In this document: in pieces, positions 1 through 32,000 of the stretch | How positions within the stretch are numbered: position 1 is the stretch's first letter | How the letters are laid out: every line of letters starts with the position of its first letter | NCBI RefSeq assembly: GCF_022701215.1 | Contig: NZ_CP089976.1 | Span: 1,950,001-1,982,000, forward strand | Origin: Moraxella nasovis | Lineage (GTDB): Bacteria; Pseudomonadota; Gammaproteobacteria; Pseudomonadales; Moraxellaceae | Direction of reading: 5' to 3' | DNA length: 32,000 bases | Position numbers and translations under genes: made by a program | Notes under the pieces: model-generated | Seen by the model: the letters and a program-made list of their open reading frames with translations, nothing else | The model's database searches: none | Told to the model about the DNA's origin: nothing

Positions 1-232
1 ACAAAACAACAAAAATACAGCTAAAATCTAGTTGCATTTTTGTTGCTTTAAAAAACCACCATTAACTCATGTGATAAGGTAGCTTGTGATCAATTTTTTG
101 TAGTTTCGAAGCTTAAATTGTTAGTTGCACAGCAATTTTGTTTTAAAGTTAAGGTGAATTAAGTTTGTGAATTGTCAGGTTTGTTCTGATAATTAAAGTC
201 TATGGTATTTTTTTAAAAAGTTAAGAGTTTTT

Positions 233-1438
233 ATGATTAAAGATAACTTTTTTGGTAGCCCAAATATTAGTCGTTACACATTATTTACATTATTGTTTCA
301 AATGGGTATGGCGATTTCTTTGGCAGCTATGCCTATTTATTTTAAAAATGAAAATGCTGTTTCTGCTTATGGTGTGGCGTATTCAGTCATGGCGATTACG
401 GGAGCATTTTCTTTTGTTTATGGTTTGTTTGTAGATAGAATTGGTTTTTCTAAAGCATTGTTGTTTGGAGTGATGTTATACGGTGTTGCTTTATGTATGA
501 GAGTATTTACCAATCCAATCATTGCGGTAATAACGGCAATTATGGCAGGGTTGGGTGCTTCTGTTGCTATCCTTGCTAATCGCTCTTGGGTGTTGCAAAT
601 CTCACAAACAAGTAATGCTAATACCACTCAACTGACCGCAATGCGATCAATGCTTGGTAATATTAGTATATTGCTTGGCACAGCTCTTGTTTCTCTAGCG
701 GCATATTTGTTTGAATCTATTTATTTTTATTTGTTAATATTAGCGGGATTATTGGTTTTTGGTTCAAATTATTTTGCTTTTCAAAACTATAAAATAATTA
801 AATTGGAGAAGACAAATAAGAGTAGCTTGCAGCGAGAAAATATTTTTAAAAGTGAAAAAATAAACTTTACAATCATTTTATTTATGTTTGCTAATATGCT
901 TTCAGGGGTTTATACAGGACTATTTAAACCTTATCTGATTTTAATGTTTGTGGATTATGGCGTGTCGGAACATAAATCAATATTTATTTATCTTTTAACT
1001 ACTTTGGTATCCATATTATCAGGATTTTATTTATTAAAATATCATCATTTCATGAAAAATGTACCTTTCTCGGGATTTTTTATAGCGATGATTTCTCTTG
1101 CTTTCGTTTTTTTTGCCATGTTTGTTGGTCTAAGATATAATTTGGGCATTTGGTTTTTGTTTTTTTTAGTTCTTAGTCGTAGTGTATTTTTGAGCCTATC
1201 TAGCTCTTTTGAACAGGTTTTGGAATATGAGCTATTTAATAAAGCAACTTTAGCAATGGCTTTGGGGCTTACACAAACTTCTTTTTTGGCAGGAGATGCT
1301 CTTGGTTCATTAGTTACAAGTCTGTGGATTGATCCAAAAAATATTCATGATTATGCTAAAATTTGTTCATATTGTTCTATATTGGTGTTATTTCATATGA
1401 TAATATTATTTATTTTAAAAAAATATAAAAAAATATAA
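233..1438 (+). CDS. MFS-type transporter (multi-pass membrane protein)
   Basis: The 401-aa ORF is almost entirely hydrophobic helices with short loops, and its N-terminal region looks like major-facilitator proteins (…FVDRIGFSKALLFG…). It is very AT-rich compared with the genes that follow. Confidence 0.7.
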   Translation: MIKDNFFGSPNISRYTLFTLLFQMGMAISLAAMPIYFKNENAVSAYGVAYSVMAITGAFSFVYGLFVDRIGFSKALLFGVMLYGVALCMRVFTNPIIAVITAIMAGLGASVAILANRSWVLQISQTSNANTTQLTAMRSMLGNISILLGTALVSLAAYLFESIYFYLLILAGLLVFGSNYFAFQNYKIIKLEKTNKSSLQRENIFKSEKINFTIILFMFANMLSGVYTGLFKPYLILMFVDYGVSEHKSIFIYLLTTLVSILSGFYLLKYHHFMKNVPFSGFFIAMISLAFVFFAMFVGLRYNLGIWFLFFLVLSRSVFLSLSSSFEQVLEYELFNKATLAMALGLTQTSFLAGDALGSLVTSLWIDPKNIHDYAKICSYCSILVLFHMIILFILKKYKKI

Positions 1439-1669
1439 AGGAGCTGTGCTAGATTAGCCTTACATTGCCACCATTTTCTTACTATTTTAGGCTGGTTGCA
1501 GGCAAGCCTAGTTAACTCTTAAACTTTTGTCTATCATAAAAAGGTAAACGTTTTTCTTGTTAATACCGCTGTATGTGCCTTAGCGTCTTTAACCACCATA
1601 TAAACCTTGCATACGCTTATTTTTGATAAAGTCAAAAATAATTGCAACTATATCACTAAATAAATTTAC

Positions 1670-1698
1670 TTGTATCAACCCCCATTTTTGGTTACAAT
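1670..1698 (+). promoter_or_regulatory. Putative sigma70 promoter for the RDD-ung-tadA gene string
   Basis: TTGTAT (1670-1675), a 17-nt spacer, then TACAAT (1693-1698), about 27 nt upstream of the ATG at 1725. Confidence 0.35.
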
Positions 1699-1724
1699 AG
1701 CCCAAATTTTAACCCTATTTTATC

Positions 1725-2666
1725 ATGAAAATCTATTTAGCACGCAATAATATCCAAGCAGGTCCTTATGGGTTAGATGAAATAAACCACATGTTAGCAA
1801 GCAATGAAGTTTTGTTGACGGATTTGATGTGGCATAAGGGCATGACGACATGGCAAGCAGTGGGAGAAGTCACCAAAGGGGCTTTAACATATCAGCCAAA
1901 CCTTGATTTAGGTACAGCACAGCCTGAACCACAAGCAGGTGCTTTTGGTGATAATGTTGAAATGCGTGACGCCAAAAGACGTATTAGCGTGGCAGAATTA
2001 TATGGCAAAAAACCTGAGCAGACCACTCATCAAACACAGCAAAACCACACATTCAAACCTACCGAACCTACTAAAGAGCCAGAAATTTGGCAAGGTCGTC
2101 ATAGAATGCAGACACAGGTGGCAGCACAGGCGGTAGTGTATGCGTCAGTATTAAAGCGGTTTTTGGCGACGTGCGTAAATATGCTACTATTTATAGTGGC
2201 ATTCATGCCATTTGTGCAGTCATTTATGGCACTAAATCCTAATGCAGATAAGCTAACCCAAGGTGATTTTGAAGCACGCTTAGCTTATGCCCAAGAGCTG
2301 ACCCAGACCATCGATCCAACAGGGGCGAATATGACGCTGATGATGCTAATTGGCTTGTTGGTAGTACAGCTGATTATGCTGATTATGCGAGGACAGTCCA
2401 TTGGTAAGCTTGCACTTGGCATTCGTATCGTGGATATGAATACGCATCAGCGTGCTGGTATTGCTAAGATTGTTGGTGTGCGTGGCGTGTTATTATTTAT
2501 CATCTACTGGATTGCGTCTGCCATTCCATTTCAGCTAAATATCATCTTACTTGCCATAAACTACTTTATGGCAAGTAAACACCCCAAAAAACAAGGCTGG
2601 CATGATCGTCTTGCCAAGACAGTGGTGGTCAAAGCCCACCCCGCACAACTACAAAAAGATAAGTAA
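1725..2666 (+). CDS. GYF_2(DUF4339)-like N-terminal domain fused to an RDD-family membrane domain
   Basis: The N-terminus MKIYLARNNIQAGPYGLDEINHML…WHKGMTTWQAVGEV is the typical GYF_2 pattern. The C-terminal half has 3 TM segments and ends in …GWHDRLAKTVVV, the RDD-family signature. Confidence 0.8.
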   Translation: MKIYLARNNIQAGPYGLDEINHMLASNEVLLTDLMWHKGMTTWQAVGEVTKGALTYQPNLDLGTAQPEPQAGAFGDNVEMRDAKRRISVAELYGKKPEQTTHQTQQNHTFKPTEPTKEPEIWQGRHRMQTQVAAQAVVYASVLKRFLATCVNMLLFIVAFMPFVQSFMALNPNADKLTQGDFEARLAYAQELTQTIDPTGANMTLMMLIGLLVVQLIMLIMRGQSIGKLALGIRIVDMNTHQRAGIAKIVGVRGVLLFIIYWIASAIPFQLNIILLAINYFMASKHPKKQGWHDRLAKTVVVKAHPAQLQKDK

Positions 2667-2668
2667 TC

Positions 2669-3373
2669 ATGGATAAAGCGGCCATATTAGCACGAGTACA
2701 GCTACCTGATGACTTTAAATTTGCACTGGCAGATGTGCTTACAAGCGACAGTATGGCAAGCTTGCGTGCGTTTTTGCAAGCCGAATACGCCCAGAATAAG
2801 ACGATTTACCCACCAAAGTCACAAATTTTTAATGCACTAAATACCACGCCTTTATCACAGGTGAAAGTGGTGATTTTGGGTCAAGATCCTTATCATGGGG
2901 CAGGGCAAGCGATGGGCTTATCATTTAGCGTTCCAAAAGTCGTCCCAAAGCCACCATCACTACAAAATATCCTAAAAGAGCTGTCTAATGACTTGCATAT
3001 TCCAATCAGCAATCATGGCGATTTGACGTATTGGGCAAGTCAAGGCGTGCTATTATTGAATGCGGTGCTAACTGTAGAAGCGGGGCGGGCGGGTAGCCAT
3101 GCAGGCAAAGGCTGGGAGTTATTTACTGATGCGGTGATTGACGTCATTAATACTCAGACTACCAACACAGTATTTATTTTGTGGGGTAGTTATGCTAAGA
3201 AAAAAGGACGGTTTATCGATCCAAATCGCCATCTTATCTTAACTGCAAACCACCCATCGCCACTATCGGCAAATCGTGGCGGCTTTTTTGGTACAAGTCC
3301 CTTTTCACGCACCAATGATTATCTGATACGTCATGGCAAAGCACCGATTGACTGGGCATTGCCACAGACATAA
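2669..3373 (+). CDS. ung: Uracil-DNA glycosylase
   Basis: Family-1 UDG motifs are present: VVILGQDPYHG (water-activating loop) and HPSPLSA (Leu-intercalation loop). The length is 234 aa. Confidence 0.95.
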   Translation: MDKAAILARVQLPDDFKFALADVLTSDSMASLRAFLQAEYAQNKTIYPPKSQIFNALNTTPLSQVKVVILGQDPYHGAGQAMGLSFSVPKVVPKPPSLQNILKELSNDLHIPISNHGDLTYWASQGVLLLNAVLTVEAGRAGSHAGKGWELFTDAVIDVINTQTTNTVFILWGSYAKKKGRFIDPNRHLILTANHPSPLSANRGGFFGTSPFSRTNDYLIRHGKAPIDWALPQT

Positions 3374-3394
3374 GTGCGACTTTAGGCTTAAGCG

Positions 3395-3949
3395 ATGACA
3401 CCGTTTATTTTGGCTAGTACCCCAAAAGTCACCGATTTGCAGGCATTGCAGTTTTGGAGCGTGCAAGATGTTATGATGATGAACAAAGCCTTATATCTTG
3501 CTGATATCGGAGCAAGCCTTGGAGAGGTGCCAGTAGGTGCGGTGGTCGTGTATAAGGGTGAGATTATCGGTGAGGGTTATAACCGTCCTATCATAGATGC
3601 AGACCCTACTGCCCACGCAGAGATAGTCGCTGTTCGTAAGGCTTGCCATCATCTGAATAATTATCGCTTACCGATGGGTGCAACGTTATATATCACGCTT
3701 GAGCCATGCACGATGTGCCTTGGCATGATGGTTCATGCACGCATTAGCAGAGTGGTGTTTGGAGCAACAGAACCAAAAGCAGGCGTAGCAAAAAGCCAAC
3801 TATCCTTACACACCATGCCGTTTTATAACCATTTGATTGATATACAAGGTGGCTTGCTTGCCTATGAATGCGGACAGAGATTAAGCCAGTTTTTTAAGAA
3901 CAGACGCAAGCAAAAACGCCAAACTAAGAATGTAGAACAAGCTACCTAG
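3395..3949 (+). CDS. tadA: tRNA-specific adenosine deaminase
   Basis: CDA-fold zinc motifs HAE (…DPTAHAEIVAVR…) and PCxxC (LEPCTMCLGMM) are present. The start is uncertain; internal Met codons near 3472-3480 are alternatives. Confidence 0.9.
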   Translation: MTPFILASTPKVTDLQALQFWSVQDVMMMNKALYLADIGASLGEVPVGAVVVYKGEIIGEGYNRPIIDADPTAHAEIVAVRKACHHLNNYRLPMGATLYITLEPCTMCLGMMVHARISRVVFGATEPKAGVAKSQLSLHTMPFYNHLIDIQGGLLAYECGQRLSQFFKNRRKQKRQTKNVEQAT

Positions 3950-4030
3950 GACCAATTATAATTAGTTGATAAATTTTCACCTTTTTTCACCTTAAAGGCG
4001 TGATTTTTGGTATGATAGGTTTTATTTGTC

Positions 4031-5257
4031 ATGGAATTAATAATGAATCAGCAGGCACCTATCATCACAAGCCTTCTTGATAATGACTTGTACAAATTTA
4101 CCATGTTACAAGCCATGCTCCACCACTTCCCCCAAACCCATAGTGTATATCGGTTCCGCTGTCGTAATAATGATGCAGCCGCCTATCCATTAGCAGATAT
4201 TAAGGCAGAGCTAGAAGCACAGTTAGATTTACTATGTGAGCTAAAATTCACCCAAGATGAGCTGACTTATTTGCGTGGATTAAGATTTATCAAGTCTGAT
4301 TTTGTTGATTATTTGGAGTTATTTCAACTAAAACGCCGTTTTATTAAGGTAACGGTAGATGAAGAAGGGCGATTGTGCATAGACATTGAAGGACCGATGA
4401 TTCAAGCGATGTTCTTTGAGATATTTGTTTTGTGTATTGTCAGTGAACTATACTATCGCAGATTAGATGATAAAAAGGCACTAACGATAGGTCAAAAGCG
4501 GCTTGATGATAAAGTGGCGTTACTTCAAGAATATGCCAAATTACAAACCCAAGATACTCAAAATCCGCCATTTGTTATTGCTGATTTTGGGACACGCAGA
4601 CGCTTTAGTAAGGCGTGGCATTATCATGTGGTTGAGACTTTGGCTAAGTCATGCCCATCTGTTTTTCGTGGCACTTCTAATGTATATTTAGCAAAACAGC
4701 TGGATATTACGCCGATTGGTACGATGGCACATGAATTTATGCAGGCATTTCAAGCATTAGACGTTCGCCTAAGAGACAGCCAAAAGGCAGCACTAGAATG
4801 CTGGGTGCGTGAATATCGTGGCGACCTAGGTATTGCACTGACAGATGTTGTTGGGATGGATGCGTTTTTGCGTGATTTTGACTTATATTTTGCCAAGCTC
4901 TTTGATGGGCTGCGTCATGACAGTGGCAACCCGTATGAGTGGGGTGATAAGGCGATTCATCATTATAATAAACTAAAAATAGACCCAAAAACCAAAAGCC
5001 TAACTTTTAGTGATGGTTTGACGATTGAAAAGGCGTGGGATTTACATCAATATTTTAAGCAAAGAATAAAAACGGCATTTGGCATTGGCACAAATTTAAC
5101 AAACGACATGGGTGTAACTCAGTTAAACATCGTTTTAAAACTTGTACAATGTAACGGTCAGCCTGTCGCTAAACTGTCTGACAGCATTGGCAAGACCATG
5201 ATTCAAGATGAAACGTATTTGGCATATTTACGCCAAGTGTTTGAAATCACGCCTTAA
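4031..5257 (+). CDS. pncB: Nicotinate phosphoribosyltransferase
   Basis: The N-terminus …[18 protein letters not shown]…, then …FGTRRR… and …[10 protein letters not shown]…, are typical PncB blocks. The start could be the ATG at 4043 (MNQQ…). Confidence 0.9.
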
Positions 5258-5359
5258 TTGGTATAAAACCAAGATAAGATGGATGCTTAAAATAGCCGAC
5301 TTTATGAGTGGGCTATTTTACTAAATATGGGCATTTTACTAAGTGTGGGCGTGTACTGG

Positions 5360-5590
5360 CTAGATCTCACCATCAAAGGCGTTTTTTAGGGCAAGATCAA
5401 CGGCATGAATGCGTTTTTGACAGATTTTATAGGCATTGATTGATTCTTCTACGGTTGTGATGAGATTATCAATATCAAGCTCTGACGACTGTTCTAGTGC
5501 ATTGGCATTGCGTTGCAAGACTTCATAAGCGTCTTTAAAGCTACTGTTTTCATCAATTAAAATCGGATTGGTGTTATTTGGTTTGTTCAT
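5360..5590 (-). CDS. xseB: Exodeoxyribonuclease VII small subunit
   Basis: A 76-aa helical protein. FKDAYEVLQRNANALEQS…DIDNLITTVEESINAYKICQKRIHAVDLALKNAF matches the XseB pattern. Confidence 0.8.
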   Translation of the reverse strand: MNKPNNTNPILIDENSSFKDAYEVLQRNANALEQSSELDIDNLITTVEESINAYKICQKRIHAVDLALKNAFDGEI

Positions 5591-5683
5591 AATACACTCA
5601 AGCTTAATGTGGTTATTTTATTGTACTCGTTTTGTCAAAAAACCACAAGAAGCAGCCAAAGACTTTTATCGCACATAAACTTT

Positions 5684-5711
5684 TTGACAAACATTATCTT
5701 TCTGATATGAT
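5684..5711 (+). promoter_or_regulatory. Putative sigma70 promoter for the DASS transporter gene
   Basis: TTGACA (5684-5689), a 16-nt spacer, then TATGAT (5706-5711). Confidence 0.4.
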
Positions 5712-5840
5712 AGGCGAGCATAGTATAAAATCGTGACAAGGCAGTAAGATTTTATACACAAGCGTTACTTTTTTAACAGTCAAATAACATAATTTACCCG
5801 CATAGGATATACGGTTGATGGTTATTTGCAAGGAGCTTGT

Positions 5841-7289
5841 ATGACTCAGTTACATCAAGATAAAGATTCTTCTTTTACTCAAGAAAGTGATTTTCTAGCC
5901 GATGATAATCACACACCGCCGTCAGGTTCGGCACATTCTGAAGCGATTAAGGGCGTGATAATCACTGCTATCGCTGCAATCATTGCCTACTTTTTATACG
6001 CCAATGTTTTACCATTTGATGATTTGGCAAATAAAGGCTTGGCGTTGGCAATCTTCGTTGGTATTTTATGGCTTACAGAAGCCATTCATATCACAGCGAC
6101 CGCTATTCTTGTGCCGATACTTGCAATATTTATTGGGATTCCTGACTTTGATACTAAAACAGCCTTATCATCGTTCTCAGATCCGATTATCTATGTGTTC
6201 TTTGGTGGTTTTGCTTTGGCTGCAACCATGCATGTACAAAAACTTGACCAAAAAATTGCATACAGCTTAATGGGTTTGGCTCGTGGGCATCTTGGTGTGG
6301 CAGTGCTGTTAATCTTTGCTACCACAGCAGGGCTGTCTATGTGGATTAGTAACACAGCAACCGCAGCGATGATGTTGCCGTTAGCATTAGGGCTACTTAC
6401 ACAAATAGACGCTAAAAAAGACCGCAATACGTTCATCTTCGTGTTGCTTGGTATCGCTTATTCTGCATCAATCGGCGGTCTGGGTACTTTGGTAGGCTCA
6501 CCACCGAACGCCATTGCCGCCAAAGAGATTGGTCTTGATTTTGCAGGTTGGACTAAGATTGGCTTTCCAGTCGCACTTGTTATGATGCCAGTTTTATTAG
6601 GTGCGATGTATTTAGTATTACGCCCAAATCTAAACCAAAAGGTGGATATGGGAAATCGTGAAGCTGTACCTTGGACGCTGCCACGCGTACTGACGATTAT
6701 TGTGTTCTTTGTAACAGCAGTGAGCTGGATTTTTGGCAAGCAGCTTGGTCAGACGTTTGGGTTTGATAAACCAGATACGGTGATTGCCATCTTGGCGGCA
6801 GTAGTTGTGCTATTGTTTGGATTGGTCAGCTGGAAACAAATCTCTGATAATACTGACTGGGGAGTACTCATGCTGTTCGGTGGTGGTATCGCTTTATCAA
6901 ACATCATGAAAAGCACAGGAGCTTCGGCGGTATTAGGTGAGCAGATTTCAGCTTGGCTTGCAAATGCACCGACTTTACTTGTGATTGTAGCGATTGCTGC
7001 GTTTATTATATTTTTGACAGAGTTCACGTCAAACACCGCATCAGCTGCACTACTTGTGCCAATCTTTGCACCTATTGGTGTTGCGTTAGGCTTACCAAAA
7101 GAAGTATTGATATTGGTTATTGGTATCGGTGCATCATGTGCATTTATGTTACCTGTAGCAACACCACCAAACGCTATCGTGATGGGTACAGGTTATATCA
7201 AGCAACGAGATATGATGAGAATCGGTTTTGTGCTAAATCTCGCCTCCATCGTTATTGTAACCATTTTTGCCTATTGGTTCTGGCGTTAA
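5841..7289 (+). CDS. DASS/SLC13-family anion (di/tricarboxylate or sulfate):sodium symporter
   Basis: A polytopic membrane protein with the duplicated SNTA(T/S)AA and PPNAI hairpin motifs (WISNTATAAMMLP…GSPPNAIA; FTSNTASAALLVP…ATPPNAIV). The ATG at 5841 has an AAGGAG RBS. The track's 5826 start is a non-ATG extension. Confidence 0.85.
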   Translation: MTQLHQDKDSSFTQESDFLADDNHTPPSGSAHSEAIKGVIITAIAAIIAYFLYANVLPFDDLANKGLALAIFVGILWLTEAIHITATAILVPILAIFIGIPDFDTKTALSSFSDPIIYVFFGGFALAATMHVQKLDQKIAYSLMGLARGHLGVAVLLIFATTAGLSMWISNTATAAMMLPLALGLLTQIDAKKDRNTFIFVLLGIAYSASIGGLGTLVGSPPNAIAAKEIGLDFAGWTKIGFPVALVMMPVLLGAMYLVLRPNLNQKVDMGNREAVPWTLPRVLTIIVFFVTAVSWIFGKQLGQTFGFDKPDTVIAILAAVVVLLFGLVSWKQISDNTDWGVLMLFGGGIALSNIMKSTGASAVLGEQISAWLANAPTLLVIVAIAAFIIFLTEFTSNTASAALLVPIFAPIGVALGLPKEVLILVIGIGASCAFMLPVATPPNAIVMGTGYIKQRDMMRIGFVLNLASIVIVTIFAYWFWR

Positions 7290-7301
7290 TTTTAACGTTA
7301 A

Positions 7302-7332
7302 AAGCCGCATCAACTTTGGTGCGGTTTTTTTT
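7302..7332 (+). terminator. Rho-independent terminator after the DASS gene
   Basis: The stem aaGCCGCA…TGCGGtt is followed by a T8 run. Confidence 0.6.
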
Positions 7333-7592
7333 GTGGGTATGGTAAAAAGATATTGCCAGTATTGATGTAAGCTTGGGCGTTTTAATAAATGGCTTTAAAG
7401 ACAAAAAAATAAGATGATATTTGATAATTATACCAATGCAATCATCGCTTTATTTTTGATAAACGTTAATTTTGCACTATCTTTAGCTATTAATTTTAAA
7501 AATTTTTATGGCATAATGCCCAAAATCCATGATGACACTCTATTTAAACCTGATAACATATAGCTTTGGGTGGGGTTTAACCTCACGAATAA

Positions 7593-8030
7593 AAAGTATG
7601 TCCGTTTTGTCAAAGTCAAAATACTGCTAAAAATGGTAAAAAGCACCACAAACAGCAGTATTTATGTAAATCCTGTCATCGTCAATTTTTATCAGGCAAA
7701 CACTTAGATAATCAATAACTTTGGCATAAAGCACGAAAGCTACTTAAATGAGCGTAGTATAACCTTTGATGATAATACACAAAAGATAAGAACATGGTAC
7801 ACACAAGCGGGTTAAGAAGTGCTTATAAAAGTTTAAGGGAAAATCTACCATACCTATTTATCCATCAACAAGACGGCACAGCTAATACACCAAACACAAC
7901 CAATAAGCTAGAAGGTTTATTTTCTCATTTAAAACAGTCTTTGCGTTGTCATCAAGGATTAAATAAAGATAGAAAAGTAAAGTTTATTGATAATTTTTTA
8001 AGGAGCTATGGTGGGACTGGTGTGCCATAA
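7593..8030 (+). mobile_element. Degraded transposase (Zn-ribbon N-terminus plus C-terminal fragment), IS remnant
   Basis: 7599-7718 encodes CPFCQSQNTAKNGKKHHKQQYLCKSCHRQFLSG…, a CxxC…CxxC ribbon whose ATG at 7598 is out of frame. ORF 7794-8030 (…NTTNKLEGLFSHLKQSLRCHQGLNKDRKVKFIDNFL) resembles the C-terminus of small Zn-ribbon DDE transposases. The middle of the gene is missing. The family assignment is from memory only. Confidence 0.5.
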
Positions 8031-8747
8031 ATAAAAACACTCATATCATGAAAATAAGTATGAGTAAGGTGTGAGTGTTTTTTTATCATGAATTTTTGCA
8101 TATTAGACCTAATTTTTTATTTATCTCTTTAATTTTTTTTTGTATATAAAACTCTTAAAAAACGATTCACACTATGCATACCCTGTACAGAGCAATTAAA
8201 AATATTTATAAATCATATAGTTAACCTGTGCAGGGCTTAAAGCAAACCCTGCACACACTATGCACGGATATATTCGTTGACTTAGCTTATATTCCCACTT
8301 GCAATAGTGTTTTGAGTTGTTATCATGGCTGCCACGCCTTATTATAAGATTCATACGCCCATTACGTTTCTTGCCGCTGCTACCGAAAGCTATGCGAACG
8401 TCGATAAGTATGCTGATTTATGCTATTGATATTATTATCTTGCTAAAACTAGCGGTCATGAATTACAGTCCATGATCGCCAAGCGTGATAACTTGGCATA
8501 CTTAAAAACGCATTATCGCTTGGCGATTGCCCATACTGTCGATTTGCGATGTCACACGCCAAGCCCGTCATGCATAACGCAATATCCAAAAACAGCTACA
8601 CGACTATTGATAGCTGTACCATTTTGTAGTATTTCGCTACGATAGCCGTTCGGTATATGAATGGCTTATTAATTTTGTTAAGATGTACCTTTAAACCCTT
8701 GCAGATTAAGGTTTGCAAAGGTTTTTTCTATTTTTAGGGAATTGACT

Positions 8748-9027
8748 ATGGCTTTAGCGACTTGTGTCCCCGATTATCTGCAAAGCCTAAGCTTAAGCAA
8801 AACTGGGTCAAGGGTCGTGGCGGACGACTTCGTGAAACTATTTTAGTAAGAGATCGGTGTACTTGTCAGCATTGTGGCTTAATTGGCGGTCAGCTTGAGC
8901 TTGATTATATCGTGGATGTCGCACGTGGCGGCAGTGATGGCATCACAATCTGCAGATTTTATGTCGAACTTGCCATCAGACCAAAATTCACGCCGAATCA
9001 CAACAAGAAAATTATAGGGGGGGGTAA
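8748..9027 (+). pseudogene. Phage HNH endonuclease, frameshifted
   Basis: Three frames are needed to read it. The ATG is at 8748 (MALAT…). Then comes …RLRETILVRDRCTCQHCG…LELDYIVDVARGGSDG (ORF 8762-). After a shift near 8938-8945 it reads HNLQILCRTCHQTKIHAESQ, ending at TAA 9025-9027. The first catalytic His of the HNH motif reads Tyr (LDYIV). A G8 tract lies at 9017-9024. Confidence 0.6.
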
Positions 9028-9158
9028 TTTTTTAAAACCTTAAATCAGCGGACACCACACCCCTTCTTGTTTACAAAAAATTTTTGATTTTGGCAAAAAT
9101 ATCCTAAATCTTCGTTTAATCTAACGTAACACTAGTTACATAATATTAGTAACATTAG

Positions 9159-9356
9159 TTGCATAATATTACAAAAAAATATGGCAATCACTCAAAAACA
9201 AAGAAATACGCTCGTCTTGTGGTGAGTGGCATGGAACTTCATACCGCAGCCCTAGAAGCGGGCTGTAAGAATCATAAGGCGGCTCGTAAGTTCGTCGCTA
9301 ACATGGCACATCGTAAGAACGTGCAGGCCATCTCTCAATATCCCCTAATCTACTAA
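9159..9356 (+). CDS. Small HTH protein, possibly frameshifted at its 5' end
   Basis: …KKYARLVVSGMELHTAALEAGCKNHKAARKFVANMAHRKNVQAI resembles the N-terminal HTH of small terminase or regulatory phage proteins. A better ATG at 9181 (MAITQKQ…) is in another frame, suggesting a 1-nt indel in the A-rich run. Confidence 0.3.
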   Translation: MHNITKKYGNHSKTKKYARLVVSGMELHTAALEAGCKNHKAARKFVANMAHRKNVQAISQYPLIY

Positions 9357-9547
9357 TGGCAAACGATTTTAATAACATAGATGTAGATTTTGAAGTTAGG
9401 ACAGATGAGTGCGTTTTTACGCATAAAAAGGGTTTGTTTGGGGCAGGGCTTTTGGTATCTGACCGCATAGCTAAGCAAGCTAAGCAAGCCCAAATATGGG
9501 AGCTGTCAGAACGTGAACGAAAGATTATTGATAGGTTGGGGGAATGA
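9356..9547 (+). CDS. Hypothetical phage protein (63 aa)
   Basis: The ORF has an ATGA overlap with the downstream Q-like gene (ATG 9544, TGA 9545-9547). No motif was recognised. Confidence 0.45.
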   Translation: MANDFNNIDVDFEVRTDECVFTHKKGLFGAGLLVSDRIAKQAKQAQIWELSERERKIIDRLGE

Positions 9548-9894
9548 ACGAATTTATTGAATACGGCAAATGGGCAAGGCATAACCCTGACCGCTTAGGC
9601 TATCCATCCCCTTGGCTTGAGATGATTATGCGGAATAACGTGCCAAGCGAGCCGTTATCGTACAGCATCACAGACGATAGGGCGATGATGATAGATAAGG
9701 CGGTGTGTAAATTGGCAAAGTATAGTCTGCTACAATACCAAATCTTTTGTATGTATTATTTGGCACGCCTAAGTGAGCGTAATATCGCCCAAATGGCAGA
9801 CGAGCGAATATTAAAGAACAAGCGTAACCGTGTCAAAATTGAGCTTGAAAAAGCGTGTGCGTTTATTGCAGGCGTGCTTGAAGCAGAGAGTTAA
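9544..9894 (+). CDS. Phage late-gene antiterminator, Q-like
   Basis: Size (116 aa), position immediately upstream of a consensus promoter plus terminator, and the pattern …ITDDRAMMIDKAVCKL…IFCMYYLARLSERNIAQ… resemble the Phage_antitermQ family. Assignment is from memory. Confidence 0.6.
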   Translation: MNEFIEYGKWARHNPDRLGYPSPWLEMIMRNNVPSEPLSYSITDDRAMMIDKAVCKLAKYSLLQYQIFCMYYLARLSERNIAQMADERILKNKRNRVKIELEKACAFIAGVLEAES

Positions 9895-9967
9895 AGAAAC
9901 AATAGATTTAAATTATTATGGTGGTCAAGCACTCATTTTACGGTAGATATTTTTTTATAAAAAACAC

Positions 9968-9996
9968 TTGACTGGCTAGCCAGTAGCAGGTATAAT
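9968..9996 (+). promoter_or_regulatory. Near-consensus late promoter (PR'-like)
   Basis: TTGACT (9968-9973), a 17-nt spacer, then TATAAT (9991-9996), 74 nt after the Q-like stop. Confidence 0.6.
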
Positions 9997-10052
9997 CTAC
10001 CCATAATCAAGAAGTGTGTAAATTTTCTTGGTTATTATAAGAATTTGATTTT

Positions 10053-10082
10053 AAAACCCTTGCAAGCTAGCAAGGGTTTTTT
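10053..10082. terminator. Bidirectional rho-independent terminator (tR'-like, and also the hicAB terminator)
   Basis: aaaaCCCTTGC-aagcta-GCAAGGGtttttt is a perfect 7-bp GC-rich stem flanked by an A-run and a T-run. It sits about 50-80 nt downstream of the late promoter and 40 nt past the hicB stop on the other strand. Confidence 0.75.
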
Positions 10083-10121
10083 ATTTGCCAATCTTTCTAG
10101 AAGAAAAAGATAGTTTTTGCT

Positions 10122-10532
10122 TTACGCCATCAAATCACGACTGGCAAGCTGCGCCAAATAGTTGCTACGGCTTTTATATAGCGATTTATGAGCGGATACT
10201 TTTTCATCAATCCGTGCAATCAGACGAGATGGCAAGGTTACGTTGATTTTTTCGCTTTTACCCATATAGGCAGATAGGTCAATATCTACCACCGCCCATG
10301 TCATGCCTTGATAGTCTGGGTTTTTTGCATGGTCTGCAACATTTTTGGCAAGTGGAATGTCATCACCGTCCTTTGCTAATCCGTCAAGGTGTAGGCTGAT
10401 GGCTTCATGAACGCTTTTGATGGCATCATCTAAACTGTTTCCTGCACTAAAACAGCCTGGTAAGTCAGGGACAATCACGCCAAAACATTCATTATCATTG
10501 GCAGGGCTTTCAATGGCGATGGGGTAATACAT
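10122..10532 (-). CDS. hicB: HicB antitoxin (RNase-H-like N-domain plus RHH C-domain)
   Basis: MYYPIAIE…FGVIVPDLPGCFSAG.SLDDAI…EAI.LHL is the canonical HicB N-terminus. The C-terminal …INVTLPSRLIARIDEKV… is a ribbon-helix-helix. Confidence 0.9.
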   Translation of the reverse strand: MYYPIAIESPANDNECFGVIVPDLPGCFSAGNSLDDAIKSVHEAISLHLDGLAKDGDDIPLAKNVADHAKNPDYQGMTWAVVDIDLSAYMGKSEKINVTLPSRLIARIDEKVSAHKSLYKSRSNYLAQLASRDLMA

Positions 10533-10564
10533 GGGTTCTCCTATGGGATTAAGTGCCAGCTGGG

Positions 10565-10747
10565 TTAGTTTAACCCAGCTTGTTTTAAAATGCTCTTGTA
10601 GGTGCCAATGGGTATGTCTTTGTCAGGGTGCTTTACCGTAACTTTCCCCTTTTTAGTGGGGTGTTTGTATTGGTGATGGCTACCAACTACGTTTACTTCA
10701 TACCAACCGTCATCAATGAGCATTTTGATGATAACACGGCTTTGCAC
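10565..10747 (-). CDS. hicA: HicA mRNA interferase toxin
   Basis: A 60-aa ORF with …KMLIDDGWYEVNVVGSHHQYKHPTKKGKVTVKHP.KDIPIGTYKSILKQAGL, the HicA signature. It has a GTG start and an AGGAG RBS. Confidence 0.9.
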   Translation of the reverse strand: MQSRVIIKMLIDDGWYEVNVVGSHHQYKHPTKKGKVTVKHPDKDIPIGTYKSILKQAGLN

Positions 10748-10776
10748 TTAATCACTCCTGTTGTAAATATGGAGTT

Positions 10777-10805
10777 ATTATAACCCCAAATGACAATTAG
10801 TTCAA
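10777..10805 (-). promoter_or_regulatory. hicAB promoter
   Basis: The minus strand reads TTGAAC (10805-10800), a 17-nt spacer, then TATAAT (10782-10777). Three GAGTTATT(A/T) repeats flank it (10772-10780, 10807-10815, 10816-10824). Confidence 0.5.
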
Positions 10806-10856
10806 GAGTTATTAGAGTTATTTTTAAAAATATTTGATAAAAAAGGAGCGTAAGCT

Positions 10857-11321
10857 ATGGCGAAACTTACGCCAAAACAAGAACAATTTTGCCAAAAATA
10901 CATAGAGCTGGGCAATGCGTCTGAAGCCTATCGCCAAAGCTACAATGCTAAAAATATGAAAGATGAAACGGTTAACCGCAACGCAAAAGCCTTATTAGAC
11001 AACAACAAGATTACAACAAGATTAAACGAACTTCGCCAAGCCCACGCCAACCGCCATGATGTGACGATTGATGAGATGTTATCAGCTTATGATGAAGCAT
11101 ATCAAATCGCCAAACTGAACGAGAACCCAACGGCGATGATTAGTGCCATTAATGCCAAAGTTAAGGTCTTAGGCATGGATAGGCAGTCAAAATCAGAGAT
11201 TAGGATTAAAGAGTTAGAAGCCCAATTAAAACAGCTTGAAATTGACCGCCTAAAAGCTCAGATGATAGACACTACAGGCAATGAAATTCAAATTAACGTG
11301 GTAAGGGTTAAAAATGAATGA
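10857..11321 (+). CDS. Terminase small subunit
   Basis: MAKLTPKQEQFCQKYIELGNASEAYRQSY…NAKALL.NNKI is the typical Terminase_2-type N-terminal HTH. It overlaps the TerL start by 4 nt. Confidence 0.85.
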   Translation: MAKLTPKQEQFCQKYIELGNASEAYRQSYNAKNMKDETVNRNAKALLDNNKITTRLNELRQAHANRHDVTIDEMLSAYDEAYQIAKLNENPTAMISAINAKVKVLGMDRQSKSEIRIKELEAQLKQLEIDRLKAQMIDTTGNEIQINVVRVKNE

Positions 11322-12502
11322 AATTAGATTTAACACTGACCGCTCCACAAGACGACTTTGTATTTAGTGATGAGATTTATCCGCTATTTGTCGGTGGTTT
11401 TGGTAGCGGTAAATCAGAAGCGTTATTTAAACGCTTAATTATCCAAAAGCTAAAATACAGACAGTTAAGCCAAGGGTATTTTGCTCCAACGCATGATTTG
11501 ATACGGCTTATTGCTTTTCCACGCATTAGCCAACTGCTGACAGATTGCGGTTTGTCGTTTAAGCTTAATAAATCTGAAAAGATATTTTATATCGCAGGTT
11601 TTGGTGAGATTATTTGCCGTAGCATGGATAATCCTGATAGCATTGTTGGTTTTGAAATTGCTGACGCTGTTATTGATGAGCTAGATACCTTAAAGACTGA
11701 ACACGCTAAAAATGCGTGGAATAAAATCATCGCGCGGTGCCGTCAAAAAAAGCCTGATGGCAAGCCAAACACGGCAGCAGTTGGCACAACGCCAGAGGGC
11801 TTTCGTTTTTGTTATGAGCGTTGGGTAAAAAATAGCGGTACGCACTATCAGCTGTATCAAGCACCAACCGCGTCAAATCCTTATTTACCGCCAAGCTATA
11901 TAGACAGCTTAAAGGCAAGTTATCCACAAAAGTTATTAGATGCTTATCTAAACGGTCAATTTGTCAACTTAACAAGCGGTGCGGTTTATCCTGACTTTGA
12001 CCGTGTTTTAAATCACACAGACGCTGTTATTCAGGCAGGCGAGACCTTGCACATAGGTATGGACTTTAACGTGCTTAAAATGGCGTGCGTGGTGTTTGTC
12101 GTGCGTGATGGTATGCCTTTGGCGGTAGATGAGATAACAGGCGTTAGAGATACGCCAACGATGGCACAGATACTAAAAGAACGCTATAGCGGTCATGAAA
12201 TTTGTATTTACCCTGACGCAAGCGGACATAATACAAGTTCTAAAAACGCAAGTCTTTCAGACCATGATATTTTAAGACAATATGGCTTAAAGGTCTATGT
12301 AAACAGCACCAATCCAAGCATTAAAGACCGCTTAAATGCGGTTAATCGCTTAATCTTAGATGGGCAAGGTAAGCGAACATTTAAGGTAAACACCAAGCAA
12401 TGCACCGAGCTTACAGACGCACTAGAACAGCAGGTGTATGATAAAAACGGTATGCCCGTCATCAAGGTAAAACCAACAGCCAAATACGCCAAATCATATT
12501 AG
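11318..12502 (+). CDS. Terminase large subunit, C-terminally truncated
   Basis: Walker A is VGGFGSGKS. Nuclease-domain acidic motifs GMDFN and YPDASG are present. The ORF ends …YDKNGMPVIKVKPTAKYAKSY without the expected final DH..DA..Y-type block. The tail of the ORF is MuF-derived sequence read in another frame. Confidence 0.8.
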   Translation: MKLDLTLTAPQDDFVFSDEIYPLFVGGFGSGKSEALFKRLIIQKLKYRQLSQGYFAPTHDLIRLIAFPRISQLLTDCGLSFKLNKSEKIFYIAGFGEIICRSMDNPDSIVGFEIADAVIDELDTLKTEHAKNAWNKIIARCRQKKPDGKPNTAAVGTTPEGFRFCYERWVKNSGTHYQLYQAPTASNPYLPPSYIDSLKASYPQKLLDAYLNGQFVNLTSGAVYPDFDRVLNHTDAVIQAGETLHIGMDFNVLKMACVVFVVRDGMPLAVDEITGVRDTPTMAQILKERYSGHEICIYPDASGHNTSSKNASLSDHDILRQYGLKVYVNSTNPSIKDRLNAVNRLILDGQGKRTFKVNTKQCTELTDALEQQVYDKNGMPVIKVKPTAKYAKSY

Positions 12503-12795
12503 GTACAAAAGCACGCCGTTATCAAGATGGTATTACCAACGTAACCAAACGCCATGCTAATGCCATTGTAAGAACTATTGTACAACATGAAGCGTCACAA
12601 GCTAGGGGAGAACTTGCCAAACAGCTAGGCATTGATGAGATTAAAGTAGTAGCAACCTTAGATGGTCGCACAAGTAGCATTTGCCGTAGCCTTGATGGGC
12701 AAATCTTACCTTTATCACAAAAACCGCCTTATCATGTTAATTGCCGTACAAGCTACATTTTATGGCATGGCAAAGATGTAAAAACTCGTGCAAGT
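12445..12795 (+). pseudogene. Start-less internal fragment of a MuF/SPP1-gp7-type head morphogenesis protein, in frame with ORF 12796-13830
   Basis: Frame 1 is open from 12445 with no ATG, GTG or TTG. It reads …GTKARRYQDGITNVTKRHANAIVRTIVQHEASQARGE…VVATLDGRTSSICRSLDGQILPLSQKPPYHVNCRTS…, the conserved ATLDxRTxxxCxxLDG…PPxHxNCR core of the Phage_Mu_F domain. Confidence 0.7.
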
Positions 12796-13830
12796 ATGAA
12801 CGGAGTAGTTAAAAACCAAACCTATTATGAATGGCTTGCCACGCAAGATGATAAGTTTCAAGATTTTGTATTAGGTAAAGAGCGTGCTAAGTTATTTCGT
12901 GATGGCGGTTTATCACCCACAGAATTTAGCGATTTACAGCTGGATAAAAACTTTAAGCCTAGAACGCTTGATGAGATTAGGGCAATAGAGCCTAAGGGGT
13001 TTGAAGGGGTGTTTGGTGATGTGTTACAATCATCAAAAATAGATGAGAGTGCCATAATGCGAACTGATTGGGGTGATTTTCCTAATGCGTTAATTGCTCA
13101 CACCAAAGATACCATCACCACGCATAAATACTACCAAAAAGCCAAGGCGGGTGATGCACAAAGTGCGTTTTTATTGGTTGATGAGTTTTTGAGTGATGAC
13201 TTTGTCAAGGAAATGGGTCAATCCATACGTCATTATAAGGATGTGCATATTGTGCCAGTTCATGCCGAAGAACAACAAGGGCGTAATAAGATCCCTATGG
13301 CGTACGCATTGGCGTTGTCAGAAATACTAGGTGTTAAGATGGACTTGGGGATTGTACAAGCAGACAGGGCGTATCGTACGTCATCTGATGGGGTTGGACG
13401 GCTACTAAAGCGTGTGAATTTTGACGGTGATGTGGTGGCAGGTCGCCATTATGTGATTGTTGATGATGTCATCACACAAGGCGGTACTTTGGCAGATTTA
13501 CACAGTTTTATTGAAAATAAAGGCGGCAGTGTGATTTTGGCAAGTACCTTGAATGGTAAGCCAAATTCTGCTAAACTACCCATAACAAAAGCTACGCTTG
13601 GGCAATTCGCAAACAAGCTGGCAAAGAACTTGAACACTGGTGGCAGGAGCAATTTGGTTATGACTTCTCAAAATTCACAGAATCTGAAGCAAGATACCTT
13701 GCCAAACAAATCCACAGGTACGGCATTGACAGCGTCCGAGATACGCTCTTTACGTCAAGACTTAAAAGAGGCTTATGAACAAGGCAAGGGTTTTTTCAAG
13801 GCTAGGCGATTGCAGACCTCTCACTATTAG
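12796..13830 (+). CDS. MuF C-terminal linker fused to a type-I phosphoribosyltransferase-like domain. The 3' end is probably corrupted.
   Basis: GRHYVIVDDVITQGGTLADL is a classic PRPP-binding loop (hydrophobic4-DD-x-x-T-x-G-x-T). It is preceded by VHIVPVHAEEQQGRNKIPMAYALALS. After about 13600 the given frame becomes low-complexity, while frame 0 reads a plausible AIRKQAGKELEHWWQEQFGYDFSKFTESEARYLAKQIHRYGIDSVRDTL. Confidence 0.6.
   Translation: MNGVVKNQTYYEWLATQDDKFQDFVLGKERAKLFRDGGLSPTEFSDLQLDKNFKPRTLDEIRAIEPKGFEGVFGDVLQSSKIDESAIMRTDWGDFPNALIAHTKDTITTHKYYQKAKAGDAQSAFLLVDEFLSDDFVKEMGQSIRHYKDVHIVPVHAEEQQGRNKIPMAYALALSEILGVKMDLGIVQADRAYRTSSDGVGRLLKRVNFDGDVVAGRHYVIVDDVITQGGTLADLHSFIENKGGSVILASTLNGKPNSAKLPITKATLGQFANKLAKNLNTGGRSNLVMTSQNSQNLKQDTLPNKSTGTALTASEIRSLRQDLKEAYEQGKGFFKARRLQTSHY
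12941..13005 (+). repeat. 65-nt homology block, copy 1 (linker LDKNFKPRTLDEIRAIEPKGFE)
   Basis: tggataaaaactttaagcctagaacgcttgatgagattagggcaatagagcctaaggggtttgaa differs at only 3 positions from 13936-14000. Two of the 3 differences are synonymous. Confidence 0.9.
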
Positions 13831-13904
13831 AGACAAAATCCTTGCGTCAAGACCTTAAAGATGCCTATCATCAGATAATGAAAATGGATCAAAAATGATA
13901 ATCA

Positions 13905-13933
13905 AACACCGTTCTAAATGAGCGGTGTTTTTT
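13905..13933 (+). terminator. Rho-independent terminator after cassette 1
   Basis: AACACCG-ttctaaatgag-CGGTGTT plus a T-run. It is nearly the same element as 14631-14658, and both are followed by ATTGGATAA. Confidence 0.7.
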
Positions 13934-13934
13934 A

Positions 13935-14480
13935 TTGGATAAAAACTTTAAACCTAGAACACTTGATGAGATTAAGGCAATAGAGCCTAAGGGGTTTGAA
14001 AGGGCGTTTAAAAATCCCTTACCGATTGATGATGGTAGCTTAAAACAAAATATTGAACGTCTATTACCAAAGGTGAAGAACCTAGATAGAAATAGTTCAA
14101 TGGCGTTTAGAAAACAACACGCCATAGGGCAAAAATGGACAGTAGCAACCATCAGTGAGAAAGCACAAAAACAGTTAGGTGCAAAAACAAAAGACGTTTG
14201 GCTATCTGATGATACCTTAATCAAAATGATTATCCATCACCCAGAACAGGCGGATTTACCACTATTTTTATCGGTGCAGGATATTTTAGATAATGCGATT
14301 ACAGTTATTCAAGAAGATGATTATAGAGCAAGTTTTTTTAAACGTGGCGATGGTATTTATCAAGCAACCCTAAAAGCCACGCAAGACAGACAAGAGATTT
14401 ATTTGTTGACGGTTTTTAAGATGAGTGAGAAAGAATTTGAGAAGACTAAGAAAAGAAAGGCAAATAAGATAATAAAATAG
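13935..14480 (+). CDS. Orphan MuF C-terminal cassette with no ATG or RBS. The domain resembles the MuF_C / phage BECR-like (PBECR) alpha+beta domains.
   Basis: It opens with the repeated linker (L)DKNFKPRTLDEIKAIEPKGFE. Then …DVWLSDDTLIKMIIHHPEQADLPLFLSVQDILDNAITVIQEDD.RASFFKRGDGIYQATLKAT.DRQEIYLLTVFKMS… resembles domains found at the ends of MuF or polyvalent phage proteins (from memory). The only possible start is TTG inside the terminator tail. Confidence 0.55.
   Translation: MDKNFKPRTLDEIKAIEPKGFERAFKNPLPIDDGSLKQNIERLLPKVKNLDRNSSMAFRKQHAIGQKWTVATISEKAQKQLGAKTKDVWLSDDTLIKMIIHHPEQADLPLFLSVQDILDNAITVIQEDDYRASFFKRGDGIYQATLKATQDRQEIYLLTVFKMSEKEFEKTKKRKANKIIK
13936..14000 (+). repeat. 65-nt homology block, copy 2 (5' end of the orphan cassette)
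   Basis: See 12941-13005. It begins directly after the terminator T-run. Confidence 0.9.
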
Positions 14481-14578
14481 CTACTGGTGGGACTACCACT
14501 CCCCACACCCTCCCTCTTACCCCACACGCTAGCGTGCTGTGGTTACGGCAGGTAGAATTCACCGTGTCGCAGTAGCTA
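14478..14578. other. C-rich structured element: a 9-bp closing inverted repeat enclosing a G-quadruplex/i-motif consensus and a 12-nt palindrome
   Basis: TAGCTACTG (14478-14486) pairs with CAGTAGCTA (14570-14578). C-tracts lie at 14501-04, 14508-10, 14512-14 and 14520-23, so the minus strand reads GGGG-TAAGA-GGG-A-GGG-TGT-GGGG. The palindrome CACGCTAGCGTG is at 14524-14535. Confidence 0.4.
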
Positions 14579-14630
14579 TATTGTTATTATACAGCTATTT
14601 ACTTAATTTATCAAATGGCTATAAGAATAT

Positions 14631-14658
14631 AACACCGTCTTTTGGCGGTGTTTTTTTT
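14631..14658 (+). terminator. Rho-independent terminator after cassette 2, a duplicate of 13905-13933
   Basis: AACACCG-tcttttgg-CGGTG plus T8, followed by ATTGGATAA (14659-14667). Confidence 0.7.
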
Positions 14659-14670
14659 ATTGGATAACCT

Positions 14671-15054
14671 ATGAACACCACAACCATACAAAAACTAATC
14701 GCCAAGCATATCGCCACTATGCCAAATTATAATCCTAAGGCATGGGTTACAGGCAATCATAACTATGTACCTACCGATATATGGCATAGAGTAAGCCTAC
14801 AAAGTGCAGGGGCTATCATGAGCGGTATGGCAGATAAGCCTATGAGCCGTGAGATAGGGGCGGTGGTGGTGCAAGTATTTACAAGGCAAAATATTGGCGA
14901 AAAAAGAGCAGTAGAACAAGCAGACACCATCGCTAATCATTTGGCGTATTATACTGATGAAAACTTAGAATTATTAACGCCATCGGTGGTTATAGTCGGT
15001 AGTGATAACGACTGGTGGCAAGTTAATGTGAGAGTGCCTTATCGGTATAAGTAA
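14671..15054 (+). CDS. Tail terminator / tail completion protein (DUF4128-like, gpU functional analog)
   Basis: A 127-aa ORF immediately upstream of the tail tube gene. Its end …WWQVNVRVPYRYK and overall pattern resemble the DUF4128 tail-terminator family (from memory). Confidence 0.55.
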   Translation: MNTTTIQKLIAKHIATMPNYNPKAWVTGNHNYVPTDIWHRVSLQSAGAIMSGMADKPMSREIGAVVVQVFTRQNIGEKRAVEQADTIANHLAYYTDENLELLTPSVVIVGSDNDWWQVNVRVPYRYK

Positions 15055-15086
15055 GCAAATTTTTGATTAAAATTCTAGGGTTTAGT

Positions 15087-15209
15087 ATGCAATCTATCAA
15101 TTTAAAGCCTGACAATTTTATTAAATTCTTTTGGCACATTGTGCTAATGATAGCGTTTTTAAAAGTAGTATGGGTAATTACCAACATTGCATTAGTGCAT
15201 TTTGGTTAA
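15087..15209 (+). CDS. Possible 40-aa single-TM peptide (MQSINLKPDNFIKFFWHIVLMIAFLKVVWVITNIALVHFG)
   Basis: An ATG ORF below the track's length cutoff, with a hydrophobic core and its own terminator at 15208-15243. The RBS is weak (tagggtttagtATG). Confidence 0.3.
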   Translation: MQSINLKPDNFIKFFWHIVLMIAFLKVVWVITNIALVHFG

Positions 15210-15243
15210 GCCCTTAGCAATCGCCCATTAGGGCTTTTTTTTT
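15208..15243 (+). terminator. Rho-independent terminator
   Basis: AAGCCCT…AGGGCTT stem followed by T9. Confidence 0.6.
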
Positions 15244-15254
15244 GGAGTAAATTT

Positions 15255-16175
15255 ATGTCAAGCGGTGCAAAAGTAGTAACAGCGTATGCCAAGCAGACCA
15301 CAAAAACCGTGCCAACTACAGGCTGGAAAATCTTGCCAAATATCAAAAACGGCTTATCGGTTAATAACACACTAACTGATAGCGAAATGTTATCAGGTTC
15401 ACGGATTAAATCGGCAGGCATGGTAACAGGCGGTGAAGTAGCAGGCGAGATAGAAACCGAATTACAATATGGCGTCTATGATGAGCTATTAGAAGCGGCA
15501 TTTTTTAATGAATGGCAAGCAGACGCAAGAAATACTAAGTTAAAAAAGCTTAGCATTGGTGATACTAAAAAGATGTTTGCCATATCAAAAGACTTTAGCG
15601 ATATTAACGTAAACCACGTCTTTACAGGCTGTGTTATCAATAGCCTAAAAATTGACATTACGACTGATAATCTTATCAAAGCTAATTTTGGGGTGATGGG
15701 GCAAGGCTATCAGCATAGCAAAGAGACATCATTTGCTAAAACCCCTGCTACTGCTACTGTAGGCAAACCTGCAAGCGGTTTATCCATCGGAACGATTAAA
15801 AAAGATGGTGCTGATATTGGTATTTGTGTTGAAAGCTTTAGTTTTGAGATTGACAATGGGGCAGAAGTACAAAAGTGCTTAGGCGATAATATCTATGGCG
15901 GTAATATCGTCGCTATGCTTGCTAATATTTCAGGCAGTTTAACGCTTGCCTATGGCGTAAAATCGCATGATTTAATCGTCAATCAATTAACAGGGGCAAC
16001 CGTATCGCTAGAAATCCCCATTTCATTTAATGAAACAGATAAATACATTATCAAAATACCAAAAATGCAAGTATCAGGGGAAATTCCAAGCCCATCAGGC
16101 ACTGACCTTGTCACCATTGATGTTAGCTATACCGTCGTTGAAGAAAGCCCAATTATTGAAAAACACCAAGCATAA
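15255..16175 (+). CDS. Major tail tube protein (gpV analog)
   Basis: A 306-aa ORF with a GGAG RBS in the canonical position (terminator protein - tube - chaperones - tape measure). The composition is beta-rich and Gly/Ser/Thr-rich. Confidence 0.7.
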   Translation: MSSGAKVVTAYAKQTTKTVPTTGWKILPNIKNGLSVNNTLTDSEMLSGSRIKSAGMVTGGEVAGEIETELQYGVYDELLEAAFFNEWQADARNTKLKKLSIGDTKKMFAISKDFSDINVNHVFTGCVINSLKIDITTDNLIKANFGVMGQGYQHSKETSFAKTPATATVGKPASGLSIGTIKKDGADIGICVESFSFEIDNGAEVQKCLGDNIYGGNIVAMLANISGSLTLAYGVKSHDLIVNQLTGATVSLEIPISFNETDKYIIKIPKMQVSGEIPSPSGTDLVTIDVSYTVVEESPIIEKHQA

Positions 16176-16186
16176 GGAGAACACAC

Positions 16187-16654
16187 ATGGCATTTAGTTT
16201 AAAAGACTTAAAAAAACCAAATCAAGTTGTTGGCGAAGTAGTACGCACGATTAAGCACAAAAGCGGTTTACAGCTTGAGCTTGTTGTCAAACAAGACACC
16301 GCCTTTGAAAGGGCTTTATCTAAAGTACAAACCTTATTGAATGACACCAAGATTAAAAAAGATGATTTAAAGCGTGCTAACCAAACCGATATTACAACTA
16401 ATGAAGCTTTACTAATGGTTATCGGTGAATACAACATTAAATCATGGAATGTAGATGTAAACGGTGAGCCTTTAGAGCCTAGCGGTGATAACCTGCTTAT
16501 TGTCTTAGCAAATATCAGTGATGGCTTGCCTGAGCTTTTAAACACGCTATTTGACACCTTTACCGAGATGGGGCATGAATATAGTGAACAGGTGCAAGCT
16601 GTGAAAAAAAAGCCATCGAGTACTACAAATGGCAAAAAACAAAGTCAGAATTAA
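16187..16654 (+). CDS. Tail assembly chaperone (gpG analog)
   Basis: A 155-aa acidic ORF directly before the tape measure, with an AAGGAG RBS. It contains a slippery heptamer near its 3' end. Confidence 0.7.
   Translation: MAFSLKDLKKPNQVVGEVVRTIKHKSGLQLELVVKQDTAFERALSKVQTLLNDTKIKKDDLKRANQTDITTNEALLMVIGEYNIKSWNVDVNGEPLEPSGDNLLIVLANISDGLPELLNTLFDTFTEMGHEYSEQVQAVKKKPSSTTNGKKQSQN
16606..16612 (+). promoter_or_regulatory. -1 programmed ribosomal frameshift site A_AAA_AAG
   Basis: In the gpG-analog zero frame the codons are GTG AAA AAA AAG CCA, so the heptamer A AAA AAG is in the correct phase. The -1 frame is open from 16588 to 16905. Confidence 0.6.
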
Positions 16655-16905
16655 GCCCAAAGCGGATTGAGATTTATCAAAGGTTAAACCTACCCTTGCC
16701 TAATGAGGTTTTGGGTAGTGCTTTACTTGATGATATTATCCATGTATTTGTGATGGCTTGCCGTGAAAGACGTTATGCAGAAGGTACGCCCTTACCGCTA
16801 TCGGTTAGCGATGTTAGCCATGTACTCGCGGTGTATCATGTGAATATGGCAAGATGGCTGATTGATGATATTGTTTTTGCATTAGATGAGATTGTAAGGG
16901 GATAA
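16609..16905 (+). CDS. gpT-like extension of the chaperone (G-T fusion by -1 frameshift); DUF1799-like
   Basis: The -1 frame reads KAIEYYKWQKTKSELSPKRIEIYQRLNLPLPNEVLGSALLDD…DEIVRG and has no ATG of its own. The track ORF 16696-16905 starts at TTG. It ends 1 nt before the tape measure ATG. Confidence 0.55.
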   Translation, partial: KAIEYYKWQKTKSELSPKRIEIYQRLNLPLPNEVLGSALLDDIIHVFVMACRERRYAEGTPLPLSVSDVSHVLAVYHVNMARWLIDDIVFALDEIVRG

Positions 16906-16906
16906 A

Positions 16907-19900
16907 ATGTCAGATACACGCATGAGCATCACCATTGATGTGAAAAATGCAGACCAATTAACAAAACTGCAACAAGCATTAAAAGACGTTGATAAAACGA
17001 CGCATCAAGCAGGCAAAGGCATTGATGACGTTGCCAAACACTCAAAAGAGGCAAGTAAGCAAGCAGGTGGCTTATCAAAAGCCTATGGATTGTTAAAAAC
17101 AGCGGTGGTTGGCTATTTATCAATCGGTGTGGCAAGTAACATTACAAATACAGCTGACGCGATGACTACATTAACCAGTCAAATCCGTATTGCCACAAAT
17201 AGCACAGATGAATATAACAAAGCTTTTCAATCGGTGCGTGAAATTGCTAACGCTAACGGCACATCAATGCAAGCGGTGGGCGAGCTATACACAGCAAACA
17301 CAAGGGCGTTAAGCCAGCTTGGTAAAAGCCAAGATGAAGTGATACATTTTACCAAAAACTTAACGCTTGCTATGAGAGTAGGGGGCGGTTCGGCAGAAGG
17401 GCAAGCGGCAGCAATACGCCAGCTAGGGCAAGCCTTAGCAAGTGGGACATTGCGTGGTGATGAATTTAACTCGGTAGCTGAACAAGCACCTGAGATTATG
17501 AACATTTTAGCCAAGCATTTAAAAGTTACCACAGGCGAGCTAAAGGATTTGGCAAAAAAAGGTAAAATTACCGCTGATGTGCTTTATAACGCTATGGCAG
17601 GGGCAACAGACAACCTAAGCGAAAAGGCAGCTAAAATGCCTATGACCATCGCCCAAGCAAGGCAAGTGGTTGAAAATGAATGGGGGGTAATGGTTGAAAC
17701 TTTTGTCAATCAAACAGGCATTACAGATACTTTAGCTAAAATCGTTATATCAATTGCACAATTAATCCCTAAAATTACCGAAACAGTCAAAGAGTTTTTG
17801 GCTATGCCATCGGTGCTAACAGCCGTACAAACAGGTACACAGCTACTTAGCAACGCATGGGATTTATTAAAGCAAGCTTTTGATGTCATCATGCCTATTA
17901 TCGGTGATGTCGTCGCTAAAATCATTGAATTAGAGCCGTATTTAACGCCCATTGCAGCAGGGGTGGCAAGTGCAGCAGCTGCTTTTAAGGCGTGGAATTT
18001 CGCACTTGGTATTTATAACGGTATCGTGGCTTTATCAGCGTCTGTTACCACCGCCTTTGCAGGGGCATTAGCATTTATCACAAGCCCCATTGGGATAGCG
18101 GTGCTTGCTATCGGTGCATTGGTGGCAGCAGGTGTGGCACTGTATAAAAATTGGGACACTGTTGACGCTAAAGCAAAAGAGATTTGGGCAAGTATTGAGC
18201 AAGCGTTTGATAAAGCCAAAACCGCCATCAATGACAAGCTAACCCGTATCAAAACGTATTTTAGCGATACGTTTAATGCTTTGCCTAAGCCTGTGCAAAC
18301 TGCTTTGGGCGTGATAGGGCAAGTATTTAGCACACAGTTTAACGTGGTACTTGAGATAGTTAAAGGTACGTTTAAGCTTATCAATAACGCCTTCACCACC
18401 GCCTTTAATGTCATCAAAGCCTTAGTCAAAGGTGATATGGACGGTGTAAAAAAAGCAATCTTTGATGGCTTAAAAAACGCCTATGCCATCATCCAAACCA
18501 TGCTAGGTAGCATTGCAGCAGCGTTTTTGGGGCTAGGTAGTAAGCTACTACAAGCTGGGCGTGACGCTATCCAAGGCTTTATTAACGGCATAAAAGAAAA
18601 GTTTAATACAGCAATAAGCACGGCTAAAAACTTAGCAGATTCTGTCGTTACCAGCGTAAAATCTACACTTAATATTCGTTCACCGTCTCGTGTGATGAAA
18701 GAACTAGGCAAGCATACCGCTGATGGTTTTGCCTTAGGCATTCGTAATAATGCAAGTAAAGCTACTAAAGCCGCCCAAAAAATGGCAGAAGACGCCAAAA
18801 AAGCGGTGGCTGACGCGGTGGCTAGCATACAGCGTGAGATAACCTTATTTGGCAATGATAGCCGTGTTGACGCCCTACAATACGACATCAAAGCAGGTAA
18901 ATACGGCAATGCTGATACAACTAAGCTTAGTAAACTTACTCAAGAATACGAGCAGATACAAAAAAATGCCAAAGCTGATGAAAGACGCCAAAACGCCTTA
19001 AATCGTGTTATTGAGCTTGAAAATGCCATCAAAAAAGTTGGCATGGACAAATGGCAACTGTTGCAATTTGAATTAGATACCCTAGAAGAATACAAAGACG
19101 TATCAGATGAGATTAAGCAAAACATCATCAACACATCAAAAGCACTAGATGAGCATAAGCTTAATGATACGGTTAGCCAAGAAGTTGCCAAAATCAATAG
19201 CGAGCTTAGCAAAAACCAATATATCTTAGCGAATATCACAGATAAGTATGCAAGCTTAAAATGGGATAGTAAGCTTAAAGGCTATACTGATGCACAAGTA
19301 GATAGCATTGTTATGGCAACTAAGCAAGCGGACGCCTTTGCTGATTTTGTACAATCACAACAAGCCATTCAAGATGCATTAGCTAATAACACCAACGTTT
19401 ATCAAGGTACGATTGATAAGCTTAAAGGGGCGTTAGGTGCACCAAATAGCACAATAGGCGGTATTGCTAACATTGCTACAAGCGTCTTTGATAATTATAG
19501 CGTATCAAAACAGCTTGATGAAAAGCACCAAGCTGAGCTTGACAAAATCAAAGCACAAGAGGACGCTAAAACCATCACAGAATACGAAGCACAACAAGCA
19601 CGCCTAGAACAAATGCAGCAATACGAAATGGCGCGACAACAAATCAAAGAACGTAGCGAACAATCACTATTAGGCACGATAACAGGTGCTGCTAAGGCGA
19701 TGTTTGGCGAAGGGTCTCGTGCTTATAAAGCGTTATTTGCTTTTGAAAAAGCGATGGCGTTAAAGCGTATTTTGGTGGCAAACCAAACCACATTAGCACA
19801 AGCGTGGGCGTCTGCCCCATTTCCTGCTAACTTAGGGGCGGTCGCGGTCGCAGCGGCTAAAAGCGGAGCGTTGGTTGCGGCACTAAATGCCATATCAGCC

Positions 19901-20215
19901 CCAGTAGGTCAAGCCCATGATGGCATTATGTCTGTGCCTAAGTCTGGTACGTGGAATCTAGAAAAAGGCGAGCGAGTACTGCCTAAGCACACCGCCCAAA
20001 ATCTAGATGACAAGCTAAACCGTCTTGGCAATGGGCGTGGTGAAACCAAAATCATCATCAACAACTACACGAGCGAAAAGGCAAGCGTGGAACAACAGCC
20101 TAATGGGGATATCATGGTGCAAATTGGCAAGATGATTGACAGCAAGGTTGAAACAAAGGTTAATCAGCGTTTTATTCAAGCACGACGTCAAGGGGGATTA
20201 CTCTATGACAGATAA
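16907..20215 (+). CDS. Tail tape measure protein (gpH analog)
   Basis: 1102 aa, with the N-terminal TMP core (…RQLGQALASGTLRGDEFNSVAEQAPEIMNILAKHL.VTTGELK.LA.KGKITADVL…), a central hydrophobic Ala/Gly-rich segment and long coiled coils. Confidence 0.95.
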   Translation: MSDTRMSITIDVKNADQLTKLQQALKDVDKTTHQAGKGIDDVAKHSKEASKQAGGLSKAYGLLKTAVVGYLSIGVASNITNTADAMTTLTSQIRIATNSTDEYNKAFQSVREIANANGTSMQAVGELYTANTRALSQLGKSQDEVIHFTKNLTLAMRVGGGSAEGQAAAIRQLGQALASGTLRGDEFNSVAEQAPEIMNILAKHLKVTTGELKDLAKKGKITADVLYNAMAGATDNLSEKAAKMPMTIAQARQVVENEWGVMVETFVNQTGITDTLAKIVISIAQLIPKITETVKEFLAMPSVLTAVQTGTQLLSNAWDLLKQAFDVIMPIIGDVVAKIIELEPYLTPIAAGVASAAAAFKAWNFALGIYNGIVALSASVTTAFAGALAFITSPIGIAVLAIGALVAAGVALYKNWDTVDAKAKEIWASIEQAFDKAKTAINDKLTRIKTYFSDTFNALPKPVQTALGVIGQVFSTQFNVVLEIVKGTFKLINNAFTTAFNVIKALVKGDMDGVKKAIFDGLKNAYAIIQTMLGSIAAAFLGLGSKLLQAGRDAIQGFINGIKEKFNTAISTAKNLADSVVTSVKSTLNIRSPSRVMKELGKHTADGFALGIRNNASKATKAAQKMAEDAKKAVADAVASIQREITLFGNDSRVDALQYDIKAGKYGNADTTKLSKLTQEYEQIQKNAKADERRQNALNRVIELENAIKKVGMDKWQLLQFELDTLEEYKDVSDEIKQNIINTSKALDEHKLNDTVSQEVAKINSELSKNQYILANITDKYASLKWDSKLKGYTDAQVDSIVMATKQADAFADFVQSQQAIQDALANNTNVYQGTIDKLKGALGAPNSTIGGIANIATSVFDNYSVSKQLDEKHQAELDKIKAQEDAKTITEYEAQQARLEQMQQYEMARQQIKERSEQSLLGTITGAAKAMFGEGSRAYKALFAFEKAMALKRILVANQTTLAQAWASAPFPANLGAVAVAAAKSGALVAALNAISAPVGQAHDGIMSVPKSGTWNLEKGERVLPKHTAQNLDDKLNRLGNGRGETKIIINNYTSEKASVEQQPNGDIMVQIGKMIDSKVETKVNQRFIQARRQGGLLYDR

Positions 20216-20546
20216 TTTAAAAACCTTTGGCTGGCATATGAACATGGGGGCAGCAGCAAGTGTTCGCCAAGCGGTTACCAAAATACAGTTTGGTGATGGC
20301 TATGCCCAGCGTGTCAGCCATGGCATTAACAACAAACGCACCGATTGGAGCGGTGCTAAGACAGGCGACTGGCAAACTGTCATCAAGCCCATCATGGATT
20401 TTCTTGATGAGCATGGCGGTGTCAAGGCGTTTTTGTGGACAAATCCCCACGGTGAGACGGCTAAATACGTTTGCCAAGATTATGAAGTTTCCCAGCGAAA
20501 AGGCAACTTTTGGCAGATTAGCCTTAAATTTGAACAGACCTTTTGA
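20205..20546 (+). CDS. Minor tail protein M (gpM-like)
   Basis: MTDNLKTFGWH…VTKIQFGDGYAQRV.HGIN…WTNPHGETAKYVC.DYEVSQ…FWQISLKFEQ is the lambda gpM pattern. The ATG at 20205 is chosen over the track's 20136. Confidence 0.85.
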   Translation: MTDNLKTFGWHMNMGAAASVRQAVTKIQFGDGYAQRVSHGINNKRTDWSGAKTGDWQTVIKPIMDFLDEHGGVKAFLWTNPHGETAKYVCQDYEVSQRKGNFWQISLKFEQTF

Positions 20547-20618
20547 ATGGGCGTAATCATACGCCCCTACACCGCCCCACTATCTAAAAAAATAGGGGGC
20601 TTTTTAATGGAGATAACC

Positions 20619-21029
20619 ATGACTGAAACAACTCAAACCCCAACCACCCTAAACCGCACCGAAGCCCAAGTGTTGCAAGGTTTTATCAGCCAAGTGGACT
20701 ACTGGCAAATGCAACATGGCGAAAAAGCTGACACGGTAGAGATTATCTACTACCCTGATGATGAAGGCTTTGATGTTTTTAATGGCGAAGAAAACAATGA
20801 GCTTTTAAAACGTAACCGCACCACCGTATTTCGTGCTGATATTCTAGCTTGGGCAAGTAATCAGCTTAAAAACCTACAAGGCTGGAATAATGATAAAACC
20901 GTAACCGCCTTTACGTTAAGTTTTAAAAATGGCGAATATGGGGTATTGGTGGACGTGGCGGATAAATCAGCCGAGCCACCCCAAACCGACCGTGATGGCG
21001 AAACCGATGAGACGGCAAGCGAAAATTAA
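20619..21029 (+). CDS. Hypothetical 136-aa protein with an acidic C-terminal tail (moron between M and L)
   Basis: GGAG lies 6 nt before the ATG at 20619. A hairpin (GGGCGT-aatcat-ACGCCC, 20548-20565) sits upstream and a terminator (21057-21095) downstream. No family was recognised. Confidence 0.5.
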   Translation: MTETTQTPTTLNRTEAQVLQGFISQVDYWQMQHGEKADTVEIIYYPDDEGFDVFNGEENNELLKRNRTTVFRADILAWASNQLKNLQGWNNDKTVTAFTLSFKNGEYGVLVDVADKSAEPPQTDRDGETDETASEN

Positions 21030-21056
21030 ATAAATAAGTAAATCACAAAATAAATG

Positions 21057-21095
21057 ACCCTTATAAGGATTTTGGTAATCCCTATAAGGGTTTTT
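21057..21095 (+). terminator. Rho-independent terminator
   Basis: ACCCTTATA (21057-21065) pairs with TATAAGGGT (21083-21091), followed by a T-run. Confidence 0.6.
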
Positions 21096-21122
21096 ATGGT
21101 TGGATTTATGCTAGGGGGATAC

Positions 21123-21794
21123 ATGAGTTTTAATGTACAAATAGAACAGCCAAGCGTGCAGGGCTTGATTATTTTGTATGAATTGGATGCCCGCCATCTA
21201 GGGGCGGACATTTACCGCTTTCATGGACACAATGACGGCGAAATTATTTGGCAGGGCAACACTTACACACCTATCGCCATCTCTGCTGTTGGGCTTGAAA
21301 TGCGGTCAGACGGTAAGGCTTCCATACCAAGTTTAACCCTTGGTAACGATATTGCAGGTGTGCCACAGGCTTTGCGTGCGTTATGCTTGCAGTTTGGCGA
21401 TTTTGCAGGGGCGAAGTTAAAAGTTATTCACACCCTTGCCAAATATCTAGACAGCACTGACGAACAAAACTACAAAGTACAACATTGGTACATCGAACAA
21501 AAGACCGCCGAGACGAACGCCACCACGACATTTGAGCTTGCCAACCCCATTGATGTTGAAGGCTTACGCATACCCGTCCGCCAAATCACAAACTATTGCG
21601 ATTGTGCGGTGCGTGGGCGGTATCGTCATGAAGAATGCGGATATACAGGCACGGCACGCTTTACCATTGATGGCAAGCCGACCGATGACCCAGAACTTGA
21701 TAAATGCGGTGGCAGACTGTCGGATTGTATGCTTAGATTTGGGAGAGATAGCCCCTTGCCGTTTGGGGGATTTCCAGCAAGTTCACTTGTTTGA
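21123..21794 (+). CDS. Minor tail protein L (gpL-like, Fe-S cysteine cluster)
   Basis: …ILYELD……YRFH………I.WQG..Y.P..I…, and C-terminal cysteines CDCAVRGRYRHEECGY…KCGGRLSDC as in lambda gpL. The ATG at 21123 has an AGGGGG RBS. Confidence 0.9.
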   Translation: MSFNVQIEQPSVQGLIILYELDARHLGADIYRFHGHNDGEIIWQGNTYTPIAISAVGLEMRSDGKASIPSLTLGNDIAGVPQALRALCLQFGDFAGAKLKVIHTLAKYLDSTDEQNYKVQHWYIEQKTAETNATTTFELANPIDVEGLRIPVRQITNYCDCAVRGRYRHEECGYTGTARFTIDGKPTDDPELDKCGGRLSDCMLRFGRDSPLPFGGFPASSLV

Positions 21795-21795
21795 T

Positions 21796-21824
21796 TTGTC
21801 AAGTGATTTTAGTTGTGATAAAAT
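21796..21824 (+). promoter_or_regulatory. Promoter of the TPR-like/HEPN cassette
   Basis: TTGTCA (21796-21801), a 17-nt spacer whose last bases give an extended -10 TG-a, then TAAAAT (21819-21824). It starts 2 nt after the gpL stop. Confidence 0.5.
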
Positions 21825-21848
21825 GAATTGCCTTAACAGGAGCTTGTT

Positions 21849-22631
21849 ATGATACCCAAAACCAAAACACATGAAGCCTATGAGTATCTAAAAAATTATC
21901 ACGGATTAACCAATCCTAATAGTTTTAAATATTTGTCATGGCTAAATAGTGCTGAAAAGTTAATTAAAACAGACCCAGTAGATGGATATGTTTTACAAGG
22001 TTTTGCACATATGGCTTTGGGCGATATACAATCAGCAGTTCAAAGCATGAAAAAGGCATATTTATTAAATAATATAGTTGCTACTTATAATTATGCAACA
22101 CTATTGTATAAATCTGGCGAATTTAGTCAAAGCCATCAAATGTGCTTAAATGTACTCAATAAAGACCCTTATGATAGCAATATTATTGAAGTTGTCCTTA
22201 GTAATGCAAGCAGAAGTTTAGATTTAAATATACTTAATGAAGCATTTGAATTATTTCAAGGTGGAAATTTATATATTGACAATCAAAAAATTAAGGCTAT
22301 TGATTTCATTAAAAATACAATATCAAAACTTAAAATAACAAATATTACACAAGATAATTTTGTATATATTTATAGTTTACTTAATAGATTTTTATCAAAG
22401 CACTATATTGGTGACTATTATGTTGATGTGGATGTTAGCCAAACAGAAATTGGTAATATACTTAATATAGATATTTATTTAAATAATGTGGGAACTGATG
22501 ATTGTTTAGACTTAGATGATAAATTCTTAGATGTATTGATTGATGATAGTCAGCTTAATTTTGATGATTATAAAAATATCATCGTGCATTTCATTCCTGC
22601 CAAATATGACGATTTGGAGTGTATGCAATGA
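21849..22631 (+). CDS. Hypothetical 260-aa protein with an N-terminal TPR-like helical repeat region and an acidic Asp/Asn-rich C-terminal half
   Basis: It has a strong RBS (caGGAGc). Residues ~42-110 (DGYVLQGFAHMALGDIQSAVQSMKKAYLLNN…ATYNYATLLYKSGEFSQSHQMCLNVLNKDPYD) look like two to three TPR units. No nucleotidyltransferase GS…DxD motif is present. Confidence 0.55.
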   Translation: MIPKTKTHEAYEYLKNYHGLTNPNSFKYLSWLNSAEKLIKTDPVDGYVLQGFAHMALGDIQSAVQSMKKAYLLNNIVATYNYATLLYKSGEFSQSHQMCLNVLNKDPYDSNIIEVVLSNASRSLDLNILNEAFELFQGGNLYIDNQKIKAIDFIKNTISKLKITNITQDNFVYIYSLLNRFLSKHYIGDYYVDVDVSQTEIGNILNIDIYLNNVGTDDCLDLDDKFLDVLIDDSQLNFDDYKNIIVHFIPAKYDDLECMQ

Positions 22632-23014
22632 CGGTGAATATTAATGATTTACATAAATGTATTGATGAGATGTTTATTAATATTAATGAACAATCATCAG
22701 AAAGTCAGATGAGGGCGTATATCAACCGTAGTTATTATGCTGTTTTTCATGAGTTAAAAATGGCTATGGAAAGTGTAGGGATTGATATTAATCAATACAA
22801 AACAGGCACTCATAATAATCTATGCTTGATACTTGATGATATGAAAAATCAAAATAAATCCATACAAAAACTCGCTTTGCAGTTTAGAGATTTTTTAACC
22901 CAACGCCACAATGCAGATTATGATTTGGATAAAAATATAACTTGGCATCATGTAAAAGTCATCATGCAATATAAACAGAATTTACCTTCATTGATTAAAG
23001 AACATATTAAATAA
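22628..23014 (+). CDS. Small HEPN-domain protein (UPF0332-like)
   Basis: INRSYYAVFHELKMAMESVGI…GTHNNL…FLTQRHNADYDLD matches the RaYYAmFHaa…H…R..aDY layout of UPF0332-type HEPN proteins (from memory). The ATG at 22628 overlaps the upstream stop as ATGA, with GGAG 8 nt upstream. The track start 22619 is a GTG. Confidence 0.6.
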   Translation: MTVNINDLHKCIDEMFININEQSSESQMRAYINRSYYAVFHELKMAMESVGIDINQYKTGTHNNLCLILDDMKNQNKSIQKLALQFRDFLTQRHNADYDLDKNITWHHVKVIMQYKQNLPSLIKEHIK

Positions 23015-23026
23015 TCCAAAAATTCA

Positions 23027-23059
23027 AAAACCGCTCTGTTACAAATAGAGCGGTTTTTT
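23027..23059 (+). terminator. Rho-independent terminator of the cassette
   Basis: aaaaCCGCTCT-gttacaaat-AGAGCGGtttttt. Confidence 0.8.
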
Positions 23060-23080
23060 ATTACCCAAAAAGTGATAACC

Positions 23081-23863
23081 ATGAAACTCACCAAACCCCT
23101 AAAACACGCCATCATCGCCCACGCCAAAGATGAATACCCAAAAGAATGTTGTGGGCTGATTATTGATGGACATTATTATCCGTGCGACAACGTGGCAACA
23201 AATCCACACGATAGCTTTGAGATTGACAGCGAAACTTTTATCAATCTATTAGCTTTGGCGGACGATTTTCAAGCCATCGTCCACAGCCACCCTGATGGCG
23301 ATGTACTGCCTAGCGAGCTTGACCGTGTGCAGATGGCAGTACATGACACCGACTGGCTAATTTGTGCGATTAGTTCTGACAACCAGTTTCATATCAAAAG
23401 CCATAAACCAAAAGCCTACACCGCCCCCTTATTAGGGCGTGAGTATCATCACGGCGTGCAAGATTGCTATAGCCTTGTGCGTGATTATTATGAGCGTGAA
23501 TTAGGTATAGAGCTACCAGACTTTGACCGCACAGACGCATGGTGGGAAAATCAAGACCATAAACCGCTTTATCAAGATAACTTTAAAAAAGCAGGTTTTG
23601 TACAAATTGAGATAGACGAGCTACAAAAGCATGACGTGATACTTTGCTATGTCGGACGTACGCACCACATTAACCACGCTTTAATCTATCTTGATGATGG
23701 CAAGCTTATGAGCGAAAAAACACCGCCTACGCCCATGACGGGCTTAGTACTACATCACCCCTACGGCACGCTGTCGGTGCGTGAGCTGTATGGCGAGACA
23801 TGGCGTAAGCGGACGGCACTCGTGATTAGACATAAGCAACTGATGAATGCACAAAAGGCTTGA
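23081..23863 (+). CDS. Tail tip assembly protein K (JAB/MPN plus NlpC/P60 domains)
   Basis: The JAB motif is …EYPKECCGLI…IVHSHPDG….PSE.D. The NlpC/P60 part is …GVQDCYSLVRDYY…H.NHALIYLDDG…, as in lambda gpK. Confidence 0.9.
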   Translation: MKLTKPLKHAIIAHAKDEYPKECCGLIIDGHYYPCDNVATNPHDSFEIDSETFINLLALADDFQAIVHSHPDGDVLPSELDRVQMAVHDTDWLICAISSDNQFHIKSHKPKAYTAPLLGREYHHGVQDCYSLVRDYYERELGIELPDFDRTDAWWENQDHKPLYQDNFKKAGFVQIEIDELQKHDVILCYVGRTHHINHALIYLDDGKLMSEKTPPTPMTGLVLHHPYGTLSVRELYGETWRKRTALVIRHKQLMNAQKA

Positions 23864-24125
23864 TGAGTGAATAATCTATTTTAGGATTATGCTCGGCTTG
23901 CCATAGGTCATAATCTTTTTGTAAATCCAAAAATAGACTTGGATTTGTTCCCAAAAGATGGCTTAGGCGAACGCTCATCTCGGCGGTGATGCCTTGCTTG
24001 CCATTTAAAATACGGCTTAAATTGACACGAGTAACGCCAAGACGTTCGGCAACTTCGGTTACGCTATAACCGTCTATATATTCACGCAAAACAAGCCCTG
24101 CGTGTGGGGGGTTGTGCATTCTCAT
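23826..24125 (-). CDS. higA: HigA antitoxin (XRE-type HTH)
   Basis: …HPGLVLREYIDG…SVTEVAERLGVTRVNLSRILNGKQGITAEMSVRLSHLLGT.P.…LQ..YDLW is the canonical HigA. Its 3' end overlaps the gpK 3' end by 38 nt (convergent). Confidence 0.9.
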   Translation of the reverse strand: MRMHNPPHAGLVLREYIDGYSVTEVAERLGVTRVNLSRILNGKQGITAEMSVRLSHLLGTNPSLFLDLQKDYDLWQAEHNPKIDYSLIKPFVHSSVAYV

Positions 24126-24135
24126 AAAAGTCTCC

Positions 24136-24417
24136 TTAGTGATAATCTTGGTAATCTACAATTTCGGCATTACCATCGTCATTAAAGCGAAAAGTTAAAC
24201 GCCAGTTGCCATTGACCATTACCGACCAATGACCTGCCAAATTGCCTTTTAAAGGGTGCAATCGCCAACTGGGAGCGTCCATATCGTTAGGGCTTTTGGC
24301 TCGGTTAAGCGTACTAAGTTGTATGGCAAGTTTGGTTTTATGCTTGGCTTGAATGCCTTTGGTACTACCTGTGGTAAAAAAGTTTTCTAAGCCTTTGTGA
24401 GCAAACGACACAATCAT
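24136..24417 (-). CDS. higB: HigB toxin (RelE/ParE superfamily, plasmid-maintenance killer type)
   Basis: MIVSFAHKGLENFFTTGSTKGIQAKH..KL…L..L…….DM..PSWRLHPLKG.LAGHWSV.VNGNWRLTFRF….A..VDYQDYH. The start is set at the internal Met (24417) rather than the track's 24489. Confidence 0.85.
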   Translation of the reverse strand: MIVSFAHKGLENFFTTGSTKGIQAKHKTKLAIQLSTLNRAKSPNDMDAPSWRLHPLKGNLAGHWSVMVNGNWRLTFRFNDDGNAEIVDYQDYH

Positions 24418-24435
24418 AAACATTATCCATATAGC

Positions 24436-24474
24436 GTATAGATACACTATACAATAAATTTTAGGTACTGTCAA
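24436..24474 (-). promoter_or_regulatory. higBA promoter with an overlapping palindromic operator
   Basis: The minus strand reads TTGACA (24474-24469), a 17-nt spacer, then TATAGT (24451-24446). The inverted repeat GTATAG-ataca-CTATAC (24436-24452) overlaps the -10. The -35 abuts the gpI ATG (24475) on the other strand. Confidence 0.55.
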
Positions 24475-25131
24475 ATGAAAACCATCCACTTTTACGGCAT
24501 TTTAGCCAAAAAATTCGGTAAAACCTTTGAGCTAGATGTTAAGACCGCGTTTGAGGCAACCCACGCCCTAGCGTGTCAAATACCTGCCTTTAAAGCATTC
24601 ATGGAACAAAGTGGCGTAAATTTAGCCGTATTTTTAGGCGATAAGGTGTTAAAAAACAACATCAATGAAAATGAAATCAACAACCAAACCGCCAAATCTG
24701 ACATTCATATCGTGCCACAAATTGAAGGGGCTGGCGGTAAGGTTGGCGGTATTTTACAAACGGTGGCAGGGATTGCGATGATTGGTGTTGGCGTATTTTC
24801 TACGACTATTACGGCAGGGGCGTCATCTGCCTTAATCGGTGTTGGTGCAGGTCTTTTGATGGGCGGTGTCTCAAGCCTACTTATGCCCACGCCAAAGCAT
24901 GAACCTGATGACCCTGACGGTAATAAAGCCAATAACGGCTTTGGGGCAGCGGTTACCACAGTAGCACAAGGCAACCCTGTACCCATCCTTTATGGCGAGC
25001 GTGAGATTGGTGGATTTGTAATATCAGCTTCGGTATATGCCCAAGATAAGATGATACAAGGGGTCGTTATGACAACGTTACACAATGCAGCTACTGACCT
25101 TATTAAAAAAGCATTTAAAGGTAAAGGGTAA
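24475..25131 (+). CDS. Tail assembly protein I (gpI-like)
   Basis: MKTIHFYG.LAKKFG..FELDV.T..EA..AL..Q.P.F…, a central Gly/Ala-rich hydrophobic stretch, and …N.…G.PVPILYGE…GG.VIS as in Lambda_tail_I. Confidence 0.85.
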   Translation: MKTIHFYGILAKKFGKTFELDVKTAFEATHALACQIPAFKAFMEQSGVNLAVFLGDKVLKNNINENEINNQTAKSDIHIVPQIEGAGGKVGGILQTVAGIAMIGVGVFSTTITAGASSALIGVGAGLLMGGVSSLLMPTPKHEPDDPDGNKANNGFGAAVTTVAQGNPVPILYGEREIGGFVISASVYAQDKMIQGVVMTTLHNAATDLIKKAFKGKG

Positions 25132-25135
25132 AATC

Positions 25136-28100
25136 ATGCAAATTCAAGGTGCTAAGAAAAAAAAAGACGCCAAGCCAAACATCGCCAAAGACACCGCCCA
25201 ATCTACCACCGTATTACAAGCGATGTATGGGCTATCAGAAGGTGAAGTGGCAGGGCTGGTGGACGGCGGTAAATCTATTAAATTAGATGGCACGCCTATC
25301 ATCAATGACAATGGCGAGCCTAACTTTGATGGCGTGGAATGGTCGTATCGTGCTGGTACATTGGACCAAACACACATTGACGGCTTTAATGCGGTTGAAA
25401 ACGAGATTGGCGTGGGCGTTGAGCTAAATAGTTCACGTGATTTTGTCAAAGAGATTACCAATACCCAGCTGTCTGCTGTGGTGGTTCGCATTGGCTTTAA
25501 TGGTTTATACAAAACGCATGATAACGGCGATGTGGGGGCTTATCGCATTGATTATGCCATTGATTTACAAACTGATAACGGGGCGTATTTGACCGTATTA
25601 GATACCTTTATTGACGAAAAAGCGTCGCAAGGCTATCAAAAAAGCCATAGAATCAACCTGCCAAAAGCTAAAAACCATTGGACAATCCGAGTTCGTAGAA
25701 AAACGCCCAACCAAAACAGCGAGCTTATCGGCGATAAAATGCGCATTATCGCTTTGACCGAAGTTGTGGACGCAAAATTACGCTATCCTTGCACCGCCCT
25801 ACTTGCCCTAAAATATGACGCAAATACCTTTGGTAATATTGCCAAATTATCGGTGCGTATGCGTGGCATGATTATCCAAGTACCTACCAATTATGACCCT
25901 GTAACACGCATTTATACAGGGCTTTGGGACGGCAGATTTAAGATGGCGTATTCTGATAACCCTGCATGGGTGCTATACGACATCTGCACGCATACACGAT
26001 ATGGGCTGGGCAATCGGCTAGATGGCAAAGTAGATAAATGGAGCTTGTACCAATTAGCCCAGTACTGCGATGAGCTGGTGGACGATGGGCGTGGCGGACG
26101 TGAACCACGTTTTCGTGTCAATGTGTATATTCAGCAAGCCCAAAATGCGTTTAGCGTTTTACAAAACCTATCATCTATCTTTCGTGCGATGAGCTTTTGG
26201 GACGGCGAAAAAATCGTCTTTGACGCTGACACGCCAAAAGAGCCGAGTTATCATTTTAATACGGCAAACGTGGTCAATGGCGAGTTTGTTTATACAGGCA
26301 CACGAGCAAGAGACCGCCACACCATCGCCCAAATTGCTTATGATGACCCTGACAATGACTTTAAGACCGATTATGTTCACGTTAAAGATGAACAAGCGAT
26401 AGCCAAATACGGCATACGTATCGTTAAGATTAACGCCTTTGGCTGTACCAGTCGCACCCAAGCCATCAGAGCAGGACGCTGGGCGTTATTATCCGAGCAG
26501 ATGCAAACACAAACGGTAAGCTTTAGCGTAGGGCTTGACGGCTTTATCCCAAAAGTGGGCGATGTGATTAGTATTACCGATAACCGCCGCGCTGGTCTTA
26601 GTGGGCGGATTGTGGGGTCGGCTAATTTGGTTGAAAGCATGACCCCTACCACCACATCTAATCATCTGATTGTGGGCTTGGCATTAAAGCAAGCTTTTAA
26701 TGATGGCGATAAAGTTACCATCAGCCTTAGTGCCACCGATGGTGAATATCTGATTTATAATTCAGAGTCAGCGGCGGCAAACGAGATTGGTCGCATAAAC
26801 GTGGTAGATGGCACAGCTCGTGCTGTGATGACGTGGAACGTGGGGAAAAGTGGCAACAGTCATTTGTATATTTATCGCACAAGCACACGCCAAGAACGCA
26901 CCATCAATCAAGTTACCCTAACCGCCACCAAGACACGCCATGTCGTACTAGACCGCACCCCCAAAGACCAAGATAGCATCATCGTAGGCGGTCGCACATT
27001 AAGCGTTGAAAGCATAAACGGCAATGAGCTACTGCTTAGCGATAAAGTGAATATTGGCGATGTGTGGAGCATGGGTGGGGCAGATAATTACCGCATTTTG
27101 CACATGACGCATAACGATGACCACACCTTTAGCATCACCGCGTTGCAGTATGAAATCGCTAAATTTAGCGTAGCAGAACACGGCTACACCATACCGCCTA
27201 AGCCTGTTAAAGTGCATGAGCAGGTACTTACCGCACCGTCATCTGTCAATATCAGCCAGTTTAACTACACGCACCAAGGCTTAAATCAAATCAAAATCAC
27301 CATTGATTATTCACAAGTCTTAGCAGCAGATTACTATGTCGTAGAATACAATAAAGACGGCACAGGCTGGAAGCTATTAGGTGAAACGACCGCTACTAGT
27401 ATTGATATTGATAACGCAGTAGCAGGTGAATATCTGGCACGAGTAAAAGCGGTGGACGGCTTTGGCAACAGCAGTCGCTATACGCTAAGCCATCAGACCA
27501 CCATCACCGATAAAACCGCACCGCCTAAGCCATTATCAAGCTTTAGCGGTAAAGGCATATTATTTGGCATAGATTTATCATGGCAATATTCTGATGATAC
27601 AGACATTGCCTTTGCCGAGATTGAGGTGAGTGATGATAAGCAAACAACTAGCATTCTTGGGCAATATGCCTATCCGACCAACACGGCTAATATTACAGGC
27701 TTACAAGGCAATCTGACACGCCATTACCGTGCAAGGTCGGTGGATAAGCTGGGCAATGTGAGTACTTGGAGCGAGTGGCAAACGATTACCACGTCTGCTG
27801 ATACCAGCCAGATTTTATCGCTATTATCTGATGACATCACAGGCGATATGCTAGATAATGCGTTGCGTGGTAAGATTAACACCGCCTATGATAAGAGCGG
27901 ACAAAATGAGACGAATCTTGCGACAGAAATCCAAAACCGCACGGCAGCCATCAATCAAGAAATCCAAAACCGCACGCAAGCCATCAATGCCAAAACAGGC
28001 GAAGTGCGTGGGCTGTTAAACGGACTGCAAACAGGCTTAACCCAGCGTATTGATGATGTCAGCGACGCCAACCGCCAAACCTTATCAGAGCTAAATGGCT

Positions 28101-29788
28101 ACAAGACGGCTAATGATAGGGCTGTAGCAGGGGTAGTACAGCAGGTAAACGCCATTAGTGATAACACACAGGCGGCATCATCACGGCTTGATGGCTTGCA
28201 ATCACGCTTTGATGGGGTGCTTAATTCTAAAAACTTATTACAAAATACCACAAATAGTACAACGGACCAGTTTTTGGTGGCAAGTTATCCCATCGTAAAA
28301 AACATAGCTACAGGGCAAAAGGTGCTAGTTAGTATCACCACCGACCCCCAAAGTGAGCTACTTGTTTATAACTCAAGTGCAGCAGGGGCAAATAGCATTG
28401 GGCGTATCACAGCCAACGGCACACCCCAACAGCTGACGTGGAACGCTGGGATAAGCGGTAATAACGCACTGCATTTTTATCGCACCAATATCCGTGACAC
28501 AAGCCGTATATCTGTATCAAATGCAAGCTTAAAGGTGATAGATGGGGCGATAGATGATGTGAGTGCTGACTTAACCGAGTTTAAGCAGACACAGACAACG
28601 GCTACACAAGCGTTAAGCGAAAAAACCGAGCAATTAAGGGCAGATTTGGGGTCTAAGGCTAATGCTAGTGCTTTAAATAACTACTACACCAAAGCCCAAA
28701 CCGATAACGTGGTGAGTGGGCAAATTCGGCAGTTTAATTCAAGATTAAATGGTAAGGCAGACAGTTCAGCCTTAAACAGCTTGACAAGCACGGTTACACA
28801 GCATGGGCGTGATATTAGAGCAACCAGCCAGAAAGTAACACAGCTTGAAACAAGCGTAAACGGCTATAGCACCAAAATCCGTAACGTAGAGCAGTCTATT
28901 GATGGCGTGTCTGCCATCAAAGCGGTTACGGTGGATAATAACGGTGTCATCAGTGGCTATGGGCTTATCAGCGAGCTTAAAAATGGGCGTGTTACTAGCC
29001 GATTTGGGATTAACGCTGACCAGTTTTATCTGGGAAATCCTAATGATGGTAAAAAGCCGTTTATTGTGAACACAAGCCCACGCACGATTAACGGCGTACG
29101 CTATCCTGCTGGCACGTTTATTGATAGTGCGTATATTGCTAATGCGTCTATTGATAATGCCAAGATTGCCGATGGAGCGATTACGAACGCTAAGATTGAC
29201 AATGGGGCTATCACGAACGCTAAGATTGGCATAGCCCAAGTAGATACCTTGCAGATTGCAGGGGAAGCGGTCATTGTGCCAAGGGCTCAAAGTTTTCAAA
29301 ATATAAGAACTTTTGAGGTGGGTGGTACTGATGATTTATTTACACTAACCATTGATGGAATTGTTGGGGGAACCCCAATTTTAATCAATGCGTTTTTGTA
29401 TGCGGAGTTTGTCGCAAATCAAGCCATACCGATACCGCCAACGCTACAGGTCAATCTATATCGTGATAATCACGTGATATATTCTGAAATGTTCGCAGAA
29501 GTTACCACAACACCGCTGTTTTCAGAAAGCAGCGACTGTTGGGAAGAAGAAGAATGGGGAGAAAGAGGACGCCCTATCCGTCGCAGGGTCTGTGGACCAC
29601 CTAGAATTAGACAAATTGGGACGCATTCTACCGTTAAGGGCAACTTTATCCTTGGCGGTTTGGTGGATTATACAACAAAAACAAGCCATGCTTACAAACT
29701 TAGTATCACAACCACCAAACCTGCAAACTATAACGGTGAATTAACAATCAGGCGTGGTAGTCTATCCGTCATGGCGGTCAAACGCTAA
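25136..29788 (+). CDS. Host-specificity / central tail fibre protein J (1550 aa)
   Basis: The gpJ N-terminal blocks are present (…YGLSEGEV.GLVDGGKSI.LDGTP…; …NPAWVLYDI.T..RYGLG…; …RF..NVYIQ…). It also has two FN3 domains (27230-27800), coiled-coil repeats and a C-terminal …ITNAKI… repeat region. The ATG at 25136 follows the gpI stop by 4 nt. Confidence 0.95.
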   Translation: MQIQGAKKKKDAKPNIAKDTAQSTTVLQAMYGLSEGEVAGLVDGGKSIKLDGTPIINDNGEPNFDGVEWSYRAGTLDQTHIDGFNAVENEIGVGVELNSSRDFVKEITNTQLSAVVVRIGFNGLYKTHDNGDVGAYRIDYAIDLQTDNGAYLTVLDTFIDEKASQGYQKSHRINLPKAKNHWTIRVRRKTPNQNSELIGDKMRIIALTEVVDAKLRYPCTALLALKYDANTFGNIAKLSVRMRGMIIQVPTNYDPVTRIYTGLWDGRFKMAYSDNPAWVLYDICTHTRYGLGNRLDGKVDKWSLYQLAQYCDELVDDGRGGREPRFRVNVYIQQAQNAFSVLQNLSSIFRAMSFWDGEKIVFDADTPKEPSYHFNTANVVNGEFVYTGTRARDRHTIAQIAYDDPDNDFKTDYVHVKDEQAIAKYGIRIVKINAFGCTSRTQAIRAGRWALLSEQMQTQTVSFSVGLDGFIPKVGDVISITDNRRAGLSGRIVGSANLVESMTPTTTSNHLIVGLALKQAFNDGDKVTISLSATDGEYLIYNSESAAANEIGRINVVDGTARAVMTWNVGKSGNSHLYIYRTSTRQERTINQVTLTATKTRHVVLDRTPKDQDSIIVGGRTLSVESINGNELLLSDKVNIGDVWSMGGADNYRILHMTHNDDHTFSITALQYEIAKFSVAEHGYTIPPKPVKVHEQVLTAPSSVNISQFNYTHQGLNQIKITIDYSQVLAADYYVVEYNKDGTGWKLLGETTATSIDIDNAVAGEYLARVKAVDGFGNSSRYTLSHQTTITDKTAPPKPLSSFSGKGILFGIDLSWQYSDDTDIAFAEIEVSDDKQTTSILGQYAYPTNTANITGLQGNLTRHYRARSVDKLGNVSTWSEWQTITTSADTSQILSLLSDDITGDMLDNALRGKINTAYDKSGQNETNLATEIQNRTAAINQEIQNRTQAINAKTGEVRGLLNGLQTGLTQRIDDVSDANRQTLSELNGYKTANDRAVAGVVQQVNAISDNTQAASSRLDGLQSRFDGVLNSKNLLQNTTNSTTDQFLVASYPIVKNIATGQKVLVSITTDPQSELLVYNSSAAGANSIGRITANGTPQQLTWNAGISGNNALHFYRTNIRDTSRISVSNASLKVIDGAIDDVSADLTEFKQTQTTATQALSEKTEQLRADLGSKANASALNNYYTKAQTDNVVSGQIRQFNSRLNGKADSSALNSLTSTVTQHGRDIRATSQKVTQLETSVNGYSTKIRNVEQSIDGVSAIKAVTVDNNGVISGYGLISELKNGRVTSRFGINADQFYLGNPNDGKKPFIVNTSPRTINGVRYPAGTFIDSAYIANASIDNAKIADGAITNAKIDNGAITNAKIGIAQVDTLQIAGEAVIVPRAQSFQNIRTFEVGGTDDLFTLTIDGIVGGTPILINAFLYAEFVANQAIPIPPTLQVNLYRDNHVIYSEMFAEVTTTPLFSESSDCWEEEEWGERGRPIRRRVCGPPRIRQIGTHSTVKGNFILGGLVDYTTKTSHAYKLSITTTKPANYNGELTIRRGSLSVMAVKR

Positions 29789-29962
29789 CACCGCACGCAC
29801 AATCAGCTCGTTTTGGGGAATGCCTAAGCGTTTGGCGGTCTGTTCAATCATGGCGATGTCATCTATGTGTAGCTTAAAGCCCTTGGTTTTCATGCCACGC
29901 TTGGCGTCGCTGTCGTATTGGATTTGATTGCGTGATTTTGGATTTGTGGTGTATTTTGGCAT
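29762..29962 (-). CDS. Ribbon-helix-helix (Arc/CopG/MetJ-type) DNA-binding protein
   Basis: …KTKGFKLHIDDIAMIEQTAKRLGIPQNELIVRAVLAF fits a beta-strand-helix-helix layout. The RBS is AGGAAAAAG. The 3' end overlaps the gpJ 3' end by 27 nt. Confidence 0.55.
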   Translation of the reverse strand: MPKYTTNPKSRNQIQYDSDAKRGMKTKGFKLHIDDIAMIEQTAKRLGIPQNELIVRAVLAFDRHDG

Positions 29963-29990
29963 TTGACTTTTTCCTGTGGTGTGTTATTAT
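29963..29990 (+). promoter_or_regulatory. Putative promoter for an antisense (Sib-like) RNA
   Basis: TTGACT (29963-29968), a 16-nt spacer, then the extended -10 TGtTATTAT (29982-29990). It points into the peptide ORF on the other strand. Confidence 0.4.
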
Positions 29991-30058
29991 AAGATTTAAG
30001 GAGATGAGCTAGGGTTTCCCCTAACTCCACCTTAGGCTAAGCCCTTAGGTGCTTGATG

Positions 30059-30112
30059 TTAGTAAGCTGGCAGGCTATATAACACCAAGATAATCACAAT
30101 GACTACTCTCAT
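30059..30112 (-). CDS. 17-aa hydrophobic peptide MRVVIVIILVLYSLPAY, an Ibs-like type I toxin candidate
   Basis: AGGAG (30124-30120) lies 7 nt before the ATG (30112-30110), and TAA is at 30061-30059. Length, hydrophobic core and the C-terminal S-L-P-A-Y resemble E. coli Ibs peptides (18-19 aa, ending …SF(P/S/Q)(A/T)Y, from memory). Confidence 0.4.
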   Translation of the reverse strand: MRVVIVIILVLYSLPAY

Positions 30113-30182
30113 TGGTTATCTCCTGTTGGTTAATGTTCCCTTTTTGGGGCTTCCTTAGTCAAGTGTGCCACCACTTGCTAAG

Positions 30183-30210
30183 TTGGTGTTATTATAGATT
30201 AACCTATAAT
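30183..30210 (+). promoter_or_regulatory. Putative promoter for the 30278-31130 gene set
   Basis: TTGGTG (30183-30188), a 16-nt spacer, then TATAAT (30205-30210). It is interleaved back-to-back with the minus-strand promoter. Confidence 0.4.
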
Positions 30211-30219
30211 AAAAGTCAA
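30191..30219 (-). promoter_or_regulatory. Consensus-like promoter driving the peptide (and possibly RHH) transcript
   Basis: The minus strand reads TTGACT (30219-30214), a 17-nt spacer, then TATAAT (30196-30191). The predicted 5' UTR to the peptide ATG is about 70 nt. Confidence 0.5.
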
Positions 30220-30277
30220 GTAAATTATACGTTTTCGTGTAAATTGCTTGGCTTTTTTTTCGTTTTTAAGGAGTAAC

Positions 30278-30454
30278 ATGTTCATTCAAATTTATGTTTA
30301 TGACAAGACAACAGGTCAATATCTTTATCAAGACGTGGGCAATCCAAATGGTGTCATACGTGATTTATCCGATGATAAAGATTTTACACTAACCCCACCG
30401 CCTGACAACGTCAAGCCTTGGCGTTGGATAGACGATAAGTGGATTGCCGCCTAA
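30278..30454 (+). CDS. Hypothetical 58-aa phage protein
   Basis: AAGGAG RBS, with the ATG at 30278 (MFIQIYVYDKTTGQYLY…TLTPPPDNVKPWRWIDDKWI). There is a faint resemblance to N-termini of tail-fibre assembly proteins. The track start 30248 is a TTG extension. Confidence 0.45.
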   Translation: MFIQIYVYDKTTGQYLYQDVGNPNGVIRDLSDDKDFTLTPPPDNVKPWRWIDDKWIAA

Positions 30455-30467
30455 TGGGCGGTTTTTT
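30446..30467 (+). terminator. Weak rho-independent terminator or attenuator
   Basis: GCCGCC-taatg-GGCGG followed by T6. It overlaps the stop codon of the 58-aa ORF. Confidence 0.45.
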
Positions 30468-30479
30468 ATTGGAGAAAAC

Positions 30480-30800
30480 ATGACAGAAAACCAGTGGCTT
30501 CAAGTCTTAGTCACCTTGCCTTATGTACTTGTGTTATCGCTATTAGGTGGCTTGGCAAGCTTTATCATGCGACTTAATCAAGCAACCGAGCCTAAGCCAT
30601 TAGGCAAGATATTTTTAAACTTATTTGGTGAACTGTTTTTAAGTGGCTTTGCAGGTCTTACAACCTTTTTACTGTGCCGTGAATGGGAATTATCCTTAAA
30701 CATCACCGCCGTGGCTGTGGCAATCAGCGGACACTTGGGCGGTAATGCCATTAATCAGTTAACCAAAATCTATGACAACGTAATCAACAAGGGGAGCTAA
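30480..30800 (+). CDS. Three-TM small membrane protein, holin-like
   Basis: 106 aa with a GGAG RBS and three hydrophobic segments (LVTLPYVLVLSLLGGLASFIM; IFLNLFGELFLSGFAGLTTFLL; ITAVAVAISGHLGG). The holin call rests on size and topology only. No endolysin gene is adjacent. Confidence 0.45.
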   Translation: MTENQWLQVLVTLPYVLVLSLLGGLASFIMRLNQATEPKPLGKIFLNLFGELFLSGFAGLTTFLLCREWELSLNITAVAVAISGHLGGNAINQLTKIYDNVINKGS

Positions 30801-31336
30801 TGCCACCAAAAATCAAACTTAGCTTGTATCGTGGTGATGATACTGCCAAGCGATTTAGATTTACGCAAGGCGATGCACCATACGATACAAGCCAAATTGC
30901 AAGGCTTGATTTACAAGCATATACTGAAACTAAAACTAAGCGTACACAAGTGCTGTCATTGTCTAGCGATGACGGCATTTTTATTGTAGATACTGGCGTT
31001 ATTGTCGTGAACTTTTCGCACGGCATGACAGATAACGCCACATGGTCAATGGCAAAATACGACTTACAAGCAACGATGAAAGATGGGCGTATTAAGACGC
31101 TTGTGCAGGGGGTGATAAGCCTTACACAGCCAAGTTTGACCTGTGCCTCGACACGCTCAATTTATTCCTTAGCGAATGATTCTTTACTAAGAGTCTTTGA
31201 TTGTGTACAATCTGCCAAGCTTAACAATAAACATACCAAAGATGCAACCACACACTTTACTTACTACTTTACAAATAGGCGACGAGATTATAAACAACAG
31301 AATCTGGCTGGCACCTATGGCTGGAGTTACGGATAA
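30800..31336 (+). CDS. Chimeric ORF: phage protein (about the first 110 aa) reading through the prophage-chromosome junction into the dusB promoter and start
   Basis: It has a TAATG overlap with the upstream gene. MPPKIKLSLYRGDDTAKRFRFT…YDLQATMKDGRIKTLVQGVISLTQ looks like a small beta-sandwich phage protein. After about 31130 the translation (PSLTCASTRSIYSLAN…) is low quality and overlaps dusB in another frame. Confidence 0.45.
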   Translation: MPPKIKLSLYRGDDTAKRFRFTQGDAPYDTSQIARLDLQAYTETKTKRTQVLSLSSDDGIFIVDTGVIVVNFSHGMTDNATWSMAKYDLQATMKDGRIKTLVQGVISLTQPSLTCASTRSIYSLANDSLLRVFDCVQSAKLNNKHTKDATTHFTYYFTNRRRDYKQQNLAGTYGWSYG

Positions 31337-32000
31337 TCCTTTTCGACGTCTTTGCAAGTCTTTTGGGGCAGGGCATGCTGTGAGTGAGATGATGACCTCA
31401 GATGCGACATTATTTGCTAATCATAAGACGCTTTATCGTGCCAATTTTGAGGGAGAAATTGCTCCAATTTCAGCTCAAATTGTCGGCTCAGAGCCAGATA
31501 AATTAGCAGAATCTGCTCGTTATCAAGTCGCCAATGGTGCTAAGATTATCGATATTAATATGGGCTGCCCTGCTAAAAAAGTATGTCGCAAGCTTGCAGG
31601 CTCGGCATTATTGCAGGATGTGGATTTGGTTAAGCGGCTGCTAGAGGCGGTGGTCGGTGCGGTGGATGTGCCAGTTACGCTAAAGACTCGGCTTGGCTTT
31701 GAAAATGGTAAAGAAAATATTTTAACTGTCGCAAAGATTGCCGAAAATATCGGTGTTAAGGCACTCACAATTCATGGGCGTACCAGAGAAGATAAGTATT
31801 TAGGGGAGGCTCGTTATGATCTTATTGCTCAAGTTAAGCAAAATGCCACAATCCCAATCATCGCTAACGGCGATATTGACAGCCCACAAAAAGCAAAGGC
31901 TGTCTTTGACGCCACAGGGGTGGATGCGGTGATGATTGGTCGCTCAGCACAGGGTAAGCCGTGGATTTTTCGTAATATCGCCCATTATTTAAATACAGGC
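31242..32000 (+). CDS. dusB: tRNA-dihydrouridine synthase B (partial, continues past the window)
   Basis: This ORF is not in the track because it has no stop in the window. From the ATG at 31242 it reads [38 protein letters not shown]…[12 protein letters not shown]…LTIHGRTRE…IIANGDI….A…….G.DAVMIGR.AQG.PWIF, the canonical DusB. Confidence 0.9.
   Translation, partial: [253 protein letters not shown]

Follow-up and report, generated by a model that had tools for sequence, protein, structure and literature searches.

Polymorphic toxins of the MuF type are encoded by temperate phages and prophages and consist of a conserved MuF head-protein module, which either lacks an extension (the "short" form) or carries variable extensions (Jamet et al. 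2017, PMC5576092; Zhang et al. 2012, PMC3482391). Orphan cassettes and recombination junctions are absent from the main texts of PMC5576092 and PMC3482391, and the words "orphan", "recombination" and "Moraxella" do not occur in Jamet et al. (PMC5576092). In the work of Iyer et al. (2017, PMC5512222), MuF-PRTase and MuF-PBECR proteins are listed as "simplest architectures" and proposed to be head-packaged, injected proteins; RNA binding was predicted there for the PBECR domain of Mu gp30, and the ligand was not named. The orphans of the CDI (cdiA-CT/cdiI), Rhs and MafB loci, like the one described below, comprise a displaced C-terminal domain located downstream, with a short conserved stub and a poor translation start.

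The window analysed in the present study is a stretch of 32,000 nucleotides of Moraxella nasovis, in which a decayed prophage holds two alternative C-terminal domains of the MuF head protein side by side. As in the MuF polymorphic toxins and polyvalent proteins already published, MuF proteins with variable C-terminal domains occur in Moraxella phages, which agrees with the original prediction made for this DNA. The relatives include short forms and bona fide toxin domains (CdiA-type tRNase and ART) followed by small ORFs, which encode 107 aa and 95 aa behind the tRNase and ART alleles of L040 and L041 and belong to no Pfam family. In contrast, MuF is truncated in the window, the PRTase does not belong to the recognised toxins, and neither domain is followed by an immunity ORF. 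To the domain architectures described for polyvalent and MuF-fused effectors (PMC5512222), the window adds tandem and orphan copies and an RNA element. The locus is probably the fossil scar of a recombination, located in the remnant of a cryptic prophage, and not an operating cassette system.

The MuF locus sits between terminase and tail genes, i.e., in a (pro)phage morphogenesis module, and is collinear with an intact prophage of M. caviae (L009), where the gene order is TerS, TerL, portal, scaffold, capsid, connectors, MuF and tail terminator. All genes and elements given below are on the forward strand. The terminase small subunit gene (10857-11321; Terminase_2 PF03592, E 9e-13; collinear with L009 122-655) is followed by a C-terminally truncated large subunit gene (11318-12502) with matches to Terminase_6N and Terminase_6C. 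In the profile search the Terminase_6C match ends at profile position 132 of 155, and the final ~16 codons of the gene are MuF sequence read out of frame. The intact TerL homologue of M. caviae has 415 aa and goes on with ..NGMPDKSSGHDHILDAFGY.., where the M. nasovis window has ..NGMPVIKVKPTAKYAKSY and a stop codon. The blastn comparison aligned window positions 10841-12456 with L009 178-1787 and positions 12454-12955 with L009 6791-7292, placing the junction of a 5,003-nt deletion at 12454-12456. Lost with it were the 3' end of TerL, the portal, scaffold, major capsid and connector genes and about 146 MuF codons. Toxin-antitoxin genes (hicAB, higB) border this remnant, as well as a remnant in M. 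caviae.

The remaining part of the MuF (head morphogenesis) gene (12445-12940) covers the C-terminal part of the core and represents only the C-terminal ~60% of the gene. Its reading frame opens at 12445, right behind two stop codons, and the earliest in-frame start codon is ATG at 12796. The Phage_Mu_F profile (PF04233) is matched at positions 22-111 only, with 27.8 bits, which is under the cutoff of 29.6; phrog_241 is matched over positions 181-559 of 679 (E 7e-72), and the amino-acid identity to the M. caviae MuF is 72%. At the level of sequence comparison the MuF homology is certain, despite the deleted N-terminal codons. The PRTase effector domain of cassette 1 (13015-13830; Pribosyltran PF00156, E 1e-6, 28.6 bits, cutoff 26.3) belongs to an extension of ~255 aa beyond the MuF core, the minimum length for an effector or toxin extension being taken as 100 aa. 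It shares 73-77% amino-acid identity with the MuF-PRTase of Moraxella phage Mcat8, and the nucleotide similarity to this phage is higher in the PRTase cassette (up to 87-89%) than in the MuF core (46-71%). Alignment with Mcat8 and L036 revealed that one nucleotide is missing at about 13605, which breaks the PRTase frame, and that the authentic C-terminus runs on in another frame, to 13778. The upstream MuF-PRTase copy, which had been taken for the expressed C-terminal domain, is a 5'-truncated, start-less and frameshifted pseudogene in a remnant devoid of portal and capsid genes. An intact, expressed main toxin gene upstream of the orphan, as in CDI, Rhs and MafB loci, is therefore not found here, the 5' third and the start codon being missing and the frame shifted.

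The MuF core ends in a conserved C-terminal tail (LDKNFKPRTLDEIRAIEPKGFEGVF; repeat copy 1, 12941-13014), which is the 5' homology arm of the locus and is repeated directly at 13936-14009 as the MuF-tail stub heading the orphan. The direct repeat is 74 nt long (24 codons), with 5 mismatches between its two copies. The orphan thus carries a stub homologous to the full-length gene (74 nt, 93% identity), as CDI, Rhs and MafB orphans do. The 65-nt repeat with three differences that had been reported earlier was confirmed within it; two of them (AAG>AAA and ACG>ACA) leave the amino acid unchanged, and the third, AGG>AAG, replaces R by K. The divergence into unrelated domains after each copy was borne out as well, PRTase (PF00156) following the first and PBECR3 (PF18812) the second.

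The repeated block is also the breakpoint of C-terminal domain variation, as expected, and related Moraxella phages vary at the same boundary. Five states were found in them behind the shared ..EPxxF-(K/R)AF boundary: PRTase, PBECR3, CdiA_C_tRNase (44.7 bits), ART (30.8 bits) and a stop codon. Since Moraxella phages append different domains or none exactly at the block, domain swapping at this point is supported. The idea that the "linker" is a dedicated recombination element did not survive the comparison, as short MuF proteins ordinarily end with this block: of 115 related MuF genes, about 95 terminate 4-5 codons past it, and the 334-aa MuF of L009 ends 4 aa past it. The identity of the block is 93% between the window copies, 85-89% within Mcat-type phages and 61-72% across lineages, and the block groups with the phage lineage, not with the attached domain; copy 2 is nearer to copy 1 than to the block of any other lineage. 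The 3' boundary of the variable segment in Mcat-type phages is a conserved terminator plus the leader of the next gene. The tail terminator gene is located directly 3' of MuF in M. caviae L009 and L005 and in the window borders the variable slot on its right as a conserved flank (14671-15054; phrog_179, E 4e-21). It seems that the slot between the MuF tail (..LDKNF..EPxxF-(K/R)AF) and the tail-terminator leader is hypervariable, being either empty or occupied by one of several effector domains.

Both cassettes end in the same terminator-plus-junction, in accordance with the original prediction. The hairpin AACACCG..CGGTGTT is present at 13905-13929 and 14631-14652, exactly two copies in 32 kb versus zero expected by chance, and pattern and terminator scans delimited intrinsic terminators 1 and 2 at 13905-13931 and 14631-14658, respectively. 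Behind each hairpin there is a T-run and then TTATTGGATAA, which also occurs exactly twice in the window. The 3' ends have in common only the stems, the T-run and the junction, a shared element of ~38 nt; the loops and the upstream 3' UTRs are unlike. The homology with M. caviae L009 picks up again at 14659, and, as read from the sequence, positions 14657-14670 are the native leader TTATTGGATAAcct of the tail-terminator gene, the 3' homology or microhomology partner. At the recombination junction TTAT/TGGATAA (13932-13942; the left side corresponds to the leader at 14657-14667 and the right side to the MuF tail block start at 12941) the leader of the next gene passes into the start of the block through a microhomology of 7 nt, giving TTAT/TGGATAA/AAAC. 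Such a right-hand join indicates illegitimate, not homologous, recombination. Of the proposal that both cassettes are bracketed by homology allowing their exchange by homologous recombination, the shared sequence on both sides held, but the recombination mode did not.

The tandem would have arisen from two related phages with different alleles, MuF-PRTase and MuF-PBECR3 plus a 3' RNA element. A single unequal, illegitimate crossover at the 7-nt TGGATAA, with which the MuF tail block begins and which recurs in the tail-terminator leader, would produce the PRTase cassette with its terminator, and then the 24-codon MuF-tail stub still joined to PBECR3, the RNA and the second terminator. The prophage decayed before or after this event: the 5-kb deletion joined the terminase gene with mid-MuF sequence, and the 1-nt deletion broke the PRTase frame. 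The parental phages of this crossover are hypothetical, and no nasovis-type phage was found in which the tail-terminator gene comes behind an intact MuF-PRTase. In the M. caviae remnant located beside the same dus gene, a single uninterrupted ORF runs through the MuF tail, the block and PBECR3 and directly precedes a tail-terminator gene stub. This arrangement fits PBECR3 as the resident allele and the orphan as the displaced previous domain, as had been suggested. The repeats, the make-up of the junction, the alleles of relatives, the deletion and the frameshift are shown by the sequences; from them we infer one crossover between two phages, with PBECR3 resident, and that no head protein is made from either cassette today. 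A homogeneous tandem duplication with later allele replacement could be a source of the same structure.

Another conceivable route is the arrival of the PRTase cassette as a circle, looped out of a donor between flanking TGGATAA copies and inserted by a Campbell-type homologous crossover into the MuF tail block of a MuF-PBECR3 resident. Integration by one crossover gives exactly a duplicated homology block around the insert, such as the 74-nt direct repeats, and the junction TTAT/TGGATAA expected for the circle is the one observed; the cyclic 693-nt contigs L116 and L117 could in principle be such a circle. However, this route takes two events where one unequal crossover is enough, and a circular or free-standing cassette was seen in none of 118 loci, and we regard it as distinctly improbable. 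The tandem is known from one assembly only, the cluster having a single member on a single contig and exact-sequence look-ups having given no second source, but a mis-joining of two allelic prophage copies is extremely unlikely: the copies are not identical, and they lie between unique flanks that are collinear with those of relatives to the left and right; the contig represents a chromosome of 2.03 Mb, and the clean microhomology at the junction is typical of real illegitimate recombination. A single unequal crossover is the preferred explanation.

The search of related loci bears on the possibility that the locus is a working polymorphic-effector system, in which the phage would use the 74-nt block and the terminator/junction for homologous recombination, exchanging silent orphans downstream of muF for the expressed domain. 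A second block was detected in 0 of 115 related loci searched and a second C-terminal domain in 0 of 117, so that, of 118 loci, this one alone is in the tandem state. Two cyclic metagenome contigs, L116 and L117, hint at one further cassette-then-stub case and, judging by them, tandem or stub arrangements may recur. This adjacency would speak for such a system, together with the shared sequence bracketing both cassettes, the domain polymorphism of relatives falling exactly at the block and the undamaged orphan ORF. Against it stand the dead "expressed" copy in a prophage that has neither portal nor capsid genes, the lack of a second block or domain in relatives, and a 3' shared element of just ~38 nt with its microhomology join. 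Besides, recombination between the direct repeats would remove the PRTase cassette, not exchange it, and immunity genes are absent. There is no ORF at 13830-13935, nor at 14481-14670 except for a 42-codon GTG ORF overlapping the RNA and terminator. We consider a working system quite unlikely. Unlike CDI, Rhs and MafB loci, the window contains a single orphan and not an array, without an immunity gene and behind a dead upstream gene, and the join is a microhomology beside a terminator; the arrangement did not recur in the 117 related loci. The shuffling of domains in this phage lineage, as originally proposed, is in keeping with the polymorphism at the block, but the locus itself is a single scar and demonstrates no switching system. 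The absence of immunity genes behind the two domains fits head-packaged, injected effectors (Iyer et al. 2017, PMC5512222).

In cassette 2, the orphan PBECR3 domain, a predicted BECR-fold RNase, occupies 14010-14480 of an intact ORF (13935-14480) and forms an extension of ~155 aa, again longer than 100 aa. The PF18812 match (E 3e-5, 24.4 bits) is below the cutoff of 30, while the M. caviae homologue passes it with 32.2 bits; the orphan keeps 29 of 29 invariant columns of the clade alignment, and the full-length MuF-PBECR3 protein P0004 (496 aa) aligns to its residues 1-177 with 54% identity. The cassette had been described as having neither ATG nor RBS; it does lack a Shine-Dalgarno sequence, yet a possible TTG start is present at 13935, 5 nt past the stem of terminator 1, and the 100% identical NCBI protein LU293_09460 of M. 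nasovis (181 aa) begins there (MDKNF...). The ORF also carries the invariant internal Met56. With an intact ORF, a possible TTG start, Met56 and a retained RNA partner, the orphan may still be expressed and under selection.

The RNA partner is a conserved structured motif starting at the PBECR3 stop codon (14476-14582; covariance model R1, 92.2 bits). It is ~100 nt long and shows strong covariation, and its core was found in more than 120 viral contigs; 65 of 80 instances are tightly coupled to PBECR stop codons, and the motif is duplicated in tandem in L120. The Rfam scan of 12000-15500 at E<=1 gave no family for it, only GcvB (23.7 bits, cutoff 42) and Yfr10, and at the gathering threshold the 14 motif-bearing loci contained nothing but a tRNA elsewhere. 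The structured RNA beside PBECR3 is previously undescribed and has no Rfam family. This orphan has no protein-coding partner such as the immunity gene of CDI, Rhs and MafB orphans, and the RNA follows it instead. In type III toxin-antitoxin systems (ToxIN-like) an endoRNase is combined with a structured RNA, which is a 5' repeat array; this RNA is processed by the endoRNase and neutralises it, while the relation seen between PBECR and the present RNA is one of co-occurrence. The window resembles them in having a predicted RNase beside a conserved same-strand RNA without a protein antidote, and the tandem in L120 adds to the likeness. It differs in that the RNA lies 3' of the gene from the stop codon, is usually single-copy and has no fold or sequence known to Rfam.

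The orphan could now be an independent module, a solo PBECR3 RNase with a cis-encoded structured RNA, kept by selection during prophage decay as a candidate addiction or defence pair. The stub, PBECR3 and RNA are among the few survivors of two independently decayed remnants (M. nasovis and M. caviae), both with intact ORFs; two such remnants only could, however, be chance. PBECR3 is common as a solo protein of 120-200 aa, in one case beginning at the invariant Met56, and the coupling and tandem duplication of the RNA, the missing protein immunity ORF and the toxin-antitoxin genes bordering both remnants point the same way. On the other hand, neither a promoter nor a Shine-Dalgarno sequence is evident, and the ORF begins just 5 nt behind a strong terminator. 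On balance, an independent module is possible but not probable.

Tentatively, and with rather more doubt, the PBECR3 cassette may be viewed as a two-part module, in which the PBECR RNase domain would have the RNA as its cognate ligand, working either as an immunity/antitoxin element or as an autoregulator and replacing the protein immunity gene known from classical polymorphic toxins. If this is true, the RNA acting as a ligand would explain the intact survival of the stub, PBECR3 and RNA in two decayed prophages, and the MuF loci of Moraxellaceae would diversify by a CDI/Rhs-like displacement that leaves orphan modules.

The direct repeat of the original prediction was recovered at a length of 74 nt (12941-13014 and 13936-14009, 93% identical) and is the longest repeat of the region; over the 65 nt first described, the copies differ at three positions, two of them synonymous. 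The presence of different domains behind the two copies was likewise confirmed by profile searches, which found a PRTase domain (PF00156) behind copy 1 and a PBECR3 domain (PF18812) behind copy 2. The PF18812 match is below the threshold in the window orphan and above it in the homologue from M. caviae. The 181-aa product of the orphan ORF (13935-14480) is 100% identical to LU293_09460 of the M. nasovis chromosome (2.03-Mb contig). The hairpin AACACCG..CGGTGTT occurs at 13905 and 14631 only, with zero occurrences expected, and a T-run and TTATTGGATAA come after each copy. The possibility that this terminator element is an uptake sequence or a repeat dispersed in the genome was rejected, as there are only two occurrences in the window. 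The exact-protein look-ups of the window TerL, tube, tail terminator and ORF2 returned no record, the megablast search with window 10800-16700 matched no cultured phage, and neither a single-sequence scan nor a profile scan of IMG/VR found relatives of ORF2; a metagenome scan for PBECR3 revealed two distant loci only.

The nearest intact relative of the window prophage is the prophage of M. caviae CCUG 355 (locus L009), where the genes for TerS, TerL (415 aa), portal, scaffold, major capsid and connectors are followed by muF (334 aa), the tail-terminator gene, a TA pair and the tail tube gene. This order indicates that muF naturally lies 5' of the tail-terminator gene in this lineage. The window is collinear with L009 but for one 5,003-nt gap. 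By sequence match, window 10841-12456 corresponds to L009 178-1787 and window 12454-12955 to L009 6791-7292, and at the deletion junction (about 12454-12456, within 12445-12502) the large terminase gene is fused to the middle of muF. The deletion removed the end of TerL, the portal, scaffold, capsid and connector genes and about 146 MuF codons, which is why the phrog_241 match begins only at profile position 181. The TerL frame enters MuF out of frame and ends at 12502, while the MuF frame, which opens at 12445 behind two stop codons, has the ATG at 12796 as its first start codon. In comparison with Moraxella phage Mcat8 and the IMG/VR contig L036, the PRTase domain (13015-13830) has lost 1 nt at about 13605, so that its authentic C-terminus is in another frame. 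The upstream MuF-PRTase gene, supposed earlier to be expressed, is a pseudogene, and the element in the window is a prophage remnant. The downstream tail module looks complete, and the remnant is therefore a head-less one. Two separate deletions flanking MuF were considered and rejected, because one 5-kb deletion suffices for the gene order, muF naturally preceding the tail-terminator gene in this lineage.

The first part of the window (1-7300) contains ordinary chromosomal genes (MFS transporter, UDG, NAPRTase, symporter). Between these genes and a hicA/hicB-like TA pair (10122-10747, minus strand), located immediately upstream of the small terminase gene, neither an integrase nor a replication module was seen; the M. 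caviae remnant described below has a hicB homologue at the equivalent place. The tail genes L and K are separated by a low-GC island (21849-23014, 27% GC versus about 43% around it), probably a moron or an insertion, which contains an ORF of 131 aa and the gene of a TPR-repeat protein. Two further peculiarities were noticed in coding regions. The repeat coding for SLRQDLK[DE]AY at the 3' end of the PRTase cassette (13738-13781 and 13830-13873) is legible only with a frame change, as it is in Mcat8 (L001 7240-7400), where it is annotated as an overlapping 39-aa ORF; shared frameshifts or a recoding site could be the cause. In L009, a 111-codon ORF between muF and the tail-terminator gene (7323-7658) overlaps the MuF stop codon in another frame and contains an HExxH motif (AHEAAH). 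The Pfam search assigned this ORF to no family; a small extension of the metallopeptidase type, or what is left of one, is a possible reading.

The repeated block was compared in 115 related loci, which were drawn from GTDB genomes, IMG/VR and cultured Moraxella phages. MuF stops 4-5 residues past the block in about 95 of these loci (..LQLDKNFKPLTLxxhxxxEPxAFx RAGI*), which identifies the block as the conserved C-terminal tail of the short MuF form in this subfamily. Among the 115 loci, extensions past the block are confined to Moraxella-type phages and always stand directly behind ..EPxxF-(K/R)AF. The position is occupied by a 255-aa PRTase segment in Mcat8 and L036-39, by a 155-aa PBECR3 segment in M. 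caviae (L005-8), with a full-length 496-aa MuF-PBECR3 protein (P0004) on contig L118, by a CdiA_C_tRNase domain (PF18664, 44.7 bits) followed by a 107-aa ORF in L040, by an ADP-ribosyltransferase (ART) domain (PF01129, PF03496) followed by a 95-aa ORF in L041-43, and by no domain in L044-48, Mcat6 and Mcat28. The small ORFs 3' of the MuF-tRNase and MuF-ART alleles (107 aa, L040 2802-3125; 95 and 50 aa, L041 6794-7081 and 7199-7351) matched no family in the Pfam search and are candidates for immunity proteins.

In Mcat-type phages, the variable segment closes at a terminator, followed by a conserved leader (TTTTTTATCATCCGCTGTTTGTAACAGC...) and the scaffold gene, and the short allele has its MuF stop codon within the terminator hairpin (AGCATCCATTAGGATGCT). 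The comparison of L044 and L046 with L040 and L001 (Mcat8), 160 nt 5' of the scaffold gene, demonstrated that this hairpin is the point where the toxin cassettes return to conserved sequence, and it thus marks the 3' boundary of the variable slot. The identity of the block groups by phage lineage and not by the attached domain, being 85-89% among Mcat-type phages with four different 3' states, 93% between the window copies and 61-72% between lineages. The nucleotide identity of the window to Mcat8 reaches 87-89% in the PRTase cassette versus 46-71% in the MuF core. The central idea of the original prediction, that C-terminal domains are exchanged at the block, agrees with the five 3' states found in relatives at the same boundary; taken with the clustering by lineage and the contrast in identity to Mcat8, they support C-terminal exchange within one slot. 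The alignments support placing the left edge of such a slot at the MuF tail and the right edge at the terminator and the leader of the next gene.

The MuF tail block starts with cagcTGGATAAaaac, the leader of the tail-terminator gene is ttatTGGATAAcctATG, and the junction at 13932-13946 reads ttatTGGATAAaaac. The match of these sequences indicates that the junction is composed of the leader on the left and the block on the right, with a 7-nt microhomology. A single unequal crossover between two genomes would produce exactly the observed junction. The two terminators share their stems, T-run and junction, but their loops differ and the two cassettes are wholly different from each other; the simplest parents would therefore be two related nasovis-type phages with different alleles. 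An identical end product would be expected from a homogeneous duplication with subsequent allele replacement, or if a circularised cassette had been integrated in the Campbell manner. The existence of a MuF-PBECR3 allele in this lineage is supported independently by a more decayed M. caviae remnant (L005 9000-13700, compared with window 10100-32000), located beside the same dus gene as the window prophage. It comprises hicB, a 218-aa ORF, the same 3' non-coding element, a tail-terminator stub of 34 codons and a higB-like gene, and the 218-aa ORF includes the MuF tail, the block and PBECR3 in a single frame with a new ATG.

The tblastn search with the block found no second copy in any of the 115 loci, each having one, and among the loci surveyed none besides the window possesses more than one of the four types of C-terminal domain. 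If the direct 74-nt repeats recombined with each other, the PRTase cassette would be lost and not swapped. The orphan is similar to those of CDI, Rhs and MafB loci in its stub, downstream position and poor start, but the window departs from these systems in three defining features: its main gene is not intact, an immunity partner is missing and the arrangement does not recur in the related loci. Thus, the prediction holds for swapping at the block, with the orphan plausibly being the displaced allele, but not for a working cassette system, as the upstream copy is a pseudogene, the relatives have no second block and no immunity ORF was found downstream of either window cassette. It is rather likely that the locus is a dead recombination scar and not an active cassette system. 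A hint against a one-off scar is given by two short metagenome contigs from different samples, L116 (748 nt) and L117 (717 nt), encoding the closest PBECR3 homologue. Both are cyclic, with a 693-nt unit of MuF-tail stub, PBECR3 and RNA motif and with terminal repeats of 55 and 24 nt, and behind the RNA element there is a MuF-tail stub identical to the sequence ahead of PBECR3. Their cyclic structure indicates cassette-then-stub adjacency in at least one other organism, and the arrangement might represent a tandem array, an orphan or a circle. The stub and PBECR3 of these contigs are separated by a G-run frameshift.

Directly behind the PBECR3 stop codon, the window contains an RNA motif of about 100 nt (14476-14582, plus strand), which it has in common with every close PBECR3 locus (L005 10643-10755; L116 555-662; L118 3020-3126; L119 791-882; L120 2495-2587 and 2590-2705, as two tandem copies; L122 843-951). 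The invariant core is TACGGC.G..AGA.T.TCACCGTGT. RNAalifold, applied to a MAFFT alignment of nine sequences, predicted an invariant inner hairpin and two helices, one of 4 bp and a closing helix of 10 bp; the stop codon overlaps the 5' arm of the closing helix. In this alignment 96% of cells are paired, versus 32-48% with the partners slid, compensatory changes occur in 16 of the 21 pairs, and none of 500 shuffles reaches the observed values. In 77 distinct sequences among the matches listed, helices 1 and 2 contain all Watson-Crick pair types and are 94% paired (35-50% when slid), with a covariation of 0.56 versus 0.05-0.10. Because the 77 sequences were aligned by fitting to the model and the search pattern fixed helix 3, weight is placed on helices 1 and 2 and on the independent nine-sequence alignment. 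The G-U pairs are compatible with the coding strand only. A MITE with terminal inverted repeats was rejected on this ground and because the arms covary rather than being conserved.

The core pattern was found in more than 120 IMG/VR contigs among the matches listed, and the covariance model yielded 80 full-length instances, also among the matches listed. In 65 of these 80, an ORF of at least 100 aa ends mostly -13 to +12 nt from the motif start; the upstream ORFs are mostly of 380-500 aa and represent full-length MuF-PBECR, and a narrow PBECR3 HMM matches 59 of 69 of them among the matches listed. In Haemophilus phage SuMu, a weak match lies precisely at the MuF stop codon. The motif was not found in D108 (Mu), MP22 and JBD67, nor with any PRTase, tRNase, ART or short MuF allele examined; its BLAST search against cultured phages gave no match, no family of Rfam 15 matches it, and the searched parts of Iyer 2017 (PMC5512222) make no mention of RNA associated with PBECR. 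The structured RNA at PBECR stop codons is a newly found, undescribed motif. It may be the cognate partner of the PBECR domain and might inhibit it, act as a decoy or be a site of autoregulation. Such a partnership would account for the lack of an immunity gene for a protein and might also explain why the stub, PBECR3 and RNA persisted in two decayed prophages, the PBECR3 and RNA pair being kept in the remnants of both M. nasovis and M. caviae.

MuF-fused effectors are believed to be packaged in the phage head and injected, and, to our knowledge, the exchange of their C-terminal domains has so far been inferred from domain diversity only. MuF proteins with variable C-terminal toxin domains have been published (Zhang 2012, PMC3482391; Jamet 2017, PMC5576092). 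The sections of Iyer 2017 (PMC5512222) covered here list MuF-PRTase and MuF-PBECR as the simplest polyvalent architectures and predict that the PBECR domain of Mu gp30 binds RNA. As a MuF-effector locus, the window locus is of a known kind. No orphan module, MuF toxin recombination junction or mention of Moraxella was found in the covered parts of these three papers or in a full-text literature search. What is new is the orphan, whose junction can be read, and its candidate RNA partner. The locus preserves an actual exchange intermediate, and the relatives set both boundaries of the slot, so that the diversification of MuF toxins by recombination now has a concrete model. The RNA motif is of broader importance: many phage genomes contain it, it is closely coupled to the stop codon of MuF genes with a PBECR domain, and it offers the first candidate ligand for the PBECR domain, including the C-terminal domain of Mu gp30-type proteins.

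What the first reader, a model, noticed from the sequence alone, without database searches (positions are those of the whole stretch)
21796..23059. Self-contained AT-rich two-gene cassette (TPR-like protein + UPF0332-type HEPN protein) wedged between tail genes L and K: candidate undescribed defence or toxin module
Seen: the gpL homolog ends at 21794 and the gpK homolog starts at 23081. In lambda-type tail clusters these genes abut. Between them lies a 1.2-kb block with its own near-consensus promoter (TTGTCA-17-TGaTAAAAT). It holds two ORFs coupled by an ATGA stop/start overlap (22628-22631) and ends in a strong terminator (23027-23059). Base composition drops sharply: 60-nt lines I counted inside the block were about 20-35% GC, against about 57% at the 3' end of gpL. 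ORF2 (128 aa) shows RSYYAVFHE…THNN…QRHNADYD, the layout of small UPF0332-type HEPN proteins. Established knowledge: such HEPN proteins normally pair with a minimal nucleotidyltransferase antitoxin, and HEPN domains are recurrent RNase effectors of TA, abortive-infection and CRISPR-accessory systems. ORF1 (260 aa) has no GS…DxD NTase motif. It combines TPR-like repeats with an acidic Asp/Asn-rich C-terminal half. Inference: this is a HEPN effector with a non-canonical partner, which could act as a sensor or antitoxin, carried as a prophage moron. I do not recognise this pairing as a described system.
Basis: partly seen in the sequence, partly recalled or inferred. Interest (0 to 1): 0.82.

Follow-up and report, generated by a model that had tools for sequence, protein, structure and literature searches.

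The report
Mobile HEPN toxin module, new partner
A self-contained two-gene cassette wedged between two tail genes of a Moraxella prophage encodes a HEPN-fold (RNase-type) protein and an uncharacterised TPR-containing partner; the same pair recurs in other phages, on plasmids and as chromosomal islets, so it is most likely an undescribed toxin-antitoxin or phage-defence module.

Summary
Window 21796-23062 is an AT-rich unit (GC 0.19-0.31, against about 0.45-0.5 in the flanks) with its own promoter, two overlapping genes and a terminator, lying between tail genes L and K of a Moraxella nasovis prophage.

ORF2 (128 aa) is a HEPN-T domain of the AF0298/UPF0332 type. It has R93-x3-D97-Y98 and no His in the Rx4-6H motif, but an alternative invariant His62. 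ORF1 (260 aa) has an N-terminal TPR array and an acidic alpha/beta C-terminal domain, with no family assignment in any library. It sits where the minimal nucleotidyltransferase sits in canonical MNT-HEPN pairs.

The pair is a conserved mobile unit. It occurs:
- in Moraxella prophages, always between L and K;
- downstream of cI in Pseudomonas prophages;
- at two other positions in viral contigs;
- on a 10-kb Acinetobacter plasmid;
- as low-GC two-gene insertions between housekeeping genes.

In 27 of 45 metagenome loci found through the HEPN gene, an ORF1-family gene lies directly upstream.

The best reading is a type-II-like HEPN toxin with a protein antitoxin or sensor, plausibly giving lysogens abortive-infection defence. 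Toxicity, RNase activity and defence are untested. I found no description of this pairing. I rate it a new variant of a known kind, of moderate to high interest.

The parts
21796..21824 (+). Cassette promoter: -35 TTGTCA, 17-nt spacer, extended -10 TGaTAAAAT
   Evidence: 10/12 match, TG before the -10. An equivalent element sits upstream of all six other Moraxella copies examined, including the non-prophage island L015.
21838..21842 (+). Shine-Dalgarno AGGAG for ORF1, 6 nt before the ATG
   Evidence: Read directly from the sequence.
21849..22631 (+). ORF1, 260 aa. N-terminal conserved segment (MxPKTKT.EA.E.L..Y.GLTNP), TPR-like helical array (about aa 26-135), two long helices (141-185) and an acidic beta-beta-alpha-beta C-terminal domain (190-250). 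Predicted partner, antitoxin or sensor of ORF2.
   Evidence: ORF and family scans. PDB profile hits to TPR proteins, E 3e-8. AF2 model pLDDT 92.3. Foldseek TPR matches, prob 1.0. Two full-length siphovirus matches in BFVD. 17 relatives below 1e-30 and about 40 full-length relatives of 250-298 aa among 1.84 billion representatives.
22616..22631 (+). Translational coupling region: GGAG (22616-22619) and the ATGA stop/start overlap (22628-22631)
   Evidence: Overlap or abutment of the two genes is kept in all 14 pairs measured.
22628..23014 (+). ORF2, 128 aa. HEPN-T (AF0298/UPF0332-like) domain protein and predicted RNase-type toxin. Invariant R29, R34-S-Y-Y-A38, H62, R93, D97, Y98.
   Evidence: AF2 pLDDT 91.7. 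Foldseek top hits 2hsb, 7bxo/6m6u/5yep HepT, 1ylm, 2q00. Profile links to PF05168/UPF0332 proteins. Invariant columns shared with MNT-linked relatives. phrog_5176 at 1e-16 and PADLOC HEPN_IX at 1e-3.
23026..23062 (+). Intrinsic terminator: 15-bp stem, 3-nt loop, T-run
   Evidence: -19 kcal/mol, z -8.3. Hairpin plus T-run is kept, with different stem sequences, in the other Moraxella copies.
21054..21794 (+). Left flank: tail protein L homolog. The true start is probably downstream of 21054, because the Pfam match begins at aa 49.
   Evidence: PF05100, 6e-47.
23081..23863 (+). Right flank: tail protein K homolog (JAB/MPN + NlpC/P60)

Best explanation
The block is an autonomous, horizontally mobile two-gene module carried as a moron in the tail operon of a Moraxella nasovis prophage.

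ORF2 is a HEPN-T domain protein of the AF0298/UPF0332 lineage. That lineage normally serves as the toxin of MNT-HEPN toxin-antitoxin pairs. In this clade the upstream MNT gene has been replaced by ORF1, a 260-aa protein made of a TPR array and an acidic alpha/beta C-terminal domain.

Proposed mechanism, all of it inferred:
1. Both proteins are made from the cassette's own promoter in the lysogen, by coupled translation.
2. ORF1 binds the ORF2 dimer and holds it inactive. This is type-II-like sequestration, possibly with the acidic C-terminal domain occluding the RNA-binding cleft. It is not nucleotidylation.
3. When ORF1 is lost, or when its TPR surface is occupied by a protein of a superinfecting phage, ORF2 is freed. 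It then cleaves RNA through the R93/H62 alternative HEPN site and stops growth.
4. The outcome is abortive infection, or post-segregational killing if the element is lost.

Shown here: the anatomy of the transcription unit, the HEPN fold and conserved residues, the TPR fold, the absence of an NTase, the strict pairing, and mobility across phages, plasmids and chromosomes. Inferred: RNase activity, toxicity, neutralisation by ORF1, the trigger, and the defence phenotype.
For: Transcription unit:
- Promoter, two ribosome-binding sites, gene overlap, terminator and GC trough.
- Promoter and terminator are conserved across diverged Moraxella copies.

ORF2 is a HEPN protein:
- Model pLDDT 91.7. The top Foldseek hits are HEPN proteins and HepT toxins, prob 0.95-1.0, TM up to 0.63.
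- The profile reaches PF05168/UPF0332 proteins at 1e-5 to 1e-6.
- R29, R34, Y36, Y37, A38, H62, R93, D97 and Y98 are invariant, including in relatives that still have a canonical GS..DxD MNT upstream.
- Anantharaman et al. 2013 (PMC3710099) describe exactly this variant: AF0298-like HEPN-T and AbiV lack the motif His but keep an alternative His from the insert between helices 2 and 3. H62 lies at the end of the 50-60 loop.
- AbiV has since been shown to be an RNase (bioRxiv 10.1101/2024.05.05.592566).

ORF1 is a binder and not an enzyme:
- TPR by profile and by fold.
- No NTase signal.
- The C-terminal 100 aa are acidic in all 13 lineages measured.

The two genes form a functional unit:
- They are always adjacent and in the same order. 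They overlap by 1-17 nt in 12 of 14 pairs; the other two sit 2 and 13 nt apart under the start codons chosen.
- Mantel r = 0.92 between the two distance matrices, 0 of 5000 permutations reaching it.
- 27 of 45 metagenome loci recovered through the HEPN gene have an ORF1-family gene directly upstream.
- The Pseudomonas partners are homologous to ORF1: hhalign Prob 96.5, E 9e-10, 242 columns.

TA-like and defence-like ecology:
- In Pseudomonas prophages the pair lies downstream of cI on the same strand. Tha and rexAB occupy that position (general knowledge).
- It is on a 10-kb MOBQ plasmid.
- It occurs as low-GC two-gene insertions between housekeeping genes, and once next to an integrase.
- The neighbouring K-I and M-L junctions of these Moraxella prophages hold HigBA, HicAB, BrnTA or an RHH gene.
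Against: - There is no experimental evidence of any kind.
- The canonical Rx4-6H catalytic motif is absent (R93-H-N-A-D-Y-D-L-D). To my knowledge RNase activity has not been shown for AF0298-like HEPN-T proteins, so ORF2 could be a non-catalytic binding module.
- ORF2 gets no Pfam hit at E <= 1. Its PADLOC hit is marginal and partial.
- The HEPN proteins are near-neutral in several lineages (pI 5.8-7.1), not uniformly basic.
- No ORF1-ORF2 complex was modelled.
- A strong terminator inside a late tail operon also fits a module whose only role is selfish maintenance.
- Nothing identifies a phage trigger.
- The Mantel correlation partly reflects shared phylogeny.
Confidence: 0.55

Rival explanations
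1. This is a plain addiction-type toxin-antitoxin module. ORF2 is the toxin and ORF1 a labile protein antitoxin. The pair only stabilises whatever replicon carries it, with no phage sensing and no defence role. The TPR array serves only for ORF2 binding or protease targeting.
For: The pair is on a small mobilizable plasmid. It occurs as isolated two-gene insertions between housekeeping genes. Its neighbours in the same prophage are classical TA pairs: HigBA, HicAB, BrnTA. The antitoxin-first, overlapping gene order matches classical TA modules.
Against: A 260-aa partner with a repeat-type protein-binding array is far larger than a simple antitoxin needs to be. The pair repeatedly occupies moron positions in at least four unrelated phage layouts, including the lysogenically expressed cI operon. 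The TA and defence roles are not mutually exclusive.
Confidence: 0.2
2. ORF2 is a catalytically inert HEPN-fold adaptor. The pair is non-toxic and does something else for the phage or the lysogen, such as counter-defence (sequestering a host immune component or signal), regulation of RNA or translation, or chaperoning.
For: The Rx4-6H His is missing. Anantharaman et al. note that HEPN domains without catalytic residues act as binding or regulatory modules. Several ORF2 homologs are not basic. TPR proteins are generic scaffolds.
Against: The complete residue set shared with MNT-linked HEPN-T toxins, including R93, H62 and Y98, is invariant across about 25% sequence identity. That argues for a retained active site. 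The stand-alone chromosomal and plasmid copies are hard to explain by a phage-specific counter-defence role.
Confidence: 0.15
3. The two proteins are ordinary tail-assembly or tail-accessory factors of this phage group that happen to lie between L and K.
For: The position inside the tail operon. The pair sits between L and K in all Moraxella prophages that carry it.
Against: Related Mcat phages have unrelated small ORFs in that gap. The pair has its own promoter and terminator and an aberrant GC. It also occurs in a Moraxella chromosome with no tail genes nearby, next to cI, next to the terminase, on a plasmid and between metabolic genes.
Confidence: 0.02

Closest known systems
MNT-HEPN toxin-antitoxin systems (HepT/MntA of Shewanella oneidensis SO_3166/SO_3165; HEPN-T/UPF0332 pairs with minimal nucleotidyltransferases)
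   Same: ORF2 has the same fold and belongs to the same HEPN-T lineage, with structural matches to 5yep, 7bxo, 6m6u and 2hsb. Gene order is the same, with the partner upstream and overlapping. The conserved Arg and Tyr of the C-terminal motif are kept. Distant relatives of ORF2 still have a GS..DxD MNT upstream.
   Different: The partner is not a nucleotidyltransferase, so neutralisation by AMPylation is impossible. ORF1 is a 260-aa TPR + acidic alpha/beta protein. The motif is R-x3-D-Y with an alternative His, not Rx4H.
AbiV of Lactococcus (HEPN RNase abortive-infection system)
   Same: Anantharaman et al. 2013 group AbiV with AF0298-like HEPN-T as the families that lack the motif His and use an alternative upstream His. 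AbiV is a demonstrated anti-phage RNase.
   Different: ORF2 has no hit to the PADLOC AbiV models. The AbiV antitoxin is an RNA (abiV2, type III), not a TPR protein. AbiV is about 200 aa.
Tha (tail-activated HEPN anti-phage system of S. aureus prophages; PMC11087260)
   Same: Both are prophage-borne HEPN proteins expressed in the lysogen. Tha is transcribed from the cI promoter, which matches the position of the Pseudomonas copies of this module. Tha acts by abortive infection when it senses a phage structural protein.
   Different: Tha is a single 301-aa protein with an uncharacterised N-terminal region and a canonical RX4H motif. Its inhibitor Ith is a small antisense-encoded protein. There is no sequence relationship to ORF1 or ORF2.
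HEPN families noted in operons with TPR or Sel1 proteins (LA2681 family; AbiU2) in Anantharaman et al. 2013
   Same: Both involve a genomic association of a HEPN protein with a repeat-type (TPR or Sel1) partner or fusion.
   Different: Those families keep Rx4-6H and are separate HEPN clades. They remain uncharacterised, and no C-terminal domain like that of ORF1 is described. Their relationship to ORF1 was not tested because no sequences were at hand.
Lambda rexAB and other lysogen-expressed exclusion morons
   Same: Both are two-gene cassettes expressed from the prophage, next to cI in the Pseudomonas versions, and thought to abort superinfection (general knowledge).
   Different: The proteins and mechanism are unrelated. 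RexB is an ion channel.

Membership tests
HEPN superfamily (fold level) | All-alpha up-down helical bundle matching solved HEPN domains | tested here: met
   AF2 model pLDDT 91.7 with five helices. Among the Foldseek PDB hits, ranks 1-4 and most of the top 20 are HEPN proteins: 2hsb, HepT 7bxo/6m6u/6m6w/5yep, 1ylm, 1wwp, 2q00, 8xeh. Prob is 0.9-1.0 and TM 0.5-0.66, but E-values are only 0.03-0.5.
HEPN superfamily (catalytic) | Rx4-6H motif at the end of helix 3 | tested here: not met
   R93 is invariant, but the following residues are H-N-A-D-Y-D-L-D with no His at +5 to +7. H94 is Q or V in Pseudomonas and other lineages.
AF0298-like HEPN-T variant (Anantharaman et al. 2013) | The basic residue of the motif is kept, D replaces H, and an alternative conserved His lies in the insert between helices 2 and 3 | tested here: met
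   R93, D97 and H62 are invariant in 16 sequences, including MNT-linked ones. H62 follows the 50-60 loop between H25-49 and H61-75. The best structural hit is AF_0298 itself. The definition comes from PMC3710099.
Pfam PF05168 (HEPN) / UPF0332 | Score above the Pfam gathering threshold | tested here: not met
   The window protein has no PF05168 hit at E <= 1. The family profile does reach PF05168 and 'UPF0332 family' proteins at 1e-5 to 1e-6, and the relative L028:4001-4435 passes the threshold at 22.5 against 22 bits. ORF2 is therefore a divergent sister group, not a member by the curated cut-off.
MNT-HEPN TA system | Adjacent minimal nucleotidyltransferase with the GSx(9-13)DxD motif | tested here: not met
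   ORF1 has no NTase hit. No conserved DxD is present in the alignment. hhalign of the ORF1 C-terminal domain against MNTs gives Prob 0.14.
TPR proteins (ORF1, N-terminal half) | Tandem helix-turn-helix repeats matching TPR profiles and structures | tested here: met
   Pfam TPR hits fall below the gathering threshold. The family profile hits the OGT TPR domain and consensus TPRs at 3e-8 to 1e-4. Foldseek matches TPR structures at prob 1.0.
Type II toxin-antitoxin module (generic) | Two small co-transcribed, translationally coupled genes; acidic partner first; patchy and mobile distribution | tested here: met
   Plasmid, prophage and islet contexts.
Type II toxin-antitoxin module (generic) | Toxin inhibits growth, and the cognate antitoxin binds and neutralises it | not testable with these tools
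   This needs expression and rescue experiments. Complex modelling was not available.
Known anti-phage defence systems (PADLOC v2) | Match to a system-specific protein model | tested here: not met
   ORF1 has no hit. ORF2 has only a partial HEPN_IX match, E 1.1e-3, aa 22-65.

The most novel reading that the evidence does not exclude
The ORF1/ORF2 pair founds a widespread, so far unnamed family of two-component abortive-infection systems. In it a TPR + acidic-domain protein acts as a pattern-recognition sensor that holds an alternative-active-site HEPN-T RNase inactive and releases it on binding a phage protein. Phages, plasmids and chromosomes of Gammaproteobacteria, and possibly other Proteobacteria, trade it as a self-contained cassette. 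It would show how the MNT-HEPN toxin was rewired from enzymatic (AMPylation) control to sensor control.
Probability: 0.35. Interest if true: 0.75.

Novelty: new variant of a known kind. Interest (0 to 1): 0.62.

Why it matters
If the model is right, three things follow.

- It adds a compact two-gene defence or TA system that current annotation tools miss: Pfam, NCBIfam and PADLOC all return nothing usable.
- The system is present in prophages of Pseudomonas aeruginosa and of Moraxella species. In those hosts, prophage-encoded exclusion affects phage therapy and strain competition.
- It gives a natural experiment in toxin control. The same HEPN-T toxin lineage is governed by a nucleotidyltransferase in some relatives and by a TPR protein here.

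It would also offer the first functional test of the alternative-His active site proposed in 2013 for AF0298-like HEPN domains. Finally, it marks the tail-gene junctions L-K, K-I and M-L of Moraxella siphophages as cargo hotspots worth mining.

Tried and rejected
- **Degenerate MNT idea.** The C-terminal domain of ORF1 (helix, beta, turn, beta, helix, beta) might have been an inactivated nucleotidyltransferase fold. hhalign of the C-terminal-domain alignment against three MNTs taken from relatives gave Prob 0.14 and E 0.42. Pfam gave no NTase hit on isolated C-terminal domains. There is no support for the idea.
- **Direct comparison of partners.** hhalign of Moraxella ORF1 (15 sequences) against the Pseudomonas partners was not significant (Prob 0.7), and pairwise BLASTP gave E 0.12. 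Homology appeared only after the profile was enlarged with the 1.84-billion-protein search.
- **Azospirillaceae partner (L019).** It matches the family only over the TPR part (Prob 73, 46 columns). I did not count it as a member.
- **Sequence search of solved structures with the ORF2 profile.** It found nothing.
- **Tail-accessory reading.** Rejected on distribution.
- **Literature.** Searches for a described TPR + HEPN two-gene system returned only generic or unrelated papers.
Full report
**1. What is in the window**

Window 21796-23062 holds a complete small transcription unit. It lies between the tail gene L homolog (Phage_tail_L, E 6e-47, ending at 21794) and the K homolog (Prok-JAB + NlpC/P60, starting at 23081). 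Its parts are:
- a TTGTCA-17-TAAAAT promoter with a TG extended -10 at 21796-21824, scoring 10/12;
- AGGAG 6 nt before the ORF1 start;
- ORF1 at 21849-22631 (260 aa);
- GGAG and an ATGA stop/start overlap;
- ORF2 at 22628-23014 (128 aa);
- a 15-bp hairpin plus U-run at 23026-23062, folding at -19 kcal/mol, z = -8.3, with 0 of 200 shuffles as stable.

GC falls to 0.19-0.31 inside the unit, against 0.50-0.535 at the 3' end of gpL. In 500-nt windows the stretch at 22001-22500 (GC 0.256) is the lowest in the 32 kb; 22501-23000 (0.292) is second-lowest, marginally below the chromosomal stretch at 1-1500 (0.296-0.318). Both proteins are 100% identical to hypothetical proteins LU293_09505 and LU293_09510 of Moraxella nasovis.

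**2. ORF2**

No Pfam or NCBIfam model matches ORF2. It matches phrog_5176 (function unknown, 1e-16) and, marginally and only in part, PADLOC HEPN_IX.

An AlphaFold2 model built on 12 homologs is confident (pLDDT 91.7) and has five helices. Foldseek against the PDB returns HEPN proteins almost exclusively at the top: AF_0298 (2hsb), the HepT toxins of MNT-HEPN systems (7bxo, 6m6u, 6m6w, 5yep), YutE, 1wwp, 2q00 and 8xeh. Probabilities are 0.9-1.0 and TM up to 0.66, though E-values are weak. A profile that includes a Pseudomonas phage homolog reaches proteins carrying PF05168 or named 'UPF0332 family' at 1e-5 to 1e-6.

I aligned ORF2 with relatives down to about 20% identity, including three that still have a canonical GS..DxD nucleotidyltransferase upstream. 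The invariant residues are R29, R34, Y36, Y37, A38, H62, R93, D97 and Y98.

The canonical Rx4-6H motif is not present, because D97 stands where the His would be. Anantharaman et al. (PMC3710099) describe exactly this situation for the AF0298-like HEPN-T family and for AbiV. In those families the motif His is absent and an alternative, strongly conserved His comes from the insert between helices 2 and 3. H62 occupies that position. AbiV has since been reported to be an RNase. To my knowledge no such demonstration exists for AF0298-like proteins, so catalysis by ORF2 is an inference.

**3. ORF1**

Pfam gives only sub-threshold TPR hits. The family profile hits the OGT TPR domain and consensus TPR proteins at 3e-8 to 1e-4.

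The AF2 model (pLDDT 92.3) shows three regions:
- a helical repeat array, aa 26-135;
- two long helices, aa 141-185;
- a beta-beta-alpha-beta domain, aa 190-250.

Foldseek matches TPR structures for the N-terminal half. Against BFVD it finds two full-length siphovirus proteins of unknown function at E 5e-7 and 2e-6. ORF1 has no NTase motif, no NTase family hit, and no profile similarity of the C-terminal domain to MNTs. The C-terminal 100 residues are acidic in all 13 lineages measured, with net charge -3 to -13.

**4. The pair is a conserved, mobile unit**

- *Moraxella prophages.* In M. nonliquefaciens, M. canis, M. sp. ZJ142 and related metagenome contigs, an ORF1 homolog (249-268 aa) and an ORF2 homolog (127-134 aa) are always adjacent and always between L and K. 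Related M. catarrhalis Mcat phages have the same L and K genes but unrelated small ORFs in the gap. The pair is therefore dispensable cargo at a variable junction.
- *Moraxella sp. Pampa.* The cassette sits in an AT-rich islet between a dus-like gene and glmM, with no tail genes nearby. Its DNA is 79% identical to the prophage copy.
- *Promoter and terminator.* All six other Moraxella copies examined keep a promoter-like TTGnnn-17/18-TGnTAnAAT element. All keep a hairpin plus T-run terminator whose stem sequence differs from copy to copy.
- *Pseudomonas.* A 264-265-aa gene overlaps a 123-aa ORF2 homolog, which has pairwise BLASTP E 2e-15 to ORF2. In four different prophages, including phage YMC11/02/R656 and P. 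aeruginosa genomes, the pair lies downstream of the cI-type repressor on the same strand.
- *Homology of the Pseudomonas partner.* It is not detectably similar to ORF1 by BLASTP or by a small profile. I searched the ORF1 profile against 1.84 billion representative proteins. That gave 17 hits below 1e-30 and about 40 full-length relatives of 250-298 aa. Two of them, P0189 and P0111, are also recognised by the Pseudomonas profile. With this enlarged family, hhalign to the Pseudomonas partners gives Prob 96.5, E 9.4e-10, over 242 collinear columns.
- *Other contexts.* One IMG/VR contig has the pair between VRR-NUC/regulatory genes and HNH-terminase (L031). Another has it between the large terminase and a Mu-type portal (L032). 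It is on the 10-kb MOBQ plasmid p5AsACE of Acinetobacter schindleri.
- *Metagenome scan.* A scan seeded only with the HEPN motif returned 45 loci. In 27 of them an ORF1-family gene lies directly upstream. The remainder have shorter upstream genes, some with the MNT motif.
- *Chromosomal insertions.* In several longer contigs the pair is a low-GC insertion between housekeeping genes. Examples are LysR/methyltransferase next to BipA, and an aminotransferase next to a 2-hydroxyacid dehydrogenase. One copy is next to an integrase.
- *Co-divergence.* Across 14 pairs the two proteins co-diverge, with Mantel r = 0.92 and 0 of 5000 permutations reaching it. The genes overlap by 1-17 nt in 12 of the 14; the other two lie 2 and 13 nt apart under the start codons chosen.

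**5. Interpretation**

The architecture matches a toxin-antitoxin-type selfish module. The partner gene comes first, the two genes are coupled, the unit has its own promoter and terminator, its composition is foreign, and it is scattered over prophages, plasmids and chromosomes.

The toxin candidate is ORF2. Its lineage provides the toxin in MNT-HEPN pairs, and it retains every residue those relatives conserve. ORF1 occupies the antitoxin position but cannot nucleotidylate. It is built from a protein-binding repeat array and an acidic domain. Neutralisation by binding is therefore the simplest model.

The prophage positions suggest a role in excluding other phages. The pair occupies moron slots in at least four unrelated phage layouts, including the cI operon in Pseudomonas. 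Other lysogen-expressed exclusion systems sit in that operon, among them the HEPN RNase Tha, which is triggered by minor tail proteins. A TPR sensor that releases the toxin on binding a phage protein would fit. This last step is conjecture.

The same Moraxella prophages carry HigBA (here at 23826-24489), HicAB, BrnTA or an RHH gene at the neighbouring K-I and M-L junctions. The tail-gene junctions are therefore general cargo sites for TA-type modules.

**6. Rivals**

- A pure addiction module (0.2) is supported by the plasmid copy and the isolated chromosomal copies. It explains the large repeat-containing partner and the repeated phage positions less well.
- An inert HEPN adaptor with a non-toxic role (0.15) cannot be excluded, because the canonical motif is missing. 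The invariance of R93, H62, D97 and Y98 argues against it.
- A tail-accessory role (0.02) is excluded by the distribution.

**7. Novelty**

HEPN toxins, MNT-HEPN systems, AbiV, Tha and the 2013 note that some other HEPN families sit in operons with TPR or Sel1 proteins are all known. The specific pairing seen here is an AF0298-like HEPN-T with a roughly 260-aa TPR + acidic-domain partner. It is absent from PADLOC v2, Pfam and NCBIfam. I did not find it in the literature I could search.

I therefore class it as a new variant of a known kind. It is real, widespread and testable, but it has no functional data.

Confidence by claim:
- autonomous mobile cassette, about 0.95;
- HEPN fold, about 0.95;
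- the two genes form one functional unit, about 0.9;
- toxin-antitoxin relationship, about 0.55;
- anti-phage defence, about 0.4.

Noticed in passing
window 23826-24489 (minus strand): A HigA-like HTH antitoxin (23826-24125) and a HigB-like RelE-family toxin (24136-24489; PF05015, 4e-22) are inserted between tail genes K and I. They have the best promoter match of the region (TTGACA-17-TATAGT, 11/12) at 24474-24446. This is a second TA-type moron, about 0.8 kb from the cassette.
   Followed up: partly
L003, L007, L008/L009 (related Moraxella prophages): The K-I junction carries different TA cargo in different prophages: BrnT/BrnA in L003, an RHH gene in L007, HicA/HicB in L008/9. The M-L region of L007 carries HicAB. 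The tail-gene junctions of these siphophages behave as cargo hotspots.
   Followed up: partly
window 10122-10532 (minus strand): A HicB-like antitoxin (PF15919, 9e-46) lies just upstream of the terminase genes. The small adjacent HicA partner was not looked for.
   Followed up: no
window 10857-16654: Only about 4 kb separate the large terminase (11318-12502, 394 aa) from the tape-measure gene (16907-20215). That stretch includes a 344-aa protein with a phosphoribosyltransferase domain (12796-13830). No portal or capsid gene was identified. The prophage may be a remnant, or its head module may be replaced or atypical.
   Followed up: no
window 1-7300: These are chromosomal, non-phage genes: an MFS transporter (in an AT-rich stretch, GC about 0.30), an RDD/GYF protein, UDG, a MafB19-like deaminase, NAPRTase and a Na/sulfate symporter. 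The prophage boundary lies somewhere around 7.3-10 kb.
   Followed up: no
window 21057-21091: A 15-bp-stem palindrome (ACCCTTATAGGGATT..AATCCTTATAAGGGT), scored as terminator-like on the minus strand, overlaps the mechanically called start of gpL. The real gpL start is probably further downstream, because the Pfam match begins at aa 49.
   Followed up: no
L028-L030 (metagenome contigs), 3456-4435: A PF05168 HEPN protein (144 aa, just above the Pfam threshold) is preceded by an overlapping 182-aa gene with no Pfam hit and no MNT motif. This may be another non-MNT partner for a HEPN-T toxin.
   Followed up: partly
L019 4039-5327 (Azospirillaceae bacterium): A HEPN-T gene is overlapped by an upstream gene of about 263-305 aa. 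That gene matches the ORF1 family only over its TPR part (hhalign Prob 73). It is either a very divergent member or an independent TPR partner.
   Followed up: partly
plasmid records NZ_CP137518.1 and NZ_CP137513.1 (P. aeruginosa, 62.5 kb): Records deposited as plasmids carry the Pseudomonas version of ORF2. The match has the same identity, coverage and bit score as the match to phage YMC11/02/R656 (60.9 kb). They may be circular or episomal forms of that phage type.
   Followed up: no
ORF1 family N-terminus (window 21849-21920): The first 25 or so residues (MxPKTKT.EA.E.L..Y.GLTNP) are the most conserved part of ORF1 in the close family. A QPK/PKxK start recurs even in distant members and in the Pseudomonas partners. 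Its role (toxin contact, degron or other) is unknown.
   Followed up: no

Follow-up and report, generated by a model that had tools for sequence, protein, structure and literature searches.

A predicted Ibs/Sib-like type I toxin–antitoxin module with a ribbon-helix-helix partner gene in a Moraxella nasovis prophage

We identified an unannotated predicted toxin gene in a prophage of Moraxella nasovis, and the locus in which it sits is best read as a three-part Ibs/Sib type I toxin–antitoxin (TA) system carried as a prophage moron, in which a ribbon-helix-helix (RHH) autorepressor would be co-transcribed with the toxin (we give this reading a probability of roughly 0.7 on the basis of sequence comparisons). 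To our knowledge, Ibs/Sib is a textbook type I TA that has been studied almost only in Escherichia coli K-12 and Salmonella. The locus at positions 29963–30219 of the window (the whole 32,000-nt stretch of contig NZ_CP089976.1 that we analysed) consists of two convergent promoter-like sites, a 17-codon hydrophobic ORF led by a Shine-Dalgarno (SD) sequence, and two hairpins 3' of the ORF (Table 1). All of these features had been noted in an earlier reading made from the letters alone (the sequence-only reading) and are present to within 1 nt of where it placed them, including the AGGAG at 30124–30120 followed after 7 nt by the ATG at 30112 and the ORF at 30112–30059. The module forms a self-contained insert between the tail gene J and the lysis cassette of the prophage, which that reading called a remnant, a label that is unproven because terminase, head, tape-measure, J and holin genes are all found in the window. 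The predicted TA may stabilise the prophage, as that reading proposed. The genes downstream of the module on the plus strand are an ORF at 30278–30454 and the holin gene.

Table 1. Positions and strands of the elements of the predicted module in the window.
Feature	Position	Strand	Details
RHH (CopG/Arc-like) gene	29762–29962	minus	66 aa, LU293_09540, annotated as hypothetical protein
Antisense RNA promoter (predicted)	29963–29990	plus	-35 TTGACT, 16-nt spacer, TG-extended -10 TATTAT; 10/12
Second operator-arm copy, possible RHH half-site	29978–29996		Over the antisense -10; GGTGTGTTATTATAAGATT vs GGTGTTATTATAGATT at 30185–30200
Sib-like antisense RNA (predicted)	29998–30197	plus	Spans hairpins, whole ORF, SD and 5' UTR; 3' end uncertain
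Anti-SD ATCTCCT	29999–30005	minus	Perfect complement of the toxin SD
Hairpin B, GAGTTAGGG-GAAA-CCCTAGCTC	30027–30006	minus	9-bp stem in MFE fold
Hairpin A, CACCTAAGG-gcttag-CCTAAGGTG	30051–30028	minus	One mismatch
Ibs-like toxin ORF (predicted)	30112–30059	minus	MRVVIVIILVLYSLPAY, 17 codons and stop; 71/75 loci have homologous ORFs
Shine-Dalgarno AGGAGAT	30118–30124	minus	5–7 nt 5' of the ATG; pairs with 29999–30005 in MFE fold
5'-UTR hairpin 1, sense RNA	30154–30182	minus	Predicted folds
Candidate RHH operator (dimer or tetramer)	30189–30212		24-bp palindrome TTATTATAGATT/AACCTATAATAA over spacer and -10
Toxin–RHH promoter (predicted)	30219–30191	minus	-35 TTGACT 30219–30214, 17-nt spacer, -10 TATAAT 30196–30191; 11/12

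The identity of the locus is drawn from comparison with its relatives and not by the window sequence by itself. Promoter-like sites with at least 10/12 matches are not rare in this AT-rich window (26 per 64 kb of strand), single-sequence promoter matches being common, and the exact 11-mer repeat found in the two promoter regions has a chance of roughly 0.1 of occurring within 800 nt, all of which could be accommodated by an AT-rich spacer in which the ORF and the promoters are fortuitous and have no function. However, every element is conserved in related loci, across bacterial orders and with compensatory changes; this is the decisive evidence that the locus is more than chance, and it effectively refutes such a reading, to which we assign a negligible probability. 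Across the two strands of the whole window there are only two SD-led ATG ORFs of 14–30 aa with at least 65% hydrophobic residues. With a single RHH ORF and a single credible peptide ORF in the window, a second module elsewhere in it was considered and rejected, and a hok-like reading was rejected as well. No match was found when the locus was compared with a phage collection by blastn, or when viral contigs were searched with an exact degenerate DNA pattern (SD–ORF–PAY–stop).

The sole Pfam match of the predicted peptide is Ibs_toxin (PF13956; 14.1 bits, E = 0.049, profile positions 2–19 of 19), with a score below the curated cut-off of 27 bits. It has the Ibs form of a single hydrophobic helix with a basic N-terminus and a C-terminal S-x-(P/S/Q/A)-(A/T)-Y, and the K-12 ibsA–E/sibA–E loci and the window share hydrophobic peptides of 17–19 aa with this ending (the IbsA–E C-termini are ISFQAY, ISFPAY, ISFSAY, VSFAAY and LSFPTY, and those quoted in the sequence-only reading were correct). 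Its length of 17 aa is below that of the E. coli peptides (18–19 aa), and 17-aa forms occur in Gilliamella too. RHH-linked relatives score 37.1 and 33.5 bits (Pantoea type), 21.5 bits (Gilliamella), and 19.9 and 18.6 bits (Moraxella) against Ibs_toxin, and a chain of RHH-linked loci leads from the window locus to the Pantoea-type loci which pass both the Ibs_toxin and SIB_RNA thresholds. Substitutions among the relatives are of the coding type, with the peptide frame having the strongest contrast of all six frames (pS 0.65 vs pN 0.27), and replacements are mostly from one hydrophobic residue to another.

We define the RHH-linked Ibs/Sib module here as a grouping by synteny, and the window has all four of its elements (the Ibs-like ORF, the RHH gene, the promoter palindrome, and the convergent promoter at the RHH start). 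An intact Ibs-like ORF lies 59–113 nt upstream of the RHH gene and on the same strand in 71 of 75 distinct loci from five bacterial orders; the sequence-only reading had looked to loss of the ORF in related copies as evidence against a TA, and the ORF is intact in the nearest relatives as well. It could still be asked if the ORF is a non-toxic leader peptide or uORF which tunes RHH expression, with a resemblance to Ibs which is convergent: it lies in the leader of the RHH mRNA at every locus, the peptide is under the Pfam cut-off, and C-termini differ among close relatives, some of which are without the SxPAY ending (ISNNAW and LKSSS). Against this, the peptides form a graded chain up to those that pass the Ibs_toxin cut-off in the same layout, a conserved convergent transcription unit extends over the whole ORF in the manner of ibs/sib, and the decayed start codons or premature stops of a minority of copies are what toxin genes typically show. 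Coupling between a uORF and the RHH gene is also unlikely because the 59–113 nt between the stop and the RHH start contain strong hairpins. We consider the leader-peptide explanation very improbable, and of the suggestion that the minus-strand transcript is merely an RHH leader or uORF, the position within the leader stands and the restriction to that role does not.

On the plus strand, the best Rfam match is SIB_RNA (RF00113) at 29963–30131 (27.4 bits, E = 0.0056 in a 1.2-kb search), which is full length (model positions 1–147) and begins at the -35 site, with the antisense promoter aligned to model positions 1–30. The gathering score is 56 bits, and nothing reached it when the whole window was scanned with SIB_RNA. 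Sub-threshold matches of 25–40 bits antisense to the peptide were also obtained for Gilliamella, Pasteurellaceae and Moraxella loci, and the Pantoea-type RHH-linked loci score 76.8–114.2 bits, with 109–114 bits for the Pantoea/Rouxiella loci that pass both curated thresholds. The proposal of an Ibs/Sib-like type I TA in the sequence-only reading thus agrees with the sole Pfam match, the best Rfam match and the chain to threshold-passing loci, and comparison supports the window locus as a diverged relative of these systems. The antisense -35 abuts the RHH start codon and the predicted RNA would start near 29998 (fold z = -2.66); a promoter-like site of at least 9/12 is found at this fixed position in 32/38 loci compared with 5/38 on the opposite strand of the same region.

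The 3' end of the antisense RNA is uncertain because no terminator was detected on the plus strand of the spacer by a standard scan, and the overlap of some 190 nt between the two transcripts put forward earlier is a guess, since the window has no clear terminator for the plus-strand RNA. The best though imperfect candidate is hairpin 1 read on the plus strand and followed by TTGGTGTTATTAT, which was picked up by a custom scan and missed by the standard one, and the RNA could read through into the lysis genes. A terminator-like hairpin lies 5' of the SD in the antisense orientation in 26/38 loci, compared with 3/38 in the sense orientation. We considered whether the Moraxella copy might have no functional antisense RNA, in which case the plus-strand site would be fortuitous or serve the downstream genes and the locus would be a plain peptide–RHH operon controlled by RHH only. 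The result of the standard terminator scan and the frequency of sites with at least 10/12 matches in the window fit this view, as does the location of the window and E. coli D53-1 modules next to a lysis cassette with the plus-strand promoter aimed at it. Yet the site is kept in position and strand whatever lies beyond it, in most relatives a terminator in the antisense orientation precedes the next gene, and the region aligns with the SIB_RNA model from the -35 on, and so we find an operon of this sort distinctly unlikely.

The predicted folding of the RNAs is also in keeping with a three-part Ibs/Sib system. The 55 nt 3' of the stop (z = -5.5) and the sense RNA from 30184 to 29960 (z = -4.8) both have predicted folds of low z-score, and the hairpin 3' of the ORF has a z-score below -1.64 in 36 of the 38 loci. 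Hairpin A is kept in the form CCTAAGG...CTAAGG in Moraxella relatives with compensatory closing pairs, and hairpin B is the counterpart of the GGGAGG..CCTCCC hairpin found 3' of E. coli ibs genes (the GAAA-loop hairpin had been described with a stem of 5 bp; the hairpin is present and the stem is longer in the MFE fold). Perfect complements of the SD, 7 nt or longer, are present in 20/44 loci and include compensatory variants. The SD and anti-SD segments of the antisense RNA would form the closing helix of the SIB_RNA model, and both the cmscan alignment and the MFE folds show this GGAGAU/AUCUCC helix, which encloses the internal hairpins. When SD sequestration was assessed by duplex energy across all loci the result was weak (mean z = -0.8), and the exact-complement test was clearer. 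RNAalifold recovered only nine pairs from a MAFFT alignment of 14 Moraxella-type loci, seven of them with compensatory changes, and the pairs are few because the shorter ORF of the window is misaligned.

The RHH gene lies 96 nt downstream of the toxin ORF in the same orientation with no terminator in between. The protein matches PHROG 3887 'transcriptional regulator' (E = 1.2e-22) and its family comprises at least 207 proteins from Moraxella, Gilliamella, Pasteurellaceae, Neisseriaceae and Pantoea/Rouxiella, some of which NCBI names CopG family. In the AF2 model (pLDDT 87.4) an extended segment (residues 22–32) is followed by two helices (33–46 and 50–65) and preceded by an additional N-terminal helix (11–21), which is the predicted strand-helix-helix fold of RHH proteins of the type that dimerises through the N-terminal strand. 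The top Foldseek matches are CopG, MatP, Arc, ParG and VapB, and nearly all of the best PDB matches are RHH proteins, at E-values which are non-significant (0.2 or more); CopG is the best compact structural match (rmsd 1.2 Å over 40–42 residues). Searches by sequence were less informative, with no Pfam match for the window protein and RHH_1 matching only 2/11 relatives (E = 0.015), nothing significant when the RHH profile was compared with PDB sequences, and NCBIfam similarities to YbfE, VapB and RelB which were all sub-threshold (far below the cut-off for VapB and RelB). PADLOC found no match for the RHH protein, the peptide or the neighbouring 58-aa ORF.

Two other roles for the RHH protein were rejected. 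In a type II TA it would be the antitoxin, and no toxin-family gene follows the RHH gene, which meets gene J at its 3' end; the 66-aa protein also has no tail beyond the fold, and PADLOC was blank. The positions of the gene do not fit a prophage immunity repressor either, because it sits between J and the lysis genes in the window, between tail genes and the tape-measure gene in two relatives (L010 and L014), and next to lysis genes in E. coli D53-1.

The minus-strand transcript would start near 30184 from a promoter which has the same position in related loci, and it is over this promoter that the candidate operator is found. The 24-bp palindrome is 92% complementary in the window, and relatives have homologous palindromes with symmetric variants. 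The arms covary: 5.59/8 positions are complementary within loci, compared with 3.76 ± 0.19 if each arm is matched with one from another locus (0/2000 permutations). The RHH-linked copy of E. coli D53-1 has the palindrome, and the E. coli K-12 loci, which have no RHH gene, lack it. When half-sites are compared by eye with the RHH beta-strand, KLKAFKLP is found with TTAGTT, KQKSFKLP with TAGGAT, and KVASYKFP with TAGTAT, and one prophage which carries two unlike modules has operators that are unlike too. The motif that the sequence-only reading saw in both promoter regions is real and includes the exact 11-mer GTGTTATTATA at 29981–29991 and 30186–30196, with the coordinates needing correction by 1 nt (the copies are at 29978–29996 and 30185–30200). 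The copy at the antisense promoter is possibly an RHH half-site, and no consistent equivalent of a second RHH site at this promoter was seen by eye in the other loci.

These observations bear on whether the RHH protein belongs to the system or is a passenger, that is, an independent regulator which uses the toxin locus as its leader, with the palindrome bound by some other factor and the toxin controlled by antisense RNA only. The E. coli K-12 ibs/sib loci function without an RHH gene, some loci retain the RHH gene after the toxin has decayed, and in some modules Ibs-like ORFs are paired with very different RHH-like proteins, each of which would suit a passenger. On the other side are the linkage in 71/75 loci from five orders, a palindrome that accompanies RHH-linked copies and is missing from RHH-less ones, the covariation of its arms, the different half-sites that track different beta-strand sequences (by eye), and the unlike operators of the two unlike modules in the same prophage. 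We think a passenger unlikely, though it is the alternative that we take most seriously, and on comparative grounds the RHH gene is an integral, nearly universal third component of the module. In Histophilus somni, 4/4 tandem copies are paired with an RHH-type gene. The RHH gene appears to have some value of its own because a few loci keep it with a dead toxin.

The mechanism we propose for the three-part system begins with a single minus-strand RNA transcribed from the promoter at 30219–30191, which would carry a structured 5' UTR, the peptide gene, the two hairpins and the RHH gene. The toxin ribosome-binding site would be paired with the complementary segment 3' of the hairpins; with the SD paired in the full-length RNA, poor translation would therefore be expected. 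The plus-strand RNA from the promoter at 29963–29990 would cover the toxin ORF and ribosome-binding site and block toxin synthesis, by homology with SibC and ibsC, and an RHH dimer of dimers would most likely bind the 24-bp palindrome and repress its own and toxin transcription. Such an arrangement would place the toxin under two levels of control, by protein repressor and by antisense RNA, with release possible only once both have decayed.

The toxin gene is almost always linked to an RHH gene, with predicted co-transcription and a promoter palindrome, in Moraxella, Orbaceae, Pasteurellaceae, Neisseriaceae and some Enterobacterales, and we found no paper in the literature which describes the RHH and Ibs pair. 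If the RHH protein is a repressor, then control of this toxin has a protein layer that is missing in the model organism, and the module is a compact circuit of two repressors (protein and RNA) and convergent promoters which is directly testable. It would also provide a genomic rule by which unannotated type I toxins of phages could be sought in the leaders of genes of the RHH family. More tentatively, the native mobile form of Ibs/Sib may be a three-component switch of which the K-12 loci are reduced relics without RHH gene or operator, with toxin release in phages tied to loss or shut-off of the element or to the timing of lysis, and with diversified operator–RHH pairs insulating co-resident copies; we regard this reading as less likely than not, though far from negligible. 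If this were so, the link to element loss or shut-off could amount to addiction, the exclusion of other phages, or abortive infection.

The layout of the window locus can be compared with that of known systems, beginning with E. coli K-12 ibs/sib. Both have an SD 5–7 nt before the start and a GNRA-type hairpin after the stop followed by the anti-SD, beyond which lie convergent -10 and -35 sites from which the predicted RNA would span the ORF and SD; in both, the closing helix joins the SD-like segment at the 5' end of the RNA to the anti-SD segment at the 3' end. The window differs in having an RHH gene and a palindromic operator, neither of which is found in K-12, and also by its additional hairpin and longer 5' UTR; in K-12 the loci are chromosomal and intergenic and are not phage-borne, whereas the window locus is in a prophage. 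In E. coli, each ibs mRNA is repressed by its cognate Sib RNA by way of the ORF and translation-initiation region (PMC2943612), type I toxins of the Ibs kind are lethal on overproduction unless repressed by the antisense RNA (PMC2887945), and the target of IbsA is the Fo of ATP synthase (bioRxiv 10.1101/2025.05.26.656083).

Joint control by protein and RNA resembles that of the pMV158 copG-repB operon. This operon is under a counter-transcribed antisense RNA, RNAII, in addition to its protein repressor. CopG is an RHH repressor of the Pcr promoter (PMC2724298), and the likeness lies in an RHH autorepressor on a palindrome in its own promoter and a counter-transcribed RNA acting on one operon (RHH binding being predicted in our case). 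The differences are that the pMV158 product is a replication initiator and not a toxin, that the repressor gene comes first, and that there is no homology beyond the fold. Three-component TAs with a separate transcriptional regulator include omega–epsilon–zeta, in which omega is an RHH protein, and paaR2–paaA2–parE2. Here too a dedicated small DNA-binding protein which is not the antitoxin controls the toxin operon, as predicted for the window, but these systems are of type II, their antitoxins being proteins and their toxins enzymes, where the window has a predicted RNA antitoxin and a membrane peptide. In the type I systems hok/sok and aapA1/isoA1 (layout summarised in PMC8594479), a distant 3' segment of the mRNA pairs with the SD and a cis-antisense RNA blocks translation. 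The window has the same two features in predicted form, and these systems differ in having unrelated toxin families and no RHH partner, and in the location of Sok 5' of the ORF.

A further close parallel is provided by the RHH-linked Ibs loci of Enterobacterales (Pantoea, Rouxiella and the E. coli D53-1 prophage), which have the palindrome TAGGTTAACCTA over the -10 and the same order as the window of ibs gene, hairpin, antisense promoter at the RHH start, and RHH gene. They differ from the window in passing both curated thresholds and in belonging to a different bacterial order, and the Pantoea/Rouxiella RHH proteins are only 41% identical to that of the window (E = 4e-13); the E. coli D53-1 copy adjoins a phage lysis cassette, as the window module does. 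The remark in the sequence-only reading that such loci are almost never annotated applies to phages of Moraxella and Mannheimia and not to Enterobacterales, where PGAP labels the RHH-linked pair 'Ibs family toxin' and 'ribbon-helix-helix domain-containing protein'.

The predicted toxin/antisense core of the window locus is that of Ibs/Sib, and its obligatory RHH (ribbon-helix-helix) gene and operator lie outside the described system. All of the features listed by the sequence-only reading, which had proposed an Ibs/Sib-like type I toxin–antitoxin locus here with a possible prophage-stabilising role, are present in the 315-nt spacer. The two promoter regions have an exact 11-mer in common (29981-29991 and 30186-30196), and the position given in that reading for the longer motif is 1 nt out. 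By themselves these features are only moderately unusual, as 26 promoter-like sites with at least 10/12 matches occur in the window, Shine-Dalgarno (SD)-led hydrophobic ORFs of 14–30 aa number only two in its 64 kb of strand, and the sense RNA has a folding z-score of -4.8, with the SD paired with ATCTCCT. We also note that the 3' ends of the convergent RHH and phage tail J genes have 27 nt in common (29762-29788), where no terminator was found for either gene, and that the predicted antisense RNA opens with AAGGAG-ATG-AGC-TAG (30000-30012, plus strand), an SD and two-codon mini-ORF which probably does no more than mirror the anti-SD.

Features of the predicted toxin, antisense and RHH locus (positions within the window).
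Feature	Position	Strand	Details
Spacer, 315 nt			Between gene J (25085-29788, plus) and the 58-codon ORF at 30278
Predicted toxin–RHH promoter TTGACT-17-TATAAT	30219-30191	minus	11/12 matches
Palindrome, 24 bp	30189-30212		TTATTATAGATT/AACCTATAATAA
Leader, 72 nt		minus	Follows toxin promoter
SD AGGAGAT	30124-30118	minus	
Toxin ORF	ATG at 30112, stop at 30059	minus	MRVVIVIILVLYSLPAY
Hairpin, 9 bp	30051-30028	minus	One mismatch
Hairpin, 9 bp	30027-30006	minus	GAAA loop
Anti-SD ATCTCCT	30005-29999	minus	
RHH gene, 66 codons	Start codon at 29962	minus	
Predicted antisense promoter TTGACT-16-TATTAT, TG upstream	29963-29990	plus	-35 abuts RHH start codon

By curated thresholds the locus falls outside both known families, as its scores are below the Pfam cut-off for Ibs_toxin (27 bits) and the Rfam gathering score for SIB_RNA (56 bits). 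Ibs_toxin was the sole Pfam match of the padded peptide (14.1 bits, E = 0.049), and the plus strand from 29963 to 30131 aligned with the full SIB_RNA model (27.4 bits, E = 0.0056), with model position 1 falling on the plus-strand -35 and the closing helix formed by GGAGAU and AUCUCC; no Rfam hit reached the gathering score in the entire window. These two sub-threshold matches are not independent, because both read the same DNA.

The 66-aa RHH protein (LU293_09540, annotated as hypothetical in Moraxella nasovis) has no match in Pfam and matches PHROG 3887, 'transcriptional regulator' (E = 1.2e-22). Its AlphaFold model (pLDDT 87) consists of an extended segment and two helices plus an additional N-terminal helix. 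Almost all of its top structural matches belong to the ribbon-helix-helix class, among them CopG (1.2 A over 40–42 residues), MatP, Arc, ParG, VapB and MazE, with E-values that are all non-significant for so small a fold. A profile search recovered at least 207 relatives from Moraxella species, Gilliamella/Orbaceae, Pasteurellaceae, Neisseria and Kingella, and exact look-ups extended the family to Pantoea, Rouxiella, Mannheimia and Histophilus somni, with the Pantoea/Rouxiella-type protein sharing 41% identity with that of the window (E = 4e-13). There is also a weak, sub-threshold likeness to the LexA-regulated protein YbfE family of NCBIfam (PRK11675), at E = 0.008 with the window protein and E = 0.0005 with its Pantoea homologue P0121.

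About 100 loci were gathered via the RHH protein, and in 71 of the 75 distinct loci with sufficient sequence on the upstream side the RHH gene is preceded, at a distance of 59–113 nt, by an intact short hydrophobic ORF on the same strand. One of the four scored without a toxin ORF is a threshold artefact, and the rest are explained by a lost start codon, 5' truncation and absence of the module. The upstream peptides include MKAFQIIIVAVFILYSLPAY (M. ovis), MKTALKLIVIIALLLLSYPAY (M. nasibovis), MKFLIIFLLLLVSFPAF (Gilliamella), MFKYIILVVFLLMFSLPAY (Mannheimia) and MMKLIIILIVLLVISSPAY (Pantoea type), for comparison with MMKLVIILIVLLLVSFAAY from E. coli, and some close relatives have other C-termini (ISNNAW, LKSSS). 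Across nine 21-codon Moraxella-type ORFs the peptide frame shows the greatest contrast of the six frames (pS 0.65, pN 0.27), with replacements that are mostly hydrophobic for hydrophobic. Decay of the module runs both ways (L030, L052 and L062 from Gilliamella, L082 from Pantoea sp. At-9b, and L005 5017-5300), with some copies retaining the RHH gene beside a dead toxin (ATG lost, 5' truncation or a premature stop before PAY) and one having an intact toxin ORF and a mere RHH remnant.

Pantoea/Rouxiella-type loci exceed both curated thresholds (SIB_RNA 109–114 bits, Ibs_toxin 33.5–37.1 bits), with a copy bearing a premature stop still scoring 76.8 bits for SIB_RNA, and scores then grade down through Gilliamella (Ibs 21.5, SIB 26–40) to the Moraxella loci (Ibs 18.6–19.9, SIB 25–33) and the window. 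E. coli K-12 ibs/sib and RHH-linked loci also have a layout in common, running from a hairpin which is the Sib terminator when read on the opposite strand, through the SD, the ORF, a GNRA-type hairpin and an anti-SD segment, to the -10 and -35 of a convergent promoter. Synteny and graded similarity, rather than a direct threshold pass, are our grounds for regarding the window locus as a diverged ibs/sib homologue.

Like the coding contrast, comparisons of the antisense promoter, terminator and RNA structure are evidence that the parts function. In 38 non-redundant loci, the stretch from the toxin stop to the opening codons of the RHH gene carries on its antisense strand a promoter match of at least 9/12 in 32 and at least 10/12 in 23; the corresponding sense-strand counts are five and zero. 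The antisense -35 often lies within RHH codons 3–5, where CTGTCAAGA reads as TTGACA on the opposite strand. Immediately upstream of the toxin SD, a GC-rich hairpin and T-run is found in the antisense orientation in 26/38 loci and in the sense orientation in 3/38. A standard scan found no plus-strand antisense terminator in the window's spacer, and the best candidate, a weak one, combines the 5'-UTR hairpin (30154-30182) with the TTGGTGTTATTAT that comes after it. The fold of the 55 nt 3' of the toxin stop beats shuffles in 36/38 loci, and in 20 of 44 loci the hairpins are succeeded by a perfect SD complement of 7 nt or more. SD and anti-SD variants alter both sides jointly, with AGGAGAT/ATCTCCT in the window and AAGGAGT/ACTCCTT, TGTAAGG/CCTTACA, CAAGGAA/TTCCTTG, TAAGGAA/TTCCTTA and TTAGGAG/CTCCTAA elsewhere.

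The toxin promoter also contains a palindrome between the -35 and -10, overlapping the -10, and relatives have TAGGTTAACCTA or the symmetric variants TAAGTTAACTTA, TTAGTTAACTAA, TAGGATATCCTA, TACATTAATGTA and TAGTATTTACTA. Arm complementarity within loci is 5.59/8, a value reached by 0/2000 permutations, against 3.76 +/- 0.19 for arms paired across loci (with kinship uncorrected, and some sites misplaced by the automated anchor). Such covariation is characteristic of sites recognised by symmetric proteins. Neither the palindrome nor any trace of an RHH gene is present in the RHH-less E. coli K-12 loci, whereas the RHH-linked Ibs copy found in only one of 5,426 E. coli genomes (strain D53-1, in a prophage adjoining holin and lysozyme genes) bears TAGGTGTACCTA. 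This contrast ties the palindrome to the RHH gene, as do half-site differences which by eye track those in the RHH beta-strand, and the two distinct operator/RHH pairs of two-module prophages, and we infer that the RHH protein binds there. Co-transcription is the simplest reading, since the interval from the toxin ORF to the RHH gene lacks a terminator, while in many loci a clear terminator follows the RHH gene. The symmetry of the operator also creates a mirror-image TATAAT on the plus strand at 30205-30210, and TTGGTG stands 16 nt upstream of it (30183-30210 overall). This pair could be a divergent promoter for the ORF at 30278-30454 and the holin, sharing its operator with the toxin promoter.

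In the proposed mechanism, toxin and repressor would be encoded on a single minus-strand RNA, and the RHH repressor would close its own promoter. The circuit is similar to plasmid copy-control units such as that of pMV158, in which an antisense RNA likewise acts on the copG-repB transcript. There the RHH protein CopG represses the copG-repB promoter (PMC2724298). Base pairing of the convergent RNA with the toxin's ORF and SD would follow the SibC–ibsC pattern (PMC2943612), and the SD would also be masked inside the mRNA itself. By homology, the toxin would insert in the inner membrane; Salmonella IbsA has been reported to inhibit the Fo of ATP synthase (bioRxiv 10.1101/2025.05.26.656083). A 2010 paper (PMC2887945) reported Ibs homologues from Pasteurellaceae, seven of them in Haemophilus somnus, and the NCBI pipeline places an 'Ibs family toxin' beside a 'ribbon-helix-helix domain-containing protein' in E. 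coli D53-1. A full-text literature search of incomplete coverage, which leaves absence unproven, found no published link of Ibs/Sib to an RHH partner or to Moraxellaceae.

The module is a moron whose positions in different phages are unrelated: the window has it between J and the lysis genes, and L010 and L014 have it between tail genes and the tape measure. In Mannheimia it occurs in P2-like phages, and in Kingella on a plasmid. In both E. coli D53-1 (L101 3359-4387) and the window (29762-30800) it directly adjoins a phage lysis cassette at which the antisense promoter is aimed, an arrangement that may be fortuitous or may reflect a connection with lysis control. Between the window module and the LydA-type holin (30481-30800; Pfam Phage_holin_3_3, E = 3e-16) lies the 58-aa plus-strand ORF at 30278-30454 (MFIQIYVYDKTTGQ...), with a good SD, a clean intrinsic terminator (30446-30462) and no match in Pfam, PHROGs, PADLOC or NCBIfam. 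Moraxella prophages often have two unlike toxin/RHH modules, adjacent or 11 kb apart (L097 2300-3570; L098 2300-3320; L022 and L077 on one viral contig), each with its own operator (e.g. TAGGTTTAACCTA vs TAGTATTTACTA). In a Moraxella-type phage contig (L014 744-1391) a HicA/HicB pair comes directly after the module and ahead of the tape-measure gene, forming a small toxin–antitoxin moron cluster. An H. somni prophage contig (L075 1400-3150) carries an array of four tandem Ibs-like ORFs, and an RHH-type gene comes after each of them. These RHH-type genes include one with a frameshift in an A-run, one with a changed C-terminus and one for a different RHH-like protein with its own palindrome of 11-bp arms. 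Elsewhere in the window, a 408-aa plus-strand ORF (4031-5257) has a PHROG 448 hit (nicotinamide phosphoribosyl transferase; E = 6e-14) and may represent either an auxiliary metabolic gene or host DNA from the prophage edge.
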